Source: an uncultured Planctomycetales bacterium
GTDB taxonomy: Bacteria > Planctomycetota > MHYJ01 > JACPRB01
Direction of reading: 5' to 3'
NCBI GenBank assembly: GCA_964526305.1
Contig: CAZGKV010000012.1
Coordinates: 8,131-72,130, forward strand
DNA: 64,000 bases
Shown here: positions 1 to 64,000 of the stretch, piece after piece
Position numbering within the stretch: position 1 is the first letter of the stretch
How the letters are laid out: every line of letters starts with the position of its first letter
Program-made: the position numbers and the translations under genes
The notes under the pieces: generated by a model
What the model was told of the DNA's origin: nothing
What the model saw: only the letters and a program-made list of their open reading frames with translations
The model's database searches: none

Positions 1-1346
1 CGCTTGCCGCTCTCGGAGTCGAGGGGTGCGTGGTGACGCCGGGGTACCGGTGCACCAAGAGCGTCCCCTCGGAGCCCTTTGCCGCGGCCATCAAGATCCG
101 AGTCGGAGATACGGAGATCGAGCCCACCGTTCGCCGCGCGGGCCGCGTGTTCTTCGTCGACCACGATCCCTACTTCGATCGCGAGGGACTGTATGGGACG
201 GCGAACGGCGACTATAAGGACAATGCGGCCCGATTCGTTCTCTTCAGCCGCGCGGCCATGGAGCTCTTGTGCCGCGTGGCCGTTCCGGACGTGCTCCATG
301 TCCACGATTGGCAGAGCGGGCTGATTCCCATCTATGCCCAGACGCTGTACCGAAAGGCCTGCGAGAAGACGAAGTCGGTCTTTACCATTCACAATCTCGC
401 CTATCAGGGACTGTTCTGGCACTGGGACATGCCGCTGACGGGACTCGACTGGCAGCACTTCAATTGGAAGGAGTTGGAGTTCTTCGGAAAGATCAGTTTC
501 ATCAAGGCGGGAATCGTATTCGCCGACGCCATCACGACGGTGAGCCCGACCTATGCCAAGGAGATTCAGACATCCGAGTTGGGATGCGGGCTCGACGGAG
601 TCCTGCGCGAACGGGATACGGCGCTTCGGGGAATCTTGAACGGCATCGAGGTGTCGGAGTGGAATCCCGAAACCGACCCGCGCCTCCCGGCTCGCTATTC
701 CGCCCGCGCGATCTCCGGGAAGGCCCAATGCAAGGCCGCGTTGCAGGAAAAGTGCGGGCTGGCGATCCTGCCGGAGACGCCGCTCGTGGGCATGATCGGC
801 CGGCTTGCCGAGCAGAAAGGCATCGACCTCTTCTTGGCCGCGGTCGAGGAACTCTTGAAGGAGGAGGTGCAGTTCGTGATCCTGGGTTCCGGGGAGCCGA
901 GATACCAGGAAGCGCTCGGGGCCGTCGCCCGGAAGCAGCCGGAGAGGGTTTCCGTCCAGGTTCGATTCGACGACGCCCTTGCCCATCTCATCGAAGCCGG
1001 TTCGGACATCTTCCTGATGCCCTCGCGGTACGAGCCGTGCGGGCTGAACCAAATCTACAGTCTTCGGTACGGGACGGTCCCGATCGTTCGCGCGACGGGT
1101 GGCTTGGCGGATACGGTGGTTCCGGTGACTCCGGAGACTCAGAGGAAGGGAACGGCGACCGGATTGATGTTCTCCGAGTATGCCCCTTCGGCGCTCGTCG
1201 GAGCCGTCCGCGATGCGCTGGGGCTCTACCGGGACAAGAAGGCCTGGAAGAAACTCGTTGCGACGGGAATGAAGCAGGACTTCTCGTGGAATCGATCGGC
1301 GAAGGAGTACTTGGGGCTGTACGAATCGCTCGTAAGGAAAGGATGA
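1..1346 (+). CDS. glgA: glycogen synthase GlgA (5' partial, continues upstream of window)
   Basis: Translation has GT5/GT1 glycogen-synthase motifs (HDWQSGLIP, TIHNLAYQG, EPCGLNQIYSLRYGTVPIVRATGGLADTV). In-frame from window start. Ends TGA 1344-1346. Confidence 0.9.
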   Translation, partial: LAALGVEGCVVTPGYRCTKSVPSEPFAAAIKIRVGDTEIEPTVRRAGRVFFVDHDPYFDREGLYGTANGDYKDNAARFVLFSRAAMELLCRVAVPDVLHVHDWQSGLIPIYAQTLYRKACEKTKSVFTIHNLAYQGLFWHWDMPLTGLDWQHFNWKELEFFGKISFIKAGIVFADAITTVSPTYAKEIQTSELGCGLDGVLRERDTALRGILNGIEVSEWNPETDPRLPARYSARAISGKAQCKAALQEKCGLAILPETPLVGMIGRLAEQKGIDLFLAAVEELLKEEVQFVILGSGEPRYQEALGAVARKQPERVSVQVRFDDALAHLIEAGSDIFLMPSRYEPCGLNQIYSLRYGTVPIVRATGGLADTVVPVTPETQRKGTATGLMFSEYAPSALVGAVRDALGLYRDKKAWKKLVATGMKQDFSWNRSAKEYLGLYESLVRKG

Positions 1347-1347
1347 G

Positions 1348-1917
1348 ATGACCGATCTTCTGGAGCGCTTCGACGAACTCAGTCAAGAGTACCTCGCTTG
1401 GAAAGACCGCCGGCTCAAGCCGGCGCAAAAGGAATCGGCCAGAGGGCGGGTCGACGGCTACGTCCTTCGAGGAGCGGAGGGAGAAATTCCGCTTTCGAAG
1501 ATCATGGGCGCAAGGTCGGATCTCCTGGTCGTTCACAACATGGGTCGGTCCTGTCCCTACTGCACGATGTGGGCGGACGGCTTCAACGGACTCGTGACGC
1601 ACCTCGAGAATCGCGCGGCCTTCGTCTTGGTCTCCCCGGATCCCGTAGAGGCCCAGCAGGCGGTCCGTCTGAGTCGAGGCTGGAAGTTCTCGATGTACTC
1701 CAGTCTGGGAACGAGATTCAAACGGGATCTCGGATTCGAAGGCGAGGACGGCCGGCAGGTTCCGGGAGTGTCCGCCTTCCGTCGAGACGCGGATGGGACG
1801 ATTCGGAACGTGGCCAACGACGTCTTCGGGCCCGGGGACTCGTACTGCAGCGCCTGGCCGCTCTTCGATCTTCTCGAGGGCGGTCCGGGGAAATGGCAGC
1901 CGAAGCTGGGGTACTAA
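1348..1917 (+). CDS. DUF899 thioredoxin-like domain protein
   Basis: 189 aa with a CPYC motif and DUF899-like architecture. ATG 1348 lies 1 nt after the glgA stop. Confidence 0.7.
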   Translation: MTDLLERFDELSQEYLAWKDRRLKPAQKESARGRVDGYVLRGAEGEIPLSKIMGARSDLLVVHNMGRSCPYCTMWADGFNGLVTHLENRAAFVLVSPDPVEAQQAVRLSRGWKFSMYSSLGTRFKRDLGFEGEDGRQVPGVSAFRRDADGTIRNVANDVFGPGDSYCSAWPLFDLLEGGPGKWQPKLGY

Positions 1918-1952
1918 CGCCCGGGTTGTTTCTGAGCCACGGGCGGATTCCC

Positions 1953-2795
1953 CTACCGCGTCCCTGACCCGAGCGTGACCTCGACTGCGAGGCCGAGCAT
2001 CCAGTCCATCTCGAAGGTGTCGGCGCCCTCCGCCGTGGATAACGAAAACGGTACCAGGACGGTCGGCACGATGGCCACCGCAGGGGCGAGACGGACCGGA
2101 ATCGCCACGGAGATCGCATGCAGAAGGTATCCGGAATTGCGGTCGGTCTCGCCCTCCCAATACGCTCGGCCCTGATAGAGGAGGACATATCGAATCCCGA
2201 ACGCCGCTCGGTCTGCCAGCTGAATTCTCGGTCCGATGGAGAAATCGACAACGGTCGATCCTTGGTATTCCTTCCGATTTTCGTAGAGCGGAGCCTGGAT
2301 GCCGAACGAAGTTTCGATTCCAAGCACCCCCGGATAGAGGCCGTAGTCGAGTCGGAAGATCGGATCGAAGGTACCGTTTCCGAACTGGACGTGTTGATGC
2401 TCGATCCCCAGAGCGGCCAGCGCATAGGGGTTGTCTTCGATTTCCCCGGTGGGAAGGGACACGCCTGCGCCAATGCGGAGCCAGTCCTTCTTCAGGACCA
2501 CGTCCGCTTTTCGGAAGTTCAGGAGCAACCTAAAATCCGAAGGTCCTTCGAGAGTCTCGGTGCGATGATGGAGGCGCCCCGTTGGAGAGTCATAGGGGGA
2601 ACCGTCTGGGAGGTGGTACCGAGCGTTCATCGACTTGACGTCGTAGGGAAGACCGATCTCGACATCCCAATCCGGGGTGAAACTCCAATGGAAGCCGAGT
2701 TCCGTCCGGAACCACTCCATCTGGACGACGTGGGCGTGCTCCACGGGATCGTTCGCAGGGTGGCTTCCGTCCATGACCGCCCACTGCTCGCGCAA
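1953..2795 (-). CDS. putative outer-membrane beta-barrel protein; cognate signal peptide (2868-2939) is separated by two in-frame TGA codons
   Basis: Alternating hydrophobic beta-strand pattern with aromatic C-terminal residues. The first in-frame start is a TTG at 2795. Upstream, in the same frame, lies a 24-aa signal-peptide ORF (GTG 2939, VRLFAAVVVAGLVAALAPLAFGQG) followed by TGA-CCT-GCC-TGA. Confidence 0.5.
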   Translation of the reverse strand: MREQWAVMDGSHPANDPVEHAHVVQMEWFRTELGFHWSFTPDWDVEIGLPYDVKSMNARYHLPDGSPYDSPTGRLHHRTETLEGPSDFRLLLNFRKADVVLKKDWLRIGAGVSLPTGEIEDNPYALAALGIEHQHVQFGNGTFDPIFRLDYGLYPGVLGIETSFGIQAPLYENRKEYQGSTVVDFSIGPRIQLADRAAFGIRYVLLYQGRAYWEGETDRNSGYLLHAISVAIPVRLAPAVAIVPTVLVPFSLSTAEGADTFEMDWMLGLAVEVTLGSGTR

Positions 2796-3022
2796 AGAAA
2801 CTCGAAACTTCCCGACCGGACCGGTCGAGCCCTCCCGAGGAAGGGAGGGATTGCTTCAGGCAGGTCATCCCTGTCCGAAGGCGAGGGGGGCCAGGGCGGC
2901 GACCAGCCCCGCTACGACCACAGCGGCGAAGAGCCTCACGCGAAGGTCAACGGGGAGACGAGTCGGGATATTCACCCGAAATTGGCCCCGCTCCCCTCTC
3001 TTCTGCTATCATTCATCCCCCG

Positions 3023-5119
3023 ATGGCGGTGAATTTCGTCTTTTGCGTCCACAACCATCAACCGGTCGATAATTTCGACCACGTCCTTCAGAAGGCGTAT
3101 GCGGACGCCTATCAGCCGTTCCTCGATCTCCTTCAGCGACATCCGTCGATCAAATTCTGCGCGCATTTCAGCGGTCCCTTGCTCGAGTGGATCGAGAAGA
3201 ATCGTCTCGAGATGTTCATCGCCCTCCGATCCATGGTGGACGCCGGCCGGCTGGAGCTCTTGGGAGGGGGCTTCTACGAGCCGATTTTCTCGATGCTTCC
3301 CGAGGCGGACGTCCTCGGCCAACTCGAGATGATGTCGCGATACCTTCAGCGCCATTTCGGGGCGGAGCCGAAGGGACTCTGGATTCCGGAGCGCGTCTGG
3401 GAGCCGGGATACGCTTCGCTCCTGGCTCGGTCGGGGGCGAGGTACGCCGTTCTGGACGACTTCCACTTCCGAGCCGCGGGACTCCGCGACGACGAGCTGC
3501 GGAGCTACTTCCTCACCGAAGACCGCGGCGAGCTTTTCCGAGTCTTTCCGCTGCGGGAAGCGCTCCGGTACGCCATTCCGTTTCGCGAGCCCGATTGGAC
3601 CGTGCAGTATCTTCGCTCGCAGCCGGAGGGCGCCGTCGTCGTGTACGCGGACGACGGCGAAAAATTCGGCAGTTGGCCTCGGACGAAGCAGCACTGCTAC
3701 GAGTACGGATGGCTCGAGCGCTTCTTGAAAGCGCTCGAATCCGCCCCGGAGATCCGGACCTGCACGTTTCAGGAAGCGCTGGCGTTGCCTCCTGCGGGAC
3801 GCGTCTATCTCCCGTCGTGCTCCTATCGAGAAATGGGGGAGTGGTCGATGCTGCCGGGGGAGCGGACCGAGTTCGAACGGTGGGTCGAGGAACTCCGCCG
3901 TCAGGGTCGCTTCGATTCCGTGAAGCACTTCCTGCCGGGGGGCACGTGGAGGAATTTCAAGGCGAGATACCCCGAGGCCAATCTGATGTACGGCCGCATG
4001 CTCTCCGTCTCGCGCAAGCTTGCCGACGCCCCTCCGGCGGCGCGCCGGGCCGCGGAGCCGGAGCTTTACCGCGCTCAGTGCAACTGCGGGCATTGGCACG
4101 GAGTCTTCGGCGGTCTGTATCTTCCCCATCTCCGACACAGCGTCTACCGACACCTCATCGCGGCCGAAAACGAACTCGAGAAGGATTCGGGACTCGGGGT
4201 CCGGACCCTCGACCTGGACCTCGACGGCTGCGAGGACGTCCGCCTGTTCCATCGGGGACTCAATCTCTTTGTCCTGCCGTCGCAGGGGGGGCGCCTCGCC
4301 GAGATCGATGTGCGCGACCGACTCGTCAATCTTACCCCGGGACTCTCTCGCCGGCCCGAGCCCTACCACGCGAAGGCGCGCGAGGCCGTATTGGACACGG
4401 GAGAGGCGAAGAGCATCCATGACGTCGTGCTCACCAAAGTGTCCGGGATCGAGCGATTCCTGGAGTACGACACGTACACGCATGCGTCCCTTCTCGATCA
4501 CTTCCTGGAACCGGGAACGACGCCGGCCGAGGCGGCGTCGGGCCGGCGCGAGTCGGGGGACTTTCTCGAAGCCCCCTATCGAGTCGTCACCCAACGCCGC
4601 GGCGAACGAGTGATCGCGCAGTTGACGCGGGACGGCCGGGTCCGATGCGCCGGCCGCGACGTTCCCGTGCGGGTGACGAAAGAAGTCGGCTTGGCCGAGG
4701 ATCTCCGCGAGTTCTCCGTCGAATACGCGGTCCGCAATCTCGGGCCGAGCCGCCTCGAGACGATGTTCGCGGTCGAGTACTTCCTGGCCGCCTTCAGCCC
4801 GACGGCTCCCGACGCCTTTCTCCATCGCGGGGACTTCCAACCCATCGGGACTCTCGGGGAGATTCAGGAGATTCCCGGCGGAATGCCCCTTCGCGTTTTC
4901 GACGACTGGCACGACCTCGATCTGGGATTCGTCGCCTCGGGAGACGCGACGTTTTGGATCGTGCCGATCCGGACGGTGTCGATGTCGGAAGGCGGCTTCG
5001 AACTCCTGTACCAGGGGACGCTTCTGATGCCCCGATGGACTCTTCGACTCGATCCCGAGAAGGAGTGGCGCGCCGTCGTCACGCACAAGGTCGCCCTGAT
5101 CGAGAAGGGCGTGCAATGA
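3023..5119 (+). CDS. glycoside hydrolase family 57 (alpha-amylase / 4-alpha-glucanotransferase type)
   Basis: N-terminal CVHNHQP motif and the rest of the GH57 catalytic domain, 698 aa. Sits between glgA and glgC. Confidence 0.85.
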   Translation: MAVNFVFCVHNHQPVDNFDHVLQKAYADAYQPFLDLLQRHPSIKFCAHFSGPLLEWIEKNRLEMFIALRSMVDAGRLELLGGGFYEPIFSMLPEADVLGQLEMMSRYLQRHFGAEPKGLWIPERVWEPGYASLLARSGARYAVLDDFHFRAAGLRDDELRSYFLTEDRGELFRVFPLREALRYAIPFREPDWTVQYLRSQPEGAVVVYADDGEKFGSWPRTKQHCYEYGWLERFLKALESAPEIRTCTFQEALALPPAGRVYLPSCSYREMGEWSMLPGERTEFERWVEELRRQGRFDSVKHFLPGGTWRNFKARYPEANLMYGRMLSVSRKLADAPPAARRAAEPELYRAQCNCGHWHGVFGGLYLPHLRHSVYRHLIAAENELEKDSGLGVRTLDLDLDGCEDVRLFHRGLNLFVLPSQGGRLAEIDVRDRLVNLTPGLSRRPEPYHAKAREAVLDTGEAKSIHDVVLTKVSGIERFLEYDTYTHASLLDHFLEPGTTPAEAASGRRESGDFLEAPYRVVTQRRGERVIAQLTRDGRVRCAGRDVPVRVTKEVGLAEDLREFSVEYAVRNLGPSRLETMFAVEYFLAAFSPTAPDAFLHRGDFQPIGTLGEIQEIPGGMPLRVFDDWHDLDLGFVASGDATFWIVPIRTVSMSEGGFELLYQGTLLMPRWTLRLDPEKEWRAVVTHKVALIEKGVQ

Positions 5120-6015
5120 GGATCCTGATCCTCTCCCGGCGCAAGCGTCTCTACTCGACTCGTCGGCTGGTCGAGGAGGCGCGCCGGCTCGGACACGAGG
5201 TCGACGTCCTCGATCCGCTCCGCTGCGTCCTCCAGATTTCCACCGGGACCCCTCAGTTGCTCCACGGGACCCGGGAGGTCAAGGGCATGGACGTGGTCAT
5301 TCCCCGGATCAGCACCTTCGCGACGGCCTACCTTCTTGCGGTGGTGCGCCAGCTGGAGTGGCTCGGAGTCCCGTCGGTGAACGATCACGGCTCGATCGCG
5401 CGGGCCCGGAACAAGTTGGGATGCCTCCAACTCCTGGCCAGCCGCGGGGTTCGAGTGCCGGACACGCTCATCTCGCGGTATCCGAGGAACATGGATCGGC
5501 TCCTGGAACGGCTCGGAGGCACGCCGGTCATCCTGAAACTCCTTCGGGGCACGCAAGGCACGGGAGTGATCTTCGCCGAGAGCCAGGCTTCCGTGGAGTC
5601 GATGCTCGAGACGATCTGGAGTCTGGGCGAAGACATCATGCTTCAACGTTTCGTGGCGGAGTCGAAGGGCCGGGACGTCCGGGCCCTGGTGATCGACGGA
5701 AAAGTGCGCTCGTCCATGAGGCGCGTAGCGCGGGAGGGCGAATTTCGCTCGAACATCCATCGGGGCGGGGTGGGAGAGTCGATTCGCTTGCCGAAGGAAT
5801 TCGAGCGAGCCGCGTTGAGCGCGACGGAGGCGGTCGGCTTGAGACTCGCGGGGGTCGACATCCTGGAGTCGTCCGACGGACCGCAGGTGATCGAGGTGAA
5901 CTCGTCGCCCGGGTTTCAGGGCCTCGAGGCCGCGACGGGGGAGAACGTCGCGAGGATGATCGTGGAGTTCGCCGCGAAGACGGCGCGGAAGGCCCGAAGC
6001 GCGGGGAGGCGATGA
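5116..6015 (+). CDS. rimK: RimK-family ATP-grasp alpha-L-glutamate ligase
   Basis: 299 aa: MRILILSRR...YSTRRLVEEA...VIEVNSSPGFQGLE ATP-grasp motifs. ATG 5116 overlaps the GH57 stop (ATGA). Confidence 0.85.
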   Translation: MRILILSRRKRLYSTRRLVEEARRLGHEVDVLDPLRCVLQISTGTPQLLHGTREVKGMDVVIPRISTFATAYLLAVVRQLEWLGVPSVNDHGSIARARNKLGCLQLLASRGVRVPDTLISRYPRNMDRLLERLGGTPVILKLLRGTQGTGVIFAESQASVESMLETIWSLGEDIMLQRFVAESKGRDVRALVIDGKVRSSMRRVAREGEFRSNIHRGGVGESIRLPKEFERAALSATEAVGLRLAGVDILESSDGPQVIEVNSSPGFQGLEAATGENVARMIVEFAAKTARKARSAGRR

Positions 6016-7025
6016 TTCCCGAGCAGCGCGAACACTTCGAGATCGCGGGGATCACGGTCCACGTCGGGACGAAGAAGGACGTTCATCTCAAGATCACCGA
6101 GCTCTTCACCGCGACGCCGGTGTTCATTCCGGTGACGGTCATCCACGGTACCCACTCGGGTCCGACCCTGTTCGTGACGGCGGCCATTCACGGGGACGAG
6201 ATCAACGGGATCGAAATCGTCCGTTCGATTCGGAACGACGTGGATCCCCACCAGCTGCGCGGCACGCTTCTCCTCGTGAGCGTGGCGAATCCGATCGCGT
6301 TCATGACCCAGACTCGAGACCTTCCCGACGGCCGCGATCTGAACCGCTTTTTCCCCGGACGCAAGGAAGGGTCGATGGCCTCCCACATCGCCTCGCACAT
6401 CTTCCGCAAGCTGGTGCGACATGCCAATTGGGGCATCGACCTCCACACGGCGGCGCGGGGGCGGGTAAACCTTCCCCACGTTCGTGCGGACATGCGCGTG
6501 CAAGCCGTACGACGCCTCGCCCACGCCTTCGGCGCGGAGATCATCCTGGACATGGACGGCGACAAGGGCACCCTGAGGTCGGCCGCGACCCGGGTGGGAA
6601 TCCCGACCATCGTCTTCGAAGCGGGAGAGCCGCTCAAGTTTCAGCGATCCCTGATCGAGAAGGGGATCCACGGGGTGCGCAATGCGCTGGCGGAAATCGG
6701 AATGTACTCCTTCCCGAGAGTCTCGCCGCTTTTCCAAATCGTCGTCGACGATCATCGGTGGATCCGGGCCGAGAACGGAGGCATCTTGATCCTCAATGTT
6801 CGCCCCGGTGATATAATTTCAAAAGGAGATGAGATCGCGCTGAACACGAAACCGTTCGGCACCGAGTTGAAGCGACTCCGGGCTCCCTACACCGGACTGG
6901 TGGTCGGCTGCACGACGCTTCCGATGGCGATTCCCGGTTCGGCGGTGTGTCACCTCGTCAAGCTCGATCATCGCGCCGCCCTGCTTAAGAAGCTGCTTCG
7001 GAGGCAGAGATTGGTGTACGAATGA
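6012..7025 (+). CDS. succinylglutamate desuccinylase/aspartoacylase (AstE/AspA) family zinc hydrolase
   Basis: 337 aa with the HGDEINGIE metal-binding motif and a C-terminal beta-domain. ATG overlaps the rimK stop (ATGA). RimK genes are commonly followed by an AstE_AspA-family gene. Confidence 0.8.
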   Translation: MIPEQREHFEIAGITVHVGTKKDVHLKITELFTATPVFIPVTVIHGTHSGPTLFVTAAIHGDEINGIEIVRSIRNDVDPHQLRGTLLLVSVANPIAFMTQTRDLPDGRDLNRFFPGRKEGSMASHIASHIFRKLVRHANWGIDLHTAARGRVNLPHVRADMRVQAVRRLAHAFGAEIILDMDGDKGTLRSAATRVGIPTIVFEAGEPLKFQRSLIEKGIHGVRNALAEIGMYSFPRVSPLFQIVVDDHRWIRAENGGILILNVRPGDIISKGDEIALNTKPFGTELKRLRAPYTGLVVGCTTLPMAIPGSAVCHLVKLDHRAALLKKLLRRQRLVYE

Positions 7026-7681
7026 CTCCGGATGACGTGACGATGGCGGGTCGACTGGGACTCGCGCTCCTGCTGGGCGGGTTCATCGGGTTGGAGCGCG
7101 AAACGCACAGCCAAGCGGCCGGACTCCGGACGCACATGGTGGTCGCCGTCGCGTCCGCGTTGATCATGCTCGTCTCGATGCGGGTTGGAGGAGATACGGG
7201 TCGCGGAGATCCCGGCCGGATCGCGGCCCAGGTGGTCAGCGGCATCGGCTTTCTCGGGGCAGGCGCGATCTTCCGCTATGGAATGACCATCCGCGGCCTT
7301 ACGACCGCCGCCTGTCTGTGGGCGGCCGCGGGCATCGGATTGGCCTGCGGTCTGGGCTATTGGAAGGGCGCGGTGGCCACCACGGGGGGCGTGCTCATCG
7401 CCACGTTCCTCTTCGACAAGGTGGAACGCGCGTTTCTCCGCGAGAGCCAGTACAAGCGGTTCGTGATCAGCTCCAAGGACGGTCCCGATCTCATGCCCCG
7501 CGTCGATTCGGTCCTCGGCAAGCACGGCATCTCGATCAAGCAGCGGGGCCTGCATCAGGACTTCACCAGCAAGACCGTCCAGATCACGCTCACGGCCGCC
7601 GTACCCCAGTCGTGCAACCTGGAGGCTCTGATGCGCGAGCTCGACTCGATCCCCGAAGTCGAGAAGGTGGAAGTCGAATAG
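7022..7681 (+). CDS. mgtC: MgtC/SapB family membrane protein
   Basis: GGFIGLERE and GAGAIFRYG motifs, a 4-TM N-terminal half and an ACT-like C-terminal half. Start overlaps the preceding stop. Confidence 0.8.
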   Translation: MTPDDVTMAGRLGLALLLGGFIGLERETHSQAAGLRTHMVVAVASALIMLVSMRVGGDTGRGDPGRIAAQVVSGIGFLGAGAIFRYGMTIRGLTTAACLWAAAGIGLACGLGYWKGAVATTGGVLIATFLFDKVERAFLRESQYKRFVISSKDGPDLMPRVDSVLGKHGISIKQRGLHQDFTSKTVQITLTAAVPQSCNLEALMRELDSIPEVEKVEVE

Positions 7682-7685
7682 TCCC

Positions 7686-8912
7686 ATGGATCTCTCGCAT
7701 ACGCTCGTCGTCCTGCTGGCCGGCGGCAAGGGGCAGCGTCTGGAGCCGCTTACCCGCGACCGAGCCAAACCTGCGGTCCCGTTCGGCGGAATCTATCGCA
7801 TCATCGATTTTACGTTGTCGAATTGCCTGAACTCGGACCTCCACAAAGTGCTGGTGCTGGTCCAGTATCGGTCGCGCTCTCTTCAGAGCCACCTTCGCGA
7901 CGGATGGCAGGTGTATTTCAATCCCGCGGTGGGCGAGTTCCTCGAACCCCTCCCCCCGCAGCACGGAGGAGGGACCGACACCTACATCGGTACGGCCGAT
8001 GCCGTCTTCCAAAATCTCTTCGCGGTCCGCGAGGAATCGTGCGAATCGGTTCTCATCTTGGCCGGGGATCACATCTACAAGATGGACTACCGTCACATGC
8101 TCCGCTTTCACGCGGAGCGACAGGCGGAACTCACCGTGGGTGCGGTCGAGGTGCCCAGGTCCGAGTCCTCGCAGTTCGGCATTCTCCAAGTGGACCCCTC
8201 CGGACGCATCGTCGGGTTTCAGGAGAAGCCCGCCGAGGGACATCCGATTCCTGCGAATCCCGCCGTCTGCCTCGCCTCGATGGGGATCTACGTCTTCGAC
8301 TTCGAGGTGATGGAGGCGGTCTTGCGCGAGGATTCCCGGGATCCGAAGAGCACGCACGATTTCGGAAAGGACATCATTCCGCGCATGGTGGGGAGGAACA
8401 CCGTGTTCGCCTTCCCGTTCGTCGACGAGAACCGCAAGGAGTCGAAGTATTGGCGCGACGTGGGGACCCTGGACGCCTACTACGCGGCGAATATGGACTT
8501 GGTGTCGGTGACGCCGCACCTCAATCTCTACGATCCGAGCTGGCTTATTCGCACGGTGCCGGTCATGGCGCCGCCGCCGAAGTTCGTCTTCGCGCAGGAA
8601 TTCCCTGGGGGCAGGTTGGGAGTGGCGCTGGATTCGATGATTTCGCCCGGATGCATCATCTCCGGCGGGCGCGTCCGCAATTCGATCTTCTCGCCCCACG
8701 TTCGGATCAACAGCTACGCGCAAGTCGAAGAGTCCATCCTGTTCGAGAGCGTCGCCGTGGGACGTCACGCCAAGATCCGCCGCGCCATCATCGACAAGGA
8801 CGTGGTCATTCCCGAGGGGATGGAGATCGGATACGATTCCGAAGAGGACCGCCGGCGCTTCACGGTGAGCGAGGGGGGCATCGTGGTCATCTCCAAGCGG
8901 GCGGTGCTGTAG
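7686..8912 (+). CDS. glgC: glucose-1-phosphate adenylyltransferase
   Basis: LAGGKGQRLEPLTRDRAKPAVPFGGIYRIIDFTLSNC N-terminus and a left-handed beta-helix C-terminus, 408 aa. Confidence 0.9.
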   Translation: MDLSHTLVVLLAGGKGQRLEPLTRDRAKPAVPFGGIYRIIDFTLSNCLNSDLHKVLVLVQYRSRSLQSHLRDGWQVYFNPAVGEFLEPLPPQHGGGTDTYIGTADAVFQNLFAVREESCESVLILAGDHIYKMDYRHMLRFHAERQAELTVGAVEVPRSESSQFGILQVDPSGRIVGFQEKPAEGHPIPANPAVCLASMGIYVFDFEVMEAVLREDSRDPKSTHDFGKDIIPRMVGRNTVFAFPFVDENRKESKYWRDVGTLDAYYAANMDLVSVTPHLNLYDPSWLIRTVPVMAPPPKFVFAQEFPGGRLGVALDSMISPGCIISGGRVRNSIFSPHVRINSYAQVEESILFESVAVGRHAKIRRAIIDKDVVIPEGMEIGYDSEEDRRRFTVSEGGIVVISKRAVL

Positions 8913-8915
8913 AAG

Positions 8916-8931
8916 AAGCATCTAGATGCTT
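8916..8931. promoter_or_regulatory. perfect 16-bp palindrome AAGCATCTAGATGCTT directly after glgC stop and just upstream of the -35 box of the next gene
   Basis: Seen directly in sequence. Could be a terminator stem or an operator. Confidence 0.4.
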
Positions 8932-8934
8932 TCC

Positions 8935-8963
8935 TTGACCCTGAGGAAGGGCCTCCCTAGAAT
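8935..8963 (+). promoter_or_regulatory. sigma70-like promoter TTGACC-17 nt-TAGAAT positioned 6 nt upstream of ATG 8970 (leaderless transcript predicted)
   Basis: -35 box 8935-8940, -10 box 8958-8963. Confidence 0.5.
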
Positions 8964-8969
8964 CCGGGC

Positions 8970-9830
8970 ATGCCGGTATCCGCAAGCTGCCCCTTTTGCT
9001 CCGCGTCCGCGGTCGGAGAGGCGGGCCAGACGGTCGCCTGCCCTGCGTGCGGCGCGACGTTCGTGATCCAAGGAGGGGGGCCGTCCGTAGGTCCTTCCGC
9101 CGGCGATTTCCCCTGTCCCATGTGCGGAGAGACGCTCAAGGCCGGCGCGCGCGTGTGCCGTTTCTGTAAGGCGCAGCTCGGCGGCGCGCCGCCCCCTCCC
9201 GGGGGAGCGCCGCAATACGGTTATGCGTACAATCCCCCGCCGCCCAAGAAATCCAACTGTCTCCTCTGGGTGATCCTGGGAATCGTCGGTCTCGTACTCG
9301 TGGTGTGCGTGGGCGGACCCATCCTCTTCTTCGTCGTCGCCAAAGACCAAACCAGCAAAAGTCTCTGCAAGGTCCACTTCGAACAAAACCTGTCCCCTCA
9401 CGTCGCACGATTGCCTCGCGGCAAGGATCTGGACAAGAGCGATCGGGAACGCGTCGCGAAACTGGATCGACTTCGCGGCTTGGCCTTCTGGCGAGAGATC
9501 CTGAAGGGGTCGGACCAGGAGCAGGGATACTTCTGCTTGGGCGGGGCGTTGCAGGGCCAACAACGTGGACTCCTCGGCCCCAAGAAACCGTTCTCGCAAT
9601 ACAAGGACGCCGATCCGATCGGGTGTTGCCCGAAAGGCGGACACAAGGACGGCACCTGGATCATGAAGAAGAACGGCAAGGTCGAGTGGGCGTCCACGGA
9701 CTCCGACGCCTACCGGACGGCCTACGAGCAGCTCAGCGACGAGGACAAGGAAATCGAGATCCGGCCTTCGGACGACAAGATTCCGGATCGCAAGACCCCG
9801 GAACGGCCGGGCGATAACCCTTTCGATTAG
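8970..9830 (+). CDS. hypothetical membrane protein with two N-terminal zinc ribbons (CPxC...CPxCG; CPMCG...CRFC), Pro-rich linker, one TM helix and a Cys-containing C-terminal domain
   Basis: 286-aa ORF. A near-consensus promoter is placed for a leaderless transcript (TTGACC-17-TAGAAT, 6 nt before the ATG). Confidence 0.6.
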   Translation: MPVSASCPFCSASAVGEAGQTVACPACGATFVIQGGGPSVGPSAGDFPCPMCGETLKAGARVCRFCKAQLGGAPPPPGGAPQYGYAYNPPPPKKSNCLLWVILGIVGLVLVVCVGGPILFFVVAKDQTSKSLCKVHFEQNLSPHVARLPRGKDLDKSDRERVAKLDRLRGLAFWREILKGSDQEQGYFCLGGALQGQQRGLLGPKKPFSQYKDADPIGCCPKGGHKDGTWIMKKNGKVEWASTDSDAYRTAYEQLSDEDKEIEIRPSDDKIPDRKTPERPGDNPFD

Positions 9831-9937
9831 AGCATCGTCCCATCGACTTTGCCGAGACCATCTCCCTTCCTTCTGGAATTCTCTAGGAACCTCGTAGCCT
9901 TCCGCACAACAGGAGGGCGTGAAGAAGGAGACGGAGC

Positions 9938-10420
9938 ATGACCCGAGCGAAAGTGAGCGTTGCCCTCATCGTTCTGGCCTTCGGCGTCGCGCTCTTGGCG
10001 AGCGTGAGATCGAATCGGGACCCGTCCCTCTCGAAGCGCACTCTCACCCGGGAGCACGAGAGCTTGTCGACACCGTGCGCGGACGACTCCGATTCCCCGA
10101 ACCGTGTCCCCGCGCTGCAGAGGAAGCGCGAATCACCCTCGAAACTCCAAGAGATCAAACCCCCGTCCGGGAACGAAGATGCCCGGCTCCTGCGCGACTG
10201 GTTGCTTCATCTTTCGGACTCGGAATTGCGATCGCTGGTCCATACGGAGCGGCTCGATGACTATGTGGGCTCGATCCTAAGGGTCCTTGTTCGGCAAGAT
10301 GCGAGTTCGGGGCCCTCCCAGGAGATCGGTCAATTCTTGGAATTATTGAACGCAAGAATTCTGTCGGTCCAACGGCGATCATTGTGGTCGCCCGGAGGCC
10401 AATTAGGAGGTAATCGATGA
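9938..10420 (+). CDS. hypothetical secreted protein (signal peptide)
   Basis: N-terminal MTRAKVSVALIVLAFGVALLAS signal-like segment. The 3' part lies in a locally lower-GC stretch. Stop overlaps the next start (ATGA). Confidence 0.5.
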   Translation: MTRAKVSVALIVLAFGVALLASVRSNRDPSLSKRTLTREHESLSTPCADDSDSPNRVPALQRKRESPSKLQEIKPPSGNEDARLLRDWLLHLSDSELRSLVHTERLDDYVGSILRVLVRQDASSGPSQEIGQFLELLNARILSVQRRSLWSPGGQLGGNR

Positions 10421-10788
10421 AGACCATCGTACTGGGTTCGGTTGTTGTCGGACTTCTGGGACTGATGGCGGAGGAGACCGTCGCTCAGGAAGAAATCCAA
10501 TTCGGGCGCGTCGTGGAGGGGACGCCCGTCTATGTGTACGACATGGGAGACTGGGTTTCGGGACTTCACGGCTACATTCTCCTGCGGAGAGACAATGCGA
10601 CATACGCCACGGTAGTGGTCCTCAAGAGCCAATACAAGCAGATGACACCGGTCTCGGAAACACGTTGGAATCGAATGGCGGCGTTGATGCATCCGGGAAA
10701 CAAGATTCAGTTCTTCGGCCTTGGGATCCATGGCCAGTACGCCGATTTTTACTATGTCGGAGCTCCCACTGACCTAATCCGCTGGTAG
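10417..10788 (+). CDS. small hypothetical secreted protein
   Basis: Strong SD (TTAGGAGGTAATCG-ATG), N-terminal signal peptide, 123 aa. Lower-GC region. A GC hairpin follows at about 10806-10840. Confidence 0.6.
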   Translation: MKTIVLGSVVVGLLGLMAEETVAQEEIQFGRVVEGTPVYVYDMGDWVSGLHGYILLRRDNATYATVVVLKSQYKQMTPVSETRWNRMAALMHPGNKIQFFGLGIHGQYADFYYVGAPTDLIRW

Positions 10789-10910
10789 CGGCAGCACCAG
10801 GGTTCAGCGGGGACTGCACGGTTCCGTTCCGCGCGGTCCCCGCTCTCGCATTTCCTTCATCCCCCTGGGACCTTGTCGTAAACTGTCCGCGCTTTTCAGG
10901 GGGAGGCATC

Positions 10911-12290
10911 ATGGCGAAGCACGGACCCTTCGACGTCGTCGTTGTCGGCAGCGGACCCGCAGGATATGTCGCCGCCATTCGGGCGGGCCAGCTCGGACTC
11001 AAGACGGCCCTCGTCGAAAAGGACGGCAAGTACGGAGGCACGTGCCTCTGGCGGGGATGCATCCCAACGAAGGCCTTTCTGCACGACGCCTATCTCTACG
11101 ACCAGATCAAGAGCGCCTCGAGATACGGGATCGAAGTCGAGAAGGTGAGGGTCAACTGGGAGGGCGTCCTCAAACACAAGAACACGGTCGTCAAGAAGCT
11201 GGGGCTCGGGGTGGAGGGGCTCCTGAAGAAGAACAAGGTGCAATGCTTCGTGGGATTCGGTTCCGTCAAGAAGCCCGGTCTCGTGTCGGTGGGCGACGAC
11301 GAAATCCAGACGAAGAATATCGTCCTGGCTACGGGGTCCGACGTGAAGTGGTTCCCCGGGATGGAGCCCGACGGCAAGGGGATCATCACGAGCAACGAGG
11401 CCCTCGATCTCAAGGCGATCCCGAAGTCGATCGTCGTCATCGGCGCGGGCGCGGTGGGGATCGAATTCGCGTCCGTCTTCCACCGATTCGGCTCCGAAAC
11501 CACCCTGGTCGAGCTCCTGCCGCAAGTCGTCCCGCTGGAGGACGAGGAAATCGCGAGAGAGCTGGAGAGGATTCTGGCGAAGCGCGGGATGCGGATTCTC
11601 ACCGGGACCAAAGTCGAAGCGATCAAGCCGGGATATGAAGTCGTCGTCGCGCGCAACGGGAAATCGGAGACGATCAAGGCGGAAAAGGTGCTCGTTGCCG
11701 TGGGCCGAAAGCCGAATACGGAGAAGATCGGACTCGAGCACACCCGGGTGAAGACTGAACGCGGGTTTGTCAAGGTGAGTCCCGCGATGGAGACCGACGA
11801 GCCGGGGGTCTACGCGATCGGGGACATCGTCCCCACGCCGATGCTCGCGCACGTCGGGAGCGCGGAAGGGATCCTCGCAGTGACGCGCATCGCGGGGAAA
11901 GAGGTCCATCCCATCCTCTACGACCGAGTCCCGAGCGTCACCTACTGCGATCCGCAGGTCGCGAGCGTCGGACTCGGCGAGAAGAAGGCTCGCGAGCGCG
12001 GGTACGACGTCAAGGTGGGAAAGTTCCCCTTCTTGGGAATCGGAAAGGCGTCCATCGAGGGGGAGAACGAGGGGATGGTCAAGGTGGTCGGAGAGAGCAA
12101 GTACGGCGAGATTCTCGGCGTCCACATCCTTCACGCGCATGCGGGCGAGATGATCTCCGAGGCGGTCGCGGTGATGAACGGCGAGCTCACGGCGGAGGAA
12201 CTGGCGCACTCCATCCACCCCCATCCCACGCTCTCGGAGGCGGTCATGGAGGCGGCGCATGCCTATTACGGACAGGCGATCCATATCTGA
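10911..12290 (+). CDS. lpdA: dihydrolipoyl dehydrogenase
   Basis: VVGSGPAGY FAD motif, GGTCLWRGCIPTK redox-active disulfide, HAHP C-terminal motif, 459 aa. SD GGGGGAGG upstream. Confidence 0.92.
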   Translation: MAKHGPFDVVVVGSGPAGYVAAIRAGQLGLKTALVEKDGKYGGTCLWRGCIPTKAFLHDAYLYDQIKSASRYGIEVEKVRVNWEGVLKHKNTVVKKLGLGVEGLLKKNKVQCFVGFGSVKKPGLVSVGDDEIQTKNIVLATGSDVKWFPGMEPDGKGIITSNEALDLKAIPKSIVVIGAGAVGIEFASVFHRFGSETTLVELLPQVVPLEDEEIARELERILAKRGMRILTGTKVEAIKPGYEVVVARNGKSETIKAEKVLVAVGRKPNTEKIGLEHTRVKTERGFVKVSPAMETDEPGVYAIGDIVPTPMLAHVGSAEGILAVTRIAGKEVHPILYDRVPSVTYCDPQVASVGLGEKKARERGYDVKVGKFPFLGIGKASIEGENEGMVKVVGESKYGEILGVHILHAHAGEMISEAVAVMNGELTAEELAHSIHPHPTLSEAVMEAAHAYYGQAIHI

Positions 12291-12354
12291 CTTGGGTACA
12301 ATGTTCGGAGTCGATGAACAGGAGCCTTCACAAAGGAGTCCGGGAGGGCGGCGC

Positions 12355-12711
12355 ATGAAACGCTGGCTCGGACTGCTCGGAGTCTCGGCTTTCCTGGCCG
12401 CGGCGTGGTTCTATCAACCATCGATGCTCCCGAGTACCTGAACGATGAAGGTGGTGACGGGCCTGGGATGCCCGGGATGCGGACTCACGCGATCGGTGAC
12501 CTCGGCGGCGCACGCGAAGCTCGGCGAAGCGTTCCGATACCACATCTTTGGCCCGGCGATTCTCCTCGCGACGGTCGCGGCGTGGTTTGCGTTCTTGATC
12601 GGGCGGAAGGTACCGATCGACCATCCGCGGACCGCGAAGATCCTCCTGGGACTCGTCTTCGTGCTCATGGCCTATTGGATTGTCCGGATTCTCCTGGGAG
12701 CCGTCCCGTGA
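12355..12711 (+). CDS. DUF2752 family membrane protein interrupted by a single in-frame TGA (12439-12441) at the position of the first conserved Cys (Sec candidate or pseudogene)
   Basis: SD GGGAGGG 6 nt before ATG 12355. N-terminal TM helix (MKRWLGLLGVSAFLAAAWF), then ...LPST-TGA-TMKVVTGLGCPGCGLTRS plus two more TM helices. The two ORFs listed at 12259..12441 and 12445..12711 are in the same frame. Confidence 0.55.
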
Positions 12712-13568
12712 GCGAGGTCCAGGTCTCGCGCAAGCCGCCCTGGTTCAAGGTGCGTCTTCCCTCGGGCGAAGGGTATCGGACGACGCTCCAGGTCGCGCGC
12801 CAAAAGCGCCTCCACACGGTGTGCGAAGAGGCGCGGTGTCCCAACATCGCCGAATGCTGGGGGCGAAAGACCGCGACGTTCATGATTCTGGGCGACGTGT
12901 GCACGCGATCGTGCGGTTTCTGCGCCGTCAAAAGCGGAAGGCCGACCGAGCTCGATCTGAACGAGCCGATCCGGACGGCGCGGGCCGTACTGGAACTCGG
13001 GATCCGGCACGCCGTGATCACGAGCGTGAATCGAGACGAACTGGACGACGGCGGAGCGGGGATCTTCGCGGAAACGGTGCGGCAAATCCGCCGGGTCTCG
13101 CCCGGCACGCGGGTCGAGGTTCTCGTTCCCGACTTCCTGGGGAAGCGGGAAGCCCTACAGAAGATGTGGGAGGCGCGACCCGACGTCTTCGGCCACAACA
13201 TCGAGTGTGTCCCGCGCCTTCAGCGTGCCGTCCGAAGCGCCGCGAACTACGAGCGGTCCCTCTCCGTCCTCGAGGAAACGAAGAAGCAGGGGGACATGCT
13301 CGTCAAAACCGGGCTCCAGCTTGGACACGGCGAGTCGTGGGAGGAGATCCTCGCGGTGATGGAAGATCTGGTCCGCATTGGACTCGACATGTTCACGATC
13401 GGTCAGTATCTCCAGCCGACCCGAGAGCACCTTCCCGTCCGGCGGTGGTATACCCCGGCGGAATTCGCCTCGCTCCGCGAAGAGGCGCTTCGACGCGGAA
13501 TCCGATACTGCCAATCGGGTCCGTTGGTTCGAAGCTCCTATCGCGCCGAAGAACCGTTCGAACCGTAA
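12708..13568 (+). CDS. lipA: lipoyl synthase
   Basis: KPPWFKVRLP N-terminus, CEEARCPNIAECW and CTRSCGFC radical-SAM/Fe-S cysteine motifs. GTG 12708 overlaps the DUF2752 stop. Confidence 0.9.
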   Translation: MSEVQVSRKPPWFKVRLPSGEGYRTTLQVARQKRLHTVCEEARCPNIAECWGRKTATFMILGDVCTRSCGFCAVKSGRPTELDLNEPIRTARAVLELGIRHAVITSVNRDELDDGGAGIFAETVRQIRRVSPGTRVEVLVPDFLGKREALQKMWEARPDVFGHNIECVPRLQRAVRSAANYERSLSVLEETKKQGDMLVKTGLQLGHGESWEEILAVMEDLVRIGLDMFTIGQYLQPTREHLPVRRWYTPAEFASLREEALRRGIRYCQSGPLVRSSYRAEEPFEP

Positions 13569-13599
13569 ACGATTCTCCCCTCCGGGTTCTCCGGATTCC

Positions 13600-15327
13600 A
13601 TGGAGAATCTGTCCCTCGTCCGCCTGGTCTGCGCGCGTCGCGCGCGATTCGCCGCGGTCGCCGCGTCCTCCCTCCTCGTAGGCGCCCTGGGATGGGCCAC
13701 GGCCTTTTTCGTGCAGGCGGTGCTGGACCGTATGGGACAGCCACATATTCTATGGTCCGCCGCCGCGACTCTGGCCGTCGTCGCCGTACTCCGTTTCGCG
13801 TTGGCCGTCCTCCGTCAGCGGCTTCAGCTCGGACTGGCCTACGGGGTCGAGGGGGAGCTGTCCGAGGAGTTCCTCCGCCATGTCGGTCGTCTCGAAATGC
13901 GAGCGGTCGAGCAAACCACGCCGGGAGACCTGGTGCGTCGCCTGCGGGGGGTGGACTACCTGCGGACTCTCCTCGAAGACCGCGCGGCGGGGATCGTTTT
14001 CGATGCCTGCCTCGCTCTGGGGGCCCTGCTTCTCCTGATCCTCAGGTCCCCGGCGTGCGTGCCCTTCGTCGTCGTTGGCGCGATGCTCCCCGCTCTCGTT
14101 TCGCTCGTGGCTCGACGGGGGTCCACGGCGTCGTTCCGCGAAATCCAAGAGGCCGATGGGCGATACACCCAGGGAACGATGGAGGCGGTGCGCGGGGTTC
14201 GAGAGGTTCGCCTGCTCGGTGCGGAGGATTGGATGTTGGGGCGCCTCACGAAGGTTCGCACGGCCTGGACGGCGGCTCGACGCCGTCATGTGCTTCGAGC
14301 CGGCACCGCGCAATCCTTGTCCCTCCTTCTCACCACGCTGTCGGGTGGGGCTCTTCTCCTCTTCGGGGCGCTTCGCAGGATGAGTCCCGGAGAGCTGATG
14401 TTCGTTCTCACCCTGGCGGGAATGCTCGTCGCGCCGCTGGAGCAACTCGTTTCGACGGGGGTCGTCTTCTCGGAAGCGCGGGTGGCCCTGACCCGAATCG
14501 AGGAAGTGCTCCGACTTCCCGCGGAACCGCGCCTCCGGGGCTCCGACGTCCCCCGAGGAGGGATCCGTCTCGAAGGAATCGACTTCGCGTATCGGCCGGA
14601 CCGCCCGGTCTTGCGAAACCTGGATCTGGAGATCCCCGAGGGATCCACGGTGGCCATCGTGGGCGAGAGCGGCGCAGGAAAATCGACGCTCCTGGCGCTC
14701 TTGTCGGGGCTGTACGTTCCGGATGCGGGACGGATTCTCGTCGGGGGCACGGACCTTCGCGCCTTGCCCCTCGAGGCGTGGAGGCGCCGAATGGGAGCCG
14801 TCTTTCACGATCCGCGCTTCTTCGAGGGAACGGTGTTGGAGAACCTCCGTCTGGGCTGCGAATCCGCTTCCTTCGAGGACGTACGGAGGGCGGCTCGAAA
14901 GGCGTGCGCCGAGGAATTCATCTTGCAGCATCCCCGGAAGTACGAGGCGCCCCTTCTTCGAGACGGATCCGGATTCTCCGCCGGGCAGCTCCAACGGTTG
15001 GCGTTGGCCCGCGCCTTGGCGCGGGAGCCCGAGTTGCTGCTTCTCGACGAGGCGACGAACAATCTCGACGCCCGAACGGAGGCGGGGGTGCTCGGAGCGC
15101 TTGCGGAGGGGCGGACGCGAAGGACGACCGTCTTCGTCTCGCATCGACTGGCGAGCACGGTGCGCGCGGACCGGATCGTCGTCCTTCACGAAGGACGCGT
15201 GGCCGAGTCGGGGACGATTCGCGATCTCCTGGAGCGGGACGGTCTCTACCGCCGCCTCTGGCACCGTCAGCTTCCCGTAAACGAATCGATCGGGAGGGTT
15301 CTCTCGATCCCGGAGGTACGACGATGA
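13600..15327 (+). CDS. ABC transporter, fused permease/ATPase (lasso-peptide exporter, D protein, McjD-like)
   Basis: Six-TM N-terminal domain, Walker A GESGAGKST, signature FSAGQLQRLALARAL, Walker B LLLLDEATNNLD. Stop overlaps the start of the lasso B gene. Confidence 0.85.
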   Translation: MENLSLVRLVCARRARFAAVAASSLLVGALGWATAFFVQAVLDRMGQPHILWSAAATLAVVAVLRFALAVLRQRLQLGLAYGVEGELSEEFLRHVGRLEMRAVEQTTPGDLVRRLRGVDYLRTLLEDRAAGIVFDACLALGALLLLILRSPACVPFVVVGAMLPALVSLVARRGSTASFREIQEADGRYTQGTMEAVRGVREVRLLGAEDWMLGRLTKVRTAWTAARRRHVLRAGTAQSLSLLLTTLSGGALLLFGALRRMSPGELMFVLTLAGMLVAPLEQLVSTGVVFSEARVALTRIEEVLRLPAEPRLRGSDVPRGGIRLEGIDFAYRPDRPVLRNLDLEIPEGSTVAIVGESGAGKSTLLALLSGLYVPDAGRILVGGTDLRALPLEAWRRRMGAVFHDPRFFEGTVLENLRLGCESASFEDVRRAARKACAEEFILQHPRKYEAPLLRDGSGFSAGQLQRLALARALAREPELLLLDEATNNLDARTEAGVLGALAEGRTRRTTVFVSHRLASTVRADRIVVLHEGRVAESGTIRDLLERDGLYRRLWHRQLPVNESIGRVLSIPEVRR

Positions 15328-16019
15328 CACACGTGGCCGAACACGTCCGGTGGCGGAAGATCGACGGCGCCGTCGTGATTCTGGATCTCCGATCCGAGAA
15401 GTACTTCGTCCTAGACGCGATCGGCACGGCAATCTGGGAAGGGATCGCCGAGGGGGTCGACTCCCAGGCCGAGATCTCCGCGCTGGCGACTCGATACGGC
15501 GTATCCCGAGAGCGCGTGGCGGAGGACGTTCGAGTCTTCGTGGATCGGGCCAAGGTGCAAGGACTCCTCGCGACTCGGCCGGCCGAGCCGCCGCCTCGGC
15601 TCCGTGCCGGCGCGAGAGAGGGGCGCCCCGCGTGTCCGACGCTTCGCGCGTGGTGGAGCCTCCTGGCGACGGCGCACCATCTCGCCCGTCACGGCTTTGC
15701 GGCGACGTACGGCGCGTACGAAGCGCTACCGGTGCCCGACGCCGCTGCGGACGTCGACGAGCGCCTCGCGGAGGCCGTCGCCGCCTTCGCCAAGGCCGAG
15801 AATGTTTTCCACATGAAGCGCGCGCCCGAGGACTGCGTCCCCCGATCGCTCGCCCTCTTCCGTTTCCTGCGTTCGGTGGGGATTCCCGTCGAGCATTGCA
15901 TCGGCGTTCGCCGCTTTCCGTTCGGGGCGCATGCTTGGGTGGAGTTCCGCGGCGAGATCGTCCACGACAGCCTTTCGACGACCACGAACTATGGGACCCT
16001 GGCGCGAATCGGGGTTTGA
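15324..16019 (+). CDS. lasso peptide biosynthesis B protein, fused B1 (PqqD-like RRE) and B2 (transglutaminase-like Cys protease)
   Basis: N-terminal PqqD-like region (WRKIDGAVVILDLRSEKYFVLDAIGTAIWEGI). C-terminal region with catalytic Cys (EDCVPRSLALFRFL) and the HAWVEF His motif typical of McjB-like leader peptidases. SD GGAGGT upstream. Confidence 0.85.
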   Translation: MTHVAEHVRWRKIDGAVVILDLRSEKYFVLDAIGTAIWEGIAEGVDSQAEISALATRYGVSRERVAEDVRVFVDRAKVQGLLATRPAEPPPRLRAGAREGRPACPTLRAWWSLLATAHHLARHGFAATYGAYEALPVPDAAADVDERLAEAVAAFAKAENVFHMKRAPEDCVPRSLALFRFLRSVGIPVEHCIGVRRFPFGAHAWVEFRGEIVHDSLSTTTNYGTLARIGV

Positions 16020-16048
16020 AGGCTTTTCTTACTTACGGGAGGAATGCC

Positions 16049-16195
16049 ATGACCGAAGAGTATCGCACACCCGAGATCGTGAACATGGGCGAGGTGACGG
16101 AACTGACGGGGGGCGGAAGCACGCCTCTCGCGGACATCCCGGGCGATCCGACGGGCGGATATAACCGCGGGAAACTCGAGGTGGAACTCGACTGA
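16049..16195 (+). CDS. lasso peptide precursor (A peptide), 48 aa
   Basis: MTEEYRTPEIVNMGEVTELTGGGSTPLADIPGDPTGGYNRGKLEVELD. Leader fits YxxPx(L/I)xxxGxxxxxTxG with Thr at -2. Predicted core GGSTPLADIPGDPTGGYNRGKLEVELD, with Gly1 and Asp8 as ring partners. SD GGGAGGA upstream. Confidence 0.8.
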   Translation: MTEEYRTPEIVNMGEVTELTGGGSTPLADIPGDPTGGYNRGKLEVELD

Positions 16196-16202
16196 CGGAT
16201 GT

Positions 16203-16233
16203 GGGGGAAGGGGCCCTCAGGGTCCTTTCCCCC
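16203..16233 (+). terminator. strong GC hairpin (14-bp stem incl. 2 G-U pairs, 3-nt loop) immediately after the lasso precursor gene; candidate partial terminator/attenuator
   Basis: GGGGGAAGGGGCCC-tca-GGGTCCTTTCCCCC, beginning 8 nt after the precursor stop. No U-tract. Confidence 0.5.
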
Positions 16234-16249
16234 TCCGGGGGAGATCGTC

Positions 16250-17968
16250 ATGAAAAGATTCTTCGGCCGCCTGCCTGCGTCGGAAACGGGATCTTCGGGT
16301 CCTTGCGTTTCGCACCGGGGGACCATCGCCAACCGAGAGGCGCTTCTCGAGGAGGCACGGCGTCGCGGAGAACCGATCGGGGAGGTGGGGGATGGCGATC
16401 TCCTTCTCCGGGCCTACCGGTGGTGGGGGGACGGATTGCAGGCTCGCGTTCTCGGAGAATACGCCGTGGCGATCGTGGACGAGCGAGCCGGCAGGGCCTT
16501 TCTTACTCACGACGGACTCGGCGTGATGCCGCTCTTCTACGGCCGGCACGGGGACGATTTCCTCTTCGGCTCGCATCTCGAAGATCTCGTCGCGCTTACG
16601 GGCGTCGGGGAACTCGACGAGGAATACCTCGCGGACGTCCTCTCCCTCGGAGTTCACTTGGGGGAGCGTACTCCCTATCGCCATCTCCGCCAGCTCCTCC
16701 CGGGCACCAGTCTGCGGTGGGAGGGGGGGCGCGTGTTCGTGCGGAAGACCTGGGATCTCTCCTCCGTGCGGTCGATCGAAGGGATTTCCGACGAGGAGTG
16801 CGAGGAGCGCTTGCGCTCCCTCCTGCGCGAAGGAGTGACGGCGGCTCTTCGGGCCGATGGACCGGTTTGGAGCGAGCTCTCCGGCGGCCTCGACTCCTCG
16901 TCCATCGTGTGCACCGCGGCGCACGCGGGCACGCGGCTGGACACCCTCTCCTTTACCACTCGCTCGCGCACGGCGGACGAGCAGAAATGGATTCGGGCGG
17001 TGGTGGAGAGATACGACCTTCCGTGGCACTCGATCGATTTCGACCGGTGTCCGCCGTTCTCCGAGATGCCGGACCGTTTCTTCGCGGTACCGAGCTCGGT
17101 CCTTTCCGTCGCCGGGCTTTATCGGAAGTACGAGGAGCTGCTTTCGGGGCACGGAGTGCAGGTCCTTCTGACGGGAACCGGAGGCGATCAGGTCTTCTGC
17201 GGAGATTACCCCGCTCCGGACCACCTGGCGGATCAGCTCTCTCTCGGTCGTATGCATCGGCTGATTCGAGGCGTACGCTCGTGGAGCGAAGGAAGCGACG
17301 AAAAGCGATCGTTCCTCCATGTCCTCCTGCGGGGCGCGATCCAACCCCGCCTGGATCATGCGCTGGATCGAAATCTCCGGAAGCGGGAACGCCCGGGCGT
17401 CCCGCCTTGGCTCCGCGCGGACTACGCGGGACGGATGATGCTGGAGGATCGAAGCCGGCGGAGAGTCGCTCCCCGGTGCCGGTCCGTGGGACAGCAGGGA
17501 CTCCTGGAACGCCTCTGGCCGGCGCATCTCGTGGCTACGGGACGGGCTCACTACGTCCGAGGCTTCGAGTTTCGGTACCCGCTGCTCTACCGCCCCCTCG
17601 TCGAGTTCCTGTTCGCGCTCCCGCACGATCGGAAGGCGGGACCGGACGAAGACCGGAGCCTCCAGCGTCGCGCGCTTCGCGGGATTCTTCCGGAGACGGT
17701 CCGGACACGGAGGGGGAAGATGGGCCCTCAACGCCTATATCACGACGGCTTGGCGAAGAGTCGGGAGTGGCTCGAGGCGCTGACCGACCGGCCGAGGGTC
17801 GTCGAGCGCGGATACGTGGACGCGGAGCGATGGCGCGAAGCCGTGGCCCGGATGCGGCACGGCGCGACGCACGGTCTTCCGCTCTTCCTCGGGACGGCGA
17901 CGCTCGAGGTGTGGCTCCGGGGCTTGGAGTCGGCGCCCGTTTTCGTTGACACTCCCTCCGCGAGGTGA
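16250..17968 (+). CDS. lasso peptide cyclase (asparagine synthetase B-like, C protein)
   Basis: SGGLDSS PP-loop motif and AsnB-like fold, 572 aa, immediately downstream of the precursor. Confidence 0.85.
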   Translation: MKRFFGRLPASETGSSGPCVSHRGTIANREALLEEARRRGEPIGEVGDGDLLLRAYRWWGDGLQARVLGEYAVAIVDERAGRAFLTHDGLGVMPLFYGRHGDDFLFGSHLEDLVALTGVGELDEEYLADVLSLGVHLGERTPYRHLRQLLPGTSLRWEGGRVFVRKTWDLSSVRSIEGISDEECEERLRSLLREGVTAALRADGPVWSELSGGLDSSSIVCTAAHAGTRLDTLSFTTRSRTADEQKWIRAVVERYDLPWHSIDFDRCPPFSEMPDRFFAVPSSVLSVAGLYRKYEELLSGHGVQVLLTGTGGDQVFCGDYPAPDHLADQLSLGRMHRLIRGVRSWSEGSDEKRSFLHVLLRGAIQPRLDHALDRNLRKRERPGVPPWLRADYAGRMMLEDRSRRRVAPRCRSVGQQGLLERLWPAHLVATGRAHYVRGFEFRYPLLYRPLVEFLFALPHDRKAGPDEDRSLQRRALRGILPETVRTRRGKMGPQRLYHDGLAKSREWLEALTDRPRVVERGYVDAERWREAVARMRHGATHGLPLFLGTATLEVWLRGLESAPVFVDTPSAR

Positions 17969-17984
17969 GAAACTCCCCGTCCGA

Positions 17985-18533
17985 ATGATTCCCTTCGTGC
18001 CGCGCGAGATGTTCCTCACCAAGGGCGTCGGAAGGCACAAGGAGAAACTCGCCAGTTTCGAAGAGGCGCTTCGCAACGCTCAGATCGCGCGGTTCAATCT
18101 CGTCCACGTCTCCAGCATCTTTCCCCCGCACTGCAAGCTTCTCTCCCCGAACAAGGGGCTTCGCAAGCTGCAAAGCGGCCAGGTCGTCGCGGTCGTCATG
18201 GCTCGGTCGGAGACCAACGAGAAGAATCGGCTGATCGCGACGTCCATCGGAGTCGCGATTCCTTCGAACAAGGACCAGTACGGCTACCTCTCCGAACACC
18301 ACAGTTTCGGCGAGACCGAGGAACAAGCGGGGGAGTACGCGGAGGACCTGGCGGCCTCGATGCTGGCCACCATCCTCGGGCTCGACTACGAGCACGGAGC
18401 GACTTGGGATCAGCGCGAGCAGCAGTGGAAGATGAGCGGACAGATCGTCAAGACGATGAACATCACCCAATCGGCGATCGGGACGGCGGGGCTGTGGACG
18501 ACGACGATCGCCTCGGCCGTTCTCATTCCCTAG
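17985..18533 (+). CDS. pdaD: pyruvoyl-dependent arginine decarboxylase
   Basis: MIPFVPREMFLTKGVG N-terminus and a Ser-containing self-cleavage region, about 180 aa. Confidence 0.8.
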   Translation: MIPFVPREMFLTKGVGRHKEKLASFEEALRNAQIARFNLVHVSSIFPPHCKLLSPNKGLRKLQSGQVVAVVMARSETNEKNRLIATSIGVAIPSNKDQYGYLSEHHSFGETEEQAGEYAEDLAASMLATILGLDYEHGATWDQREQQWKMSGQIVKTMNITQSAIGTAGLWTTTIASAVLIP

Positions 18534-18536
18534 GGC

Positions 18537-19580
18537 ATGAAACAGAAGAACTCGCATCCGTTCACGCAGCATCCCGTCGTGCCGCTGGTTCCGGGTCGGA
18601 TGACGGCGGCCGAATATCTCCGCGCCTGTGCAGACCTTTCCTTCCAGGCGCGAAGCCTCGGGACCGCGTTCGAGATCTGGCAGAAGGCGCTGCAGGACGA
18701 TACGACCATCTTCCTCGGACTCTCGGGTGCGATGACGCCCGCGGGGCTGAGGAAGGTGATCGTCCACCTCCTCGAGAATCGACTGATCGACGTCCTGGTG
18801 ACGACGGGAGCCAACGTCTTTCACGATCTCCACGAGACCTTGGGCAAGCATCACTACAAATGCCACCCGGCGACGGACGACAAGCTGCTCCGCCGGCACT
18901 ACTTGGATCGGATCTACGACGTTCTCGGGAACGAGAAGGAATACGGCCAACTCGATCGGCTGATCTCGAAGGTGGCGGCCTCGCTCCCCAAGCGTCCCTA
19001 CTCTACGCGCGAATGGTTTCACGAGTTCGGCGCGGTGCTGAATTCGATGAAGAAGGACCAGGGGATCGTCACGGCCGCCTACGAGGCGGGCGTGCCGATT
19101 TACGCCCCCGCCCTCGGGGATTCGTCCTACGGCATCGGCATGGCCGCGTACAAAGAGTCTCGGGACTTCCTGCTCCATCCGATCAAGGACGTGCGCGAGA
19201 CCGCCGAGATCGCGGCGGAGGCTCCGCGAACCGGGATCGTGTTCATCGGCGGGGGGACGCCCAAGAACTTCACGCAGCAAACCGAAGTGACGGCGGAGTA
19301 CATGGGCTACGAGATGCAGGGACACAAGTACTGCATCCAGATCACCACCGACGCCCCCCACTGGGGAGGATTGTCGGGCTGTACCTTCGAGGAGTCCACC
19401 TCGTGGGGCAAGATCCACTTCGAGGCCGAGAAGATCGCCGTCTACTCCGATGCGACGATTTCGCTCCCGCTCCTGGCGTGCGGCCTCGCGGAGGTCCGCG
19501 CCCACCGGTTCCGACCCTCGCGTCCCAAGTTCACGTTCGGCGAGGAACTTCGGATCACGCGCGAGAAGCTCCGCAACTAG
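18537..19580 (+). CDS. deoxyhypusine synthase-like protein (homospermidine/polyamine biosynthesis)
   Basis: DHS-family motifs (GLSGAMTPAGLRK, VTTGANVFHD, GGGTPKNF), 347 aa. Confidence 0.8.
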   Translation: MKQKNSHPFTQHPVVPLVPGRMTAAEYLRACADLSFQARSLGTAFEIWQKALQDDTTIFLGLSGAMTPAGLRKVIVHLLENRLIDVLVTTGANVFHDLHETLGKHHYKCHPATDDKLLRRHYLDRIYDVLGNEKEYGQLDRLISKVAASLPKRPYSTREWFHEFGAVLNSMKKDQGIVTAAYEAGVPIYAPALGDSSYGIGMAAYKESRDFLLHPIKDVRETAEIAAEAPRTGIVFIGGGTPKNFTQQTEVTAEYMGYEMQGHKYCIQITTDAPHWGGLSGCTFEESTSWGKIHFEAEKIAVYSDATISLPLLACGLAEVRAHRFRPSRPKFTFGEELRITREKLRN

Positions 19581-19582
19581 CG

Positions 19583-20443
19583 ATGGAAGGCCGATGGCAC
19601 TTCCTCGGCATCCCGCGGGACTACGCCCGATACGAAACCGCCCGATTCGTGGTCGTGCCGGCGCCTTGGGATCGGGCGGGGTCCGGGACACGGTACGGCC
19701 CGAGCGCCATCCTCGAGGCGTCGCATCAGATCGGGCGCTTCGACGAGGAACTCGGATTCGAGCCGTGGAAGGCCGGAATCCACACTCTTCCTCCCGCGGC
19801 GACGGCTCGCGATCCGGAGGGAACGCTGAGTCGGCTCGCAGACCTCGTGGAAAAAGAGGTGCGGGCGGGCAAGTTTCCGATCGTGCTCGGGGGGGATCGC
19901 CTTCTGACGGAGGGATCTCTCGCGGGAGTGGCCCGAGTCCATGCGAAGATCTCGGTGCTGCACCTGGACGCGCACGGCCGATCGGACGGTGGAAAGGGAA
20001 TGTCCGCGATCGCGGAGAGAATCGTCCAGGTGGGAGTCCGGACGGTCGCCGAGCCGTGTACTCCCTCCAAACGGATTCAGACATGGCTCGTGCGCCAGGA
20101 ACGGGACGTTCGCGCGCTGGTTCCCAAGATGCTCGAAGGATTGGGGGAGATGGTGTATCTCTCCCTGAATCTCCACGCGTTGGATCCCTCCATCGTGCCG
20201 GGGGTACGCGTCCCCGTGCCGGGAGGCTTGGGATGGTGGGACGCGTTGGAGATTCTCCGCGCCGTGACGCAGGCCAGAAACGTCGTGGCGGCGGACGTGG
20301 TCGAGCTTTGCCCGCTTCCCGACTCCGTCGTGAGCGAGTTCGCGGCGGCGCAGTTGGTCTATCGGCTGATGGGGTATGTCGTGCACAAGGACACTCAAAA
20401 GTCCACGGTCCGGCGAGTTGTCCGCTCGAGGGGGAAGCGGTGA
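19583..20443 (+). CDS. speB: agmatinase / arginase-family ureohydrolase
   Basis: Arginase-fold Mn-binding motifs (LGGDRL, LHLDAHGRSD, SLNLHALDPS). Confidence 0.8.
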   Translation: MEGRWHFLGIPRDYARYETARFVVVPAPWDRAGSGTRYGPSAILEASHQIGRFDEELGFEPWKAGIHTLPPAATARDPEGTLSRLADLVEKEVRAGKFPIVLGGDRLLTEGSLAGVARVHAKISVLHLDAHGRSDGGKGMSAIAERIVQVGVRTVAEPCTPSKRIQTWLVRQERDVRALVPKMLEGLGEMVYLSLNLHALDPSIVPGVRVPVPGGLGWWDALEILRAVTQARNVVAADVVELCPLPDSVVSEFAAAQLVYRLMGYVVHKDTQKSTVRRVVRSRGKR

Positions 20444-21240
20444 GCGTCCGAAGCCCCGCCGCCGCCGGTACGTTTTATCCGAGCCGGGCCGAGGAACTGC
20501 GCGCGGAGATGGCCCGGTGTCTGCCCGCCGGGGAACGCGCTGCGGCACTGGCGGCCATCGTGCCCCATGCCGGTTATCGATACTCCGGTCGCGTGGCCGG
20601 CGAGGTGTTCGCCCGAATCGAGATTCCCCGTGACGTCGTGATTCTCGCCTTCCACCATCGCGGGCGCGGAGCGGACGTGGCCGTTTCCTCCAGCCACGAG
20701 TGGCTCACGCCGCTCGGGAGATCGCCCGTGAACGAAGGCTTGGCCCGTCGCATCGTCGAAACGTGCCCGGGAGCGAGCTTCGACGATGAGGGACATCGGG
20801 AGGAGCATTCTGCCGAAGTGCAGCTCCCCTTCTTGCAGTTCCTCCGGAGCGACGTTCGGATCGTCCCGGTGGCGTTGAGCCTTGGACTGGAAGAGGAACG
20901 AAGACTGGCAGATTTCGGCCGCGCGCTCGCCGGCGTTCTGGACGATGAGCTCGTGATCGGATCGACGGATCTCAACCATTACGAGAATCACGAGCGGACG
21001 CTGGAAAAGGACCGCAAGGTCATCGATCCCATGGAGCGCCTCGACGGGACGGAATTGGCGCGGGCGATCGAGGCCCATCGCGTCTCGATGTGCGGATTCG
21101 CGCCGGCGATCGCGACGCTGGCGTTCGCCCGAGCGAAGGGCGCGACGAAGGCGGAAACCGTGGCGCACCGAACCAGCGGCGACGCCTCCGGGGATTTTCA
21201 GCGATGCGTGGGGTACGTGGGGATGATTATTCGTCGGTGA
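20440..21240 (+). CDS. Memo-like protein (AmmeMemoRadiSam system protein B family)
   Basis: AAGTFYP N-terminal motif, His-rich metal site (HAGYRYSG), about 266 aa. GTG overlaps the speB stop. Confidence 0.75.
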   Translation: MSVRSPAAAGTFYPSRAEELRAEMARCLPAGERAAALAAIVPHAGYRYSGRVAGEVFARIEIPRDVVILAFHHRGRGADVAVSSSHEWLTPLGRSPVNEGLARRIVETCPGASFDDEGHREEHSAEVQLPFLQFLRSDVRIVPVALSLGLEEERRLADFGRALAGVLDDELVIGSTDLNHYENHERTLEKDRKVIDPMERLDGTELARAIEAHRVSMCGFAPAIATLAFARAKGATKAETVAHRTSGDASGDFQRCVGYVGMIIRR

Positions 21241-21243
21241 AAA

Positions 21244-23013
21244 ATGTGGAAGCTGAAGCGGACGCACACGTGCGGTGAACTCCGGGCCGAGCAATCGGGG
21301 CAAGAGGTGATCTTGGACGGCTGGGTCGACGCCCGCCGGAATTTCGGCAACTTGCTTTTCATCGATCTGCGGGACCGCTACGGCAAGACGCAGATCCTCT
21401 TCAGTCCCGACCGGGATCCCGCCCTCCTGGAGCACGCCTCTCGAGTCGGGAAGGAATGGGTGATCGCCGTGCGCGGCGTCGTGCGACGGCGCGACGCGGA
21501 CACCGTGAATTCCAAGATCCCCACGGGGGAGATCGAAGTGGACGCCCTCGAACTCGAGATCGTCAACGAAGCGAAGACGACGCCGTTCGAAATCTCGGAA
21601 CGGATCACCGTCTCCGAAGAGATGCGGCTCCAGCATCGCTATCTCGATCTGCGCCGGCCGTGGATGCAGCGCAACATCATCGTGCGGAGCAAGATCGTCC
21701 ATGCGATCCGCCACTACATGGACGGCCAGGGATTCCTCGACATCGAGACTCCCTACATGGTGAAGTTCACCCCCGGAGGGGCGCGGAATTTTCTCTGTCC
21801 CAGCCGTCTCTATCCGGGTCGGTTCTTTGCCATGGCCGAATCGCCGCAGATCTTCAAGCAGCTCTTCATGGTGAGCGGCATGGACAAGTACTACCAGATC
21901 GCGCGCTGTTTCCGCGACGAGGACCTCCGGGCGGATCGCCAGCTCGAATTCACCCAACTCGATCTCGAGATGTCCTTCGTTCAGCCCGAGGACGTGATGG
22001 GCGTGATCGAAGGATGCGTCGTGGAGGTGTGGAAAAAGGTGGCGGGGGTCGAGGTTCCCCGGCCGTTTCCGCTCATCAGCTACGAAGAGTCGATGCGGCT
22101 CTACGGCACCGACAAGCCGGACCTTCGCTTCGAGCTGAGGATTTGGGACGCGTCGGAGGCGGTCCGCGCGAGCGGATTCAAGGTCTTTGCGGGGACGGTC
22201 GCCGCGGGGGGCGTCGTACGCGGACTCACCGCTCCGGGTTGCGGCTCGTGGTCGCGGAAGCAGGTCGAGGAGCTGGAGAGCTACGTCAAAGGGATCGGCG
22301 CCATGGGACTGGTGAGCCTCAAGGTCGAAGGAGGAAAGCTGGCGGGAGGGAGCGCAAAATTCCTCGGAGATCCGGAAGTCCGGGGAATCCTGGGAGTCTC
22401 CGGGGCCAAAGACGGAGATCTCTTGCTGCTCATTGCGGATGAAAGGGACAAGGCGGCCACGATCCTCGGCGGATTGCGACTGCTCCTGCGGGACCGCCTC
22501 TCGCTCGTGAAATCGAACGCCTTCCAATTCTGTTGGGTCGTGGACTTCCCGATGTTCGAGATCGGGGAGGACGGGAGCGTCGGCGCGAAGCACCACCCGT
22601 TCACCTCGCCGAAGGACGAGTTCCTCGACCTTCTCGAAAAGGAGCCGATGAAGGTCAAGGCGAAGGCGTACGACCTCGTGCTCAATGGCGTGGAGCTGGG
22701 GGGCGGTTCCATCCGGATTCATCGGCGCGACGTCCAGCAACGGATTTTCAAGCTCCTAGGGCTCTCGGAGGAATACGCGCGCGACCGTTTCGGCTTTCTC
22801 CTGGAGGCGTTCGAGTACGGCGCTCCTCCCCACGGCGGGATTGCGCTGGGGTTGGACCGACTGGCGATGCTCGTCCTGGGTCTCGACAACATCCGCGACG
22901 TGATTACGTTTCCCAAGACCCAATCGACGGTGTGCCTGATGACGGGGGCGCCGGGGAGCGTGACGGAGAAGCAGCTCAAGGAACTCCACATCCGAGTGGT
23001 GGATCTCCCATGA
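21244..23013 (+). CDS. aspS: aspartyl-tRNA synthetase
   Basis: Class II aaRS motifs (FRDEDLRADRQLEFTQLD, GGGSIRIH, ALGLDRL) and an OB-fold N-terminus, 589 aa. Confidence 0.92.
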   Translation: MWKLKRTHTCGELRAEQSGQEVILDGWVDARRNFGNLLFIDLRDRYGKTQILFSPDRDPALLEHASRVGKEWVIAVRGVVRRRDADTVNSKIPTGEIEVDALELEIVNEAKTTPFEISERITVSEEMRLQHRYLDLRRPWMQRNIIVRSKIVHAIRHYMDGQGFLDIETPYMVKFTPGGARNFLCPSRLYPGRFFAMAESPQIFKQLFMVSGMDKYYQIARCFRDEDLRADRQLEFTQLDLEMSFVQPEDVMGVIEGCVVEVWKKVAGVEVPRPFPLISYEESMRLYGTDKPDLRFELRIWDASEAVRASGFKVFAGTVAAGGVVRGLTAPGCGSWSRKQVEELESYVKGIGAMGLVSLKVEGGKLAGGSAKFLGDPEVRGILGVSGAKDGDLLLLIADERDKAATILGGLRLLLRDRLSLVKSNAFQFCWVVDFPMFEIGEDGSVGAKHHPFTSPKDEFLDLLEKEPMKVKAKAYDLVLNGVELGGGSIRIHRRDVQQRIFKLLGLSEEYARDRFGFLLEAFEYGAPPHGGIALGLDRLAMLVLGLDNIRDVITFPKTQSTVCLMTGAPGSVTEKQLKELHIRVVDLP

Positions 23014-23219
23014 TTACGCAGGGCGAACCGAAGAAGTTGTCCGTCCAGGGAGCGCCCTTTCGGTGCACCGCCTGCCGGCACGAGCGCTTTTGGCGCCGGC
23101 GCGTTCGACTCGACCTGTGGAACGCCGAGGAAGGGATCGACTTCGCGAATGTCGCCGTGAGCGCCTTCGTGTGCGAGCGCTGCGGGTACGTCCATCAGTT
23201 CATGGATCCTAAATCCTAA
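23010..23219 (+). CDS. small zinc-ribbon protein (CxxC...CxxC), 69 aa
   Basis: CTACRHE...CERCGY. ATG overlaps the aspS stop (ATGA). Confidence 0.5.
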   Translation: MITQGEPKKLSVQGAPFRCTACRHERFWRRRVRLDLWNAEEGIDFANVAVSAFVCERCGYVHQFMDPKS

Positions 23220-23518
23220 GCAGGGCGACGCAAAAAGTTGCATCCCTACGCCCTGCTTATCCCGAGCGAAGCGCAGCGGAGTCGAGGGGTTGCGCCTCTG
23301 AGACCCTGCGGCCCGCAGGGAGTGCAAGATTCTTTTTCGGCAGGAACGCTCCGGGTCCGTTCGCGCCGCGCCCGCACTCTGCTGAACGAAAGCCTCGGTC
23401 CCGTCGTCGATACGGTCTGGAACCAGGTGCTCTTGTTGCGAATCTGGTTGCGCGAGCGGGACGACTGATTTTCCGGTAACGCGGATCGTTCCGGGGGTAC
23501 CCACTCCCGGAGGGATCG

Positions 23519-25036
23519 ATGACGATACGGATCGCGCTCCTGCTTGCCCTGGGCACCGCCGGAGGGACCCAGGAATCGAAGGGGCAGAGCTTCGACGAAA
23601 GGATCGAAGCGGAGCTGAAGAAGGCCGGAGTCCGGCCCGCCCCCCTCTGCGACGACGCCGATTTTCTCCGTCGTGTCTCGCTCGATCTCGCGGGCGTCAT
23701 CCCCACCCCCGAAGAGGTCGTGGCATTTCTGGACGATCGGAACTCCCAGAAGCGCTCGAAGAAGATCGACCAACTCCTGGCGGGAGCCGAGTTTGCCGAT
23801 CACTGGGCCCGAATCTGGATGGTCTTCCTCATCGGGACGCCGTTGGGCGACGCCGACCTCGGACGCGCGTGGTTCCTCGAGTACCTTCGGGATTCCCTCG
23901 CAAGAAACCAGCGATATGACCGTGTGGTGCGCGAGATCCTCGCCGCCGAAGGGAATCTCGACGAGAACAAGGCAGCCGTCTATCTCTATCGCTGGCAGGA
24001 CGCCGCCGACCAGACGAGCGCCGCGGTCCGCCACTTTCTCGGAGTTCAGCTCCGCTGCGCCCAGTGCCACGACCATCCCTTCGATTCGTGGACTCAGAGG
24101 GATTTCTGGGCGACGGCGGCCTTTTTCGCCCGAGCGACGCGCGGCTACAGCGAGGAAGAGATCGTGATGGAGCCGACCTACGGCTTCGAGATCGGTCGCT
24201 TGAGTTTGACCGAGGCCGAAGAAGGCGAAGTCGACTTGCCCGAAAGCCGGCATGCCATGAAACTTCCTCCCCGGTTCCTCGGCGAGAAGACGGATACGAA
24301 TCCGAAGCATCGCCGAAAGGCGCTCGCGGATTGGATGACATCGCCGAAGAACCCCTGGTTCGCGAAGGCTACCGTCAACCGCATCTGGGGGATTCTCCTC
24401 GGCCGCGGATTCGTTCATCCGGTGGACGATTTCGGGACTTCGAAGACCCCCGTCTACCCGGAAGCCCTGAACCGGCTCGCGGAGGAGTTCGTCCGATCCG
24501 GTTTCGACCTCCGCGCCTTGATTCGTAGGGTCTTGAATTCGCGGACCTATCAACGCGCTTCGCGACCGGCCGACTCCAAGCATCCGTTCGCCGCGGCGGA
24601 GCGCCGGCGAATGAGCCGACATCAGTATTTCACCTCCGTAGCCCGCGCCGGAGATTTCGACTTCACGTTCCCGGTCGAGATCGAGGAACGGGACCCCGCC
24701 ATGGGGCCGGCGACGGAGATGAAGGATTTCAAGGAAGACTATCTCTATCAGATCCAGCGCGCGAACTCGCCGGTCGAGAAGACGCTCCTTCGCATGAACG
24801 GATCGCTCGTCATCGACGCGATCGTCAGCGGCAAGCGGCTCCCGAAGACGCTCGAGACTTGCGATACGAACGAGAAGCGGATCGAATGGCTCTTCCTCGC
24901 CTCGCTCTCCCGACGACCGACGGTGGGAGAGCGTGACGTGTTCCTCGACTACCTCGACGGCAAGGAGGAGTATCCCGCCTATGAGGACATCCTCTGGACG
25001 CTCCTAAACTCCACGGAATTCGGAGTGAACCGATGA
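23519..25036 (+). CDS. DUF1549/DUF1553 domain protein (Planctomycete-type secreted protein)
   Basis: Signal peptide, LDLAGVIPTPEE (DUF1549) and LGVQLRCAQCHDHPFD (DUF1553) motifs. Confidence 0.8.
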   Translation: MTIRIALLLALGTAGGTQESKGQSFDERIEAELKKAGVRPAPLCDDADFLRRVSLDLAGVIPTPEEVVAFLDDRNSQKRSKKIDQLLAGAEFADHWARIWMVFLIGTPLGDADLGRAWFLEYLRDSLARNQRYDRVVREILAAEGNLDENKAAVYLYRWQDAADQTSAAVRHFLGVQLRCAQCHDHPFDSWTQRDFWATAAFFARATRGYSEEEIVMEPTYGFEIGRLSLTEAEEGEVDLPESRHAMKLPPRFLGEKTDTNPKHRRKALADWMTSPKNPWFAKATVNRIWGILLGRGFVHPVDDFGTSKTPVYPEALNRLAEEFVRSGFDLRALIRRVLNSRTYQRASRPADSKHPFAAAERRRMSRHQYFTSVARAGDFDFTFPVEIEERDPAMGPATEMKDFKEDYLYQIQRANSPVEKTLLRMNGSLVIDAIVSGKRLPKTLETCDTNEKRIEWLFLASLSRRPTVGERDVFLDYLDGKEEYPAYEDILWTLLNSTEFGVNR

Positions 25037-26304
25037 CGTGCGACTGTTCGCGCCGAGATCTCCTCAAAGTCGGCTCCGGGGGCCTGCTCGCCATGCTCTT
25101 CTCCGGCAAGCTCGGCTCCGTCTTCGGGCAGGAGCAGGCGGCGCGGGCGAAGGCCTGCATCTTTCTCTTTATGTACGGCGGCCCGAGCCACATCGACACG
25201 TGGGATCCGAAGCCCAAGAGCCCCTGCGGGGGGACCTTCAGGCCGATCCGTACCAAGGCGGGATATGAGATCTGCGAGCACATGCCCGAGATCGCCAAAG
25301 TCTCGACAAAGATCTCGATCATCCGCTCGATGACCTCGAAAGAAGTCGATCACGGTCGTGGCGCGTATTATCTTCGCACCGGATATCGGCCTCAGGAAAG
25401 CGTCGAGCATCCGCCTCTGGGCTCGATCTTCGCGAAGGAGCTCGCGAGAGACGACGCGGACGTCCCCCCGTTCGTCACGATCTCGCCTGGATTCGATACC
25501 GGATTGGGTGCCGGCCTCCTCGGCGAAGTCTGGTCTCCCTTCATCCTCGACACGCCCGGCGAGGTCCCATCGACGCTCGCGTGCCCCGACATCCTCAGCG
25601 AAGAGCGGCAGTCCGACCGACTCCGGCTCCTCGAGGAGTACGAGAAGCGTTTCGGCGAACAGCGCATGGAGGGCGAGGCGGCGTTAGCACGATCTCTGCA
25701 CCAGAAGGCGGCCCGGTACAGGAAGGGCCCCCTTCGTCGCGCGTTGGATCTCTCTCGGGAGGAGGATTCCGTGCGAGAGGCGTACGGCAAGAACGACGGC
25801 GGGTACACGCCCTTCGGACAATCCTGCCTCACCGCCCGCCGACTCGTAGAATCGGGCGTCAAGTTCGTCGAGATTACCCACCAGGGATGGGACACCCACG
25901 AGAACAATTTCGATCTCACGCGCGACCTGTGCCGCGAGACGGATGCGGGATTCGCCGCGCTCGTCCGGGATTTGGACCGACGCGGGGTCCTGGACTCCAC
26001 GCTGATCGTGTGGGCCGGTGAATTCGGCCGAACTCCCAACATCAACGCCCAAGGCGGACGGGACCATCACGGAGATGTCTTCTCAATCGCGCTGGCGGGC
26101 GGCGGGATCCGCGGGGGCCTCGTCGTGGGCGCAAGCGACCCCGACGGTTCGCAGGTCCAGCATCGAGCGGTCACCTTCCCCGAAGTGATGGCGACCGCAG
26201 CCGCGCTGGCAGGCCTCAATCCCGAGAAAGAGTATTCCACTCCCGAAGAGCGCCCCATCAAGCTCGTTGACGACGCCCGGCCCATCCGCGAGCTGATCTC
26301 GTAG
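25033..26304 (+). CDS. DUF1501 domain protein (sulfatase-like, Tat signal)
   Basis: SRRDLLK twin-arginine motif, GGPSHIDTWDPKP, C-terminal GGRDHH. Start overlaps the DUF1549 gene stop. Confidence 0.8.
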   Translation: MTCDCSRRDLLKVGSGGLLAMLFSGKLGSVFGQEQAARAKACIFLFMYGGPSHIDTWDPKPKSPCGGTFRPIRTKAGYEICEHMPEIAKVSTKISIIRSMTSKEVDHGRGAYYLRTGYRPQESVEHPPLGSIFAKELARDDADVPPFVTISPGFDTGLGAGLLGEVWSPFILDTPGEVPSTLACPDILSEERQSDRLRLLEEYEKRFGEQRMEGEAALARSLHQKAARYRKGPLRRALDLSREEDSVREAYGKNDGGYTPFGQSCLTARRLVESGVKFVEITHQGWDTHENNFDLTRDLCRETDAGFAALVRDLDRRGVLDSTLIVWAGEFGRTPNINAQGGRDHHGDVFSIALAGGGIRGGLVVGASDPDGSQVQHRAVTFPEVMATAAALAGLNPEKEYSTPEERPIKLVDDARPIRELIS

Positions 26305-26651
26305 CTCGCTTCGCCCGTGTCTGGCGAAAACCCGCACGAGTCCCCAGGACTCGTCCTCGACGACACCCGCGCCGGCATCGCCCCGGCTAGGACCGTGTCG
26401 GCCTGATTAGGCCGACACGCTCCTAGGCGTATCCAACACTTCGACGACCGTCCTCGCTGGATTTCCGAGCGACGGAGCTTGCCCTTCCATCCCCTGGGCC
26501 ACCAACACCGGCGCCAAGTCGACGATGTCCAAAACGAAGTCGTCCGGATGCACCGTCTCAACAGGATCCGGAACCGCTTCGTTCATCCCTTGCCGCGTCC
26601 GCGCGAGGAAGCACGCTCGTCGGGTCCTGCGGAGGATATACTTCATGGGGT

Positions 26652-27434
26652 ATGGCTCGCAGTCTCGACACTTCCCTCGGGGGGGCGAATGCTCACTTCC
26701 CGACCACTCGATGGTCGGCCATAATCGGCTTGGGAGAGGCCGGAGGGGCGGAATACCAGAAGCGTCTCGGAGAGCTCCTCGAGAAGTATTGGAAGCCGGT
26801 GTACGTGTATATTCGGGCTCGATGGCGTCGGACCAATGAGGACGCGAAGGACCTGACGCAGGCCTTCTTTTCCCACCTTCTGGAGCGGGATCAACTGGCG
26901 CGCCTACCCGATTCCCATCGGAGCTTTCGGGCGTACCTCAAGACCGTTCTCCAACACTTTCTTATCGACGAGTACCGCCGAAGCAGAATTCGTCAGACGG
27001 AGATGCCCACGCTGCGTCTGGACGAGGTGGGAGAGCGGGAGAGGATGCAGATGGAGGACCGGTCCAAGTCCGATTCCCCGGAAAAGGCGTACGACGCGCA
27101 GTGGATGAACGATCTCCTGAGGCAGAGCGTCGGGGAACTTCAACGGTCCCTGGAACAGGAGGGAAAGCCGCTCTATTTCGAGGCGTTCCGGCTCTATTGC
27201 CTCGAACCGTTCCGGGCAAACTCCGGCGCACCTTCTCCGCTGGCCGGCCTACCGGCCGAATCGCCGACGTACGAGGAAGTCGCTCGGCGCTTGGGCCTGA
27301 AGAAATCGGATGTCCGTAACTACCTCTCGGTCTGCCGGCAGAGGATCTTTCTTCTGCTCCGGGATCGGATCCGAGACACGGTTCAAACGGAGGACGAGGT
27401 GAAGCGCGAACTCGAGGAGCTGTTCGGCCTATGA
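26652..27434 (+). CDS. ECF-type RNA polymerase sigma factor (kinase-associated subgroup)
   Basis: FPTTRWSAI motif, sigma-2 and sigma-4 regions. Stop overlaps the kinase start. Confidence 0.75.
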   Translation: MARSLDTSLGGANAHFPTTRWSAIIGLGEAGGAEYQKRLGELLEKYWKPVYVYIRARWRRTNEDAKDLTQAFFSHLLERDQLARLPDSHRSFRAYLKTVLQHFLIDEYRRSRIRQTEMPTLRLDEVGERERMQMEDRSKSDSPEKAYDAQWMNDLLRQSVGELQRSLEQEGKPLYFEAFRLYCLEPFRANSGAPSPLAGLPAESPTYEEVARRLGLKKSDVRNYLSVCRQRIFLLLRDRIRDTVQTEDEVKRELEELFGL

Positions 27435-30091
27435 CAGTCGATTGGGGAGAATTTCAAGGTCTCCGCCGATTGCTCGGAGACCCCACGTCGCTGGTTTCCT
27501 GGGAGGCTCGATTCATGGAGGCCGCGGCGGGTCGAGGCTGGATCACTCCCGAGCAGTCGCGAAAGGCCCTGGGTCTCCTGGCGCAAGAGCGCTTCCTCGG
27601 CAAGATGGCGACGCTGGGCGAACTCCTTCTTCAGCAGAACTACTTGTCGTCGACCCAGTATCTCGAAGTGGAAGAAGATTTGGAGCGAAACCCGCCGGAC
27701 ACTCCCTCTACGGCGGAGCGCCACATCGAAAAGACGGACGAACTCCCCCAGATCGGCAAGTACCGCCTCCTTCGCCGGATCGGACGGGGGGGGATGGGAG
27801 TGGTGTACGAAGCCGAAGACGGTGACCTTCACCGGCGCGTGGCCTTGAAGCTGATTCGCGAACAGGACAAGACGTCCCACTTGGTCTCCCGCCTCTATCG
27901 AGAGGCGGCCATCGTGGCGCAACTCCGCCACCCGAACATCGTCGCCGTGCACGATGTTGGGGAATGCAACGAAGGGGAGAGCGAACGTGGTTTCTATATC
28001 GCGATGGACCTGATCGAAGGCCAGACGATGGCTTCCTTGCTGGCGTCCGGATCGGCTTCGCAAGAACGACTCCTCGCGATGCTCGTCCAGATCGCCAAGG
28101 CCGCCGCTCATGCCCATGAGCAGGGGATCGTCCATCGCGACATCAAACCTTCGAACATCTTGGTCGACGCGAAAGGCCAGAGCTACCTTGCGGATTTCGG
28201 CGTGGCCCGTGCCAAGGTGTTCACATCGGCCCTCACCTGCCCGGGAGAAATTCTCGGGACGCCGCCCTACATGGCGCCCGAAGTGATCCAGGGAAAGCCG
28301 GGATGCGTGGATTCCCGTGCCGACATCTATTCCCTGGGGGTGATGCTGTACGAAGTGGCGACGGGTCGACTGCCGTTTCGAGCCGATCAGCCGAACATGC
28401 TCTTCGAGAAGGTTCTCAGCGAGGATCCTCCCCCGTTCAAGATGGTCGCCCCTCGAGCCCACCCGCAGTTGGAGGTGCTCTGTCGAAAGGCGATGGAGAA
28501 GGACCCATCTCGGCGATATGCGACGGCGCGCGACTTCGCGGAAGATGTGGAACGGTTCCTTCGAGGTGAGCCGATTCTCGGGCAGCCGGTATCGATCCTC
28601 TATCGACTGCGGAGGAGCTTGGCGAAGCGCCGCACCGTCGCCGGAACGGTCGCGGGCCTGGTCCTGTTGGGGGGGCTCCTTGGAATCTTCGTCCCCCAGT
28701 GGCATGCCGAGAGACGGGCTCGCGCGGCGGAGAGCGAGCGACACCGGAGGCACGAGGCGGCCCTCCAACGATTGTGGACCCTGAGGGCCACCATCGCTGC
28801 GCGCCAGAAGGACCTCCGCTACTCGCAATCGACGTCCGGGGAGGCTCGCCGGGATCTCGAGCGGGCCATCCGCGATCTCGACAGCTTCATCCGGGAGTGG
28901 CCCGGGGACCCTCGAGGGTACTTCGTTCGAGCTCAAGCGAAGCTCTTTCTCAGCGACAATCGAGGCGCGGAACGCGACATCAGGACGGCGCTCGAGAAGG
29001 ACTCGACGTTCCTCCCCGGGTGGCGAGCCCTAGGAAGGGTTCTGCTGGAGCGATACGACCGAGGCCTTCGCGGTAGACCGGTGACGATCCATCGGAGGAC
29101 TCACGCGTCGTTCCCGCTGCTGGGAGAGGCGATCGAGGCATTCCGTCGCGGAGGAGCTCACGTGGGGTCGGAAAAATGGGGATTCCCCTGGCTGGAGGAG
29201 GACCGGGTATCCGAGAACATCACGCGGGCGTTGATCCTGGCGCGCTACGAACATCGCGGGGCCGAAGGGGTGGACCTGCTGCGGCGTGCCGAGCGCGAGG
29301 AGTACGCCTCCGAGGAGTACTTGCTTTGGCAGGCGCGTCTCGCTCCGCCGAGCGAGGAGGGTGTGGAGTTGTTGTCGCGGGCGATCCAGCGGGCTCCGAA
29401 TTACTCCAAAGCCTACCAACTTCGGGGAGTCTTCTTGACCCTGCTGGGCCGGCCCAGGGAGGCTCTTGAGGACCTCGACCGAGCCATCGCGATCGACGCG
29501 AACAACGAGGAGGCCTACTACAATCGAGCGCACGCCCTCAGTTGCCTCGGCAAGTACGAGGAAGCGATCAGGAATCTGACTCGAATGCTGGAAATCCAGG
29601 ACGACTCTTGCGAGCCCTACTTTTCCCGCGCTACCATGCACTATAAGCTCGGGGATTGGCGAGGAGCGGTTGAGGATTACGAGCGCGCCATCCGGATCGA
29701 TCCGGACTATGCCGAAGCCTATCACTGGTGCGGCCATGCAATCCGGGGGCTGAAGTCGGGAAACCCGCTGGATCCCTTACCGTTCCTCGATCGTGCCTTG
29801 GCTCTCGATCCCGCCAACCCAGAGTACCTCAAGGATCGCGGGAGTATCCTGAAGGGAGGAGGCAAGCTACGGCTTGCCTTACACGACCTGGACAAGGCTC
29901 TCGACATCCGACCCATGTGGGCCGAGGCTCTCTGGATCCGAGCGCAGGCACGGGGACTCACCGGCGATTTTCAGGGTGCCGTATCGGATCTTCTCTGGGC
30001 CTTGCTGCGGGCGCCGGAGAATTGGGAACCCCGGAGGGAGGCGCTCCAGCAGCTCATGGCAACCGTAAAACACCTCAGCAGGCGGCGTTGA
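27431..30091 (+). CDS. serine/threonine protein kinase with C-terminal TPR repeats
   Basis: GRGGMGVVYEA...ALK, HRDIKPSNIL, DFG, APE motifs, then a TM segment and multiple TPR repeats, 886 aa. Confidence 0.9.
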   Translation: MTVDWGEFQGLRRLLGDPTSLVSWEARFMEAAAGRGWITPEQSRKALGLLAQERFLGKMATLGELLLQQNYLSSTQYLEVEEDLERNPPDTPSTAERHIEKTDELPQIGKYRLLRRIGRGGMGVVYEAEDGDLHRRVALKLIREQDKTSHLVSRLYREAAIVAQLRHPNIVAVHDVGECNEGESERGFYIAMDLIEGQTMASLLASGSASQERLLAMLVQIAKAAAHAHEQGIVHRDIKPSNILVDAKGQSYLADFGVARAKVFTSALTCPGEILGTPPYMAPEVIQGKPGCVDSRADIYSLGVMLYEVATGRLPFRADQPNMLFEKVLSEDPPPFKMVAPRAHPQLEVLCRKAMEKDPSRRYATARDFAEDVERFLRGEPILGQPVSILYRLRRSLAKRRTVAGTVAGLVLLGGLLGIFVPQWHAERRARAAESERHRRHEAALQRLWTLRATIAARQKDLRYSQSTSGEARRDLERAIRDLDSFIREWPGDPRGYFVRAQAKLFLSDNRGAERDIRTALEKDSTFLPGWRALGRVLLERYDRGLRGRPVTIHRRTHASFPLLGEAIEAFRRGGAHVGSEKWGFPWLEEDRVSENITRALILARYEHRGAEGVDLLRRAEREEYASEEYLLWQARLAPPSEEGVELLSRAIQRAPNYSKAYQLRGVFLTLLGRPREALEDLDRAIAIDANNEEAYYNRAHALSCLGKYEEAIRNLTRMLEIQDDSCEPYFSRATMHYKLGDWRGAVEDYERAIRIDPDYAEAYHWCGHAIRGLKSGNPLDPLPFLDRALALDPANPEYLKDRGSILKGGGKLRLALHDLDKALDIRPMWAEALWIRAQARGLTGDFQGAVSDLLWALLRAPENWEPRREALQQLMATVKHLSRRR

Positions 30092-30184
30092 GGGGGAGTC
30101 TCCGGGGAAACTCACTCGGTAGCGCGAACGCCGCGCGCGCCGGCTCGGGACTGGAAGCCGCGCGCATGGAGACCTCCTCGGAGA

Positions 30185-30637
30185 TTGATCGCGTCGACAT
30201 CGACGCACCCTTATCCCAGAAAGCCGCCCCCGAGTCACGGATGCGAATCTTGGATCGTCGCCGACGTCGCGGCAGAGGGAATGGCTCCGCGAATCGTCGC
30301 CCGCACGGGAGGCGATGTCGGCGATTGGGTCGTCCGGCTCTCCCCGGCGCTGCCTTTCTACGGTCGCTTGACTCGACCGAACGATCGGCCCGCCGGAGGC
30401 GTGCGACTCCGATTCGAGCCGTTGATCCACCAGACAGGCTTCGTCGAAAGGGTGGCCTCTACGCTTCCGCTCATCGACGAGGAAGTCGTCACCGATTCCC
30501 ATGGGGACTTCGTCTGTCGTTCCCTCCTTTCCGGCGACTACAAGGTGCGCCTGGCCGACGAGCCGAAAACTCCCGCGCTCCTCCTAAGAGCCGAGGAAGT
30601 GCGGGCGGGGAGCGCAACCCTCCGCGTCCTGTGGTAG
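30185..30637 (+). CDS. hypothetical protein with carboxypeptidase-regulatory-like beta-sandwich features (start uncertain)
   Basis: C-terminal VTDSHGDFVCRSLLSGDYKVRL resembles a CarboxypepD_reg-like domain. No clear RBS. Confidence 0.3.
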   Translation: MIASTSTHPYPRKPPPSHGCESWIVADVAAEGMAPRIVARTGGDVGDWVVRLSPALPFYGRLTRPNDRPAGGVRLRFEPLIHQTGFVERVASTLPLIDEEVVTDSHGDFVCRSLLSGDYKVRLADEPKTPALLLRAEEVRAGSATLRVLW

Positions 30638-30730
30638 TCCACGCCTTCGGAATTCTCGCAACATTTCACTAGATCATCCTGGGCTGCGCGCGCCACGGAG
30701 ATGGAGCCCAAGATTCAAGGTGAGAAATTC

Positions 30731-32875
30731 ATGGGGAGCATCATGTCGGTGAACATCGGACGAACGCTCTTCTTGCCGGCGATCGCCGCCGGCGTCTTGA
30801 CAGCGACGAGCTGCCACAAGCACCGAAAAGATCTCGAGGGTGGGGCAGGGGGTGGGACTCCCGATCCGACGATCTCGGAGATTACGCTCTTGGCCGGAGG
30901 ACTCGGTGGACCGGGGAGCATGGACGACACTGGCCCCCTCGCGCGTTTCTCCGCTCCTTCCGGTATCGCGACGGACGGCGCTAACCTCTATGTCGCCGAT
31001 TTCTTCAACTACACGATTCGGAAGATCGAGATCTCCACCGGGGAGACGACCACCCTCGCAGGATTACCGGGAAGGGCCGGATTTACCGATGGGATCGGGA
31101 GCGCGGCTCGATTCGGGGGTCCCCGCGGGATCGCCACCGACGGTACCAACCTGTATGTGGCCGATACGTTCAATCAGATCATCCGAAAAATCGTTCTCTC
31201 CACGGGAGAGGTCTCCACCCTCGCAGGCAGGGCCCAGGCCCCTGGAACGACGAATGGGACGGGGGCCGGCGCGCGATTCAGGAATCCTTGGGGTATCGCC
31301 ACGGACGGCACGAACGTCTATGTCACGGAACAGGGCAGTCACACGATCCGGAAGATCGTGATTTCGACGAAGGCGGTCACCACCTTGGCCGGCCTCGCAG
31401 GACAATCCGGCAGTGCCGACGGGATCGGAAGCACGGCGCGATTCAACAGCCCCCTCGGCGCCGCCACGGATGCGACGTACGTCTACATCGCCGATACCAA
31501 CAATCACACGATCCGGCAAGTCGAGATCGCGACCGGATCGGTGACGACTCTGGCCGGAGCCGCGGGCCAGTCCGGTGCGTCGGATGGGAGCTTCGGCGAG
31601 GCCCGATTCTCCCAGCCGCTCGGGATCGCAACGGACGGCGCGCGAATCTATGTGGGCGACTTCGGCAACACGGCTTTGCGGCAATTGGAAATCTCGATGA
31701 GGGCGGTGTCGACCCTGGCCGGATCACCGGGGCAACCCGGCAGCACAGACGGGACGAGGATCGAGGCTAGATTTCGGGCGCTGTTCGCCCTCGCAACCGA
31801 TGGGACGAACCTATTCGCCGCCGACGGAGGCTTCAACGGCACGGTACGGAAGGCCGTCCTCTCCACGGGCGTCGTGACCACTCTGGCTGGGCTCGCGGGA
31901 CAGCCCGGCAGCGCGGACGGAACCGGAGGAACCGCTCGATTCTCCGATCCGTCCGGCCTCGCGACGGATGGCATCAACCTCTACGTTGCGGACAAGATGA
32001 ATCACACGGTCCGGCAAATCTCTCGGGCTGCAGGCACGGTGACCACCCTGGCCGGCCTTGCGGGGGAACCCGGCAGCGCCGACGGAATCGGAGCCGGCGC
32101 TCGATTCAACCAACCTACCGGCCTTGCCACCGACGGCATCTATGTCTACGTCACCGACTTGGGGAACTCCACGATTCGAAGGGTCGTAATCTCGACAGGG
32201 GAAGTGCAGACCCTTGCGGGCGTCGCGGGGCAAGTCGGGAGCGAGAATGGGATCGGGGGAAGCGCGCGATTCTCCGGGCCGTCCGGTATCGCCACCGATG
32301 GCCGCACTCTCTACATCACCGATCAGAACAATCAAACGATTCGGCAGTTTGCGATCGCGACCTGGGTCGTGACCACACTGGCGGGCCTCGCAGGACAGAC
32401 CGGGAGCGAGGACGGGATCGGAAGCGCCGCGAGATTCTACCTTCCGGACGGCATCGCTACCGACGGCACCAATCTCTACGTCGCCGATGTCGCCAACAAT
32501 ACGATCCGCCAGATCGTGATCGCCACCGGCGCGGTCACCACCCTGGCCGGGCAGGCCGACATGGCCGGATGGTCCACCACCATCACGGCCGTCAACGGAA
32601 TCGGAACCGCGGCACGATTCAATCATCCCTTCGGCCTCGCCTTGGATGGGACCGACCTGTACATCTCAGAAACGCGGAGCCACACGATCCGCAAGCTCGA
32701 CCTACTCACGGCAGAGGTCACGACGCCGATCGGGGTTCAGGGGTATGGGCGAGTCGATCTTGGTCCGCTCCCTGGCACCATCAACTCTCCTGCCGGGCTA
32801 TGCGCAGCCGAAGGATGGCTGTTCATCTCGAGTCAGTGGGAGAATTCCGTCTTGATCGCCCCGATGCCGAATTAG
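30731..32875 (+). CDS. NHL-repeat protein (about 13 tandem NHL repeats), secreted or lipoprotein
   Basis: SD AAGGTGAG 6 nt before ATG 30731. Signal peptide ending LTATSC. Repeated GIATDGTNLYVAD...TIRKI...TTLAG units. An alternative upstream ATG exists at 30701. Confidence 0.8.
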   Translation: MGSIMSVNIGRTLFLPAIAAGVLTATSCHKHRKDLEGGAGGGTPDPTISEITLLAGGLGGPGSMDDTGPLARFSAPSGIATDGANLYVADFFNYTIRKIEISTGETTTLAGLPGRAGFTDGIGSAARFGGPRGIATDGTNLYVADTFNQIIRKIVLSTGEVSTLAGRAQAPGTTNGTGAGARFRNPWGIATDGTNVYVTEQGSHTIRKIVISTKAVTTLAGLAGQSGSADGIGSTARFNSPLGAATDATYVYIADTNNHTIRQVEIATGSVTTLAGAAGQSGASDGSFGEARFSQPLGIATDGARIYVGDFGNTALRQLEISMRAVSTLAGSPGQPGSTDGTRIEARFRALFALATDGTNLFAADGGFNGTVRKAVLSTGVVTTLAGLAGQPGSADGTGGTARFSDPSGLATDGINLYVADKMNHTVRQISRAAGTVTTLAGLAGEPGSADGIGAGARFNQPTGLATDGIYVYVTDLGNSTIRRVVISTGEVQTLAGVAGQVGSENGIGGSARFSGPSGIATDGRTLYITDQNNQTIRQFAIATWVVTTLAGLAGQTGSEDGIGSAARFYLPDGIATDGTNLYVADVANNTIRQIVIATGAVTTLAGQADMAGWSTTITAVNGIGTAARFNHPFGLALDGTDLYISETRSHTIRKLDLLTAEVTTPIGVQGYGRVDLGPLPGTINSPAGLCAAEGWLFISSQWENSVLIAPMPN
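30950..32700 (+). repeat. tandem DNA/protein repeat array (about 165-bp period) encoding NHL repeats
   Basis: Recurrent near-identical blocks such as GGGATCGCCACCGACGG...CTCTATGT(C/G)GCCGA...ACCCTGGC(C/A)GG through the ORF. Confidence 0.7.
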
Positions 32876-32887
32876 GAGGGAATCACG

Positions 32888-33559
32888 ATGACGCGAAGAA
32901 TCGCGGCCCTGACGGTCCTTGCCTTTACGGGATGCGGCGGAGGAGGCGGCGGTGGGGGAGAAGCAACTCCTCCCGTGGAGACGGTTCTGTTCCTGGACGA
33001 CTTCGACCGAATGGACGGCACGCTCGGGGAGCCGTGGCGACCGGTCTTTTTCGGCGAAACGGTGATGCCGACGGCTCGGATCGAATCCTCTCGGGCTTTT
33101 GCGATGGTGAGGTCGGCGGCCAGGAGCGCCGACGCGTTCCCCGCGACCAGCCTCCGCGTGACTTGTTCCTTCGTGTTCGGCGCTCCGGGATGGGCCGAGG
33201 TTCACGTAATTGCGGATGACGATGAGTCCGGCGACAACGGGTTTTGGGTGGCGGGACTTGACGGCGAAGCGAGTGAGGGAGGAACCTTGTTGATCGCTCA
33301 GGTCAGTACCGATGAGGGAACTCTCGGTCCCGACGCCGGACTGCTCCCCGGCACCACGTACTCCTTGGATGTGTTCTTCGATGGAGGGTCGATCACGCTC
33401 ACGATCCTGGATGCATCGGGGCAAACCTTGGCCCATCATTCTCAGGTCGTACCCGGTTTTCAGCCCCGATACTTCGGGTTCGCCATCGGGAACGACCGAT
33501 CCGGCTCGTTCACCGCTCTGGATAATTTCCGGGTTTTGGAACGTAAAAGGGGGACATGA
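32888..33559 (+). CDS. hypothetical lipoprotein
   Basis: SD AGGAGGG. Signal peptide with LAFTGCGGGGGGGG lipobox-like Cys followed by a Gly-rich linker, 223 aa. Confidence 0.6.
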   Translation: MTRRIAALTVLAFTGCGGGGGGGGEATPPVETVLFLDDFDRMDGTLGEPWRPVFFGETVMPTARIESSRAFAMVRSAARSADAFPATSLRVTCSFVFGAPGWAEVHVIADDDESGDNGFWVAGLDGEASEGGTLLIAQVSTDEGTLGPDAGLLPGTTYSLDVFFDGGSITLTILDASGQTLAHHSQVVPGFQPRYFGFAIGNDRSGSFTALDNFRVLERKRGT

Positions 33560-33888
33560 TGAGACGTTTCTCGCTGTTCGCGGCCCCGGTGGCGGTCCTT
33601 CTTGTCGGATGGGCCATCGGGAAAAACCTGAGCGTGCCGGCCGCTCAGGCGCAGAATCGCACCGGCGGCGATTCCATCCCGCAGCCGGTTCGCCAATGGG
33701 AGGTCGTTCCGGCCTCGAACGCGGACAACAAGGGGGCCGCGCGAGGAGGCTATGTCCTGTACAACATCACGACCGGAGAGAGCTATTTCATCGACAACAA
33801 CAACACGAAATGGATGCCGCTTCCTTTCCTGGGAAATCGCCCGGCCGATGGCACGCAGCTTCCCTTCTCCGAGAGAAAGTCAAAATGA
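33556..33888 (+). CDS. small hypothetical secreted protein
   Basis: Signal peptide MMRRFSLFAAPVAVLLVGWAIG, 110 aa, translationally coupled to the upstream lipoprotein gene. Confidence 0.5.
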   Translation: MMRRFSLFAAPVAVLLVGWAIGKNLSVPAAQAQNRTGGDSIPQPVRQWEVVPASNADNKGAARGGYVLYNITTGESYFIDNNNTKWMPLPFLGNRPADGTQLPFSERKSK

Positions 33889-33901
33889 GTCCGACGTCGA
33901 G

Positions 33902-34564
33902 CTATCCCCGCCTCGCCACCACGATTTCCGAGGGGATCGGCCAGGCCAGGTACTCGCGGGTGCCGACATCGAAGCCGGCGTTCCGGACCAGTCGATCCAT
34001 GACCACCGGGCGGCATCCTCCGAGCAAGAACGGGACGGCCCGGGTCGGGAGAGCGGAGTACAGGCGTTCGAGCCAAGTCCGGTCCTGCTCGTCCCTCTTG
34101 CTGAGATTCACGAGCGCCAGGCGGCCGCCGGGGGTCAGAACGCGTCGGAACTCGGCGAGAACGGGAGAGAGCTCGGCGAGGGGGATCAGGTCGAGCATGT
34201 AGCTGTTGTAGAGAACGTCGAAGCTCTTGTCGGGGAAGGGAAGGCGGCGGGCGTCGCCTTCCCGGAGATCGACGTGATCGATTCGCTCGGAACGCAGCCG
34301 GGCGCGAGCGCGGTCCAGCATTCCGGGGGACAGGTCAAGGCCGTGAACCTTCGTGGAAGATCCCACCCGCCTGGCGATTTCGACCGTAGTGACGCCGGGA
34401 CCGACCGCCACTTCGAGGACGCGCTCGCCCGGACGGATGGCCGCGAGATCGAGCCCCCGCATGCGGGCCTTCGCCTCGAGCGGCGCAACGCAACAGCCGT
34501 AGAAGGCGCTTATGAGATTGTAGGCGGTGCGGATCCGTTCGACGGGAGCGTGAGCTTCGATCAT
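33902..34564 (-). CDS. class I SAM-dependent methyltransferase (UbiE/COQ5-like)
   Basis: VLEVAVGPGVTT motif I, LPFPDKSFD and VLTPGGRL motifs, 220 aa. Start overlaps the stop of the upstream oxidoreductase. Confidence 0.75.
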   Translation of the reverse strand: MIEAHAPVERIRTAYNLISAFYGCCVAPLEAKARMRGLDLAAIRPGERVLEVAVGPGVTTVEIARRVGSSTKVHGLDLSPGMLDRARARLRSERIDHVDLREGDARRLPFPDKSFDVLYNSYMLDLIPLAELSPVLAEFRRVLTPGGRLALVNLSKRDEQDRTWLERLYSALPTRAVPFLLGGCRPVVMDRLVRNAGFDVGTREYLAWPIPSEIVVARRG

Positions 34565-35697
34565 GGCTTCTCCTTGCATACCGATCGATGAAACGTGCGA
34601 ATCGCTCCGACGACGGCGACGCGAAGGCCGGCGGAGGGCGATGGGGCCAGCCCGCGGCCCATGCGCTCGATCTGCCACTGGTACCATAGGCCGATGGCCG
34701 CCGCTTGGAGGGGCGCGAGAGTGAAACCGGCCGAGAGCCCGCGCGAGGCTCTCGAGGTTCCCGAGAGTACGCGGGCGGGGAAGTCCGGCTCGATGGCCAT
34801 CGGCCTCGCCAGGCCGACGACGTCGATCGCGCCTCCCGCGACCGCCGCTCGCATCGCCTCCGCCGTTCGGAACCCTCCGGTGAGCATGAGAGGCATCCGT
34901 GCCGTCGCGCGGACCCGTTCCGCGTATTCGAGAAAGTACGCCTCGCGCGCTCGGGTGCTGTGCGCGTGGGGGAAGAGAGACCACATCGCCGGGCGTTCGT
35001 AGGTTCCCCCGCTGATCTCGAGCAAGTCGACGCTCTCTTCGTTGAGCGCGCGGACGGTGTCCACCGACTCCTCGGCGGTAAAGCCGCCTCGTTGGAAATC
35101 GGCGGAATTCAGCTTGAGCCCGACCGCGAAGTTCGATCCCACCGCCGCGCGGACGGCGCGGAGGATCTCGAGGAGAAACCTCCGCCGGCGCTCGGGCGAT
35201 CCTCCCCAGCCGTCGGTTCGAAGGTTCGACCGCGGCGAGAGGAACTGGCTGATGAGATAGCCGTGGGCCGCGTGGATCTGGACGCCCGAGAAACCGGCGC
35301 GGGCGGCGACGGATGCGGTCGTAGCGAAGCGTCGGATGATCTCTCGAATCTCGGGCTCCGAAAGTGCGCGAGGAGGGGCGAAGGCGGGTCCGACTCCCTC
35401 GAGCGGGACGACGGAAGGGGCGACGGGATGGGTGCCCCGGATGCGCCCCGCCTGGCGCCCCGGGTGGTTGATCTGCATCCAAATCGGAACCGGTCGGGCC
35501 GAGCGGGCCCACGCTGCGAGGCCTTCGAAGTCTCGCTCGTCCTCCACCGCGACGTTGCCGGGCTCTCCGAGGGCTCGGCGGTCGACCATGACGTTGCCCG
35601 TGATGAGAAGGCCCGCGCCTCCCCTCGCCCATCGTGCGTAGAGACGCTCGAGGGCCGGGGTGGGCGCGTGGCGCTCATCGCCGAGCTGCTCGCTCAT
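34561..35697 (-). CDS. NADH:flavin oxidoreductase / Old Yellow Enzyme family
   Basis: OYE TIM-barrel motifs (QINHPGRQ, HAAHGYLISQFLSPRSN, GGFRT), 378 aa. The ORF in the list is extended by a spurious N-terminus. Confidence 0.8.
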   Translation of the reverse strand: MSEQLGDERHAPTPALERLYARWARGGAGLLITGNVMVDRRALGEPGNVAVEDERDFEGLAAWARSARPVPIWMQINHPGRQAGRIRGTHPVAPSVVPLEGVGPAFAPPRALSEPEIREIIRRFATTASVAARAGFSGVQIHAAHGYLISQFLSPRSNLRTDGWGGSPERRRRFLLEILRAVRAAVGSNFAVGLKLNSADFQRGGFTAEESVDTVRALNEESVDLLEISGGTYERPAMWSLFPHAHSTRAREAYFLEYAERVRATARMPLMLTGGFRTAEAMRAAVAGGAIDVVGLARPMAIEPDFPARVLSGTSRASRGLSAGFTLAPLQAAAIGLWYQWQIERMGRGLAPSPSAGLRVAVVGAIRTFHRSVCKEKP

Positions 35698-35765
35698 CGC
35701 CGCCTTGGCGATGCGGTTGGGAAGGGCCGCGCCGCACGGAAGGCGAAGCGGGACGCGGAGAGGGC

Positions 35766-36002
35766 TCACTTCGGCCTCAGACCCAGGATACCCCCAACGG
35801 CCCCCGCGAGGCCCTCGGCGCGGAGGAGTCCTACACAGCAGATCTCGCCGCCGCAATCGAGGGTGACGATGGCGAGCTTCTCTCCGGGACGGAAGCCGGC
35901 CCGCTCCCGCACCTCCTTGGGAAGAACGATTTGTCCCCGGGCGTCCATGGCGGTCATCCCGGCGACGGAACAGCACGCGGAACTCTTGGCGGTGTGTTTC
36001 AT
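35766..36002 (-). CDS. AbrB/MazE/SpoVT-family DNA-binding protein (Cys-rich)
   Basis: GQIVLPKEVRERAGFRPGEKL swapped-hairpin motif. Contains CC pairs (SACCS, GEICCVG). First gene of the AbrB-OYE-MTase operon on the minus strand. Start codon uncertain. Confidence 0.55.
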   Translation of the reverse strand: MKHTAKSSACCSVAGMTAMDARGQIVLPKEVRERAGFRPGEKLAIVTLDCGGEICCVGLLRAEGLAGAVGGILGLRPK

Positions 36003-36089
36003 GACAATCTCCATGTATTCAGCATAATCAGAACGATCAGAATATGCAAATTCATCCACGAATGCAAGAGCGATCGGGTCGCGGTCCCC

Positions 36090-36118
36090 TTGACTTGTCC
36101 CGCCCTCACGGATATAGT
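36090..36118 (+). promoter_or_regulatory. sigma70-like promoter of thrS operon (TTGACT-17 nt-TATAGT), predicts near-leaderless thrS mRNA
   Basis: -35 box 36090-36095, -10 box 36113-36118. ATG of thrS at 36129. Upstream sequence is AT-rich. Confidence 0.55.
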
Positions 36119-36128
36119 TTTTCCCCCT

Positions 36129-38057
36129 ATGTCCGTACGAGTCCGTCTGCCCGACGGGAGCGTCCGCGAGGTCCCGGACGGCTCCACCGCGTTCGACGTC
36201 GCCCAGTCCATCTCCAAGGGTCTGGCGAAGGCGTCGATCGCCGCCAAGGTGAACGGCGAGGTGTGGGACCTATCGCGGCGGCTTCCGGCCGAGTGCGATC
36301 TGGTCCTCCTCAAAGAGGACAGCCCCGAGGCTCTCGAAGTGAAGCGGCACTCGGGGGCGCACATTCTGGCGGGCGCGGTGCGCCGTCTCTTCGGAGCCGA
36401 GGCGATATTCGGCGTCGGTCCCCCCGTGGACGACGGCTTCTACTACGACATCGAATTCCCCGCCAAAATCTCCGAGGACGATCTGGCCCGGATCGAGGCG
36501 GAGATGCGGAAGATCGTGCAGGAAAACGTTCCGTTCGTCCGCGAGGACCTTCCGAAGGACGAGGTCGTGCGGCGGATGGGGGAGATGGGACAGAAGTACA
36601 AGCTGGAGATCCTCAAGGGCATTCCGGATGCGACCGCGTCCCTCTATACCGACGGGGATTTCGTGGACCTGTGCGAGGGACCGCACGTCCCCTCCACCGG
36701 TCGGATCGGGGCCTTCAAGCTGGACCGACTCACCGGCGCCTACTGGAGGGGCGACGCGAACAATCCGATGCTCACCCGCGTCTACGGTCTCCTGTTTCGC
36801 GACCAGAAAGAGCTCGACGCATTCGTTCACGCGCGGGAGGAAGCGAAGAAGCGCGACCACCGAAAACTCGGTCAGGAGCTGGAGTTGTTCCAGTTCCACG
36901 ACTGGAGTCCGGGCGCGGTCTTCTTCCTCCCCAAGGGGACGGTCGTCTACAACGAGCTCCTGGCCTTCGTGCGGGAGGAGTACCGAAAGCGCGGCTTCCA
37001 GGAAGTCCTGACCCCGCAGCTCTACAACAAGGCTCTCTGGGAACTCTCCGGCCACTGGGAGCACTACCGCGAGAACATGTTCCTGCTCAAGATCGACGAG
37101 GAAGAGTTCTCGCTCAAGCCGATGAACTGTCCGAGCCACGTCCTGATGTTCAAGCACCGCCGTCGGAGCTATCGCGAACTTCCGATGCGGCTGGCGGACT
37201 TCTGCCCGCTCCATCGGAACGAGCTTCGGGGGGTCCTGGCCGGGCTGACCCGGGTGCGGAAATTCGAGCAGGACGACGCCCACATCTTCTGCACCCCCGA
37301 GCAGATCGAGGGCGAGATTCGCGGGCAGATCGATTTCGTGAATCACGTGTACGGACGCGTGTTCCGGATGCCCTTCGCCGCCCGACTCGCGACCCGCCCG
37401 CCGAAGTTCCTCGGCGAGGTCGAGACTTGGAACCATGCGGAAGCGGCGCTGGAGAAGGCGTTGAAGGAATACGGCGTCTCCTACACCGTGGATGCCGGAG
37501 GCGGCGCCTTCTACGGTCCGAAGATCGATTTCGACATGAGGGACGCACTCGGTCGCCCGTGGCAGCTCTCCACCATTCAACTCGATTTCCAGCTTCCCCA
37601 ACGAATGGACGCCAAGTACGAGGGGCCGGACGGAAAGTATCACCATCCCGTCATCCTTCACCGGGCCATCCTCGGTTCCCTTCAACGCTTCATCGGCGTG
37701 CTCACCGAACACTATGGCGGGGAGTTTCCGCTTTGGCTGTCGCCGGTTCAGGCCGTCGTACTCCCGGTGACCGACAAGGAGGATGAATATGCCCGGCGGG
37801 TGCTACAGAAGCTCGTGGACGCCGGCGTACGCTGCGAATTAGATTTGTCCAACGACCGCATCTCGTATAAGATCAGAAACTCGCAGCTCCAGAAGGTCCC
37901 CTACATGCTCGTAGTCGGCGCCAGGGAGCGCGAGGCCGGAACCGTCGCCGTCCGCGAACGGAAGCGGGGGGACGTCGGTCCGGTACCGTTGGAGGATTTC
38001 GTGGTGAATTTGAGGAGGGAGATTGGCTTTTCCCAGAACCCCGCCGCCCAAGCCTGA
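36129..38057 (+). CDS. thrS: threonyl-tRNA synthetase
   Basis: TGS N-terminal domain, class II motifs (HRNELRG, FEQDDAHIFC), C-terminal anticodon-binding domain, 642 aa. Confidence 0.92.
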   Translation: MSVRVRLPDGSVREVPDGSTAFDVAQSISKGLAKASIAAKVNGEVWDLSRRLPAECDLVLLKEDSPEALEVKRHSGAHILAGAVRRLFGAEAIFGVGPPVDDGFYYDIEFPAKISEDDLARIEAEMRKIVQENVPFVREDLPKDEVVRRMGEMGQKYKLEILKGIPDATASLYTDGDFVDLCEGPHVPSTGRIGAFKLDRLTGAYWRGDANNPMLTRVYGLLFRDQKELDAFVHAREEAKKRDHRKLGQELELFQFHDWSPGAVFFLPKGTVVYNELLAFVREEYRKRGFQEVLTPQLYNKALWELSGHWEHYRENMFLLKIDEEEFSLKPMNCPSHVLMFKHRRRSYRELPMRLADFCPLHRNELRGVLAGLTRVRKFEQDDAHIFCTPEQIEGEIRGQIDFVNHVYGRVFRMPFAARLATRPPKFLGEVETWNHAEAALEKALKEYGVSYTVDAGGGAFYGPKIDFDMRDALGRPWQLSTIQLDFQLPQRMDAKYEGPDGKYHHPVILHRAILGSLQRFIGVLTEHYGGEFPLWLSPVQAVVLPVTDKEDEYARRVLQKLVDAGVRCELDLSNDRISYKIRNSQLQKVPYMLVVGAREREAGTVAVRERKRGDVGPVPLEDFVVNLRREIGFSQNPAAQA

Positions 38058-38709
38058 GCATCGGCTTAACGACCAGATCCGAGTCCGGCAGGTGCGGCTG
38101 ATCGACGAGAACGGACAAATGGTCGGCGTGGTGCCGACGGACCAGGCGCGGTTGCTGGCGCGCGAGCGGGGATACGACCTCGTGGAGGTCTCGCCGGATG
38201 CGGTCCCGCCGGTGTGCAAGCTGCTCGACTACGGGAAATTCAAGTACGAGCAGAAGAAGAAGAACCGGAAGGCCAAGAAGACCCATCACGTGCAGGTGCT
38301 CAAGGAAGTGCGTCTCCGTCCGCTGACGGAGGAACACGATTTCTTGACGAAGGTGAAGCACGCGCGCCAGTTCCTCGAGGAGGGAGACAAAGTGCTCTTC
38401 ACGGTCTTCTTCAAGGGGAGGGAGCAGGCCCACAAGGAAATCGGGCGCGTGATGATGGAGCGGATCAAGAAGGAGCTGGACGAGGTCGCAAAGGTGGAGC
38501 GCGACGTCAGTATGCTGGGTCCGCGGATGCAGATGCAGATGACGCCGAAGCCGGGGGTGAAGCCGAAGTCGTCCGCCGAGAAAGGGAAGTCGGAGGAAGA
38601 GCCGACGGAGGAGGCGACCCCCACCGATCCTACGGAGGCGGCGACGCCGGACCAGACGCAGGTGGAAGTTCCGAAAGGAGATCCCGGTGCCGAAGCTCAA
38701 GACCAATAA
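38023..38709 (+). CDS. infC: translation initiation factor IF-3 with extended low-complexity C-terminal tail
   Basis: [19 protein letters not shown] and [11 protein letters not shown] motifs. TTG 38023 lies 3-4 nt after GGAGGG. Overlaps the thrS 3' end, as is usual for infC. Confidence 0.8.
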
Positions 38710-38887
38710 GGCGGCCAAGAAGCGATTCAAGATTACCTCGACAGGCAAGGTGCTCTACCGCCCGGCCGGAAAGAAGCACCTGATGTCCGGCAAGGCCGCC
38801 AAGCGGCGGCGGAAGATGCGCCGGTGGCGCCATTTCGACGGCGTGCACGACGGCAAGGATATTCTGCGGATCACCGGGAACCAGTAA
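38687..38887 (+). CDS. rpmI: 50S ribosomal protein L35
   Basis: [22 protein letters not shown], 66 aa. Confidence 0.9.
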
Positions 38888-38896
38888 GAGGAAGCC

Positions 38897-39250
38897 ATGA
38901 GAATCAGCAGCGGGCCCGCCCGACGTCGGCGCAACAAGAAAATCCTCAAGCGGGCCAAGGGATATCGGTCCGGACGGCACCGCCTCCTTCGGGCGGCGAA
39001 GGAAACCGTCATGCGCGCCCAGGCGTACGGCTTCGGCGGACGAAGGATCAAGAAGCGGGACTACCGGTCGATGTGGATCGTCCGAATCAACGCCGCTTGC
39101 GAGGCGCGCGGCCTTCCCTATCACCGGTTCATCAACGGTCTCAAGAAGGCCAACGTGCAGGTCAACCGGAAATGGATGGCCGAGTTGGCCATCTCGGACA
39201 CCAAGGCGTTCGACGAACTGGTCGAAACGGCGAAAAAGGCGCTTGCCTAG
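38897..39250 (+). CDS. rplT: 50S ribosomal protein L20
   Basis: RRRRNKKILKRAKGYRS...RINAACEARGLPY, 117 aa. Confidence 0.92.
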   Translation: MRISSGPARRRRNKKILKRAKGYRSGRHRLLRAAKETVMRAQAYGFGGRRIKKRDYRSMWIVRINAACEARGLPYHRFINGLKKANVQVNRKWMAELAISDTKAFDELVETAKKALA

Positions 39251-39396
39251 CCGGCGGCGACGGGCAACAGGGTGTTGCCGTTCCTGCCGCCGGGGCTGTC
39301 CAGCGGAATCGGCCTGGAGGGCCGATAAAGCTGCCCGGAGGGTGACTTGTTCATTCGGGCGGCGGAGCCCGGAGGAACAAGTCAGGCTACTTTCGC

Positions 39397-40389
39397 ATGG
39401 ACCTCGAGAAGCGAATCTCGGAGATTCGACGGCAGTTCGAAGCGGACGGAGGAATCCCCCCCGAAAAGCTCCGCGCCAAGTATCTCGGCCGCGACGGAGC
39501 GGTACGCGAACTCTTCGGTCTCCTTGGGAAGGTACCTCCGGACGAAAAAGCCTCGGCCGGCAAGCGTCTGAACGAGCTCAAGTCGGAACTTGAGCGTCTC
39601 ATCGACGGCCTCCCTTCCGCAGTGCCGGTCGCTCCCGGACCGGTCGTGGACCTGAGCCTGCCGGGCCGGGCTCCCGAGCCCGGTCGTCGTCATCCTGTCT
39701 ATCGCACTTGGGATGAGATCGTTCGACTTTTCCAGCGGCTTGGCTTCGAGGTCGTCTACGGGCCCGAGATCGAGACCGAGTACCACAATTTCGAGGCGCT
39801 GAACATTCCGCTCGAACATCCGTCGCGGGACGCCTTCGACACTTTCTACGTTCGGAAGCCGTACCTCTTGCGGTCGCACACCTCCCCCGTGCAGATCCGA
39901 ACGATGAAGGAGCGCACGCCTCCCATTCGCGTGATCGCGCCGGGGAAGGTCTTCCGTCCGGACAAGCCCGACGCGGGTCACTCGCCCATGTTCCATCAAG
40001 TCGAGGGCCTGATGATCGGCGAGGACGTCACTTTCGCCAAGCTCAAGGGAGTGCTGGAGCTCTTCGCGATGTCAATGTGGGGCGCGGATACGAAGATTCG
40101 GTTTCGCCCCAGCTTCTTCCCCTTCACGGAACCCAGCGCCGAGGTGGACGTCTCGTGTTTCATCTGCGGGGCCAAGGGGTGCCCGGCGTGTAAGGGTTCC
40201 GGCTGGATGGAAATCCTGGGAAGCGGAATGGTCCACCCCAAGGTGTTGGAGAATTGCGGGATCGACTCCGAGCGCTTCACCGGGTTCGCGTTCGGAATGG
40301 GGGTGGAAAGGATCGCGATGCTCAAGTACGGGATCCCCGACATTCGGCTGTTTTATGAAAACCACCTTGCGTTCTTGAGGCAGTTCTGA
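39397..40389 (+). CDS. pheS: phenylalanyl-tRNA synthetase alpha subunit
   Basis: Class II motifs (FRPSFFPFTEPSAEVD, GSGMVHP, FAFGMGVERIAMLKYG), 330 aa. Confidence 0.92.
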   Translation: MDLEKRISEIRRQFEADGGIPPEKLRAKYLGRDGAVRELFGLLGKVPPDEKASAGKRLNELKSELERLIDGLPSAVPVAPGPVVDLSLPGRAPEPGRRHPVYRTWDEIVRLFQRLGFEVVYGPEIETEYHNFEALNIPLEHPSRDAFDTFYVRKPYLLRSHTSPVQIRTMKERTPPIRVIAPGKVFRPDKPDAGHSPMFHQVEGLMIGEDVTFAKLKGVLELFAMSMWGADTKIRFRPSFFPFTEPSAEVDVSCFICGAKGCPACKGSGWMEILGSGMVHPKVLENCGIDSERFTGFAFGMGVERIAMLKYGIPDIRLFYENHLAFLRQF

Positions 40390-42230
40390 GAATCCCTCTT
40401 TCCTGGTTGCGGGACTACGTCGACGTCGGCTCCCCGGCCGAGGTCGCCAAGACGCTGACCTTCGCGGGCGTCGGGATCGAGTCCATCGAAGGGGACGTCC
40501 TCGAGCTCGAGATCACGGCGAACCGGGCCGATCTCCTCTCGGTGTTGGGCGTCGCCCGCGAGATCGGACTCCTCACGGGTCGGCCCGTTCGCGAACCGGA
40601 CGTCCGGTATGCCGAAGCGGACGCCCGGTCCGTACCCGTGCGCGTGGAAGACCGTATCCTCTGCCCGCGGTACATCGCCCGATGCGTAAGCGGCGTCCGG
40701 GTGGCCCCTTCGCCCCCGTGGATGCAGGAGAGGCTTGCGGCCGCGGGACTCCGGCCGGTGAACAACATCGTCGACATCACGAACTTCGTTCTTCTCGAAT
40801 GCGGACAGCCGCTTCATGCGTTCGATCTCGCCGTCCTACGGGGACCGGAAATCGTCGTGCGGCGCGGATGCGGGGAGAAGATGACCGCCATCGACGGAAA
40901 GGTGTGCGAGCTCGACCGCGAAATGCTCGTCATCGCGGATCGGGAACGCCCCGTCGCGATCGCGGGAATCATGGGCGGACGAGAGAGCGAGATCTCCGAG
41001 AGGACGCGCGACGTGCTTCTCGAGAGCGCGCAGTTCGATCCGGTCTCGATTCGCCGGACCTCGCGGCGTCTGGGACTTACCAGCGAATCCAGCTACCGCT
41101 TCGAGCGGGGCGTCGATTGGTCGGCGGTGGAATGGGCTTCCCAGCGGGCGGTGCAGCTCGTGGCGGAGATGGCGGGGGGGACGGTCGGCTCGGGAGCGGT
41201 CGATGTCGCCCCGGAGGCCCCCCAGCTGCGAACCATCGCGTTTCGACCGGCCCGCGTCGCTCGAGTCCTCGGGTTGGATTTCCCGGAGTCCCGAATCCGC
41301 GAGATTCTGGATCGTCTCGGATGCCGGCGGCAGGGCGAAGCGCTGATCCCACCGGCTCGACGCCGCGATCTCAAGTCGGAGATCGACCTCATCGAAGAGA
41401 TCGCGCGCGTGGAGGGGTACGATCGGGTCCCCTCGGATACGAATCTCGGCACGCGCGTCGTCACGGATCGCCGGGAGGATCTCGTGCGCGAGGAAATCCG
41501 AACGGCCCTCACCTCCATGGGCTGCTTCGAGGCGCTGACCTGGAGTTTCTCGGAGGTTCGGGACGATCGATGGGCGGCGGGCGAGCCCGTCGCGCTCCGG
41601 GATCCGGCAGGTCAGGTCTACCGGCGCCTTCGGAAGTCCCTGGGAGCGGCCCTGGTGGAAGTCCTCCGGACCAACGAGAGCTATAAGGAACCGCTCGCTC
41701 CGGTCTTCGAGATCGCCAAGGTGTACTTCGAGCACGGAGAGGATTTCGGAGAGCGAACGCTTCTCGGGATCGCCACTCCGGAGGGGTACCAGCATCTCAA
41801 GGGACTCGTCGAGCGAACCCTCGGGCGGGTCGGCTTGGGATTGCGGGACGTGACGGCGCACCTGTCCGAGGCGGGCGTCGCAGAGATCGACTTCGAGGAG
41901 GTCGTCGCTAAGGCGCGTCTCGAGCGGTCCTTCCGGGACTTCTCTCGAAAGCCGCTGGTCGCCCGCGACCTCGCCGTCGTCTTGGACGACGCGGTCTCCT
42001 GGTCCGATCTGGAGTCGTGCGTCCGTGCCGCCGCTCCCTCGAACCTGGAGCGATTGGATTTCTTCGACGTCTACCGCGGCAAGCCCGTGCCCCCTGGAAG
42101 GAAGAGCGTGGCGTTCTCGATGACGTTTCGCGCCCCGGACCGCACGCTCACGGGAGAAGAAGTGGACGGCGCCGTGCGGAGAATCGTCGAGGCGATAACG
42201 GCGAAGCTTCGGGGACAACTTCGTTCCTGA
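40386..42230 (+). CDS. pheT: phenylalanyl-tRNA synthetase beta subunit (short form lacking N-terminal OB-fold tRNA-binding domain; start codon uncertain)
   Basis: B3/4, B5 and FDX-ACB domain motifs (TANRADLLSVLGVAREI, GIMGG, FDVYRGK). The conserved LSWLRDYV N-terminus is encoded in-frame upstream of the first canonical start (TTG 40407). No ATG/GTG/TTG lies between the in-frame stop at 40356 and 40407. Confidence 0.8.
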   Translation: MRIPLSWLRDYVDVGSPAEVAKTLTFAGVGIESIEGDVLELEITANRADLLSVLGVAREIGLLTGRPVREPDVRYAEADARSVPVRVEDRILCPRYIARCVSGVRVAPSPPWMQERLAAAGLRPVNNIVDITNFVLLECGQPLHAFDLAVLRGPEIVVRRGCGEKMTAIDGKVCELDREMLVIADRERPVAIAGIMGGRESEISERTRDVLLESAQFDPVSIRRTSRRLGLTSESSYRFERGVDWSAVEWASQRAVQLVAEMAGGTVGSGAVDVAPEAPQLRTIAFRPARVARVLGLDFPESRIREILDRLGCRRQGEALIPPARRRDLKSEIDLIEEIARVEGYDRVPSDTNLGTRVVTDRREDLVREEIRTALTSMGCFEALTWSFSEVRDDRWAAGEPVALRDPAGQVYRRLRKSLGAALVEVLRTNESYKEPLAPVFEIAKVYFEHGEDFGERTLLGIATPEGYQHLKGLVERTLGRVGLGLRDVTAHLSEAGVAEIDFEEVVAKARLERSFRDFSRKPLVARDLAVVLDDAVSWSDLESCVRAAAPSNLERLDFFDVYRGKPVPPGRKSVAFSMTFRAPDRTLTGEEVDGAVRRIVEAITAKLRGQLRS

Positions 42231-42299
42231 CCCAGTCGATTTCGCCACCCTCCTCCGCCGCTTGCGAGTACCATTCTCGTACCCGGGGAATCCAGAATC

Positions 42300-43886
42300 G
42301 TGGAAGATCGGCGACTCTCTACTTGTGCCGGCTGGGCTTCCGAGGCCGTCTTCGCACCCGAAGGCCGCTCGGTCGCCTTCGTCGAGGAACGAGGCTCGGC
42401 CCGTCGCATCGTAATCGACGAGACTCCGGGCGAGTGGTTCGACGAAGTGCGTACTCCGTTTTTCAGCGCCGATGGTTCGCTCTGTTCCTACGGGGCCCGA
42501 AGGGATAGTACCTGGACCGTCGTCACCAACGGCCGGCCGGGCGAAGCGCTGGAGGAACTCGGACTCCTCGGTCTCGATTCCGCGGAACGCGAGGTGTATT
42601 ACTTCGCCAAGATCTCCGGATTCGTTTTCTGCGTCGGAGGGGGGGAACGCCGACAGGCGCAGGGGCGGTTCGCCTCCGCTCGAAGCTACCCGGCCTATTC
42701 CGACGACTTGAAGGTCTACGTTCGCGGAGCGGATGCGCGCGGGATTCCCCGCTTCGGCACCTTCGAAGGTCAAGGCTGCGCCGAATTCGAGGAGATCGGT
42801 TTGTTGTCCTCGTCGCCCGATGAATCGCGACTGGCCTTCACCGCGAAGAAGGGGGGGCGATGGTACGTCGTTCTGGACGGCAAGCGTCGAGGGGCGTACG
42901 ACGGCGTCGCGGGATTGCGGTGGACTCCCGATGGTCGGGAATTGACCTACGCGGTGCGGCAAGGCTGGAAGTGGCGACTCGTCATCGGCGATCAATCCGG
43001 GCCGGAGTTCGACGAAGTCGTCGGGCCGTACTGGAGCCGGGACGGAAAGCGCGTCGCCTACGAAGGCCGCGCCGGGAGTCGTTGGTCCTTCGTCCTGGAC
43101 GGGCGGGTCGGCGCCGCCTTCGATTGGACGATGCACGGAAGTCTACTCTTCAGCCCCGACGGAACTTCCTGCGCCTATCTGGCGGGGCAACGAGATCGGA
43201 CTTTTGCGGTGGTGGACGGTCGTCGAGGAGCAGGCTCGGACGCCATCCGCAGTCTTACCTATTCCCCGGACGGCAAACAGGTGGCCTACGTCGCGCTCCG
43301 GGGAAAGCGCCAAGCGTTTGTCTTGGGGAACGACGTTCTTGCGGAGGCGGACCAGGTATCGCTATTGGGCCTGGAGGAAGGCCCACGGTATGTGACCGTC
43401 GAACGCGGCGCCCACTATTACGTGCGAGGGGATCGAAAGGAGGGCCCTTTCGAAGAGATCAGAGTCGAAGGCGAGTACCCTCGCGGGCCGATCCTGCCGC
43501 TGGCGAGGAAGAACCGCGAGTGGCTCGTGATGGAGGGCGAGCCTCCAGGCCCCGGCTACGACGAGATATCCCGAGTGACCTATCTCCGGGGGCGAGACGC
43601 GTTCGCCTTCTGCGGACGGCGCGGAGAGCGCTCTCGACTGGTGGTGGGGGGGCGGGAGGAGCCGACGTACGACGCGATCGGCCAAGTCCTTCCCTCCTCG
43701 GACGGGTCCCAGGTGGCCTATGCCGCCCGCTCGGGAGAAGAGTGGTTCCCCGTGATTCGAGGGGAACGAATGGGGAATTCCTGCGACCGGATTTGGGAGC
43801 TTCGCTTCAGTCCGGACGGTCGGCGCCTTCACTGGGGGGCCCAGTGCGGCTCGGAACTTTGGTGGAAAACGGCCCGGATCGGGTGA
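42300..43886 (+). CDS. PD40/WD40-like beta-propeller repeat protein
   Basis: Repeated (F/Y)SPDG(K/R)...(A/V)Y blocks throughout, 528 aa, no signal peptide. GTG start. Confidence 0.6.
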   Translation: MEDRRLSTCAGWASEAVFAPEGRSVAFVEERGSARRIVIDETPGEWFDEVRTPFFSADGSLCSYGARRDSTWTVVTNGRPGEALEELGLLGLDSAEREVYYFAKISGFVFCVGGGERRQAQGRFASARSYPAYSDDLKVYVRGADARGIPRFGTFEGQGCAEFEEIGLLSSSPDESRLAFTAKKGGRWYVVLDGKRRGAYDGVAGLRWTPDGRELTYAVRQGWKWRLVIGDQSGPEFDEVVGPYWSRDGKRVAYEGRAGSRWSFVLDGRVGAAFDWTMHGSLLFSPDGTSCAYLAGQRDRTFAVVDGRRGAGSDAIRSLTYSPDGKQVAYVALRGKRQAFVLGNDVLAEADQVSLLGLEEGPRYVTVERGAHYYVRGDRKEGPFEEIRVEGEYPRGPILPLARKNREWLVMEGEPPGPGYDEISRVTYLRGRDAFAFCGRRGERSRLVVGGREEPTYDAIGQVLPSSDGSQVAYAARSGEEWFPVIRGERMGNSCDRIWELRFSPDGRRLHWGAQCGSELWWKTARIG

Positions 43887-43956
43887 CCTCCGGCGATTTT
43901 GTTGACACTCTCGTCGAACGAGGGCTAGAATCGATGCGGAAGTTTTCCGGGGAGTC

Positions 43957-44607
43957 ATGGAAGAGCGAGTCCGCCTGGGGGCCATGCTGGTCAAGGAGAA
44001 GCTCCTTACCCCGGAGCAGCTCAAGATGGCCATGGACTTCCAGAAGGAAGTCGGGGGCAAGCTCGGCGCGATCATCGTCAAGTTGGGATTCGTCGAGGAC
44101 TCGACCCTCGTCAATTTCATCGCCCGCCAACAAGGGTTGGAGGTGGTCGAACTCGAGGAGCTCATCCTCCCCGAAAACCTGGTCCGGAAGATTCCCCGCA
44201 AACTGATCGACAAGCATACGGTGGTCCCGATCCAGTTCCACCGACATACCCTGACCATCGCCACGTCGGATCCGTTCGATTACGAGGCGATCGAGGAACT
44301 CCAGCTGGCGTTGACGGACACCAAGATCGAAATGAAACTCGCGCCGCGCTCGCAGATTCTGAAATCGATCCGGGAGCACTTCGCCAGGGAAGCCTCGGGC
44401 GAAACACCGGTCAAGGAGAAGACCAAGGACGAACTGCTCCGGGAACTCGAGGAGGAGGAGAAGCCCGCCTCGGATCGCATCAGTCCTCTCCAACTTCGGG
44501 AGGCGCTGATTCCCCTCCTGATCGAGAAGGGCCTCATTACGCGGGAAGAGCTCGTGCGGAAGTCTCGGGAAATCGAGGCCGCTCGGGAGAAGGAAGCCGC
44601 GAGATAG
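43957..44607 (+). CDS. stand-alone T2SSE_N/MshEN-like domain protein (possible c-di-GMP receptor)
   Basis: Two helical sub-repeats resembling the GspE N-terminal domain (LGAMLVKEKLLTPEQLKMAMDFQ..., LIEKGLITREELVRK). 216 aa with an acidic linker. Confidence 0.5.
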   Translation: MEERVRLGAMLVKEKLLTPEQLKMAMDFQKEVGGKLGAIIVKLGFVEDSTLVNFIARQQGLEVVELEELILPENLVRKIPRKLIDKHTVVPIQFHRHTLTIATSDPFDYEAIEELQLALTDTKIEMKLAPRSQILKSIREHFAREASGETPVKEKTKDELLRELEEEEKPASDRISPLQLREALIPLLIEKGLITREELVRKSREIEAAREKEAAR

Positions 44608-44613
44608 CCACCC

Positions 44614-45960
44614 ATGCCGGAGATCAAGTTGCGGGAGATTTCCAAGGGACTGGCCGGCGTTCAAGTTCCCGGGGATCGGACCGAGCGCCTGGTCGAGGGG
44701 CTGATCGAGTCGATCAAGAACGCGCTCCTGTCGGGGAAGGACGTCACGATTCCCGGTTTCGGCAGCTTTTCCATCGCTGGGGAAGACGGGAACCCCCAGC
44801 CCGCGCTCTACCAGGCCAATCTCTACGGGGACGTGGCGACGCACCTCGGCGAGCCGGATGTGAACCGCGTGAAGCCCATGGTGGGGGCGGTGCTGGAGGC
44901 CGCGACGTCGTCTCTCCTCGAGGGGAAAAAGGTCGTCCTGGAGGACTTGGGGACCCTCGAGGTCGCCCGCGAGCGCCCGCAGATCGAGAAGCAGCCCAAA
45001 GGACATCGCCTGATCAAACCGTCGATGTCCGTTCTCCGTTTCGGGGCCGAGCGTCCTCTCCTGACGCCCGCGGGTGAGGGGCGAGTTCTCTTCACGCCCT
45101 CCGACGATGTCCGGAAGCGCGTCGAGACGTTCAAGGAGTCGAGCATCATGCTCGTCGTTCCGGAACGGGACTTTTTCGTGAAGACGCTCGAGTACTATTT
45201 CCAGAACGCGGGCTGGGACATCGAAATCCACACCAAGGTCGTGGATGCGCTTTCCAAGGTAGAGTCGAACAAGGCGTACCTGGTCATCTTGGACGCTCTC
45301 TTCGGGGACCACCAGCAGTTCTGCTATGCGCTCAAGATGAGGCGGGAGACGAATGCGGTGCCGCTCATCCTTCTCCATCCCAGCGAATCGGCGCTGAAGA
45401 GCGTGCCGGATGTGTCCATCGTGGGCGACGAGAACCTCGCCCAGCCCTTCGAATTCCGCCAGTTGTTGGATTTGGCGGACGCGGAGATCATCCGGGCGGC
45501 GGAGGAGGAGCTGCTGTTCGATCAGCAGCTCAACATCCATCTACCCACGGACGAGGCCGCGGTGGAAAAGGCGATCGACACCGTCCACAAGCTCCTGGAA
45601 TCGAGCGGGCTGAACGAGGAAGGGCAAGTGGCGGTGAGCGCCGCCTTCCGCGAGGCGGCCGTGAACGCCGCCCAGCACGGGAACAAGTACAAGCGCGACA
45701 AAAAGATCGAGATCCAGTATCTCCTGGATTCGGAGAAGATCACCCTCGTGGTTCGGGACCAAGGTCCCGGGTTCGACCACGAACAGTTCGTGAAATCGGG
45801 GGCGACGCGCGACGCGCTCACGGCCGCCCGGGAGCGTCACGCTCAGGGACGCATGGGAGGCCTCGGGATCATGCTCATGCTCCGCTGCTGCGATCGGCTG
45901 GAGTACAACAACCAAGGGAATCAGATCACGCTGACGAAGCGCCTCAAAGCGCGCGAGTAG
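44614..45960 (+). CDS. multidomain regulator: tandem HU/IHF-like DNA-binding domains, receiver-like domain, RsbW-type HATPase_c (anti-sigma/Ser kinase) domain
   Basis: N-terminus has GKDVTIPGFGSFSI (HU arm motif) and a second HU-like unit (VVLEDLGTLEV). Central region LVVPERDFFVKTL...LVILD is receiver-like. C-terminus AFREAAVNAAQHGN...VVRDQGPGFD is the GHKL ATPase motif of RsbW-like kinases. Confidence 0.6.
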   Translation: MPEIKLREISKGLAGVQVPGDRTERLVEGLIESIKNALLSGKDVTIPGFGSFSIAGEDGNPQPALYQANLYGDVATHLGEPDVNRVKPMVGAVLEAATSSLLEGKKVVLEDLGTLEVARERPQIEKQPKGHRLIKPSMSVLRFGAERPLLTPAGEGRVLFTPSDDVRKRVETFKESSIMLVVPERDFFVKTLEYYFQNAGWDIEIHTKVVDALSKVESNKAYLVILDALFGDHQQFCYALKMRRETNAVPLILLHPSESALKSVPDVSIVGDENLAQPFEFRQLLDLADAEIIRAAEEELLFDQQLNIHLPTDEAAVEKAIDTVHKLLESSGLNEEGQVAVSAAFREAAVNAAQHGNKYKRDKKIEIQYLLDSEKITLVVRDQGPGFDHEQFVKSGATRDALTAARERHAQGRMGGLGIMLMLRCCDRLEYNNQGNQITLTKRLKARE

Positions 45961-45966
45961 ATTCCG

Positions 45967-46698
45967 CTACGCCCGGGACTCCGCGACGAGTCGATTGGCG
46001 CGGAGGAGGGAGTCGAACGTTCCGGCATCGGTCCACCAGCCGTCGAGAAGCTCCCACGAGAGCGACCCGTTTCGGATGTAGGCGTTGTTCACGTCGGTGA
46101 TCTCGAGCTCTCCCCGCGCGGAGGGTCGCAGCGTCTTGACGATTCGATAGACCTCGTTGTCGTACATGTAGACGCCCGTGACGGCATAGCTGGATTTCGG
46201 ACGGCGGGGCTTTTCCTCGATCCCGACGACCTTTTTTCCCCGAAGCTCCGCGACCCCGAAGCGCTCGGGATCGGGCACCTCCTTGAGGAGGATCTTCCCG
46301 CCCGACTTCTGCCGTCGAAACCGGTCGACGGCGGGGGCGATGTCGGCCGAGAAGATGTTGTCTCCGAGAACGACGCACACCCGCGCGTCCTCGGCGAAGT
46401 TTTCGGTTAGGCCGAGCGCCTCTGCGATTCCCCCTTCGCCGTCTTGATACGTATAGTGGAGATCTTGGAGCCCGAATTCGCGGCCGTTCCCGAGGAGCTT
46501 GAGGAAATCGCCCGCGAACGGCCCGCCCGTTACGATCATGATCTCCCGGATCCCCGCTTTCACGAGCTTCTCGATCGGGTAGTAGATCATGGGTTTGCGA
46601 TAGACGGGCAAGAGGTGTTTGTTCGTGACGCGGGTGAGCGGGCTCAAGCGGGTGCCGAGTCCCCCCGCCAGCACGATTCCCCGGATTTCGGCCCTCAC
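45967..46698 (-). CDS. sugar-phosphate nucleotidyltransferase (RmlA/glucose-1-phosphate thymidylyltransferase-like, short form)
   Basis: [23 protein letters not shown], and EEKP/GVY motifs, 243 aa, GTG start at 46698. Confidence 0.75.
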
Positions 46699-47459
46699 GC
46701 GATCCGTCCTTCGGTCGGGCTCGAAGGGGTCGCGTACTCCTTCTTCGGAATCCTCCCCGCTTCGAATGCGAGTCGGCCCGCCTCGCACGCGAGTCGGACG
46801 GCGCGTGCCATGGCGACCGGGTCTCTCGATTGCGCGACCGCGGTGTTCAGGAGCACTCCGTCGGCTCCCAGCTCCATTGCGATCGCGACGTCGCTCGCCG
46901 TGCCGACGCCCGCGTCCACGATCACGGGTACCTTCACCCTCGAGAGGATGATCCGGATGTTCGTCGGATTCAAGATGCCCAATCCGCTTCCGATGGGAGC
47001 GCCCAGCGGCATGACGCAGGCCGCTCCGGCTTCTTCGAGACGCAGCGCGGTCACGACGTCGTCGCTCGTGTACGGCAGTACCGTGAATCCCTCTTTCGTC
47101 AGGAGCTTGGTCGCGACGAGGAGCTCGGGGAGGTCGGGGTAGAGGGTCTTCTCGTCCCCGATGACTTCGAGTTTCAGCAGCTCCGTTCCCAGGGCTTCGC
47201 GCGCGAGTCTCGCGGTCCGAACGGCCTCGTCCGCGGTGAAACAGCCCGCCGTGTTGGGGAGGAGGCGGATCTTCGCGCGATCGATCCAGTGGAGGAGGGA
47301 ACCCTTCGTGGTGTCCTGGAGATCGACGCGCCGGACGGCCACGGTGACGCAGTCCGTCCCGGAGGCCTCGTGGCACCGGGCCATGATCTCCGGGGAAGGA
47401 TAGCGTCCGGTGCCCAGGATGAGTCGCGAACGAAACTCGTAGCGTCCGATCTTCAGCAC
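46695..47459 (-). CDS. thiG: thiazole synthase
   Basis: [20 protein letters not shown]-terminus and [13 protein letters not shown] motif, GTG start, 254 aa. Confidence 0.88.
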
Positions 47460-47659
47460 TATCCGCCGCCTACAAAATGGACCACTTCGATCCGATCGCC
47501 CTCGGAGATCTTCGTCTCGGCGTGGCGCCCCCTCGGGAGGACCTGCCGGTTGACCTCCACCGCGACGGGTCTTCCCTCGAGGCCGAGTTCGCGCACGAGG
47601 TCGGCCACCGTCGAGCCCTCGCGCGCCTCGCGGCGCTCCCCGTTGACCCATACCATCAT
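47459..47659 (-). CDS. thiS: sulfur carrier protein ThiS
   Basis: 66 aa ending in GG-Gly (MMVWVNGE...VVHFVGGG), immediately upstream of thiG. Confidence 0.8.
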
Positions 47660-47670
47660 CGGGGGCGGGA

Positions 47671-48555
47671 TTATACCCGCGTCGCCATCTCCAGCGCCAG
47701 TCCGTGTCGCAATCCGTAGGCGCTGGTCCGGAGTTCCTCGAAGCCGCCGGCCCGCATGGCCTCGCCCACGACGACGAGGCCGGCCACGATGATGTCCGCC
47801 CGCGCCGGATCCAGCCCTCGGACTCGGCGGCGCTCTCCGATCGTCATCGCGGCGAGTCGATCGCGCAAGGCGTCGACGGATCGGAGCGGGAGGCGGCACC
47901 CATGGGCGGCCTCGGGTCCGATCTTCCGGCGACGACGGATCGCCGCGGCCGTCGCGATCGTTCCTCCGATTCCCACCAGATCCGAGGGGAGTTTCCGGCC
48001 GCGCACCAAGCCGCGGAGCTCGCGTGCGGCCCGGTCTCGCGCGGCCCGGAGTTCCTCGGGGCGCGGGGGGTCGGTTCGAAGAAATGCTTCCGTGAGGACG
48101 ACGGCACCCACATCGACGCTCCGACCCCGACCCCGCACGATGAGCTGGGCGCTTCCTCCTCCGACGTCCAGGACCGCGCAGGATTCTGAGCCGCCCGTGG
48201 CTCCGACGTAGCCGAGCCGGGCCTCCTCCTCGCCCGAAAGGATCCGGACGGGCAGGTCGAGCTCCTTCCGGCATCGGCGGACGAAATCCCCGGCGTTTTC
48301 GGCCATGCGAAGGACGCGCGTCCCGACGGCCTCCAGCGTCCAGGCCCGCCGTCGTCGCGCGAGTTCGCGGAAACCCACGAGGGCCTCGAGCGTCCGGTCC
48401 ATGGCCTCGGCGGAGATCCTCCGGGTCTTCTCCACCCCCTCTCCGAGCCGCGTGATCGTGACTCGCTCCGCGACGGGGACGAGTCGGCCCCGTTTCGAAT
48501 CCACGATGAGAAGCTTGACGGAATTCGTCCCGACGTCGATGGCGCCGAGGATCAT
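47671..48555 (-). CDS. ppx: Ppx/GppA family phosphatase (N-terminal actin-like domains only)
   Basis: [14 protein letters not shown] and DVGGGSAQL motifs, 294 aa. The six-frame ORF is extended by a spurious upstream run. Confidence 0.8.
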
Positions 48556-49934
48556 GAGGTTTTCAGAATGAAGACGGTCGCGAGGGTCAGGTAGAGCGTG
48601 ATGTTGACGGCATCGTTGATGGCGGTGATGAACGGCCCGGAGGCGACCGCGGGGTCGAGCTTCACGCGCTGGAGAAGGAAGGGCATGATGGCGCCCATCG
48701 TCGCCGCCACCGTGATGCTCGTCGTCATCGATCCGCAGACGATCGCGGCGATCCGGAGGGCCTCGAACCGATGGGGGGAGGGCTCCGATCGGTGGAGCAG
48801 CATGGCCATGAGCCCCGTGATCGCTCCCGCGAAGACGCCGATGATGATCCCGACGCGGAATTCGGCCAAGACGACTCGGAGTCCCTTTCGCAGGGAGAGT
48901 TCCCCTGTGGCCAGGCCCCGCACCACCATCGTCGAGGACTGGAGGCCGACGTTTCCGCCCATCGCCATGATTACGGGAATGAAGTAGGCGAGGGTGAGGG
49001 TGGCGAGCGTCCCCGCGCTTTCGTACCCCTTCATGATCCAGGCGATCGTAAGCTCGATGACCATCGCGGCGGCCAGCCAGGGGATGCGTGCCTTGAGACG
49101 CGCGAGGAACGGGGCGTGGATCGGATGGACATGCCCCGCGCCTGCGAGCTTCATGATGTCCTCGCTCGCCTCCTGATGGACGACCTCCAAGATGTCGCGC
49201 ATCGTGACGACGCCGAGGAGCTTCATCTGGCCGTCCACGACGGGGATCGCCCGCAGGTTGTACTTTTGAGCGATGCGCGCCACTTCCTCCTGGTCGAGGT
49301 GGGCTCCGACGAAGGTGACTTCCCGGCGCATGAACTTGGCGACCGGCGTATCGGGTTCCGCCCGGAGGATCGCGTAGAGGGAGCATACGCCCCGAAGATG
49401 GTCGGACTCGTCCACGACGTAGACGTATTCGATGGTCTCCGCGTTCACCGCGCCCTGGATCGCCTTGAGCGTCTCGTCGGCGGTGAAGGCTTCGGGAACG
49501 GCGACGAAATTCAGGCTCATCCGGCCGCCCGCCGTGTTCTCGGGGTACTTGCGGAGTTCCTCGATTTCCCGAGCCTGGGCTCGGTCGAGCCGCATCATCA
49601 CGGAGGTCTCTTTCTGCACGGGCAGATGGTCGAGAATGTCGGCGACCGCGTCGGCCGGCATCTTCTCGATCACCTCCTTGAGGCGGGCTTCCCCCAGGCG
49701 GTCGGCGATGGCGGATCGGGCGTCTTTGGCCAAAGCGGCGAGCACCTGCGCCGCGGCCGCGGGTTCCAGGATTTCGAGGATGCGGACGCGATCTTCCAGG
49801 GCGAGATCGTCCAGCAGATCCGCGAGGTCCACCGGTTGGATGGTCTCGAGAAGTTCCCGGAGCCTGGCCGGATCCAGTCCTTCATCCTGGAGGATTTGCG
49901 AGAGGCTTTCGGGACCCGGTTCGTCCCCGCTCAT
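48552..49934 (-). CDS. mgtE: magnesium transporter MgtE
   Basis: N-terminal MgtE_N, tandem CBS domains, C-terminal 5-TM MgtE domain ([19 protein letters not shown]). The start could be at 49934 (MSGDEP) or 50000 (MAEIL). Confidence 0.85.
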
Positions 49935-49998
49935 CTCCGGATGATAGCCCTTCCGAAATTCGGTTGTCAACGCGCGTGGGAGCGCTAGAATCTCCGCC

Positions 49999-50595
49999 AT
50001 GGGCCCGTGGATGAAATTCGGGCTGGTCGGATTCCTCGTCGCCGGGGTCGTCTCGTTGACGGTGGTCTCGACCGCCGAGTCTCGCCGGCGGGCCAGGCAC
50101 CACCATTGTCGAAACAACTGCCGGAGGCTCGGAGAAATCGCAGGGCAGGAGATTTCCGCGAACAAGCTTACGAAGACCGGCCGTCTCTTTTGGCATCAAG
50201 TTCGATTTCGCGCCTACACCGCCGCCCGCCAGAAGATTCCGGCGGCCACGGTCGAAGAGGAAGAGGCGAAAGACTGCACGCAGGTCCCGTGCCGGAATCC
50301 GAAACACGAGCATGCATGGAAGTCGATCTGGCCCGATCCCTTCGTCTGCCCGGTATACGGCCGGACCGTTTCGAATCGCGAGGATCCGGAGACCATCGAC
50401 TACCGGGGTCCACGCGTGCTCCCCGTTCCGGTGCCGGAGCGGTTCCTGATCGGGGCGGACCGGCCCGGCAACCATCCGGACGGATCGGGATTCGTGCTCT
50501 ACTCCGACCGATCGATCCAGGAGAAGTTCGAGGTCCAGCCCACCGAATCGGGGACAGGACTGTGGAAGCAGGCCGGGTCGCTTCTGGGGGACTAA
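49999..50595 (+). CDS. hypothetical membrane-anchored protein
   Basis: N-terminal TM helix (MKFGLVGFLVAGVVSLTVV). Cys/His-containing body. No recognisable family. Confidence 0.4.
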   Translation: MGPWMKFGLVGFLVAGVVSLTVVSTAESRRRARHHHCRNNCRRLGEIAGQEISANKLTKTGRLFWHQVRFRAYTAARQKIPAATVEEEEAKDCTQVPCRNPKHEHAWKSIWPDPFVCPVYGRTVSNREDPETIDYRGPRVLPVPVPERFLIGADRPGNHPDGSGFVLYSDRSIQEKFEVQPTESGTGLWKQAGSLLGD

Positions 50596-50880
50596 CGAAG
50601 CCAGAGCAACGCGCCGAATCGCCCCGTCTTCTCCCCGTCGCGGCGGTACGAGTAGAACAGGTCCGGTCGACACCGGGTGCACACCCTCGCCTCGTCGATG
50701 ACCCCGACGCCCGCCTCTTCGAGATGAGCCCGCGTCGCCGCCCACAAGTCCAGAAGGACGCGCCCTTCGCGGTGGAGGAGGAATCGGTCGGCCCATTCCC
50801 GCGCCACGTCCGTCCGGACCTCGTAACAGCAAGGGCCGATGGAAGGACCGATCGCGGCGACGAGATCGCCGGGTCGGGTT
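50592..50880 (-). pseudogene. C-terminal remnant of a PgeF/YfiH (DUF152, laccase-domain) gene
   Basis: In-frame translation ...GDLVAAIGPSIGPCCYEVRTDVAREW...CTRCRPDLFYSYRRDGEKTGR matches only the conserved C-terminal third of PgeF. The upstream two-thirds are replaced by an unrelated 126-aa gene. Confidence 0.5.
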
Positions 50881-50905
50881 TCATCGTGTCGCCCGAGCTC
50901 GATCC

Positions 50906-51286
50906 CTACTCCGCCTTCGACTTCCGATCGGGAGCGAGCCGAGGGAAGGCCTCGTCGAAGTCGTACCCGTTCTTGAAGTCTTCCTTCGAATCCTGCGCCG
51001 TCTTTCCCATGAGGCCGGCATCGACCAGGTGAAAGACCATCTCTCCGAAGTCGTCCGTCTTCCGAACGTTCCAGCCGTCGAACACCATGCGGGCCAGACT
51101 TCCGAACTGTTCCAGAGCCAGGATCCGGATTCCCTCGAGCAACTCCTGACCGGAGACATGGCGCCTCTCGCCGAGACGACGCACGGTATGATCCAGCGCC
51201 TCGAAGAGGAACCGATAGCCTTCGAAAGGATAGCGCGGATCCTTGGCGATGAGATCGCGCAGGGAACGCTCCAAGTTCTCGTTCAT
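50906..51286 (-). CDS. conserved hypothetical protein (126 aa)
   Basis: Clean ORF (MNENLERSLRDLIAKDPRYPFEGYRFLFEALDH...). Start overlaps the metG stop (ATGA on the minus strand). Confidence 0.55.
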   Translation of the reverse strand: MNENLERSLRDLIAKDPRYPFEGYRFLFEALDHTVRRLGERRHVSGQELLEGIRILALEQFGSLARMVFDGWNVRKTDDFGEMVFHLVDAGLMGKTAQDSKEDFKNGYDFDEAFPRLAPDRKSKAE

Positions 51287-52824
51287 GCGAACTCTTCCGC
51301 CTCGGGCACGTGGTCCAATCTCGGAAAGAGGGGGGGGCCTAGGCGAACGCGCGTTCCCGAGGGGAGAACGTCCCAGCTCCGCGCCGCCGCGATCTTGCCA
51401 TCGGAGACCGCGCCGAGCCCCAGCTGCTCCCCGATTCGGTCGGCGGTCGTGGGGAGGACGGGAGAGGCCAGGAGGGCGATGATGCGGAGCGCCTCGGCCG
51501 CCGAGTAGAGCGAAGCCGCGACGCCGTCGCGCTTCCCCTCTCTGGCCAGGGTCCACGGACGCGTCTCGTCGAGATATCGATTCGCGGCCCGGATCGCTTC
51601 CCAGATCTTCCCGAGCGCGAAGTGATACTCGAAGCGGTCGTACTGCGGCGCGACTCGGTCCGCCAGAGAGACGAGGAACTCTCGCATCGACGCGTCTTGG
51701 GGTAAGGAAACGGCGGGCCTCTCCAAGATCCCCCCAAGGTTCTTTTCCGCCATGGTCACGACGCGGTTGAGGAGGTTTCCCAGCTCGTTGGCGAGCTCTC
51801 CGTTGAACCGTTCCACGAACTTCTCCCACGAGAAGTCGCCGTCGTTGTCGAAGGCGATCTCGCGAAGGAGAAAGTAGCGGAGGGCGTCTCCCCCGAAACG
51901 ATCGGCCGCTTTGGCCGGGTCCAGCCGTCTCCCCGACTTCGAAATCTTCTCTCCGGCGAGATAGACGAAACCGTGAGCGAAGACTCTCTTCGGGATCGGC
52001 ACGTCCGCGCCGAGAAGCATCGCCGGCCAGATGATGCAGTGGAATCGGGTGATGTCCTTCCCGACGACGTGGACGTCGCACGGCCACCAGCGAGCGAACT
52101 CGGGACCGTCGGGGAATCCGGCTCCCGTGATGTAGTTGATGAGGGCGTCGAACCACACGTACAGGACGTGGTCGGGGTCGCCGGGCACCGGGACGCCCCA
52201 TTTCGTCTTGGCCCGCGAGATGCTGATGTCCTCCAGCCCTTCCTCGAGGACCGCCAAGACCTCGTTTCTCCGGACCGCCGGTTCCACGAAGGAGGTACCC
52301 TTGACCACCTCGCGGATTCGGTCGCGGTAGGCCGTGAGACGGAAGAACCAGTTCTCCTCCTCGATCCATTCGAGTTTGCGGTTGGGGTGGTTCGCGCATT
52401 GGCCGTCGACCAGGTCCTTCTCCGTCTTGCGCGATTCGCATCCGACGCAATACCAACTCCGGTAGGGTCCCTTATACACGTCTCCCCGCTTCCGGAGGCG
52501 TTCGAAGATCTCCTGGGCGCCACGATGATGGGCGCTCTCGGTCGTTCGAATGAATCGGTCGAAGGAAAGCGAGAGCTTGGACCAGGCCGAGCGAAACTTT
52601 CGTTCCATTTCGTCGCAGTACACCAGAGGATCGAGCCCGAGTTCCTGGGCCTTTTCCGCCACCTTCTGGCTGTTCTCGTCGTTGCCCATGAGGAAGAAAA
52701 CGTCGTCCCCCCGGAGACGTCGCCAGCGGGCTTGGGCATCCGCGCCGATCTTCTCGTACGCGGTTCCGATATGCGGGCTTGCGTTGGGGTAATCGATGGC
52801 CGTCGTGATGTAGAACTTGCTCAT
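51283..52824 (-). CDS. metG: methionyl-tRNA synthetase (short form)
   Basis: YPNASPHIGTAY (HIGH region), KISKS (KMSKS), Zn-knuckle CVGCES...C, 513 aa. Confidence 0.92.
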   Translation of the reverse strand: MSKFYITTAIDYPNASPHIGTAYEKIGADAQARWRRLRGDDVFFLMGNDENSQKVAEKAQELGLDPLVYCDEMERKFRSAWSKLSLSFDRFIRTTESAHHRGAQEIFERLRKRGDVYKGPYRSWYCVGCESRKTEKDLVDGQCANHPNRKLEWIEEENWFFRLTAYRDRIREVVKGTSFVEPAVRRNEVLAVLEEGLEDISISRAKTKWGVPVPGDPDHVLYVWFDALINYITGAGFPDGPEFARWWPCDVHVVGKDITRFHCIIWPAMLLGADVPIPKRVFAHGFVYLAGEKISKSGRRLDPAKAADRFGGDALRYFLLREIAFDNDGDFSWEKFVERFNGELANELGNLLNRVVTMAEKNLGGILERPAVSLPQDASMREFLVSLADRVAPQYDRFEYHFALGKIWEAIRAANRYLDETRPWTLAREGKRDGVAASLYSAAEALRIIALLASPVLPTTADRIGEQLGLGAVSDGKIAAARSWDVLPSGTRVRLGPPLFPRLDHVPEAEEFA

Positions 52825-53765
52825 CCGATCCTCAAGAGGGCGTTCTCGACGACCAACGGGACGCTCGCATTCCGGTCGATCATGAGCTCGTGGTCGACCA
52901 CGGCCTCCAATCGGGCGGCGAGTTCTTCGATCTCGAGGTGGCCGGCCCATCCTTCCGGGGCGAAGCGGGGGCCGGGCGGAAGGCCGGCGCGCCCCCGAAG
53001 GGCTTCCCGCAGGGCCAGGGCGGTGAGGCGAAGCATCCGCTTCGCCCGAACGCGCACCTTGACCGTGTCTCGAATCTTGGTGAGATTCTCGATGACGGAG
53101 TTCAGATCTCCTCCGGCGATTCTGGAAAGGAACTCGGTCGCTTCCGATCCCCATTCGCGAAGATCCTCGAGGAGCTCGCGGGCGCGGCCGGGACTCCCTT
53201 CGGCCAGGGCGACGGCGAGGCGCCCCTCCGACTCTCCGGTTCCGATCAGGCGCGCCACCTGCTCGTCCTTCAGCGGATGGAACAGGATCGTCTGGCACCG
53301 AGATCGGATGGTGGGAAGGAGCGTGGAAGGGGAGGAAGTGACCAACAAAATCGTCGTCCCGACCGACGCCTCCTCGAGCGTCTTCAAGAGAGCGTTTTGC
53401 GCCTCCTCGTTCAGCTTCTCGGCCTCGTCGACGATCACGGCCCGGCGCGAATCGCTCGCGAAGGACAGTCCCCGAATCAGCTCGCGCACTTGCGCGATGG
53501 AGATCTCCTTTTTTTCCTCCTCGCAGGAGATGACTTTCAGTTCCGGGTGGGTGGCGCGCGCCGTCCGGCGGCAGGCGTCGCATGCCTCGCACGCGTCGGG
53601 ACCTTGCCCGCAAAGAAGGGCTCGAGCGAATTCCGTAGCCACGAGACGCTTCCCGATCCCGGCGGGTCCGGCGAAGACGTAGGCCTGCGCCACTCGACCG
53701 AGACGCACGAGGGAACGCAATCGCGCGATGGCCCCTTCGTGACCCAGAATGCGGTCATAGGACAT
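52821..53765 (-). CDS. holB: DNA polymerase III delta' subunit
   Basis: AYVFAGPAGIGK Walker A-like motif, CGQGPDACEACDACRR zinc module, VIVDEAEKL, SRCQ sensor motif, 314 aa. Confidence 0.88.
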   Translation of the reverse strand: MSYDRILGHEGAIARLRSLVRLGRVAQAYVFAGPAGIGKRLVATEFARALLCGQGPDACEACDACRRTARATHPELKVISCEEEKKEISIAQVRELIRGLSFASDSRRAVIVDEAEKLNEEAQNALLKTLEEASVGTTILLVTSSPSTLLPTIRSRCQTILFHPLKDEQVARLIGTGESEGRLAVALAEGSPGRARELLEDLREWGSEATEFLSRIAGGDLNSVIENLTKIRDTVKVRVRAKRMLRLTALALREALRGRAGLPPGPRFAPEGWAGHLEIEELAARLEAVVDHELMIDRNASVPLVVENALLRIG

Positions 53766-54375
53766 TCGCCACCGCCTCGAATACTTTCGCCGCTACGATC
53801 TCGACGGGTCGATTGGCCGGGATCAACGCCATTCGACCCCGGCGGCTTCGGGCGATGCGACGGAACGCTTCGCGAACGCGCTTCAAGTACGAGAGGCCTT
53901 TGCGTTCCATTCGGTCCTTGGGCCGGCGGACCCTTCGGATTCCGATCCGGGGGTCGAGATCGAGGACGACCACCCTGTCGGGGATCGGGAAGCGAGCGAT
54001 CCTCTCGGCCAAATCGAGAACCTCCGGAATCCCGACTCCGCCCGCCGCGCCCTGATAGGCGGCCGTCGAAAAATAGTACCGGTCCAGGAGCACGATCCTT
54101 CCCGCCCGAAGCATCGGTTCGAGGACCTCCGTCGCCAACTGAGCCCGACTCGCCATGTAGAGAAACAACTCCGTTCGCGCGTCCATCTCGGTTCGACGCA
54201 CATCGAGGAGAAGCTCCCGGATTCTCTCTCCGATCCGCGTGCCGCCGGGTTCGCGGGCCCGCACGACGGAATACCCCTCGCTTCGGAGACGCTCCTCCAA
54301 GAGTCGAGCCTGCGTGGACTTTCCGGCGCCGTCGATTCCCTCGAGCACGAGCAACCGGCCGCGCATCGACGACAT
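53755..54375 (-). CDS. tmk: thymidylate kinase
   Basis: LVLEGIDGAGKSTQ P-loop, DRY motif, lid region, 206 aa. Confidence 0.9.
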   Translation of the reverse strand: MSSMRGRLLVLEGIDGAGKSTQARLLEERLRSEGYSVVRAREPGGTRIGERIRELLLDVRRTEMDARTELFLYMASRAQLATEVLEPMLRAGRIVLLDRYYFSTAAYQGAAGGVGIPEVLDLAERIARFPIPDRVVVLDLDPRIGIRRVRRPKDRMERKGLSYLKRVREAFRRIARSRRGRMALIPANRPVEIVAAKVFEAVANVL

Positions 54376-54419
54376 GATACGGAACCCCGGGCGTTACGCA
54401 AGGGCGAAAGAAGTTCCTG

Positions 54420-54447
54420 TTTACACCCTTCCGCTCCGCGTTAGAAT
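54420..54447 (+). promoter_or_regulatory. sigma70-like promoter for hslVU (TTTACA-16 nt-TAGAAT), about 9 nt before the hslV ATG
   Basis: -35 box 54420-54425, -10 box 54442-54447. ATG at 54457. Predicts a leaderless or near-leaderless transcript. Confidence 0.5.
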
Positions 54448-54456
54448 AGGCGCTTC

Positions 54457-54975
54457 ATGACGACGATTCTCACCGTTCGCGTGCGCGGCCATGTGGCGAT
54501 GGCGGGTGACGGCCAGGTAACATTGGGATCCACGGTCGTCAAGCACGGGGCGGTGAAGATCCGCAAGCTCCACGAGGGCAAGGTGCTGGCGGGATTCGCC
54601 GGCGGAACGGCGGATGCCATGGCGCTCCTGGAGCGTTTTGAGGGCATGCTCAAGAAGGCGCAGGGCAGCGTCCCTCGGGCTTCCGTGGACCTCGCCAAGG
54701 AGTGGCGCACGGACCGACAGCTCCGCCGGCTGGAGTCCATCCTCCTCGTGGCCGATCGCGAGCACTCGCTCCTGCTCTCGGGTCAGGGAGACGTCATCGA
54801 GCCGGACGACGGAATCGCGGGGATCGGCTCCGGAGGGCCCTACGCGGTCGCGGCGGCTCGGGCCCTCGCCCGGCACACCCAACTCTCGGCGAAGGAAATC
54901 ACCGAAGAGTCGCTCGCCTTGGCCGCCGATCTTTGCATCTATACCAACACCCGAATTCAGATCGAGGAGCTGTGA
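54457..54975 (+). CDS. hslV: ATP-dependent protease subunit HslV
   Basis: N-terminal TTIL (Thr1 nucleophile) and GSGG motifs, 172 aa. Confidence 0.92.
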
Positions 54976-56297
54976 CCGACCCCAAGGAATTGACCCCGCG
55001 GCGGATCGTCGAGGAGCTCGACCGGTACATTATCGGCCAGTCGGAGGCGAAGAAGGTCGTCGCGGTTGCGGTTCGGAATCGGTGGCGACGCCAGCAGCTC
55101 GCCCCCGAGCTTCGGGAGGAGGTCGCGCCCAAGAACATCATGCTCATCGGCCCGACCGGTGTGGGCAAGACCGAGATCGCCCGGCGATTGGCGGTGCTGG
55201 TCTCGGCTCCCTTCGTCAAGGTCGAGGCGACCCGCTACACCGAAGTCGGCTACGTGGGGCGCGACGTGGAGTCGATGGTGCGGGACCTCGTCGAGACCTC
55301 CATCGCCATGGTGAAACGAGAGGAGATGGCCAAGGTCCAGGTTCGTGCGGAGGAACTGGCCGAGGAGCGCCTGTTGGACCTCCTGCTCCCCCGCTCGTCG
55401 GACGACGAACAGCGCGCCGCGTCGAGTCGGGACCGCATGCGGGAGAAGCTGCGTTCCGGGGCGCTCGACGGACGCGAGGTGGAGGTGACGGTCGACGAGA
55501 GACAGGTCCCCTTCATGCAAGTCTTCTCGCCGGGCGGCATGGAGGAGGTCGGATTCGATCTTCCGGGGGCGCTTGGGAACATGTTCCCTCCGAAGCAGGT
55601 TGCGCGTCGCCTTTCCTTGAATGAGGCTCGAAGGGTTTTGACTCAGCAGGAAGCGGAGAAGCTGATCGACCGTGACCGGTGCACCCGCGAGGGATTGCGG
55701 CGGGCTCAAGAGGCCGGAATCATCTTCATCGACGAGATCGACAAGATCGTCGGGGTGAAGTCGACTTCGGGCCCCGATGTTTCCCGCGAAGGAGTGCAGC
55801 GGGATCTCCTCCCGATCGTCGAGGGGGCGAACGTGACCACTCGGTACGGGGTGGTGCGGACCGACCACGTCCTTTTCTTTGCGGCGGGGGCGTTCAGCTT
55901 CTCCAAACCGACGGACCTCATCCCGGAGCTGCAGGGGCGCTTTCCCTTGCGGGCGGAATTGAAAAGCCTGGGGTGCGAGGACTTCGTCCGGATCTTGACG
56001 GAACCGAAAAACGCCCTTCTCAAGCAGTACACGGGCTTGTTGGAGACCGAGGGGATTCGAATCGAGTTCCGCGAGGAGGGGATTCGGGAACTCGCGGAGA
56101 TCGCCGCTTCGGTGAACGCCTCGATGCAGGACATCGGAGCCCGGCGGCTCCATACGGTGGTAGAGCGAACGCTGGAGGAGATTTCGTTCCAGGCGCCGGA
56201 CATCTCGCCCGCGCGAATCACCATCGACGCGAAGTACGTGCGGGAAAAGCTCAAGGGGATTCTCGAGGACGAAGATCTGCGGAAGTACATCCTGTAG
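54972..56297 (+). CDS. hslU: ATP-dependent protease ATPase subunit HslU
   Basis: [16 protein letters not shown] Walker [11 protein letters not shown] Walker B, I-domain insert. GTG overlaps the hslV stop (GTGA). Confidence 0.92.
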
Positions 56298-56314
56298 AGG
56301 CGTGCCTTCTCGTC

Positions 56315-57718
56315 TCAGTGCTTGATGGCCGCGGAGCTATGGACTCCCGCCTCGAGGGCGGCGGCGTGGGCGTCCTCTTCCTTCCACTCCGGATACCGGT
56401 TGATCAGGACGGCCAGAAAGCCGGTCCAGACCATGAACGCCTCCATGGTTCGGATGGCGGAGAAACTGGTCGCTCCCCCGGCATGAACGGAAATGGAAAC
56501 GAGAAGGATGAAGTAGCCGGCGACAAACGCCTTGACAAAACCCGGGGTCTCGATCTGGGCATAAAGTCGGTACATGCGTACCGCAATCCGGAACAGGAAC
56601 CACAACAGGGCTGCGAGACCGATCAGCCCCAGATCGACCGCCACGCGAACATACTCGTTGTCCACGTCCCCGAAACTGATGGAACCGGGGCCGCTACCGA
56701 ATGCGGGGCGGCTCAGGATTCGCGACTGGCTTTCCTCCCACGAACTTACCCTGGCCTCCCAGGATTCCGGGCCCGGGCCGCTGAAGATTCCCAAGATGGT
56801 TTGGGCGCGGGCGATGACGTTATCAGGAGCCAGGAGGGGGAAGAGGATCGCCATGATGACGAGGACGACGACGAGACGCCGGTGTTTGAGCAACGCAATG
56901 AGGCCGATCCCGCAGAGGAGCGCGATGTACGAGGTCCGACTGTAGGTGAACATGAGGATATAGAAGAGGACGCCGGCACAGATAACGCTCACGATCCGGG
57001 CCCGCAACGAGGTGAACTGCAAGAAGAATCCGAGGAACATCGAAATGTGGAGGATGACGTACCCACCGAAGATATTGGCCGTCTCCCCAAGAGGACCGTG
57101 AAGCCGTTGCGTACTAGGATCCTCCAAGACTCTCGATTGCCCCAGGCTGATCGTAGCGGCGGCCAGGCTGACCAGGAGGGTGAAGATGACGAACGCCCGG
57201 AACTCGGCATAGGTCCGGACATTGTTTAGGACGATCAGGAATAGCAGGACGTAGATTAGGTTCTTCCCCAGAAGCAAGCCGCTGCGGGTCCATTCGACGG
57301 ATCCGGAGGAAACTCCCAACAAGGCGGAGACAATCATGACTCCCAGGTATGCAAGCATCGGTGCCTTGAATGGGTTCGAAGCCAGCTCTTCCCGGTTGCG
57401 GAGCGTGCGCAGGAGCCAGGCCACCAACAGGGCCGGAACGACGAAGTCTTCGAACCGGAGATTGTTGAAGTCTCCCACGCCGACTTCAGGGGACAGTCCT
57501 ATACACAGGATGAGAATCCCCATTCCGAACCGGATATTGATGAGGGTCAAGAGGTAAGCGAGGGCCGCCAGCGCGGCGCTAAACTGCACGAAGGAAGCCT
57601 GACCCGTGATGTCCGTCACGGCCATCATGAGGTAGGCCAGCAGTCCCAGCACGAGCGAAGTTACGATGATCGCCGGGAGCGGGCTCGGGGGTTTCGAACT
57701 TTGATCGAGATCCATCAT
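56315..57718 (-). CDS. O-antigen ligase / Wzy-type polymerase family membrane protein
   Basis: About 12 TM helices with a Wzy_C-like periplasmic loop (YSRTSYIALLCGIGLIAL), 467 aa. Confidence 0.65.
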   Translation of the reverse strand: MMDLDQSSKPPSPLPAIIVTSLVLGLLAYLMMAVTDITGQASFVQFSAALAALAYLLTLINIRFGMGILILCIGLSPEVGVGDFNNLRFEDFVVPALLVAWLLRTLRNREELASNPFKAPMLAYLGVMIVSALLGVSSGSVEWTRSGLLLGKNLIYVLLFLIVLNNVRTYAEFRAFVIFTLLVSLAAATISLGQSRVLEDPSTQRLHGPLGETANIFGGYVILHISMFLGFFLQFTSLRARIVSVICAGVLFYILMFTYSRTSYIALLCGIGLIALLKHRRLVVVLVIMAILFPLLAPDNVIARAQTILGIFSGPGPESWEARVSSWEESQSRILSRPAFGSGPGSISFGDVDNEYVRVAVDLGLIGLAALLWFLFRIAVRMYRLYAQIETPGFVKAFVAGYFILLVSISVHAGGATSFSAIRTMEAFMVWTGFLAVLINRYPEWKEEDAHAAALEAGVHSSAAIKH

Positions 57719-57805
57719 GATGCTATAGGATTATCGGACATGTCCCGCATACCGCGATTGGATTTTCGACATCGGGTGGTCGATAAGCATTCGGGACCAA
57801 ACCCG

Positions 57806-58738
57806 ATGCCAACTCCTCCCCTCGTGGCCATTATTGTCCTCGATTTCAATGGGAAAGAGGATACCCTGGAATGTGTTCGATCAATTGTCCGAATCCGCTA
57901 TTCCAGGTTCAGACTGTATGCCGTAAACAACGGCTCTCAAGAGTCTATCCTCGACGAGGTAAAGCAAATCCTGCCCCAGGCGGTCGTTATCGAGAATCGA
58001 GAAAACCTTGGATTCACTGGTGGGAGCAACATTGGATGTCGACGGGCCCTAGAAGATGGGGCCGACTTCGTACTTCTGCTCAACAACGATACCGTGGTGG
58101 ATCCGGAATTCCTCTCGCCTTTGATCCGAATGATGGAGTGTCCCGAAGTAGGTATGGTGACGTCGAAGATCTACTTCTATGGAGAAGATCGCGTCTTTTG
58201 GGCCTACGGAGCGAGGGTGGGCCGGTGGACGGGGCGATCGACGCATCTCGGAGTTTATTGCCGGGACGTGGGACAATTCGATCATCTTCGAGATGTAGAA
58301 CGGATCACGGGATGCGCCATGTTCGTGAGGCGGGAAGTGTTCGAGAGAGTCGGATTCCTGGACGACCGGTTCTTCGCCTATTCGGAGGACCTGGATTGGT
58401 GTCTGAGAGCCCGTCGTCTCGGTTTCCGCCTGCAGGTGGCCCCGGACTCGGTTATCTGGCACAAGGGACACCGGAGCAGCGGACGAGCGGGCCGTCCGTT
58501 CATCACCTATCTTCTCGCCCGAAATCACCTCCTGATGCTAAGGAAGAACTCGGACTACTTCGCCTGCGGAGGGGGGCCCGCCCTTTGGTATGCCGGCCTC
58601 GCGGGAATCAAGGAAATGGCACGATTCCTTCTTCGATGGGTTCGATCGCGGGAAGCGAACGAGTGGGAGTGCTTCTTGGCGGTGGCGCGGGGATGGCGGG
58701 ACTTCGCTTGCGGCCGATGGGGGGCTCCGCGGCATTGA
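57806..58738 (+). CDS. glycosyltransferase family 2
   Basis: VAIIVLDFNG...LLNNDT...DxD-like EDLD, GT2 fold, 310 aa. An alternative earlier start is possible. Confidence 0.75.
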   Translation: MPTPPLVAIIVLDFNGKEDTLECVRSIVRIRYSRFRLYAVNNGSQESILDEVKQILPQAVVIENRENLGFTGGSNIGCRRALEDGADFVLLLNNDTVVDPEFLSPLIRMMECPEVGMVTSKIYFYGEDRVFWAYGARVGRWTGRSTHLGVYCRDVGQFDHLRDVERITGCAMFVRREVFERVGFLDDRFFAYSEDLDWCLRARRLGFRLQVAPDSVIWHKGHRSSGRAGRPFITYLLARNHLLMLRKNSDYFACGGGPALWYAGLAGIKEMARFLLRWVRSREANEWECFLAVARGWRDFACGRWGAPRH

Positions 58739-58750
58739 CGGGCCGTGCCT

Positions 58751-60238
58751 TCAATCGCCGCCGCACCTGGGCTCCCAACGCCGGATTTCCAACCGCCAGG
58801 GAGGAAAGGACACCCGCTTCAGACTTCCCCGGCGGAGAGAAGCGGGGATTCGAGGAACATGCACCTTGACCGGCTCCGGCAGAGCCTGAGTCCAGGCCGG
58901 CTGAACGGTTCCATACGTCGAACGATCATGAGAGATCCAGTAGTGGTCTACGATAACCCAGGCAGGTTCGGCGGGAGGGGCCTCGTTCCAGGTTACGTAC
59001 CGATGGCGAGGCCGAAACCGGTCGAAGAAGAGCAAGCTGAAACGCGTTCGCTCATCCCCTACGACGACTCCGGCAGGCTGGTCCGACAAGAATCGGTGCG
59101 CCTCCTCAAGGTTTTCACGTGCCGTCGAAGCGTCTGACCAGAGTCGGATCGAGGCAGCCATGTTGACGACCAAGAGAGCGACCAAGCCAAGGACGACATG
59201 GATCCGGCGTCGGGTGGGAAGTAGGAGGCAGACGCTTCGGGCCAGAACCAGAGCAGCAGGGAGCGTCAGCATTTCCAGCGTGCGCGGGCGCGCGACGAAG
59301 GCGAGGCGGAAGGGAAAGAGGCTGCTCGGGGTGAGACAGATGAAAATGAAAAGAACCATCCACCATCCGAGGGCCCACCGGCCCGCCCGGTCTCGAATCC
59401 ACCACACGTGGATCGCGGCCGGTAGGAAGGCAACATAGAAGAGGCCAAAGAACGGAAAGAGAGGAGCCATGGGATGGAACATCATCAGGGGGACTTCTAG
59501 AAAAAGCCGATGGGCGATCTGAGCCGCCGAGGAAAAGTGTTTCTCCATGTACTCCGAATGAGCTCCTCGAGTGGCGTGGAGCCGGAACGCCGGATCGCCG
59601 AACAAGGCGTACACGATCGTCTCGATTGCGACAACGAGGGCGAAGCCGGCCAGGAGATACAGAAACCTCTTACGACCCCAGGTAGATCGTAGCGACAGGA
59701 CGGCGATGACCGCGATAAGAAAGAACGCGGGTTCCTTCGTGAGGTGCCCCATTCCCAAAGAGCCTCCTCCCAAGAACCCGAGCCATGGCTTCCTTTCGGA
59801 GAGCTGCCAGACAAGGACGGAAAGCCCCATCCACGCACTCAACGGCAAGTCCGCATGCACTTCGGTTGCGTGATGGAGGTTGAGAGGCATGAAGGCAACG
59901 AGCATCGCCGCGACCAATCCCATTCTTGCGTCGCTCAAGCGGCTCCCGAGAGCAAAGCCGAGGAAGATCGTGGCAAGGGAGGAGAGGAAATTGACGAAGA
60001 CGGCGGCGAAAATGCTGATGCCGAATAAAGCGAAGGCTCCCGCCATCGGTACCCATAGCCCCACGCGGGAGGCATAGGGATTGGTCTGGAGGGAGGAGGT
60101 TCCTTCTCTGAGTTTCCAGGCCAAGTCGATGTAAACCTGATCATCCGACGCCTGATATCCCGTAAACAGCCAGAGCCGAAGGGCGGCTCCCAAGGCCAGG
60201 ATCAGAATCAGCCACCCACGAGCGGTTCGAGAACTCAT
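58751..60238 (-). CDS. PMT/ArnT-like (GT39/GT83-type) membrane glycosyltransferase
   Basis: Multi-TM N-terminal domain with DD-type motif (ASDDQVYIDLAW) typical of dolichyl-phosphate-mannose/undecaprenyl-sugar transferases. Soluble C-terminal domain. Start at MSSRTARGWLILIL. Confidence 0.6.
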   Translation of the reverse strand: MSSRTARGWLILILALGAALRLWLFTGYQASDDQVYIDLAWKLREGTSSLQTNPYASRVGLWVPMAGAFALFGISIFAAVFVNFLSSLATIFLGFALGSRLSDARMGLVAAMLVAFMPLNLHHATEVHADLPLSAWMGLSVLVWQLSERKPWLGFLGGGSLGMGHLTKEPAFFLIAVIAVLSLRSTWGRKRFLYLLAGFALVVAIETIVYALFGDPAFRLHATRGAHSEYMEKHFSSAAQIAHRLFLEVPLMMFHPMAPLFPFFGLFYVAFLPAAIHVWWIRDRAGRWALGWWMVLFIFICLTPSSLFPFRLAFVARPRTLEMLTLPAALVLARSVCLLLPTRRRIHVVLGLVALLVVNMAASIRLWSDASTARENLEEAHRFLSDQPAGVVVGDERTRFSLLFFDRFRPRHRYVTWNEAPPAEPAWVIVDHYWISHDRSTYGTVQPAWTQALPEPVKVHVPRIPASLRRGSLKRVSFPPWRLEIRRWEPRCGGD

Positions 60239-61407
60239 GACGAGACTCGATATCGACTCACCAAGTCCTCGGCGGCGCGCAAGAGAGAATCGAACCCCCG
60301 GTCCCAGTCCGCCCGATCTTGGATGATTCGGACGTTCTTCTCTCGAGAAGAGGATCGCAGCAGCGGATCCGTGAGGAGTCGATCGAGCGCGCTCTCCAAT
60401 TCTTCTTGCCGGGCAGGGTCGAAGAGGAGACCGTTTTCGCCGTGGACGACCCATTCCCGGATGGCGGGAAGATCGGAGACCACTACGGGGAGTCCACAGG
60501 CCATCGCCTCCAAAAGGCTCAAGGAGGTACCGTCGCTCTGAGAGGGCGAAACGTACAGATCAGCCGCGTTTAGGAAATAGGCCAATCGTTCATTGGGGAC
60601 GAAGCCGGCAAAGTGAACACGATTGTCCAATCCTAATTCTCGTGTCGCCCTTTGCAAGTCGGTATCGCACGAGCCGCGCCCTACGATGATCAGGCAGAGG
60701 TCCGGATGTCGACTCGAGAGTCGGGCAAGAGCGCGGAGGGCCCATTCGATCCGATAGACCGGCTCCAACGAGCGGGTGGTGATGGCGATGGTCTTGCCTT
60801 GCCAGCCCAGCCGGTTCCGGAGGTCGGGATCGGAACGGTGCGGATGGAAGAGTTTGAGATCCACCCCCCAAGGGACGACGAGGGTCTTCTCCGTCGCAAT
60901 CCTCCCAAGCTCGATGGCCTGCCGCATCACATGACGGGCGTCGCAGGAAACGAAGTCCGCCTTGCTCAGAGTATACCGCGCCATTTCCCGGTAGCGACGC
61001 CTCCACTTCGGGTAGAGCAGAACGTCCGATCCCCACGGCGTCATCAGGATCGGATGAACCCCCGAAACCGCGGCGAGGAAGCTGGAAGTAAGAAGCCAGC
61101 CCGACACCACCAGATCGATGTGAAACCGGCGCACGTCTCTTTTGAGGAGCGACAGAGCCTGAAGGAAACTCCTCCCATAGATCAGGAAACGGGGGATCCG
61201 CTCGGAGGGGCAGCGAGCGCCGTCCGGATAGCCGGGCAGATCGCGGTGTACGATTTCGAGCCGAGGGATGTTGCGGATCCCGTCGGGCAATTCCGGCGAT
61301 CGGTGATAGAAGGTGTACAGGATGACTCGATGGGGCGACTGCGCGTATTTCCGAAGAAACCGGATATCGTGAATGTTCAGAATATCCGAGAGATACAGGA
61401 TATTCAT
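60235..61407 (-). CDS. glycosyltransferase family 4
   Basis: GT4 C-terminal EX7E-type motif region (SPSQSDGTSLSLLEAMACGLPVVVSD), 390 aa. Stop overlaps the downstream start. Confidence 0.8.
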   Translation of the reverse strand: MNILYLSDILNIHDIRFLRKYAQSPHRVILYTFYHRSPELPDGIRNIPRLEIVHRDLPGYPDGARCPSERIPRFLIYGRSFLQALSLLKRDVRRFHIDLVVSGWLLTSSFLAAVSGVHPILMTPWGSDVLLYPKWRRRYREMARYTLSKADFVSCDARHVMRQAIELGRIATEKTLVVPWGVDLKLFHPHRSDPDLRNRLGWQGKTIAITTRSLEPVYRIEWALRALARLSSRHPDLCLIIVGRGSCDTDLQRATRELGLDNRVHFAGFVPNERLAYFLNAADLYVSPSQSDGTSLSLLEAMACGLPVVVSDLPAIREWVVHGENGLLFDPARQEELESALDRLLTDPLLRSSSREKNVRIIQDRADWDRGFDSLLRAAEDLVSRYRVSS

Positions 61408-61420
61408 GGGGGCGGGGCGA

Positions 61421-62326
61421 CTACGGGACGGAACGGAACCAATCGAGGGATTTCCTCATTCCCTCGAGAAAGGACACTTGGGGTTTCCAACCCAAGACCG
61501 TCTTCGCCTTCTGGTTGGAGACCGTCTTCCCCTTGTAATCTCCGGGTCGGGCGGGTCCGAATCGAATCTCGACCTGATTTCCGAGGATGGAGCGAATCGT
61601 CTCGGCGATTTGCAGGACGCTCACTTCCTCTTCGCCTTCGAGGTTGAAGGTCTCGTTCTTCCCATTTTCGGAGAGGGCGAGAAGATGGGCCTGGATCAAG
61701 TCGTCGATGAAGATGAAGTTGCGGTACTGCTTCCCGTCTCCCGCCACGGTCAGGGGCTCTCCGCGAAGGGCCTTGCGGATGAAGATGGGAATGACCATCT
61801 CTTCCCGCATTCGCGGACCGTATGGGATGCCGTAGCGCAGAATGGTGAACGGAACTTGGTACAGCTTCCAGTAGTCATGCAAGAGAAGTTCTGCGCCGAT
61901 CTTCGTGGAGGTGTAGACGTGGCCGGCTCCCGGCATGTAAAAGGGGCTCTCCTCGGTCATGAGTTCCCCCTTCGAGCCGGTGTAGACCCATACGGTGCTC
62001 GCGAAAAACACGCGCTGGATCCCGTTGTGACGCGCGGCCTCGAGAATGTTCGCCGTCCCGGTCAGATTGGTCTGGACCGTGTAGAGCGGCTGTTCGAAGG
62101 CATAGTTGACGTTGGAAACCGCAGCCAAATGGTACAGAACGTTGCATCCCTTTGTGGCGTTGAGAACGGAAGAGAAGTCGACGATGTCGGTGTCCTTGTA
62201 GCGAAGATCCTTCCGATGGGGTCGCGCGCGATAGTCCAGAATCGTCACTTCATGTCCCGCCGCCGCCAGCGCGTCGACGAGGTGGGACCCGATGAAACCC
62301 GAACCGCCGGTGACGGCGCATTTCAT
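61421..62326 (-). CDS. NAD-dependent epimerase/dehydratase family protein
   Basis: VTGGSGFIGSHL Rossmann motif and YxxxK (YTSTK), 301 aa. Confidence 0.85.
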   Translation of the reverse strand: MKCAVTGGSGFIGSHLVDALAAAGHEVTILDYRARPHRKDLRYKDTDIVDFSSVLNATKGCNVLYHLAAVSNVNYAFEQPLYTVQTNLTGTANILEAARHNGIQRVFFASTVWVYTGSKGELMTEESPFYMPGAGHVYTSTKIGAELLLHDYWKLYQVPFTILRYGIPYGPRMREEMVIPIFIRKALRGEPLTVAGDGKQYRNFIFIDDLIQAHLLALSENGKNETFNLEGEEEVSVLQIAETIRSILGNQVEIRFGPARPGDYKGKTVSNQKAKTVLGWKPQVSFLEGMRKSLDWFRSVP

Positions 62327-62334
62327 GATTTGTC

Positions 62335-63468
62335 CTAGGGCTGAAGTTCTTCTCGAAGCGACCGGGCGACGTACACGGCCTCTTCTTGGGTCATCCCGTT
62401 ATAGATCGGCACGCACACATGTCTGGAGCACAGCCTTTCCGCGACGGGATAATCGCCGGCTCGATACTGTTCGTGGTAGTACGGTTGAAGATGGCACGGG
62501 AGCTTGTACACCTCCCCGCTGAGAGACACTTCCCGATTCTTCTTGAGCGCATCTTGCAGTCGGTCCCGATTCACGCCCTCGTGCAGGAGTGCGATGTATT
62601 TGTAGTAGTTGGATTGTGCCCCCGCGGGGATCTTCAAAGGGGCGATCCCGGGCAGGGAGGCGATTTCCTCATCGTAGATTCTCGCGATGGCCCGCCGTTC
62701 CTCGACGAAAGATTCCAGGTGTTCGAGATGGGTGTGCCCGACGAGGGCGTGGATCTCGCTCATTCGCCAATTGTAGCCCAAACGGCCGTGCTCGTTTTGG
62801 GTGAAGCTGACCTTACCCTGGTCGCGATACAGGCGGGCCTCGTCTCGGATCTTCTCCGAACGCGTGACGATGGCGCCTCCCTCCCCGGAAGTGATCAGCT
62901 TGGTCGGATAGAAGGAATAGGCGGCGGCGTCGCCGAACGAACCCGCCGACGCTCCGTCGAGGGAAGAACCGTGGGCGTGGGCGGCGTCTTCGAGGAGGAA
63001 GAGACTCCGTCGGCGGCAGAGATCCGCAATCTCCGGCATCCGAGGCGTGATGATTCCGCCGATGTGGACCACGATGATCCCCGCCGTCCGGGAGGTGATC
63101 CTGGCCTCCATGTCTTTCACATCCACGGAGAAGGTCGCGGGGTCAGCGTCTACGAAGACCGGAACCGCCGTCGCGTGCAGCACGGCGAGCGCCGTAGCGA
63201 AAAAAGTGTTCGTGGGCATCAGCACTTCCTTCCCCCCGGCCCCCAGGATCCTCAGGGCGATTTCGAGCGCGCTCGTGCCGCTGTTTACCGCCACCGCGTG
63301 GGGCAGACGGGTGGTTCGGGCGAACGCCTCCTCGAAGCGCTGCGTCCACGGACCGAGGGTGAGTTGCCCCGAGGCGAGGATGGTACCGATCTCGCCCCGA
63401 ATCCGATCGATGTCTTCCGGAGTGAATCGGACGCGCGCGGGAGGTATCTTCACTTCGCGTTCCCCCAT
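62335..63468 (-). CDS. DegT/DnrJ/EryC1/StrS-family sugar aminotransferase (PLP-dependent)
   Basis: AVNSGTSALEIAL, DAAHAHGS and SFYPTKLITSGEGG (Lys) motifs, 377 aa. Confidence 0.85.
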   Translation of the reverse strand: MGEREVKIPPARVRFTPEDIDRIRGEIGTILASGQLTLGPWTQRFEEAFARTTRLPHAVAVNSGTSALEIALRILGAGGKEVLMPTNTFFATALAVLHATAVPVFVDADPATFSVDVKDMEARITSRTAGIIVVHIGGIITPRMPEIADLCRRRSLFLLEDAAHAHGSSLDGASAGSFGDAAAYSFYPTKLITSGEGGAIVTRSEKIRDEARLYRDQGKVSFTQNEHGRLGYNWRMSEIHALVGHTHLEHLESFVEERRAIARIYDEEIASLPGIAPLKIPAGAQSNYYKYIALLHEGVNRDRLQDALKKNREVSLSGEVYKLPCHLQPYYHEQYRAGDYPVAERLCSRHVCVPIYNGMTQEEAVYVARSLREELQP

Positions 63469-64000
63469 TCTCTCTGCAGGATCGAGGCGATGCGTTCCGC
63501 GGTGCGACCGTCCCAAAGGGGAGGACGCCGGAGGACGACCCGTCGTCCCCTCAAGATCTCGTCCAGAGCCGCCAAGACTTCGACCGGCTTCTCGCTGACC
63601 AAACGGTTCGCGCCCGCCCATTGGGTGATGGACCGCTCGGTGTTCGGGCGTACGGTGAGACAGGGGACTCCCAGGACCGCGCACTCCTCCTGGATCCCGC
63701 CGGAGTCGGTGACCACGGCCTTGGCCTCCGACAAGAGCGAGATGAAGTCGAGGTATCCCAAGGGCTCGATCAACTGCGGTTTCCTCGAGGAATCTCTCGA
63801 AGAAAAGCGCCGCAATAGTCCGCTCTTCCGGAGCGCGCGGATCGTTCGTGGATGGGCGGGGAGGATCGAGGGGATGCGGCTCTGGATTCTTTCCAGCATC
63901 CCGACGACTTCCCGCAGCCGCCGGGGATCGTCGACGTTGGAGGGGCGGTGCATCGTGATCGTCGCGTACGACCGGGGAGGGAGACCGAAGCGCTCCCAGA
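63450..64000 (-). CDS. wecB: UDP-N-acetylglucosamine 2-epimerase (3' part; gene continues beyond window end)
   Basis: C-terminal epimerase motifs (AHPRT, DSGGIQEE, PCLTVRPNTER). In-frame to the window edge. Confidence 0.8.
   Translation of the reverse strand, partial: WERFGLPPRSYATITMHRPSNVDDPRRLREVVGMLERIQSRIPSILPAHPRTIRALRKSGLLRRFSSRDSSRKPQLIEPLGYLDFISLLSEAKAVVTDSGGIQEECAVLGVPCLTVRPNTERSITQWAGANRLVSEKPVEVLAALDEILRGRRVVLRRPPLWDGRTAERIASILQREWGNAK

Follow-up and report, generated by a model that had tools for sequence, protein, structure and literature searches.

We propose that an in-frame TGA in a DUF2752 gene, found in the 64,000-nucleotide stretch of DNA analyzed here (the window), is probably a selenocysteine (Sec) codon, in which case DUF2752 would be a selenoprotein family previously unlisted. 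As judged from the sequences, positions 12355-12711 would then encode one intact 118-residue membrane protein, with the UGA at codon 29 being read as selenocysteine. The proposal follows the standard comparative criteria, since the UGA is conserved, other homologues carry Cys in its place, and the sequence on both sides of it is under selection. An earlier note on this DNA had already named the gene as a selenocysteine candidate. That claim stood as far as the Sec/Cys pairing and the conservation of the flanks are concerned, but the candidate hairpins downstream of the TGA turned out to be permissive only.

DUF2752 is a widespread bacterial membrane family of unknown function. In the window, its translation follows one frame that runs from ATG 12355 through MKRWLGLLGVSAFLAAAWFYQPSMLPST, the TGA at 12439-12441 and TMKVVTGLGCPGCGLTRS... 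to the TGA at 12709-12711 (Table 1). The upstream ORF of the earlier note was indeed closed by a same-frame TGA at 12439-12441, but it does not begin at 12259, as the conserved start is ATG 12355. The good Shine-Dalgarno sequence that had been pointed out, GGGAGGG, was located at 12342-12348, 6 nt before this ATG. Coupling to the downstream lipA gene was likewise found as an overlap of stop and start codons, although the overlap reads GTGA (GTG 12708-12710) and not ATGA. With Cys placed at the TGA, the joined protein matched the Pfam profile PF10825 (DUF2752) with 53.3 bits (E 2.8e-14; the gathering cut-off is 27 bits), and the 88-aa part alone scored 51.5 bits. Residue 29, encoded by the TGA, fell on profile position 1. 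An alignment with DUF2752 homologues, a check suggested in the earlier note, showed Cys at this position in 121 of 121 sequences, and in total all homologues examined other than the TGA-bearing ones (roughly 135) had Cys. The TGA thus sits exactly at the first conserved Cys, as had been claimed. Invariant columns among the 121 proteins were the first Cys, both Cys of CPGCG, and the following G, T and R. All of these are present in the window, the first Cys being encoded by TGA. Together they form the motif C-x9-CPGCG-x-TR after an N-terminal transmembrane helix, of which CPGCG-x-TR is intact in all three sequences with TGA that are described below.

Table 1. Positions of the DUF2752 gene, its elements and its neighbors in the window
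Feature	Position	Strand	Remarks
DUF2752 gene, full length	12355..12711	+	118 codons including the in-frame TGA; stop 12709-12711; MKRW start common to 8 orthologues
Shine-Dalgarno-like GGGAGGG	12342..12348	+	6 nt 5' of ATG 12355; read from the sequence
N-terminal 28 codons 5' of the TGA	12355..12438	+	MKRW, first transmembrane helix and linker; homologous to N-termini of Cys forms
In-frame TGA, candidate Sec codon	12439..12441	+	First invariant Cys of DUF2752; TGC/TGT in six Cys-form loci, TGA in L132 and L143
ATG, second codon past the TGA	12445..12447	+	Start of the gene-caller 88-aa ORF (P0001); possible restart codon
CPGCG codons (invariant motif)	12469..12483	+	10 residues past the TGA position
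SECIS-like hairpin A	12458..12481	+	12462-12467 (CCUGGG) pairs with 12471-12476 (CCCGGG), six contiguous pairs; loop AUG 12468-12470
SECIS-like hairpin B	12471..12483	+	Stem CCCG/CGGG, loop GGAUG, 33 nt after the UGA; mutually exclusive with hairpin A
lipA (lipoyl synthase)	12708..13568	+	GTG start 12708-12710 overlaps the DUF2752 stop (GTGA); P0005 100% identical
lpdA-like dihydrolipoyl dehydrogenase	10911..12290	+	Pyr_redox_2, Pyr_redox_dim; 64-nt spacer before the DUF2752 gene
Lasso-type cluster: ABC transporter	13600-15327	+	
Lasso-type cluster: PqqD and transglutaminase-core fusion	15324-16019	+	
Lasso-type cluster: candidate 48-aa precursor	16049-16195	+	MTEEYRTPEIVNMGEVTELTGGGSTPLADIPGDPTGGYNRGKLEVELD
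Lasso-type cluster: Asn-synthase-like cyclase	16199-17968	+	

A protein search with LipA returned relatives at 70-83% identity, which belong to Planctomycetota metagenome-assembled genomes (MAGs) according to NCBI. In one of these (L132; Planctomycetota MAG GCA_016190175.1), where LipA is 83% identical to that of the window, the DUF2752 gene reads MKRWIAFLVLSGVLAAAWFYRPVLPAT-TGA-TMKIVTGLGCPGCGMTRS..., with the TGA at the same codon. Another orthologue (L143; Logan SRR27730036), found through the truncated protein P0245 by an exhaustive search of representatives and then of the contig, reads VKRWLAFAGVTALLAAAWFYRPSMLPAT-TGA-TVKIVTGVGCPGCGMTRA.... These two and the window constitute the TGA forms. 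The codon was TGC or TGT in six orthologue loci (L136-L141), and 15 orthologous proteins (P0125-P0139) had Cys at the position. An in-frame UGA opposite a Cys in homologues, together with UGA homologues in other organisms in which both flanks are conserved (L132 and L143), is what bacterial selenoproteins are recognized by. The Cys-form orthologues of the Planctomycetota clade (P0128/L139, P0126/L137 and P0136/L140; 48-61% identity, 117-120 aa) share the MKRW start, the first helix, the C-x9-CPGCG-x-TR motif and the three-helix membrane architecture with the TGA forms. They also share the position between lpdA (sometimes with a DUF4234 gene in between) and lipA and the overlapping stop and start codons. 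They differ in having TGC or TGT instead of TGA, and in the residue preceding this codon, which is Met, Leu or Phe in the Cys-form orthologues and Thr in the TGA forms.

Several other searches were run for relatives and for further TGA forms. A protein search with the DUF2752 product matched nothing beyond the 88-aa fragment and distantly related members of DUF2752, and a metagenome scan with the protein gave no relatives. In a LipA scan of the GTDB species genomes, the best of the matches listed were 60% identical and none of them adjoined a DUF2752 gene; neither the lineage nor the window's own genome was among the matches listed. A scan of JGI metagenomes with the pattern TGA-N18-GG-N7-TGYCCNGGNTGYGGN-NNN-ACN-MG found no DUF2752 gene with TGA at this codon, as its 49 matches were all off-frame chance hits in GC-rich DNA. 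Since the known TGA forms are missing from that collection too, we do not count this as counter-evidence. The window was also scanned by codon score for other genes interrupted by TGA; no convincing candidate came up, and because the positive control was missed as well, these scans are insensitive. P0341, a truncated DUF2752 representative on a low-coverage 548-nt contig, is a Cys form. Three DUF2752 proteins from other lineages (P0248, P0271 and P0358) have predicted starts 1-5 residues past the position of the first Cys (MTGVGCPGCG..., MTGLWCPGCG... and MFHLITGHGCPGCG...), and may represent additional TGA forms, starts that were called wrongly, or fragments at contig edges.

The three TGA forms were monophyletic and nested among Cys forms (NJ bootstrap 86/100), so the simplest history is a single Cys-to-TGA event (TGC to TGA) that was later retained. 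Protein identity among them was 60-65%, with the window differing from L132 and L143 at approximately 35-40% of residues, and dS values amounted to 0.8-0.9 downstream of the TGA and from 0.6 to more than 3 in the short upstream part. For the 27 codons upstream, dN/dS was 0.18 for the window versus L132, 0.05 for the window versus L143 and 0.34 for the third pair (Fisher p for pN < pS of 6e-4, 2e-6 and 0.07, respectively). For the 89 codons downstream it ranged from 0.28 to 0.42 (p <= 1e-3). The whole-gene value for the window versus L132 was 0.25, and pairs of Cys forms gave 0.20-0.42. By these substitution patterns, purifying selection acts on both flanks of the TGA, and its strength equals that seen between Cys forms. 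The sole indel upstream is one whole codon (3 nt in frame, relative to L132). All TGA forms have kept the start codon and either a Shine-Dalgarno sequence or coupling through overlapping stop codons, and they contain no further stops. Of all single-step nonsense mutations, about one in 21-40 would fall on this codon, and chance comes nowhere near accounting for a TGA shared by three diverged orthologues.

Two alternative hairpins can be drawn downstream of the UGA (Table 1). In the consensus of bacterial SECIS elements (bSECIS) given in a 2026 review (PMC13188914), the loop lies 16-37 nt past the UGA, measures 3-9 nt and has a G among its first two positions, the upper stem is 4-16 bp long and the minimum free energy is at most -7.5 kcal/mol. 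Hairpin A, in which G12461 additionally pairs with U12478 across a bulged A12477, has its loop 26 nt after the UGA and a local fold of -12.1 kcal/mol. It fits the consensus in spacing, stem, loop size and energy. In its most stable form, neither of the first two loop nucleotides is a G. Only a less stable form, in which the closing pair is open (loop GAUGC, 5-bp stem, 25 nt spacing), obeys the loop-G rule. The stem of hairpin A is identical in L132; in L143 one pair is broken and one has become G-U. For hairpin B, both L132 and L143 have a 4-bp stem, and the window has one of only 3 bp. RNAalifold chose yet another register, and for the three TGA forms it detected no covariation in the post-UGA hairpin. 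The fold after the UGA had a z-score of -1.38 relative to shuffled sequences. Cys forms fold equally stable hairpins in the same region, as the G-x-G-C-P-G-C-G codons produce the structure incidentally in GC-rich DNA. This suggests that a suitable hairpin predates the Cys-to-TGA change. Conservation at synonymous sites after the UGA was, for the window and L132, 10 of 12 codons (0.83, the highest of all pairs) versus 28 of 57 elsewhere (p = 0.053). Because of this p value, and because some pairs that include a Cys form reached 0.75-0.78, this signature was not relied on. A search of Rfam returned nothing relevant; to our knowledge, Rfam has no bacterial SECIS family. The SECIS evidence is permissive, not diagnostic.

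With respect to the machinery for selenocysteine insertion, the 64-kb window contains no tRNA genes, and Pfam scans of about 50 ORFs across it gave no SelA, SelB or SelD domains. This says little, since 64 kb is a small part of a genome. Complete gene sets for Sec insertion have been reported in several Planctomycetes (PMC4807772).

The in-frame TGA might be explained in other ways, of which the earlier note had raised a sequencing error and a fresh pseudogene; both were contradicted by the data. An error of sequencing or assembly at 12441, with TGC or TGT as the true codon, has a practically negligible probability. Nothing was found in its favor. Two more assemblies (ENA ERZ27245685, L001; Logan SRR5747861, L002) match the window without a difference over 231 nt that include the TGA, and two diverged orthologues, which come from unrelated samples, share the TGA at this codon. 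TGA terminates more of the window's well-supported genes than any other stop, among them lpdA and the DUF2752 gene itself, and a changed genetic code was rejected on this ground. The gene could also have been knocked out by a nonsense mutation, whether through recent separate events in the individual lineages or through a single one in their ancestor, and the presence of an in-frame stop that is confined to one small clade agrees with this. A pseudogene nevertheless has barely any chance of being the right explanation. The TGA is common to three lineages that are no near-identical strains (60-65% amino-acid identity) and whose synonymous sites are near saturation (dS of 0.8-0.9 or more), and three independent strikes on one codon would have a chance of about (1/21 to 1/40) squared. 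Moreover, dN/dS stays at 0.05-0.42 on both sides with a significant synonymous excess, and the start codons and the translational coupling to lipA are retained. What would mark a pseudogene, that is a dN/dS near 1, further lesions such as extra stops or frameshifts, or a lesion unshared with diverged relatives, was not observed.

The main rival is a conserved split gene, which was absent from the three readings of the earlier note; purifying selection on both halves is compatible with two functional pieces. Here, the UGA would end a 28-residue single-helix peptide, translation would restart two codons on, at ATG 12445, to give an 88-residue protein, and both pieces would assemble in the membrane, the clade having dispensed with the first cysteine. 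All three TGA forms have a start codon 3 nt past the stop (ATG, ATG, and GTG in L143), and gene callers annotate the 88-aa ORF. The Met at the restart position is ancestral (C-T-M-K in Cys forms) and TGC is the only codon near the ATG that is one step away from a stop, so that a TGC-to-TGA change also creates a stop-restart junction. Even so, we consider a split gene improbable. It requires the loss of a residue that is Cys in every one of the 121 homologues, while CPGCG-x-TR and the overall constraint have remained as strong as in Cys forms. No Shine-Dalgarno-like motif precedes the restart codon in any TGA form, and in L143 this codon is now the weaker GTG. The stop is also TGA in 3 of 3 cases, as Sec requires, whereas a plain stop has three options. 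Alternatively, the full-length protein might be made without selenium, by leaky termination or recoding through a near-cognate or dedicated tRNA (a UGA-reading tRNA-Cys, or mis-insertion of Trp). A conserved UGA and selection on its flanks do not specify the amino acid that is inserted, and the SECIS evidence is weak. Such read-through would, however, have to be site-specific, since most genes in the window, DUF2752 itself among them, end in TGA as their normal stop. Trp is unlikely to be functional at an invariant Cys, the 64-kb window has no suppressor tRNA, and dedicated UGA-to-Cys systems are rare. We regard Sec-independent recoding as very improbable. That the Planctomycetota with TGA forms have no Sec machinery at all, and deal with the UGA by site-specific recoding (e.g. 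to Cys) or by a programmed stop-restart, we regard as unlikely, with a small but real chance. A programmed stop-restart, if true, would have split a protein with three membrane helices into two conserved pieces that lack the invariant cysteine.

The genomic neighborhood of DUF2752 is conserved. In the relatives, lpdA is followed by DUF2752 and then lipA, with or without a DUF4234 gene after lpdA, and the stop and start codons overlap. Within the clade, the coupling to lipA and the preceding lpdA hint at a link to lipoyl/dithiol metabolism. The DUF4234 gene encodes a membrane protein with a zinc-ribbon N-terminus, and is located directly 5' of DUF2752 with overlapping stop and start codons in most orthologous loci (L132 2337-2885; L137 1709-2269; L139 212-781; L140 2429-3004; L141 452-1048; L143 1000-1572). 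It is absent from the window, where there is a 64-nt spacer (12291-12354), and from the subclade with 120-aa proteins (L136 and L138). The DUF4234 protein may be a functional partner of DUF2752. Current annotation splits or misses the DUF2752 gene, in that either the 88-aa fragment or an over-extended lipA is called. The lipA frame is open far 5' of its true GTG start and overlaps DUF2752 (window 12405-13568; L132 3001-4119; L136 490-1644), so that public calls give an over-long LipA (372 and 384 aa) and omit DUF2752. As a consequence, Cys and TGA forms alike are hidden from protein databases.

Elsewhere in the window, a lasso-peptide-type cluster (13600-17968, plus strand) is situated between lipA and a block of PvlArgDC, deoxyhypusine synthase, Memo and AspRS genes; in the relatives L133 and L135-L138 this block directly follows lipA on its 3' side. 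The candidate precursor of the cluster has a Thr two residues ahead of a core that starts with Gly, and position 8 or 9 of this core is an Asp. A PSCyt2/PSD1 (DUF1549/DUF1553) and DUF1501 gene pair, which is characteristic of Planctomycetota, lies at 23519-26304 (plus strand), in line with the placement suggested by the LipA relatives. With this pair and the lipA neighborhood that it shares with Planctomycetota MAGs, the window has a gene content typical of the phylum. A thioredoxin-fold protein that resembles DUF899/AhpC-TSA is encoded at 1348-1917 (plus strand), directly after a glycogen synthase gene; nothing suggestive of an in-frame TGA was seen in this gene.

We know of no solved structure for DUF2752, and neither Foldseek nor a sequence profile found relatives of the DUF2752 model in the PDB. 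The AF2 model of the Cys orthologue P0126 (pLDDT 91.6) has long helices at 2-19, 65-80 and 90-113. In this model, the Cys/Sec position opens a short helix (29-34) and CPGCG opens another (39-51). A CxxC at a helix N-terminus with a third invariant Cys/Sec, as modeled, fits a redox-active or metal-binding center at the membrane surface. Bacterial selenocysteine is nearly always located at a catalytic redox or metal-binding position, and for this reason a Sec form would mark the first Cys and the CPGCG pair as the active site.

For the selenocysteine reading, we envisage that the invariant first Cys codon changed from TGC to TGA in the ancestor of a small Planctomycetota clade. The sequence coding for G-L-G-C-P-G-C-G, 20-45 nt downstream, would at that time already have formed a GC-rich hairpin with a small, G-containing loop. 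This pre-existing hairpin could have acted as a SECIS element bound by SelB, allowing insertion from Sec-tRNA(Sec) instead of termination. A selenol would thereby have replaced the thiol of a residue that presumably cooperates with the CPGCG pair ten residues on, and the first Cys/Sec and CPGCG may together carry out thiol/disulfide redox chemistry or serve as metal ligands. If the codon is indeed read as Sec, this would suggest that DUF2752 takes part in thiol/selenol redox or metal chemistry at the membrane, for which the tight coupling with lpdA and lipA in the clade provides a concrete and testable context. The bacterial selenoproteome would gain a membrane protein family and a lineage of uncultured Planctomycetota, and there would be an example of a SECIS-like hairpin that the coding sequence had already produced incidentally in a Cys ancestor.

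A Sec/Cys selenoprotein family that is found by comparative genomics is of a well-known kind. In the searchable literature we found no mention of 'DUF2752' or 'PF10825', and no NCBIfam model matched the DUF2752 protein. The selenoprotein table in the 2026 review (PMC13188914) likewise does not list DUF2752, which in this respect differs from the families of unknown function with Sec/Cys pairs listed there (DUF3179, DUF1573, DUF1858 and DUF523), as it does in that its candidate SECIS is not convincing. Those families otherwise present the same picture, with an in-frame UGA opposite a conserved Cys and a second Cys motif adjacent to it. Like DUF2752 on the proposed reading, they have many Cys homologues and few Sec forms, and they are identified by conserved flanks and a downstream stem-loop. 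The small integral membrane selenoproteins (PMC13188914) show neither sequence nor fold relationship to DUF2752 that we could detect, and their spacing is UxxC or UxC versus the putative U-x9-CxxC of DUF2752. What they would have in common with DUF2752 is that, in a small membrane protein, Sec takes the place of a single Cys within a short Cys cluster.

Follow-up and report, generated by a model that had tools for sequence, protein, structure and literature searches.

Does the 4.4-kb locus at positions 13600-17968 of the window (the whole stretch of DNA analysed, 64,000 nucleotides from an uncultured Planctomycetota genome) encode a complete lasso-peptide pathway, and what would this pathway produce? 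The preliminary description had placed here four genes of a class II lasso-peptide cluster. All four were present at these coordinates on the + strand, co-directional and in the order D-B-A-C, and each component was identified using curated profiles. The locus is a real and complete four-gene lasso-peptide cluster, with a new product, but a textbook machinery and mechanism. It is very probably a canonical, self-contained class II cluster, with its own exporter, that was inserted between lipA and pdaD. The following features were recorded, from the 5' to the 3' end:

13600-15327, + strand: lasD, ABC exporter half-transporter (TMD and NBD), 575 aa, identified by Pfam ABC_membrane and ABC_tran.
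15312-15316, + strand: Shine-Dalgarno site GGAGG of B, within the 3' end of D, 7 nt before ATG 15324, read from the sequence.
15324-16019, + strand: lasB, fused RRE and Cys protease, 231 aa, identified by Pfam PqqD and Transglut_core3 and by NCBIfam lasso_biosyn_B2.
15834-15836, 15930-15932 and 15966-15968, + strand: codons of the predicted catalytic residues Cys171, His203 and Asp215 of B, respectively, from the homologue alignment.
16037-16042, + strand: Shine-Dalgarno site GGGAGG of A, 6 nt before ATG 16049, read from the sequence.
16049-16111, + strand: leader of A, 21 aa, MTEEYRTPEIVNMGEVTELTG, with Tyr(-17), Pro(-14), Ile(-12), Gly(-8) and Thr(-2).
16112-16195, + strand: core of A, 27 aa, GGSTPLADIPGDPTGGYNRGKLEVELD, plus stop codon, from the family alignment.
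16203-16233, + strand: GC-rich hairpin in the A-C spacer, with a 14-bp stem and a 3-nt loop, extendable to 16196-16237, from RNA folding.
16250-17968, + strand: lasC, ATP-dependent lasso cyclase (AsnB homologue), 572 aa, identified by Pfam Asn_synthase and GATase_7.

The four ORFs were intact, and three further independent metagenome assemblies (ENA, JGI and Logan) gave the identical sequence. Shine-Dalgarno sites were found ahead of B, A and C. The genes had been described as translationally coupled throughout; this holds for D and B, which overlap by ATGA (15324-15327), but not for B and A or for A and C, which are separated by 29 and 54 nt, respectively.

The B protein consisted of a leader-binding RRE (residues ~1-85) and a Cys protease (residues ~107-231). 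Its Pfam scores were 50.6 bits for PqqD (cutoff 23.4) and 67.3 bits for Transglut_core3, and it scored 65.2 bits against NCBIfam NF033537 lasso_biosyn_B2, for which the cutoff is 33. The HAWVEF motif noted previously was found again (as AHAWVEF), and a Cys/His/Asp triad emerged from an alignment of 39 fused-B homologues, in which Cys171 and His203 were invariant and Asp215 was at least 90% conserved. The Cys-to-His and His-to-Asp spacings (32 and 12 residues) are presumably the same as those of C150, H182 and D194 in McjB. The N-terminal domain aligned over ~85 residues with TbiB1 (PDB 5v1u; E 5e-8, 32% identity), and its fold in the AF2 model, as compared with Foldseek, matched TbiB1 and TfuB1 with a TM-target of 0.85-0.89. 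The model had a pLDDT of 91.8, with lower confidence in the linker of ~20 residues that joins the RRE to the protease.

The C protein matched Asn_synthase over its full length (147 bits, E 1.3e-42) and GATase_7 with 62 bits, which agrees with an AsnB fold. The SGGLDS PP-loop motif, already noted in the preliminary description, was located at residue 211 of the 572-aa form (16880-16897). The N-terminus reads MKRF; as no Cys follows Met1, there is no N-terminal Cys nucleophile. Relatives among PDB sequences were AsnB, beta-lactam synthetase and TsnB9. The top-scoring NCBIfam model was the lasso isopeptide bond-forming cyclase NF033535, an 'exception' model, with 222.3 bits for a cutoff of 525, while the asparagine synthase model TIGR01536 gave 176 bits for a cutoff of 267. 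Since NF033535 outscored TIGR01536, though both scores were below their cutoffs, C is a cyclase of the lasso type that does not belong to the narrow subfamily of NF033535.

The most likely start of C is ATG 16250. It is preceded by the Shine-Dalgarno sequence GGGGGAG, gene callers report exactly the 572-aa product, and the MKRF N-terminus is common to the homologue of locus L161. A start at 16199, as proposed previously, was not borne out, as this position lies inside the hairpin. The hairpin itself had a fold energy of -36.7 kcal/mol (z = -2.4) and was not followed by a U tract. Among the A-C junctions of three relatives, a comparable 13-bp hairpin was observed in L161 and none in L162 and L163, where C begins directly after A. 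Because it lacks a U tract and is missing from two of the three relatives, its role is uncertain; it would probably raise the ratio of precursor to enzyme transcript or stabilise the message of A.

The D protein contained ABC_membrane (73 bits, residues 23-280) and ABC_tran (112 bits, residues 338-487) domains, with the motifs Walker A GESGAGKS, signature FSAGQ, Walker B LLLLDE and H-loop VSHR. The consensus of the ABC signature is LSGGQ. The FSAGQ signature had been called degenerate; it is indeed present, but this term needs qualification, as the S, G and Q of the consensus are kept, and the closest homologue of D carries FSSGQ. The best NCBIfam models were exporters of the HlyB and NHLP-bacteriocin types, every one below its cutoff. 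Matches among PDB sequences included ABCB1, PCAT1 and HlyB; McjD was absent from the 60 PDB matches listed. D aligned to PCAT1 and HlyB only in the part that follows the peptidase domain of each. Its ATPase motifs are intact and it lacks a C39 peptidase domain. D thus fits the architecture of McjD-type exporters (a TMD-NBD half-transporter located in the cluster) and is predicted to be an export and self-immunity pump.

The precursor ORF (16049-16195, + strand) encodes 48 aa. Lasso leaders carry a YxxPxL motif at positions -17 to -12 and follow the rule of a Thr at -2 (PMC10368454); residues Y5, P8, I10 and T20 of A, with G22 as +1, match this published spacing. Against NCBIfam NF033521 lasso_leader_L3, A scored 17.3 bits (cutoff 19; E 0.0036), with residues 5-23 on model positions 1-19/20; as a near miss, it resembles this leader family, but is formally not a member. 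A regular expression combining leader and core had exactly one match in the six frames of the 64-kb window, and this match was located between B and C; a single match so placed, behind GGGAGG, is beyond chance. Lasso cores start with Gly, Ala, Ser or Cys and have an Asp or Glu at one of positions 7-9. The core of A agrees with this: it begins with GGSTPLAD, with Gly1 and Asp8 (codon 16133-16135), the latter being the sole acidic residue among positions 7-9. As the 27-aa core has no Cys and hence no possible disulfide from Cys pairs, its assignment to class II was upheld.

Homologues of the precursor were found with matching genomic context and leader/core register, although the family is rare, with five other representatives among 1.84 billion proteins (matches at E about 2e-8): P0223 (L088), P0225 (L160/L161), P0226, P0227 (L162/L163) and P0228, all metagenomic. 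Identity between these relatives and the window was 38-54% over the whole length of the precursor, 44-58% for B and 42% for C. In the family alignment, which backed the core and the cleavage site predicted previously, Y(-17), P(-14) and T(-2) of the leader were invariant and position -12 was [ILV]. In the core, which follows the motif GxxTP[LV]A[DE]xPGxPxGGY, residues G1, T4, A7, P10, G11, G16 and Y17 were invariant, and position 8 was D or E in all six members. The C-terminal tails had wholly different sequences, from 8 to more than 20 residues in length and from acidic to Lys-rich. Such strong conservation of ring and loop, next to hypervariable tails, suggests that the ring-loop face carries the function. 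The core sequence GGSTPLADIPGDPTGGYNRGKLEVELD was absent from open-access literature text and the five related precursors are all uncharacterised; the product of this core is new.

The final product could differ from the one predicted if Gly21 or Gly23 were residue 1 (so that the ring to the same Asp had 9 or 7 members, respectively), if the tail were trimmed, or if tailoring were encoded elsewhere. We consider this unlikely. By sequence alone, the three consecutive Gly residues G21-G23 offer three possible start points, but four of the five relatives have a residue other than Gly at -1, so that the alignment fixes G22 as residue 1, and the spacing of Y(-17), P(-14), [ILV](-12) and T(-2) fits this register only. 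The wide variation of family tails in length and charge would fit a tail that is dispensable or processed. As for additional tailoring, no kinase, methyltransferase, isopeptidase or P450 gene was found adjoining the cluster.

Upstream of the cluster, the genes lpdA, DUF2752 and lipA were located as previously described, and downstream we found pdaD, a deoxyhypusine-synthase homologue, an arginase-family gene and aspS, whose product matches Planctomycetota MAGs at 58-81% identity, which places the host in this phylum. In L159, the lipA and pdaD orthologues (76-86% identity) are direct neighbours; in L157 and L158, other genes lie between them. The cluster is missing from this junction in the nearest relatives, which indicates a lineage-specific insertion. 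The DUF2752 gene, two positions upstream of the cluster, has an in-frame TGA.

The cluster might be genuine but cryptic or inactive in its host, as an acquired island that is untranscribed or whose product is not made naturally. Such an island would agree with the lineage-specific insertion, and the in-frame TGA in DUF2752 could hint at local decay. In addition, between 10500 and 21500, we found no sigma-70-like promoter, using a scan that may not suit Planctomycetota, and no terminator signal above shuffle expectation. The lipA-D spacer, of 31 nt, is too short for a promoter, and expression of the cluster may thus depend on upstream read-through. However, the cluster points in the same direction as the housekeeping genes around it, which must be transcribed, and the gaps between them are short. 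None of its four ORFs is disrupted, the catalytic residues are conserved, the Shine-Dalgarno sites are good, and the identical sequence was recovered in independent assemblies. An inactive cluster is accordingly a rather improbable reading. That there is no lasso system at all is extremely improbable and effectively refuted by the conserved gene context. In such a case, an ABC transporter, a transglutaminase-like protein and an amidotransferase of the AsnB family would be neighbours by chance or for another pathway, and the small ORF would be spurious, of the kind that high-GC DNA yields in number. C and the precursor do fall short of the cutoffs set for the lasso-specific NCBIfam models, but B passes the lasso B2 cutoff, and its RRE matches the structures of lasso B1 proteins. 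B and C also remain adjacent in dozens of loci across phyla, all of which have a small ORF with the motif, and homologues of the small ORF of the window occur in the same context.

For the complete lasso-peptide cluster retained here, the mode of action proposed below follows the established lasso pathway, to which the locus itself contributes sequence features. The 48-aa precursor would be translated and its leader bound by the PqqD-type RRE at the N-terminus of B, which would recognise Tyr(-17), Pro(-14) and Ile(-12). The C-terminal protease of B (Cys171/His203/Asp215) would then cut after Gly(-1), with Thr(-2) as a guide, and free the amine of Gly1. Using ATP and its PP-loop SGGLDS, C would adenylate the side chain of Asp8 and join it to Gly1, giving an 8-residue macrolactam ring with the C-terminal tail threaded through it. 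Tyr17, with Asn18 and Arg19, is the likely steric plug, a guess from sequence that would give a loop of about 8 residues, followed by an acidic tail of about 8-10. D would export the product and probably protect the producer. At the gene level, the leader, core, B protease, RRE and C of a lasso peptide are all in place, and the threaded topology is predicted. The predicted product is a 27-residue anionic lasso peptide with a computed dehydrated monoisotopic mass of 2709.3245 Da.

With its coordinates, cleavage site, ring and mass all predicted, the cluster is a compact, well-defined and expression-ready natural-product target in Planctomycetota, a phylum with almost no characterised RiPPs; a search of open-access literature text returned no characterised lasso peptide from this phylum. 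That the precursor family, with its conserved ring and loop and its free tails, represents a new lasso scaffold with an unseen target or ecological role, and that its product would also be the first Planctomycetota lasso peptide characterised, acquired by insertion at a variable housekeeping junction, is conceivable but on balance doubtful. Its clean presence or absence at the lipA-pdaD junction makes the cluster a small, well-documented case in which RiPP genes have moved together as one unit, and the understanding of lasso biosynthesis is left unchanged.

Microcin J25 (mcjABCD, E. coli) and capistruin (capABCD) are made by proteobacterial-type clusters with a single fused B. The present cluster shares their four functions (precursor, a fused B that unites leader recognition with a Cys-His-Asp protease, AsnB-like cyclase and dedicated ABC half-transporter). 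The half-transporter likewise has about 575-580 aa and lacks a peptidase domain, and the predicted product is likewise of class II, with an 8-residue ring from Gly1 to an acidic residue. It differs in the order of its genes (D-B-A-C in one operon-like array, versus A / B-C-D), in the N-terminal domain of B, which is clearly recognisable by Pfam as PqqD/RRE, in its core of 27 aa, unrelated in sequence and with an acidic tail, and in its Planctomycetota host. The N-terminal domain of B was also similar, in sequence and fold, to the leader-recognition module TbiB1/TbiA of Thermobaculum terrenum (PDB 5v1u/5v1v) and, in fold, to TfuB1 of the fusilassin-fuscanodin system of Thermobifida fusca (PDB 6jx3). 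Both systems have the leader motif YxxPx[LI] at -17 to -12, as in the window, but their B1 and B2 proteins are split, whereas the RRE is here fused to the protease.

The B-A-C order was observed in every member of the precursor family with recoverable context, and the T(-2)x|G1...D8 pattern came up again in many of the candidate precursors that neighbour fused-B homologues in a wide range of phyla. An exporter in first position had been considered less common. Within the precursor family, the window and L088 alone had D upstream of B; in the fused-B clade, however, this order recurs, and the view does not hold there: D directly precedes B in L005, L011, L087 and L088, and in L101 and L111 it also lies upstream of B.

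The presence of a four-gene lasso peptide cluster was confirmed and its interpretation as such was supported, with minor corrections. The four genes, all on the + strand, were preceded by lipA (stop at 13568) and followed by pdaD (start at 17985), and their positions agreed with the outer limits proposed in the preliminary description (13600-17968).

Genes of the lasso cluster (position, strand, product, length)
13600-15327, + strand, D, ABC exporter, 575 aa
15324-16019, + strand, B, fused PqqD and Transglut_core3 protein, 231 aa
16049-16195, + strand, A, precursor, 48 aa
16250-17968, + strand, C, Asn_synthase and GATase_7 protein, 572 aa

Independent gene calls on ENA, JGI, and Logan assembly contigs, which carried an identical precursor, gave exactly these products (575, 231, 48, and 572 aa); the source samples are ERZ27245685, JGI 3300022563, and SRR5747861. 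The D and B genes overlapped at ATGA, with GGAGG upstream; A followed B after 29 nt, with GGGAGG ahead of it, and C followed A after 54 nt, with GGGGGAG ahead of it. Since D and B alone overlap, the translational coupling initially described for all four genes is strict for D/B only, and was not retained for B-A or A-C. An alternative start of C at ATG 16199 was rejected in favor of 16250, as it lies within a 14-bp GC hairpin and was not used by the gene callers; the N-terminus obtained from 16250 (MKRF...) was also present in the C homolog of the related locus L161.

This hairpin (16203-16233; -36.7 kcal/mol, z = -2.4) is located in the A-C spacer; a GC hairpin in the corresponding spacer was also found in L161 and was absent from the related loci L162 and L163. 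Inverted repeats are known from other lasso clusters and, by analogy, the hairpin might act as an attenuator or as a stabilizer favoring the precursor message. The microcin C operon, in which a terminator is reported after mccA (PMC4231749), offers a further analogy. No Rfam family matched anywhere in the window, no tRNA genes were found in it, and the promoter/terminator scan of 10500-21500 returned no promoter-like sites and terminators at chance level only. We also observed an imperfect direct repeat of 37 nt (13563-13599 and 15275-15311; 70% identity), the copies of which share CCGTAAACGA and GGGTTCTC and lie just 5' of the D and B starts, respectively.

Protein B matched the Pfam profiles PqqD (50.6 bits) and Transglut_core3 (67.3 bits) and passed the cutoff of the NCBIfam lasso B2 model (65.2 bits for a cutoff of 33), in line with its earlier description as a fused B1/B2 protein. 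The residues of a Cys/His/Asp triad were all present: among 39 fused-B homologs, Cys171 and His203 were invariant and Asp215 was at least 90% conserved. The N-terminal domain matched TbiB1 by sequence (E = 5e-8), and the AlphaFold model of B (pLDDT 91.8, pTM 0.86) superposed on TbiB1 and TfuB1 (TM-target 0.85-0.89), both of whose structures were solved with a lasso leader bound. Structural matches of the C-terminal domain were weak and consisted of transglutaminase-like Cys proteases (3isr, LapG), with no lasso B2-type protease structure among them. Protein C, previously regarded as AsnB-like, proved to be so: it matched Asn_synthase over its full length (E = 1.3e-42), together with a GATase_7 domain, and its PDB relatives were TsnB9, AsnB, and beta-lactam synthetase. 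Its top NCBIfam match was the lasso isopeptide cyclase (222 bits, under the narrow model's cutoff of 525); its PP-loop read SGGLDS, the first Ser being residue 211, and no Cys directly followed Met1.

In D, a profile search identified the membrane domain of an ABC exporter together with an ATPase domain, with Walker A (GESGAGKS), signature (FSAGQ), Walker B (LLLLDE), and H-loop (VSHR) motifs. Its similarity to exporters of the HlyB, NHLP-bacteriocin, and PCAT1 types was confined to the part downstream of the peptidase domains of these proteins. The exporter assignment and its motifs thus stand as first read; the signature, initially called degenerate, is a lineage variant retaining Ser, Gly, and Gln, given that the closest D homolog carries FSSGQ.

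Precursor A was read as MTEEYRTPEIVNMGEVTELTG|GGSTPLADIPGDPTGGYNRGKLEVELD, where the bar marks the predicted cleavage site between leader and core. With G22 as +1, Tyr, Pro, Ile, and Thr occupy positions -17, -14, -12, and -2, in agreement with the published YxxPxL and Thr(-2) register (PMC10368454). The NCBIfam model lasso_leader_L3 covered residues 5-23 with 17.3 bits, just short of its cutoff of 19, and a regular expression combining the leader with Gly1...Asp/Glu7-9 matched once, at ORF A, when all six frames of the 64 kb were scanned. With the 48-aa precursor as query, a word-indexed search returned the self-match alone; relatives were obtained when 1.84 billion representative proteins were searched exhaustively with HMMER. 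Five of its eight matches were true precursor relatives sharing the same leader/core register (P0223 and P0225-P0228; E = 2e-8 to 3e-4), which bears out the prediction of a genuine precursor. Two matches, P0224 (421 aa) and P0229 (414 aa), were dropped after sequence inspection as unrelated repeat proteins.

In the family alignment, Y(-17), P(-14), T(-2), G1, T4, A7, P10, G11, G16, and Y17 were invariant and core position 8 was always D or E, while the C-terminal tails were unrelated in charge and length. Residue -1 was not Gly in four of the five relatives, which fixes the cleavage site within the GGG run of precursor A. As the product, we predict a lasso peptide of 27 residues with a Gly1-Asp8 ring, a computed monoisotopic mass of 2709.3245 Da, and a net charge of about -3; its core contains no Cys, in keeping with the class II assignment made at the outset.

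By analogy with the established lasso pathway, we infer the enzyme activities, threading, and export as follows. The RRE domain of B would bind the leader, which the Cys-His-Asp domain would cleave off after Gly(-1); C would then adenylate Asp8 and join it to Gly1, so that the ring closes around the tail, with Tyr17, Asn18, and Arg19 as the likely plug, and D would export the product. Neither the core sequence and its close variants nor the sample accessions had a match in the literature searched, and searches of open-access text for lasso peptides of Planctomycetes/Planctomycetota gave bioinformatic mentions only. This is a canonical lasso cluster of an under-explored phylum, and its uncharacterized core belongs to a rare precursor family. 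The cluster is well suited as an expression target, and its mechanism holds no surprise.

Homologs of the fused B protein are widespread. They formed 94 clusters in the protein collection (top identity 58%) and were confirmed in 498 stretches of species-representative genomes, including Pseudomonadota, Gemmatimonadota, Eremiobacterota/Vulcanimicrobiota, Acidobacteriota, Actinomycetota (with Mycobacterium), and others. Lasso families are usually restricted to one phylum (PMC12070363). Metagenome contigs scanned with a two-precursor alignment gave no confirmed locus, and a second scan, with close B homologs as the query, gave relatives at 45% identity or less only. At most fused-B loci, B adjoined C, with a motif-bearing small ORF either 5' of B or 3' of C; the B-A-C order was found in the window's own precursor family (loci L088 and L160-L163), as well as in L012 and L015. 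The exporter-first order had been considered less common, which does not hold for this clade: in L005, L011, L087, and L088, D was located immediately 5' of B, and L101 and L111 also had D upstream of B, so that this order is not unusual in the clade.

A conserved B-C-A lasso cluster was observed in Mycobacterium/Mycolicibacter and an uncultured Actinomycetota MAG (L026-L030 and L034, L026 being the MAG), with closely similar cores (GSGNYLSDSSTGYGYMGWY..DTPDT.APLP) and, in L028-L030 and L034, a convergent ABC transporter beside it. Some fused-B clusters had two precursor genes with divergent cores 3' of C (L093-L095, 7493-7985; L014, 8971-10263).

Regarding the host, AspS (21244-23013) shared 81%, 74%, and 73% identity with proteins whose names refer to Planctomycetes/Planctomycetota MAGs; Bacillota appeared among its matches only at about 55% identity. 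The surrounding synteny was kept in three related contigs (L157, L158, and L159), with orthologs 71-86% identical. In L159, pdaD directly followed lipA and the junction (7530-7545) held no extra gene; in L158, a class-I tRNA synthetase gene in the opposite orientation (6114-7121) separated them; and in L157, a fatty-acid/polyketide-like FabA/ketosynthase/KR/ACP gene set (1-6531) preceded pdaD. Such differences upstream of pdaD amid conserved synteny show that the junction varies within a conserved housekeeping array, and that the lasso cluster is an insertion specific to its lineage. The interval from DUF2752 to lipA also held lplB and the genes for E1/E2 2-oxoacid dehydrogenase in L158 and L159; these were absent from the window.

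Neither composition nor flanking repeats revealed a clear insertion scar. The GC content was 64-70% in the cluster versus 58-67% in its flanks, and was not diagnostic of transfer, as the GC3 of D and C (0.76-0.77) fell inside the window's range. A perfect 15-nt direct repeat, CGAAGAGGCGCTTCG, flanked the cluster (13478-13492 and 18059-18073, spacing 4581 nt); it is probably a coincidence, since one copy belongs to the conserved coding sequence of lipA and the other to that of pdaD, each encoding EEALR.

Upstream of the cluster, the DUF2752 gene (12355-12711, + strand) was interrupted by an in-frame TGA at 12439-12441, also present in two independent assemblies (L001 and L002). The readthrough translation aligned over its full length with the intact 122-aa orthologs of L158 and L159, and the TGA coincided exactly with their conserved first Cys (TGC) in the C-x9-CPxCG motif. 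Either a selenocysteine/Cys pair or a nonsense mutation, followed by a restart at ATG 12445, could account for it. No distinctive SECIS-like fold was found 3' of the TGA (z = +0.9), the RNA of the Cys-codon orthologs folding at least as well, and no tRNA-Sec was found in the window. Directly 3' of the cluster, a polyamine-type module (17985-20443, + strand), conserved in related contigs, comprised a pyruvoyl-dependent arginine decarboxylase, a deoxyhypusine-synthase homolog, and an arginase-family (agmatinase-like) gene, and was followed by a Memo-like gene and then by aspS.

Follow-up and report, generated by a model that had tools for sequence, protein, structure and literature searches.

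A small gene (gene A) is located at positions 16049-16195 of the forward strand in a 64-kb window, the term used here for the whole stretch of 64,000 nucleotides that was analysed. Gene A consists of 48 codons followed by a TGA stop codon (16193-16195, +), and its translation, MTEEYRTPEIVNMGEVTELTGGGSTPLADIPGDPTGGYNRGKLEVELD, is predicted to be the precursor of a lasso peptide, a type of knotted natural product of ribosomal origin. A Shine-Dalgarno-like GGGAGG (16037-16042, +), read directly from the sequence, lies 6 nt before the ATG. The 48-aa open reading frame (ORF) was also called by the JGI gene callers on independent assemblies (JGI and Logan), and its G+C contents by codon position (0.65/0.47/0.76) have the same shape as those of the neighbouring coding genes. 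It begins 30 nt after the lasso B gene and ends 55 nt before the lasso cyclase gene. An alternative in-frame TTG start 33 nt upstream, from which one database entry derives a 59-aa version of the precursor, is without a comparable ribosome-binding site and would merely extend the leader.

The precursor divides into a predicted leader peptide of 21 aa, MTEEYRTPEIVNMGEVTELTG (16049-16111, +), which ends in ...TELTG, and a predicted core peptide of 27 aa, GGSTPLADIPGDPTGGYNRGKLEVELD (16112-16192, +). The leader contains Tyr-17, Pro-14, Ile-12, Gly-8, Thr-2, and Gly-1. In the predicted layout of the core, residues 1 to 8 form a Gly1-Asp8 macrolactam ring, residues 9 to 16 approximately form a loop, Y17-N18-R19 form the plug region, and residues 21 to 27 (KLEVELD) form a variable tail, which is acidic as had been stated in a preliminary description of this DNA. 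No Cys is present in the core, as expected of a class II lasso peptide (no disulfide). For the predicted product, the calculated monoisotopic mass is 2709.3246 Da (linear core, 2727.3351 Da, minus H2O) and the net charge is about -3. The residue numbering given in the preliminary description is accurate for both the leader (Y5, P8, I10, G14, T20 at -2, and G22 at +1) and the 27-aa core (D8, D12, Y17, R19, and K21), and only the sequence string printed there was wrong, with Gly-1 dropped.

Gene A belongs to a group of four co-directional, tightly packed, and intact genes in the order D-B-A-C. Gene D (13600-15327, +) encodes a 575-aa ABC half-transporter, a predicted exporter and immunity pump, with matches to the Pfam families ABC_membrane (73 bits) and ABC_tran (112 bits). 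The solved structures closest to it are ABCB-type exporters and the core of the bacteriocin transporter PCAT1 (E value, 1e-79). The stop codon of gene D overlaps the start codon of gene B (ATGA). Gene B (15324-16019, +) encodes a fused B1 and B2 protein of 231 aa, in which a PqqD-like leader-recognition domain (residues 8 to 76 approximately) precedes a transglutaminase-like Cys protease domain (residues 101 to 221 approximately). It matches the Pfam families PqqD (50.7 bits, residues 11 to 76) and Transglut_core3 (67.3 bits) and scores 65.3 bits with the NCBIfam model lasso_biosyn_B2, above its cutoff of 33, and its N-terminal domain matches TbiB1 (PDB 5v1u; E value, 5e-8). An alignment of 16 homologues revealed that Cys171 and His203 are invariant and that Asp215 is present in 15 of them, and a Cys-His-Asp triad is expected of lasso leader peptidases (PMC11420955). 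The N-terminal fusion of the PqqD-like recognition element is also the common orientation (PMC11420955).

Gene C (16250-17968, +) encodes an asparagine-synthetase-like lasso cyclase of 572 aa with matches to the Pfam families Asn_synthase (147 bits) and GATase_7. Its N terminus, MKRF, does not have Cys2, which is the nucleophile in true AsnB enzymes that hydrolyse glutamine, and its ATP-pyrophosphatase motif SGGLDSS is invariant in 30 homologues. The best NCBIfam match is NF033535 lass_lactam_cya, a cyanobacterial-type cyclase, with 222.4 bits, far short of the cutoff of 525, and no other lasso cyclase model gave a hit. No gene for a tailoring enzyme, an isopeptidase, or a kinase was found in the cluster. 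Between the stop codon of the precursor gene and the ribosome-binding site of the cyclase gene is a GC-rich hairpin (16196-16237, +) with a main stem of 14 bp (16203-16233). Its centroid energy is -33.7 kcal/mol, with a z score of -2.4 relative to dinucleotide shuffles, and 6 of 200 shuffles were as good. The hairpin is without a U-tract and has a weaker counterpart in the closest related locus (L163, described below). It may act as a transcript stabiliser or an attenuator. A search of the whole window against Rfam returned no RNA family matches.

The four genes occupy a 4.4-kb inserted segment (13569-17984, +) between lipA (12708-13568), after which the lasso cluster starts at a distance of 32 nt, and a pyruvoyl arginine decarboxylase gene (PvlArgDC, 17985-18533), which follows the cluster after 16 nt. 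The aspartyl-tRNA synthetase (AspRS) encoded at 21244-23013 has nearest named relatives (58% to 81% identity) that are exclusively metagenome-assembled genomes (MAGs) of Planctomycetota. The window also carries a PSCyt2/PSD1 and DUF1501 gene pair, a pairing that is typical of Planctomycetota. In L168 and L169, loci of related Planctomycetota (AspRS identity, 75%), the lipA and PvlArgDC orthologues are 76% to 78% identical to those of the window and neighbour each other, with only 15 nt between them in L168. The gene order in both is lipA, arginine decarboxylase, deoxyhypusine-synthase-like, Memo, and aspS, and no homologue of D, B, A, or C was found within 10 kb on either side. Since the flanking genes are adjacent in these relatives, the lasso cluster was interpreted as having been inserted into a conserved block of housekeeping genes. 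In L167 (AspRS identity, 81%), a third relative, the same position is taken up by a different cluster, with fatty-acid and aryl-polyene-type genes. LipA was also considered as a tailoring radical-SAM enzyme of the cluster and was rejected, as it has a LIAS_N domain, follows lpdA, and has a 76% identical orthologue in relatives without the cluster.

Neither mobile-element genes nor a convincing target-site duplication was found flanking the insert. The flanking coding regions contain a direct repeat of 15 nt without mismatches (at 13478 and 18059), which probably arose by chance. The nearest relatives of the cyclase are encoded in MAGs of other phyla (Pseudomonadota, Eremiobacterota/Vulcanimicrobiota, and deltaproteobacterial lineages), and the G+C content at the first codon position is 0.72 to 0.74 in the cluster genes versus 0.60 to 0.65 in the flanking housekeeping genes. 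Both features match a horizontal acquisition of the cluster. The raised first-position G+C content and the lineage-specific presence of the insert, which is absent from related Planctomycetota, may also be read as signs of a silent or decaying acquired remnant whose ORF yields no product in its host, and a scan of positions 12200 to 18700 detected neither a sigma-70-like promoter nor a canonical terminator at the cluster. The cluster genes may depend on read-through from lipA or be silent. However, none of the four genes is disrupted, all of them overlap or lie close together, the precursor gene has a good ribosome-binding site, and the catalytic residues are preserved. In addition, independent assemblies contain the identical cluster, and the co-directional arrangement with short distances to lipA and the arginine decarboxylase gene permits read-through. 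We consider it quite unlikely that the cluster is a remnant of this kind.

Spurious ORFs are abundant in GC-rich genomes, with 138 ORFs of at least 30 aa in 18 kb here, so the ORF might have arisen by chance in intergenic DNA rich in G+C, with the true precursor encoded elsewhere. The leader motif Y..P.[LIVM]...G.....T.G, however, has a single match in all six reading frames of the 64-kb window, with 0.007 matches expected analytically, and was absent from all of 200 first-order Markov resamples. A leave-one-out profile was built from positions -17 to +9 of 23 related precursors, with that of the window excluded, and was searched against 969 stop-to-stop segments. The precursor ORF scored 35.0 bits (E value, 3.8e-10), and the runner-up segment scored 5.0 bits. 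Moreover, a homologous core is encoded at the same position in L163. A chance ORF is extremely improbable in view of these results, and this explanation is effectively refuted already. The identification of 16049-16195 as a lasso precursor gene in the preliminary description is borne out by the unique motif, the profile score, and the adjoining B and cyclase genes.

The NCBIfam model NF033521 lasso_leader_L3 aligned to residues 5 to 23 of the precursor with 17.3 bits (E value, 0.0036), below its curated cutoff of 19. Of the related precursors, that of L087 passes this model (23.4 bits) and that of L163 fails (15.6 bits). The precursor is related to the lasso_leader_L3 model yet would not be named by it, and it is nameless in public sources because its score is just below the cutoff. 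With both scores below the cutoffs, the cyclase and the precursor fall outside the curated NCBIfam subfamilies. A search of the 48-aa precursor against a collection of 5.8 billion proteins returned only the self-match, in an index of words that misses short divergent peptides, and a PDB search with the precursor gave no meaningful match. Because such a word index cannot reach short divergent peptides, the relatives of the precursor were found via the cyclase.

In total, 160 loci were fetched around cyclase homologues, which are numerous at 38% to 59% identity. The counts given below cover 24 distinct precursors that adjoin cyclases 38% to 100% identical to that of the window. Relaxed motifs did not find a precursor at several loci (L006, L007, L011, and others), which were excluded from these counts. 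The gene order of most relatives is (D)-B-C-A, with the precursor gene 170 to 280 nt after the cyclase gene. The precursor gene is located between B and C in the window, L163, and L009, and after C in L083. Thr-2, a lack of which in homologous precursors would, according to the preliminary description, have refuted the interpretation, is present in all 24 precursors. The predicted core starts with Gly1 in 23 of the 24, and an acidic residue occupies core position 8 in 19 and position 9 in the other 5. This distribution favours the Gly1-Asp8 ring that had been predicted for the window, and suggests that an 8-residue ring is not strictly required by the enzymes of the family. The fit of the leader to a YxxPxL-type register (Tyr-17, Pro-14, a hydrophobic residue at -12, and Thr-2) also held, as these positions are conserved among the relatives. 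The Ile in the Leu position, which had been pointed out as a variant, is ordinary in this family, in which Ile, Val, Met, and Leu all occur at -12, with Ile in L163. The description of the 27-aa core as long was correct in that it is above the typical size; its length is nevertheless inside the characterised range and about the median of the predicted cores in the 24-precursor set (27.5).

The closest relative, L163 (a contig of Logan SRR30681710), has the same B-A-C order, a cyclase 59% identical to that of the window, and a precursor with the leader MKKKAYQPPAIISVGSAIDLTK and the core GGNSPVADIPGNPSGGYNRGWGGPDPDDGDKQPADDAPQKPGQD. Its leader-core junction reads ...DLTK followed by GGNSPVADIPGNPSGGYNRG..., with Lys at -1. 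The cleavage register inside the GGG of the window could be fixed because L163 carries this Lys. A core start at G23, which gives a 7-residue ring, was rejected; it breaks the Thr-2 and Tyr-17 registers, and the residue at -1 in L163 is Lys, not Gly. Like L163, the other of the two nearest relatives found, L083 (JGI Ga0209415_10026080), is uncharacterised; it has a cyclase 51% identical to that of the window and a junction of ...PLTE followed by GADTLVAELPGDPSGGYYKPY..., with Glu8 in the core, which reads GADTLVAELPGDPSGGYYKPYAVPETETER. Over core residues 1 to 20, the window and L163 are identical at 15 of 20 positions, compared with 6 of 19 in the leaders and 59% in the cyclases.

A lasso precursor whose ring closes on Asp12 as a 12-residue macrolactam was considered, as Asp12 lies in a conserved PGDP segment and is also found in L083. 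This acceptor was dropped because Asp8 is kept in L163, the closest relative, but core position 12 is Asn there. Only 2 of the 24 precursors have an acidic residue at position 12, and we know of no 12-residue lasso ring. The characterised rings in the literature consulted have 7 to 9 residues, such as Gly1-Asp7 in huascopeptin and the 8- and 9-residue rings in caulosegnins (PMC13352647). Ring closure on Asp12, already regarded as the less likely option in the preliminary description, is thus very unlikely, and Gly1-Asp8 remains the predicted ring.

The core motif common to the window, L163, and L083 is G-x-x-[ST]-x-[LV]-A-[DE]-[IL]-P-G-x-P-[ST]-G-G-Y. The three cores share a conserved 20-residue module, with the ring at positions 1 to 8, the loop [IL]PGxP[ST]GG, and Y-[NY]-[RK], followed by a variable tail. 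Beyond residue 20 the three sequences are unrelated, with tails of 7 residues in the window, 24 in L163 (acidic and Pro-rich), and 10 in L083. L163 retains Y17-N18-R19-G20, and Y17 recurs in L083 together with a basic residue at 19. This pattern makes Y17 and R19 the better of the three plug candidates named in the preliminary description, the third of which, K21, is not conserved. The unconserved sequence after residue 20 is also consistent with a product that is cyclised at Gly1-Asp8 as an unthreaded branched-cyclic lariat, or one shorter than 27 aa that is trimmed after residue 20 or thereabouts, and host carboxypeptidases are documented to trim lasso tails to the lower steric lock (PMC13352647). 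However, lasso cyclases with B partners generally give threaded products, the spacing between the ring and the conserved Y17-N18-R19 is suitable, and no tail protease is encoded in the cluster. An unthreaded or trimmed product is unlikely on these grounds. Predicted cores elsewhere in the clade are as long as 44 to 54 aa, far above the 33 aa of the longest lasso peptide characterised, and an (SP)n tail is accompanied by a glycosyltransferase in at least one relative. The variable tails in the 24-precursor set have a maximum of about 34 residues.

Taken together, the gene at 16049-16195 is best explained as encoding the precursor of a class II lasso peptide (structural gene A) in a complete D-B-A-C cluster that an uncultured member of the Planctomycetota acquired horizontally, an assignment to which we give a probability of roughly 0.8 on the basis of sequence comparisons. 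A lasso core has Gly, Ala, Ser, or Cys as residue 1 and Asp or Glu at position 7, 8, or 9. The penultimate leader residue of lasso precursors is Thr (rarely Ile or Val), and the YxxPxL register extends from -17 to -12 (PMC10368454). All the general hallmarks of a lasso cluster that are open to sequence analysis are present in the window, namely Thr-2, Gly1 and Asp8, and a YxxPxL-type motif at -17 to -12 in the precursor, together with the B2 Cys protease triad, a fused PqqD-like B1, and an adjacent asparagine-synthetase-like cyclase.

The proposed pathway would begin with translation of the 48-aa precursor from the ATG at 16049. The PqqD-like domain of the fused B protein would then bind the leader via Tyr-17, Pro-14, and Ile-12, as we infer from work on TbiB1/TfuB1 and McjB, and the transglutaminase-like domain (Cys171-His203-Asp215) would cleave after Gly-1, with Thr-2 as a guide, to free Gly1. 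The cyclase would adenylate the side chain of Asp8 and join it to the amine of Gly1 in an 8-residue macrolactam while the tail is pre-threaded. Y17-N18-R19 would most likely be positioned at the ring as a steric lock, leaving residues 21 to 27 as a free acidic tail. Finally, the ABC half-transporter would export the product and probably protect the producer. The binding, cleavage, cyclisation, and export steps are modelled on established lasso biochemistry (PMC11420955, PMC10368454, and PMC6784204), and the isopeptide bond and the threading are predictions.

The precursor is an unannotated and uncharacterised class II lasso precursor of a well-known kind with a predicted Gly1-Asp8 ring, and its core is without a characterised relative. 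No report of a characterised lasso peptide from Planctomycetota was found in the searched literature, which contains survey-type mentions only. Thousands of lasso clusters have already been predicted by genome mining; the finding is unsurprising to a specialist and leaves the understanding of lasso biosynthesis unchanged. A further reading, which is possible but rather doubtful, is that the window, L163, and L083 represent a lasso subfamily in which the 20-residue module (G1-D/E8 ring, loop, and lock) carries a hypervariable, mostly acidic or Pro-rich appendage, with the window providing the first Planctomycetota lasso peptide and the position beside lipA being an insertion hot spot. If this reading were true, the tails would be functional modules, involved in solubility, targeting, or further modification sites. 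The 24 precursors with a constant module and variable tails form a natural experiment on the C-terminal cargo that is tolerated by a lasso cyclase, which matters for lasso engineering. With a length of just 4.4 kb and no genes for tailoring, the cluster is also an easy target for heterologous expression.

Among characterised lasso peptides, the longest are pandonodin, with a 33-aa core and an 18-aa tail, and achromonodin-1, with 30 aa and a 20-aa loop (PMC13352647). The 27-aa core predicted here and the longer cores predicted in its relatives are in or beyond this size class. Unlike pandonodin, a class IV peptide with a disulfide in its tail, the core of the window has no Cys. Its tail is short (about 7 to 8 residues beyond the plug) and acidic, and its sequence is unrelated to those of pandonodin and achromonodin-1.

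The therbactin and fusilassin systems (TbiA/TbiB1/TbiB2/TbiC and TfuA/B1/B2/C) share with the window a YxxPxL-type motif at -17 to -12 and Thr-2 in the leader, a leader-binding domain homologous to TbiB1, an asparagine-synthetase-like cyclase, and a class II product. However, B1 and B2 are split in those systems and fused in a single 231-aa protein in the window, which also differs in its D-B-A-C order, its planctomycete host, and its unrelated core sequence.

The microcin J25 (McjABCD) and capistruin-type systems resemble the window in their four-gene minimal clusters, with a fused B protein, a cyclase C, and an ABC exporter D, and also in the 8-residue ring from Gly1 (predicted here) and the lack of tailoring enzymes. 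The ring of microcin J25 is Gly1-Glu8, whereas the predicted acceptor in the window is Asp. The cores have no sequence similarity, and gene A of the window is located between B and C, unlike in these systems. The fused B protein of the microcin J25 type consists of a RiPP recognition element (RRE) and a Cys-His-Asp protease (PMC11420955). Proteobacterial leaders are without the YxxPxL motif (review, PMC6784204), in contrast to the leader of the window, which has a motif of this type. A YxxPxL-type leader and a TbiB1-like domain are associated with actinobacterial and firmicute split-B systems, and a fused B protein with an ABC exporter is associated with microcin J25-type systems (PMC6784204 and PMC11420955). 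The cluster of the window combines traits that are usually assigned to separate groups in reviews.

The lasso cluster, a segment inserted at positions 13569-17984 of the window, separates lipA from the pyruvoyl arginine decarboxylase gene, and the junction of these two genes was compared with its counterparts in three related Planctomycetota loci (L168:6637-8093, L169:5240-7846, and L167:1-7152). Locus comparison reveals nothing between the two genes in L168, and L169 contains a single tRNA-synthetase-family gene (PF00579) on the opposite strand. The junction of L167 carries a cluster encoding a radical-SAM protein, an ApeI-like dehydratase, two ketosynthases, ketoreductases, and an ACP. The lipA-arginine decarboxylase junction, with different contents in the four loci, appears to be a hot spot for insertions within this lineage of Planctomycetota.

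The lasso genes (13600-17968) have G+C contents of 0.72 to 0.74 and 0.49 to 0.51 at codon positions 1 and 2, respectively, and a GC3 of 0.77 to 0.81. The corresponding values for the flanking housekeeping genes (10911-12290, 18537-19580, and 21244-23013) are 0.60 to 0.65, 0.39 to 0.43, and 0.82 to 0.86, so that the cluster is higher at the first two positions and lower at the third, which is consistent with a foreign origin. The sole exact repeat flanking the insert is a perfect 15-nt direct repeat, CGAAGAGGCGCTTCG (13478-13492 and 18059-18073), whose copies lie inside the coding regions of lipA and the arginine decarboxylase gene; it is probably due to chance.

Downstream, a polyamine-type gene string (17985-21240) encodes the pyruvoyl arginine decarboxylase and deoxyhypusine-synthase-like, agmatinase/arginase-fold, and Memo-like proteins. 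This string is conserved 5' of aspS in related Planctomycetota, with the agmatinase gene absent from L168 and L169. Positions 23519-26304 hold the gene for a PSCyt2/PSD1 (DUF1549/DUF1553) protein and, after it, that for a DUF1501 protein, a pair that is typical of Planctomycetota and fits the AspRS-based assignment of the host to this phylum. A Ser/Thr protein kinase carrying TPR repeats at its C terminus (27431-30091) and, next in order, an NHL-repeat protein (30701-32875) are unrelated to the lasso cluster.

Loci with more distant cyclases (about 28 to 34% identity), mostly from Acidobacteriota, contain two to four tandem precursor genes (L026, L042, L048, L050, L073, L100, L102, L130, L135, L147, L161, and L162). 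Their precursors have Ile or Val, not Thr, at position -2 and conserved acidic ends (...AYDLDE and ...FDE), in agreement with the Ile/Val(-2) class of lasso precursors described previously (PMC10368454). Many distant-clade precursors, also mostly acidobacterial, share the conserved C termini ...MMMMCL, ...NPQCL, or ...SPCL and are encoded 3' of the cyclase gene (L046, L051, L140, L075, L068, L076, L153, and L018); the terminal Cys-Leu has the look of a site recognized for an additional modification.

In two other loci, a related precursor with the core GGTDGVGEGTIGSYYNPEPYPSPSPSPSPSPEPPSPSPSPSPSPRSGR (L164:5858-6100 and L165:3473-3791) is directly followed by a family-2 glycosyltransferase gene (6224-7132 and 3785-4693, respectively), which suggests that the Ser/Pro-rich tail of this lasso peptide may be O-glycosylated. 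Predicted cores of 44 to 54 amino acids were found in L094 (304-510), L010 (6900-7076), L096, L009 (4709-4894), and L163 (627-827), the locus with the nearest cyclase. Their C-terminal extensions are strongly acidic or Pro-rich, with net charges beyond residue 20 as low as -13, and the predicted cores far exceed the longest characterized lasso peptide, which has 33 amino acids.

Follow-up and report, generated by a model that had tools for sequence, protein, structure and literature searches.

A Planctomycetota gene pair encoding a stand-alone MshEN protein and a single-chain fusion of HU/IHF-like units, a pseudo-receiver and an RsbW-type ATPase domain

Two adjacent genes in the stretch of planctomycete DNA analysed here (64,000 nucleotides; hereafter the window) encode a 216-aa MshEN protein, predicted from its sequence to be a c-di-GMP sensor, and a 448-aa protein that joins a truncated HU unit, a complete HU/IHF unit, a degenerate receiver and an RsbW/SpoIIAB-type ATPase domain (Table 1). 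The pair recurs in Planctomycetota. The likeliest reading, whose chances we put at about even, is that the two genes form a single signalling operon and that a c-di-GMP-sensing adaptor controls a DNA-tethered Ser-kinase/anti-sigma protein; this estimate covers the operon and the whole proposed mechanism jointly.

Table 1. Positions of the two genes, their predicted domains and a promoter candidate in the window
Feature	Position	Strand	Description	Basis
Sigma-70-like promoter candidate	43902..43931	+	TTGACA-18 nt-TAGAAT, 11/12 matches	Consensus match only
MshEN protein gene	43957..44607	+	216 aa, no ATPase domain	ORF list, Pfam, NCBIfam
Predicted c-di-GMP-binding four-helix region	43972..44130	+	aa 6-58; two 24-residue motifs, RLGAMLVKEKLLTPEQLKMAMDFQ and KLGAIIVKLGFVEDSTLVNFIARQ, with a 5-residue spacer	
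MshEN_C / T2SSE_N-like alpha/beta subdomain	44134..44397	+	aa 60-147	PF05157 profile 2-89 of 90
Conserved C-terminal helical segment	44482..44571	+	aa ~176-205, LREALIPLLIEKGLITREELVRK	Column conservation
HU(truncated)-HU-pseudo-receiver-HATPase_c_2 gene	44614..45960	+	448 aa, one chain	
HU unit 1 (truncated)	44614..44799	+	aa 1-62; alpha1, alpha2, beta1, beta2 only	HMM, hhalign, secondary structure
HU/IHF unit 2 (complete fold)	44809..45129	+	aa 66-172	hhalign, secondary structure
Only beta-arm	44962..45042	+	aa 117-143, VARERPQIEKQPKGHRLIKPSMSVLRF, in HU unit 2	Column counts in 74 homologues
Pseudo-receiver	45139..45507	+	aa 176-298	PhoP receiver alignment, conservation, fold
RsbW/SpoIIAB-type Bergerat ATPase/Ser-kinase domain (HATPase_c_2)	45544..45939	+	aa 311-442	Pfam, Foldseek, RsbW match

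Both open reading frames lie exactly where an earlier note on this DNA had placed them, separated by 6 nt. The same two genes were called independently on three other assemblies of this sequence, and a protein identical to the 216-aa MshEN protein is encoded by a separate gene in other assemblies. The earlier note had also read the multi-domain chain as one gene, and this holds. The opposite reading, that separate HU, response regulator and rsbW genes were joined by a frameshift or an assembly error, is for practical purposes ruled out by an unbroken reading frame, by identical gene calls in independent assemblies and by more than 100 full-length homologues of 430–460 aa from unrelated samples. 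In an alignment of 74 full-length homologues (41–83% identity), every one matched both Bac_DNA_binding and HATPase_c_2. The promoter candidate is located in the 70 nt that separate the upstream PD40-repeat gene from the MshEN start codon, and was the sole such site in positions 42200–46200, with 0.4 expected from shuffles.

The 216-aa protein scored 68 bits against the Pfam MshEN model (PF05157; cutoff 23.1, E 7e-19) over aa 60–147, and 67.6 bits against the NCBIfam c-di-GMP_motif model (NF053729; cutoff 38), whose profile was covered in full (1–53 of 53) by aa 6–58. It is a stand-alone MshEN protein, in agreement with the earlier description of the upstream gene as encoding a GspE N-terminal-like domain only. 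The published MshEN motif (PMC5013675) was applied as a regular expression in strict and relaxed forms. Motif II of the window protein fitted the relaxed form and begins with Lys, not Arg, while motif I missed only at position 10 (Lys for Gly/Ala/Ser); the protein has the spacer and most of the motif positions, and no match to the strict motif was found. None of the 63 MshEN orthologues contained the two relaxed published motifs together, and 9 of 10 diverse MshEN partner proteins, like the window protein, scored above the NCBIfam c-di-GMP-motif cutoff. Some degenerate MshEN domains, XspE among them, fail to bind c-di-GMP (PMC12943098). Beyond the MshEN fold, the C-terminal helix has several columns (e.g. 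aa 183–192) that are 80–90% or more conserved in the 63 orthologues; this LREALIPLLIEKGLITREELVRK segment looks like a third, degenerate MshEN half-motif and may be a docking element. A role in type IV pili or type II secretion, to which the JGI label 'PilB' points, was rejected: neither an ATPase domain nor a pilus gene was present at any locus inspected.

The pair was found in 115 species genomes and in 195 clusters at 50% identity; the named sources are all Planctomycetota, including Kuenenia and Uabimicrobium. The MshEN gene lies directly upstream of the kinase gene on the same strand at 71 of the 78 loci with enough flank (including L032), and at four further loci an MshEN-like gene is part of the operon but lies downstream. 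Gaps between the two genes are mostly 0–25 nt, with a 4-nt overlap in one pair. The pairing persists down to 31–35% kinase identity, and also where a STAS domain replaces HU (L089, L090). Across these proteins the pseudo-receiver and kinase form a conserved core, to which tandem HU, single HU, STAS or unknown N-termini are attached, and the conserved partner of MshEN is this core, not HU as such. At about 27 sister-clade loci, a STAS-Zn-ribbon-HATPase_c_2 gene follows immediately downstream, which ties the module to partner switching, and the STAS-fused paralogues retain NS[ST]G[LM]G, the motif with the Ser that can be phosphorylated. Together, the upstream MshEN gene and the fused or adjacent STAS components of sister clades lend support to the functional coupling to a c-di-GMP or partner-switching input that had been suggested from the letters of the window.

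The window itself contained no STAS gene when its six-frame translation was searched with an HMM of 19 STAS domains from the sister clade combined with SpoIIAA and RsbV, and by phmmer with the SpoIIAA and RsbV sequences. A tblastn search of the window with STAS-ZnR-HATPase proteins gave nothing significant, and no STAS was present within ±10 kb of the tandem-HU loci. Neither a second HU gene nor a GGDEF motif was found in the window.

The kinase and pseudo-receiver are the most conserved parts of the 448-aa protein, and the N-terminus the least. The C-terminal domain, recognized beforehand as a GHKL ATPase of the anti-sigma/Ser-kinase type, matched Pfam HATPase_c_2 (PF13581) with 79.7 bits (cutoff 27.4, E 2.4e-22) and RsbW (6m36) with an E value of 1e-5, and its Foldseek TM scores to SpoIIAB and RsbW were 0.8–0.92. 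The ATP motifs, N-box E347..N351AAQHGN, G1 D382xG384xG386F and G2 G415GLG418, are all invariant in 74 sequences. By the NCBIfam equivalog models the domain is not an orthologue of RsbW (40.9 bits; cutoff 145) or of SpoIIAB (31.8 bits; cutoff 135). The AlphaFold2 model of the whole protein had a pLDDT of 85.8, and the top structural matches to this model and to that of aa 1–176 were LvrC, scIHF2 and SpoIIAB/RsbW.

Secondary structure and the model give the pseudo-receiver a (beta-alpha)5 fold; it is strongly acidic (net charge -9), and its alpha5 runs on as a conserved linker helix (aa 281–298). Pfam Response_reg (PF00072) remained under its threshold (12.3 bits against 30.2), reaching E ≤ 0.01 in just 25 of the 74 homologues. 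The receiver fold is supported by a phmmer match to the PhoP receiver 1mvo (E 1.6e-6) and by Foldseek TM scores of 0.72–0.81 to the PhoP, KdpE, MicA and atypical FrzS receivers. Among the catalytic sites, Asp227 alone is kept, and is invariant. Pro183/Glu184 stand in place of the acidic pair, His255 in place of Thr/Ser and Gln277 in place of Lys; the Pro183/Glu184 replacement is conserved, Gln277 is at least 90% conserved, and the position of Thr/Ser, occupied by His255 in the window protein, is variable. Because the acidic pair is absent, the domain has no Mg2+ site. The receiver-like segment of the earlier note therefore stands as a fold but is degenerate, having lost four of its five catalytic positions, and on these residues a canonical response regulator was rejected.

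The same data bear on a very improbable alternative, that of an ordinary LvrC-type response regulator in which a histidine kinase phosphorylates Asp227 to act on the anti-sigma domain, MshEN being neighbourhood noise. In its favour, Asp227 is invariant, and LvrC, a Rec-Bergerat anti-sigma protein that can be phosphorylated (PMC13269768), gives the best structural match. However, three of the four lost catalytic positions carry conserved replacements (Pro183/Glu184, Gln277), the Response_reg score is below the Pfam cutoff, no histidine kinase gene adjoins the pair at any locus inspected, and MshEN adjacency at the frequency given above is not noise. As normal phosphorylation is no longer possible, we regard the pseudo-receiver as a probable protein-binding switch and as the likeliest docking surface for MshEN.

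In the N-terminal region, Pfam Bac_DNA_binding (PF00216) was matched in two stretches with 47.2 bits (cutoff 22.4), and the two units proved mutually homologous by hhalign (98%, E 1.7e-13), as expected from the two consecutive HU/IHF-fold units proposed earlier. The NCBIfam models of IHF alpha and beta scored slightly better than that of HU, and the clade-specific Pfam models HU-CCDC81_bac_2 (17.1; cutoff 35), bac_1 (13.1; cutoff 26) and euk_1 (17.9; cutoff 26.1) were missed. Unit 1 has neither the arm nor the C-terminal helix and is acidic (net charge -2); its HMM match spans HU positions 14–53, and its hhalign probability of 97.9% to HU/IHF applies to columns 3–56 only. Unit 2 aligned with HU/IHF over columns 3–90 (98.6%) and with single-HU homologues (99.6%), and has an extra beta-hairpin (aa ~146–162) inserted ahead of the C-terminal helix (aa 164–172). 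The arm motif had been assigned to the first unit, which was incorrect: GKDVTIPGFGSF is the beta1-beta2 turn of unit 1, which stops after beta2, and the arm is found in unit 2 only, so the body is not two-armed.

The arm has a net charge of about +3 and the tip Pro128-x-Gly130, in which Pro128 (52 of 74 homologues) is the counterpart of the intercalating HU Pro63, the HU numbering being aligned by eye. Gly130 is present in all 74 and His131 in 66, and Arg/Lys predominate at positions 121, 126, 129, 132 and 135. The position aligned with HU Arg55 is acidic. In the window protein, the HU region has a net charge of 0 and a pI of 6.8, compared with family medians of +3 and 9.1. The AlphaFold2 model of aa 1–176 (pLDDT 87.9, pTM 0.80) was best matched by the engineered single-chain IHF scIHF2 (2iie/2iif) with a query-normalised TM of 0.70–0.71 (E 1.5e-8), while single HU chains covered about 80 aa at a TM of about 0.7. 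The idea that the tandem mimics an HU dimer is borne out as far as this fit goes, with the caveat that the first unit is armless. As modelled, the HU-HU N-terminus is a natural, one-armed single-chain HU/IHF pseudo-dimer body, and DNA binding or bending is its predicted output.

In the mechanism that we propose, c-di-GMP would be bound by the N-terminal four-helix motif of the MshEN protein, which would then dock on the core in a ligand-dependent manner, probably through the acidic pseudo-receiver. Docking would switch the RsbW-like domain, in an ATP-dependent manner, back and forth between two states: in one it would phosphorylate or bind an antagonist of the STAS type, in the other it would keep a partner, for example a sigma factor, sequestered. 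The one-armed pseudo-dimer would put this switch on DNA, probably introducing one bend, and the outcome would be second-messenger control acting at the chromosome. In the single-HU relatives, dimerization of the kinase would assemble the same HU body. The tip and charge of the arm, the full-length alignment of unit 2 with HU and the place of the operon after pheT in the clade of the window favour DNA binding. The departures from the published MshEN motif, the uncharged HU region of the window protein and its acidic unit 1, the acidic position aligned with HU Arg55, the interchange of HU with STAS in paralogues and the lack of a STAS gene in the window count against this mechanism.

The same MshEN-kinase logic could also operate with an HU module that is a degenerate fold without DNA binding, serving in dimerization, in binding other proteins or as the substrate of a kinase, the role that STAS has in the paralogues; we judge this possible but unlikely. 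In paralogues, STAS takes the place of HU while the core and the MshEN partner stay the same, which is consistent with a protein-interaction or substrate module, as are the charge of the window N-terminus, the acidic, armless unit 1 and the low conservation of the region. In the arm-truncated tandem HU of the HU-CCDC81 clade, moreover, the composition of the DNA-binding region is dramatically different (Burroughs et al. 2017, PMC5499826). On the other hand, unit 2 is full-length, with a conserved basic arm, the tip Pro and the invariant Gly, single-HU members reach E values of up to 1.9e-22 across the whole Pfam HU model, and the family median charge and pI of the HU region are basic.

Gene order suggests another role. 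In the clade of the window, the operon follows thrS-infC-rpmI-rplT-pheS-pheT, the slot of ihfA in E. coli. The protein might thus be primarily a nucleoid-associated, IHF-like architectural protein, with the pseudo-receiver and ATPase tuning DNA binding (e.g. as an ATP-dependent clamp or oligomerizer) and MshEN acting as a ligand-independent structural partner, a reading to which we give a low probability. This synteny with the E. coli pheST-ihfA operon, the slight NCBIfam preference for IHF alpha/beta and the partly degenerate MshEN motifs favour it, whereas the pheT linkage is confined to the closer clade, the MshEN-core linkage is far more general and outlasts the loss of HU, conservation is highest in the kinase and pseudo-receiver instead of HU, and the STAS components of sister operons point to partner switching.

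The preferred reading, c-di-GMP control of a DNA-tethered kinase, has a more far-reaching version, which we consider doubtful: a natural one-armed single-chain IHF/HU that is itself an ATP-dependent kinase/anti-sigma switch, is governed by an MshEN c-di-GMP receptor of its own and arose where ihfA stood ancestrally would represent a new nucleoid-associated signalling class. If so, second-messenger levels would directly remodel local chromosome architecture, or cause a sigma factor to be captured on DNA and set free again, in Planctomycetota that include anammox bacteria and the phagocytosis-like Uabimicrobium.

No published description of this module was found in the literature on HU-CCDC81/HU-HIG, on stand-alone or planctomycete MshEN, on HATPase_c_2 with Bac_DNA_binding or on MshEN with anti-sigma factors, in line with the earlier note, which did not recognise the architecture as a described family. 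Each of the four domain types is familiar, and two combinations appear to be undescribed: the fusion of an HU/IHF DNA-bending module to an RsbW-type kinase, and the stand-alone MshEN receptor as a dedicated operon partner of RsbW-type kinases. If the proposed logic holds, partner-switching kinases acting through an MshEN adaptor would form a new c-di-GMP output class, the N-terminus would be a natural one-armed counterpart of engineered single-chain IHF, useful for understanding asymmetric DNA bending, and the pair would be a regulatory module conserved in, and specific to, Planctomycetota, a group whose cell biology is unusual, whose nucleoids are condensed and which includes the biotechnologically important anammox bacteria. 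The occurrence of tandem HU, single HU and STAS on one core provides a ready comparative system for experiments.

Among known systems, LvrC of Leptospira interrogans (PDB 9qih; Nat Commun 2026, PMC13269768) likewise combines, within a single polypeptide, a receiver and, after it, an RsbW-like Bergerat anti-sigma domain, and domain order and folds match. Its receiver is canonical, with D53 phosphorylated by LvrB, and it has neither an HU module nor an MshEN partner, whereas the receiver of the 448-aa protein is without the acidic pair, Thr/Ser and Lys; the overall TM is just 0.26–0.39, so the domains are arranged differently. With RsbW and SpoIIAB the protein shares the HATPase_c_2 fold and intact N, G1 and G2 motifs, and STAS with a phospho-Ser motif is fused or adjacent in sister clades; yet it is about three times larger, with HU and a pseudo-receiver added, the window has no STAS gene, and the protein is not an orthologue. 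The man-made scIHF2 also contains a whole HU/IHF body in a single polypeptide, but it has two arms and was made as an insertion of one subunit within the other, whereas the natural protein is a simple tandem with a single arm, fused to signalling domains. Tandem HU in one polypeptide, with a proposed intramolecular dimer and truncated arms, was described for the HU-CCDC81 clade (Burroughs et al. 2017, PMC5499826), a paper in which the words kinase, receiver and anti-sigma are absent; here, in contrast, only the first unit is truncated, the second has a full arm, and the Pfam HU-CCDC81 models stay under their cutoffs.

The MshEN domains of MshE, PilB-type ATPases and NfrB have two 24-residue motifs and a 5-residue spacer followed by a T2SSE_N-like subdomain (Wang et al. 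2016, PMC5013675), a layout that the 216-aa protein largely shares. The protein described here differs in standing alone, paired with a kinase gene and free of an ATPase or glycosyltransferase domain, and in having Lys for Gly10 in motif I and Lys for Arg1 in motif II; it is a predicted c-di-GMP binder. In the HsbR-HsbA system of Pseudomonas, a single HsbR chain carries both REC and an RsbW-like kinase. That c-di-GMP can act on an anti-sigma complex and on a DNA-organising protein has precedents in RsiG-sigmaWhiG of Streptomyces and CdbA of Myxococcus, respectively (PMC7156744); their receptor folds are different (a coiled coil in RsiG, ribbon-helix-helix in CdbA), and they serve as analogies only. 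None of the three systems is known to use MshEN, HU or a pseudo-receiver. In the E. coli string thrS-infC-rpmI-rplT-pheST-ihfA, an HU/IHF-family gene likewise comes after pheT in conserved gene order, whereas in the planctomycete operon the MshEN gene (and, in the window, also the PD40-repeat gene) intervenes, and HU is continued by signalling domains of about 280 aa in the same chain.

The module consists of two co-directional genes, encoding a 216-aa MshEN protein and a 448-aa HU-kinase protein, and the coordinates proposed for them in an earlier note proved exact (see the table). Only 6 nt lie between the MshEN stop codon and the start codon of the 448-aa gene. Three other assemblies that contain this sequence (G+C ~63% in the window) independently call both genes alike, and an artefact is among the explanations that we consider less likely or refuted. 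The near-consensus promoter candidate upstream is a consensus match only, the sole such site in 4 kb, with 0.4 found in shuffles.

Pfam searches of the 448-aa protein identified HATPase_c_2 at aa 311–442 (79.7 bits vs a cutoff of 27.4) and Bac_DNA_binding in two stretches (47.2 vs 22.4), with Response_reg below threshold (12.3 vs 30.2). NCBIfam and PDB sequence searches were consistent with these calls, the PDB matches being the PhoP receiver 1mvo (E 1.6e-6) and RsbW 6m36 (E 1e-5), so that the RsbW-type ATPase domain suggested earlier is borne out; the protein scores far under the NCBIfam equivalog cutoffs for RsbW, SpoIIAB and IHF-alpha/beta. In an alignment of 74 full-length homologues (41–83% identity), the kinase and the receiver-like region form the conserved core and the HU region varies most, and the ATP-site motifs (E347, N351, D382-x-G384-x-G386 and G415-G418) are invariant. 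The receiver-like segment noted earlier is indeed present after the HU units, but is degenerate: of the catalytic set, Asp227 at the phospho-acceptor position alone is retained, Pro183/Glu184 replace the acidic pair, Gln277 replaces Lys, and the Thr/Ser position, variable across the family, is occupied by His255 in the window protein. Because only Asp227 survives, we read this region as a pseudo-receiver, and a canonical response regulator is less likely or refuted. The atypical FrzS receiver, found among the structural matches, is consistent with a pseudo-receiver, and the region is strongly acidic (net charge -9). The AlphaFold2 model of the whole chain has a pLDDT of 85.8 and a pTM of 0.71.

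The two consecutive HU/IHF units were recovered by profile-profile comparison, in which unit 1 (aa 1–64) is homologous to unit 2 (98%, E 1.7e-13). Unit 1 spans HU columns 3–56 only, comprising alpha1, alpha2, beta1 and beta2, and is acidic; unit 2 spans columns 3–90 and corresponds to the lone HU domain found in shorter relatives (99.6%). The motif GKDVTIPGFGSF, previously taken as an arm of unit 1, is the beta1-beta2 turn of that unit, and the sole arm belongs to unit 2 (aa 117–143). Within the arm, Pro128 aligns with HU Pro63 (HU numbering set by eye) and is present in 52 of the 74 sequences, Gly130 is invariant, His131 occurs in 66/74, positions 121, 126, 129, 132 and 135 are mostly Arg/Lys, and positions 120 and 125 are acidic. 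The AlphaFold2 model of aa 1–176 (pLDDT 87.9, pTM 0.80) has as its top PDB match the engineered single-chain IHF (2iif/2iie; query-normalised TM 0.70–0.71, E 1.5e-8), whereas ordinary HU/IHF chains cover only ~80 of its residues, which supports a modelled single-chain HU pseudo-dimer; the proposal that the tandem mimics an HU dimer within one chain thus stands, with one arm only. In tandem forms, a ~17-residue beta-hairpin (aa ~146–162) is inserted ahead of the C-terminal helix and may stand in for the strands that unit 1 lacks. The HU region of the window protein is neutral (net charge 0, pI 6.8), and that of the family has a median charge of +3 and a pI of 9.1.

For the upstream gene, the claim that it encodes only an MshEN-like domain held: aa 6–58 gave an end-to-end match to the NCBI MshE-related c-di-GMP-motif model (67.6 bits vs 38), aa 60–147 match Pfam MshEN, and Pfam/NCBIfam domain calls revealed no ATPase or glycosyltransferase domain. 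The published motif is RLGxx(L/V/I)(L/V/I)xxG(L/V/I)(L/V/I)xxxxLxxxLxxQ, occurring twice with a 5-residue spacer (PMC5013675), and the motif spacing of the 216-aa protein agrees with it. Motif II meets the relaxed pattern, with Lys instead of Arg at position 1, and motif I departs from it only at position 10, where Lys takes the place of Gly/Ala/Ser. Among 63 orthologues the motif positions are only partly retained, none having two relaxed motifs, and 9 of 10 diverse partner proteins passed the NCBIfam c-di-GMP-motif cutoff. We regard c-di-GMP binding by this predicted receptor as plausible and fairly likely, not as established. A conserved C-terminal helical segment (aa ~176–205) resembles a degenerate extra half-motif.

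Homologues with a named source all came from metagenome-assembled genomes of Planctomycetota. Scanning GTDB at one genome per species yielded 115 loci, 80 of them retained; all loci with a named source were from Planctomycetota, a few records being labelled just 'uncultured bacterium', and members include Ca. Kuenenia stuttgartiensis, Ca. Brocadiia and complete Ca. Uabimicrobium genomes. Searching 1.84 billion representatives with a profile returned 195 clusters at E <= 1e-30. In 71 of the 78 loci with enough flank (70 plus L032), the kinase gene immediately follows a co-directional MshEN gene, mostly with gaps of 0–25 nt; an MshEN-like gene occurs later in the operon at four further loci, and none is present at three.

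The kinase N-terminus is modular: the core carries tandem HU in proteins of 430–460 aa (window, Kuenenia, Uabimicrobium), one complete HU in proteins of 366–394 aa (e.g. locus L039, Pfam E 1.9e-22, profile positions 2–89 of 90), one HU followed by a STAS-Zn-ribbon-HATPase_c_2 gene and a second, longer MshEN-like gene at ~27 loci, an N-terminal STAS replacing HU (P0285, P0293, P0300, P0305 and P0308), or either a long N-terminus without domain assignment or no N-terminal extension. In three proteins of 651–691 aa (P0280, P0282 and P0290), ~330–370 aa of low-complexity or unassigned sequence without Pfam domains occupy the place of HU/STAS. The STAS-fused variants at L089 and L090 have an MshEN gene immediately upstream, one pair overlapping by 4 nt, and their STAS domains retain NS[ST]G[LM]G, the equivalent of the phospho-serine site in SpoIIAA and RsbV. 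Judged from sequence, the modular N-termini, the MshEN gene beside STAS-fused forms and the retained Ser motif point to MshEN plus the pseudo-receiver-kinase core as the conserved functional pair, and place the predicted module in the partner-switching world. In a sister clade (~27 loci, L057–L082), an anti-sigma antagonist and a kinase-like domain are fused in one chain, which runs from an N-terminal STAS through a Pro/Ala-rich linker and a CxxC...CxxC zinc ribbon to a C-terminal HATPase_c_2-like domain; its gene is directly 3' of the HU-pseudo-receiver-kinase gene, and a long MshEN-like protein is encoded next, as at L058. The HD_5/HD and PilZ genes at L089 add c-di-GMP context around a family member. 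At L090, where the kinase bears STAS and not HU, the presence of a separate HU gene near the module may be more than coincidence.

In the window's clade the module comes after thrS-infC-rpmI-rplT-pheS-pheT. This slot after pheT is the position of ihfA in E. coli and the linkage is restricted to the closer clade; a primarily architectural replacement of IHF is less likely or refuted. The PD40 gene, whose product has a weak TmcD-family match (E 3.9e-25, far under cutoff), seems to have been inserted into the conserved gene string in this lineage, because no gene occupies that place in L001, L002 and L007. At L002 / L020 the module is followed by the dcw cluster, vs thiG on the opposite strand in the window; the block from thiG onward is also downstream of the module in L001, and its ORFs in the window are over-extended by high GC (e.g. 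469 aa vs a 243-aa called gene).

Coordinates of the module and of features in the window and at related loci
Feature	Position (nt)	Strand	Remarks
Region upstream of thrS	~30701-36000 (L088, 2222-7523)		NHL-repeat protein (724 aa), methyltransferase, Old-Yellow-Enzyme-type oxidoreductase, small MazE-like antitoxin-domain gene
PD40/WD40-like beta-propeller repeat gene	42300-43886	+	528 aa; between pheT and MshEN gene
Antisense ORF	43807-45540	-	577 aa; overlaps both module genes; rejected as typical high-GC artefact, no homology support
Sigma-70-like promoter candidate	43902-43931		TTGACA-18-TAGAAT; in 70-nt gap upstream of MshEN gene
MshEN gene	43957-44607	+	216 aa
HU-kinase gene	44614-45960	+	448 aa
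Convergent block	45967-50165	-	NTP_transferase, thiG, thiS, Ppx/GppA, mgtE
Module between pheT and dcw cell-division/cell-wall cluster, L002 / L020	11893-21335		44-46%-identity clade; mraZ, rsmH, PBP, murE/F, mraY, ftsW
STAS-Zn-ribbon-HATPase gene, L058	10999-12054
Long MshEN-like gene, L058	12185-13567
HD_5/HD (HD-GYP-like) and PilZ genes, L089	9888-11385		near STAS-pseudo-receiver-kinase/MshEN pair
Canonical HU gene, L090	3789-4085		98 aa; two genes upstream of MshEN gene

In the mechanism that we propose, the MshEN protein would sense c-di-GMP and dock on the core in a ligand-dependent manner, most likely on the non-phosphorylatable acidic pseudo-receiver; docking would decide whether the RsbW-like domain acts as a kinase or sequesters its partner, and the switch would be anchored to DNA by the one-armed HU body. 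Parts of this mechanism are challenged by the degenerate MshEN motifs, the neutral HU region of the window protein, the interchangeability of HU and STAS, and the lack of a STAS gene in the 64-kb window. The main rival explanation keeps the same signalling logic, with no DNA binding by HU. On our preferred reading of a DNA-tethered switch, the module is classified as partner-switching/anti-sigma kinases with a predicted new input adaptor and new DNA-binding appendage, conserved across a phylum. All database labels stem from automatic annotation ('ATP-binding protein', 'serine/threonine-protein kinase RsbW', 'PilB'), and full-text literature searches found no published account of the module, in agreement with the earlier impression that it is not a described family.

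Among known systems, the MshEN paper describes the domain fused to ATPase, glycosyltransferase and 'other domains', whereas the window MshEN stands alone; its text contains neither STAS nor anti-sigma (PMC5013675). Tandem HU likewise occurs in the HU-CCDC81 clade, for which an intramolecular dimer was proposed in a text without the words kinase, receiver or anti-sigma (Burroughs et al. 2017), but the 448-aa protein scores below the cutoffs of the clade-specific Pfam models. For the C-terminal half, the closest relative with a solved structure is the Rec-regulated anti-sigma protein LvrC (PMC13269768); in contrast to LvrC, the module would take its input from an adaptor protein in place of phosphorylation.
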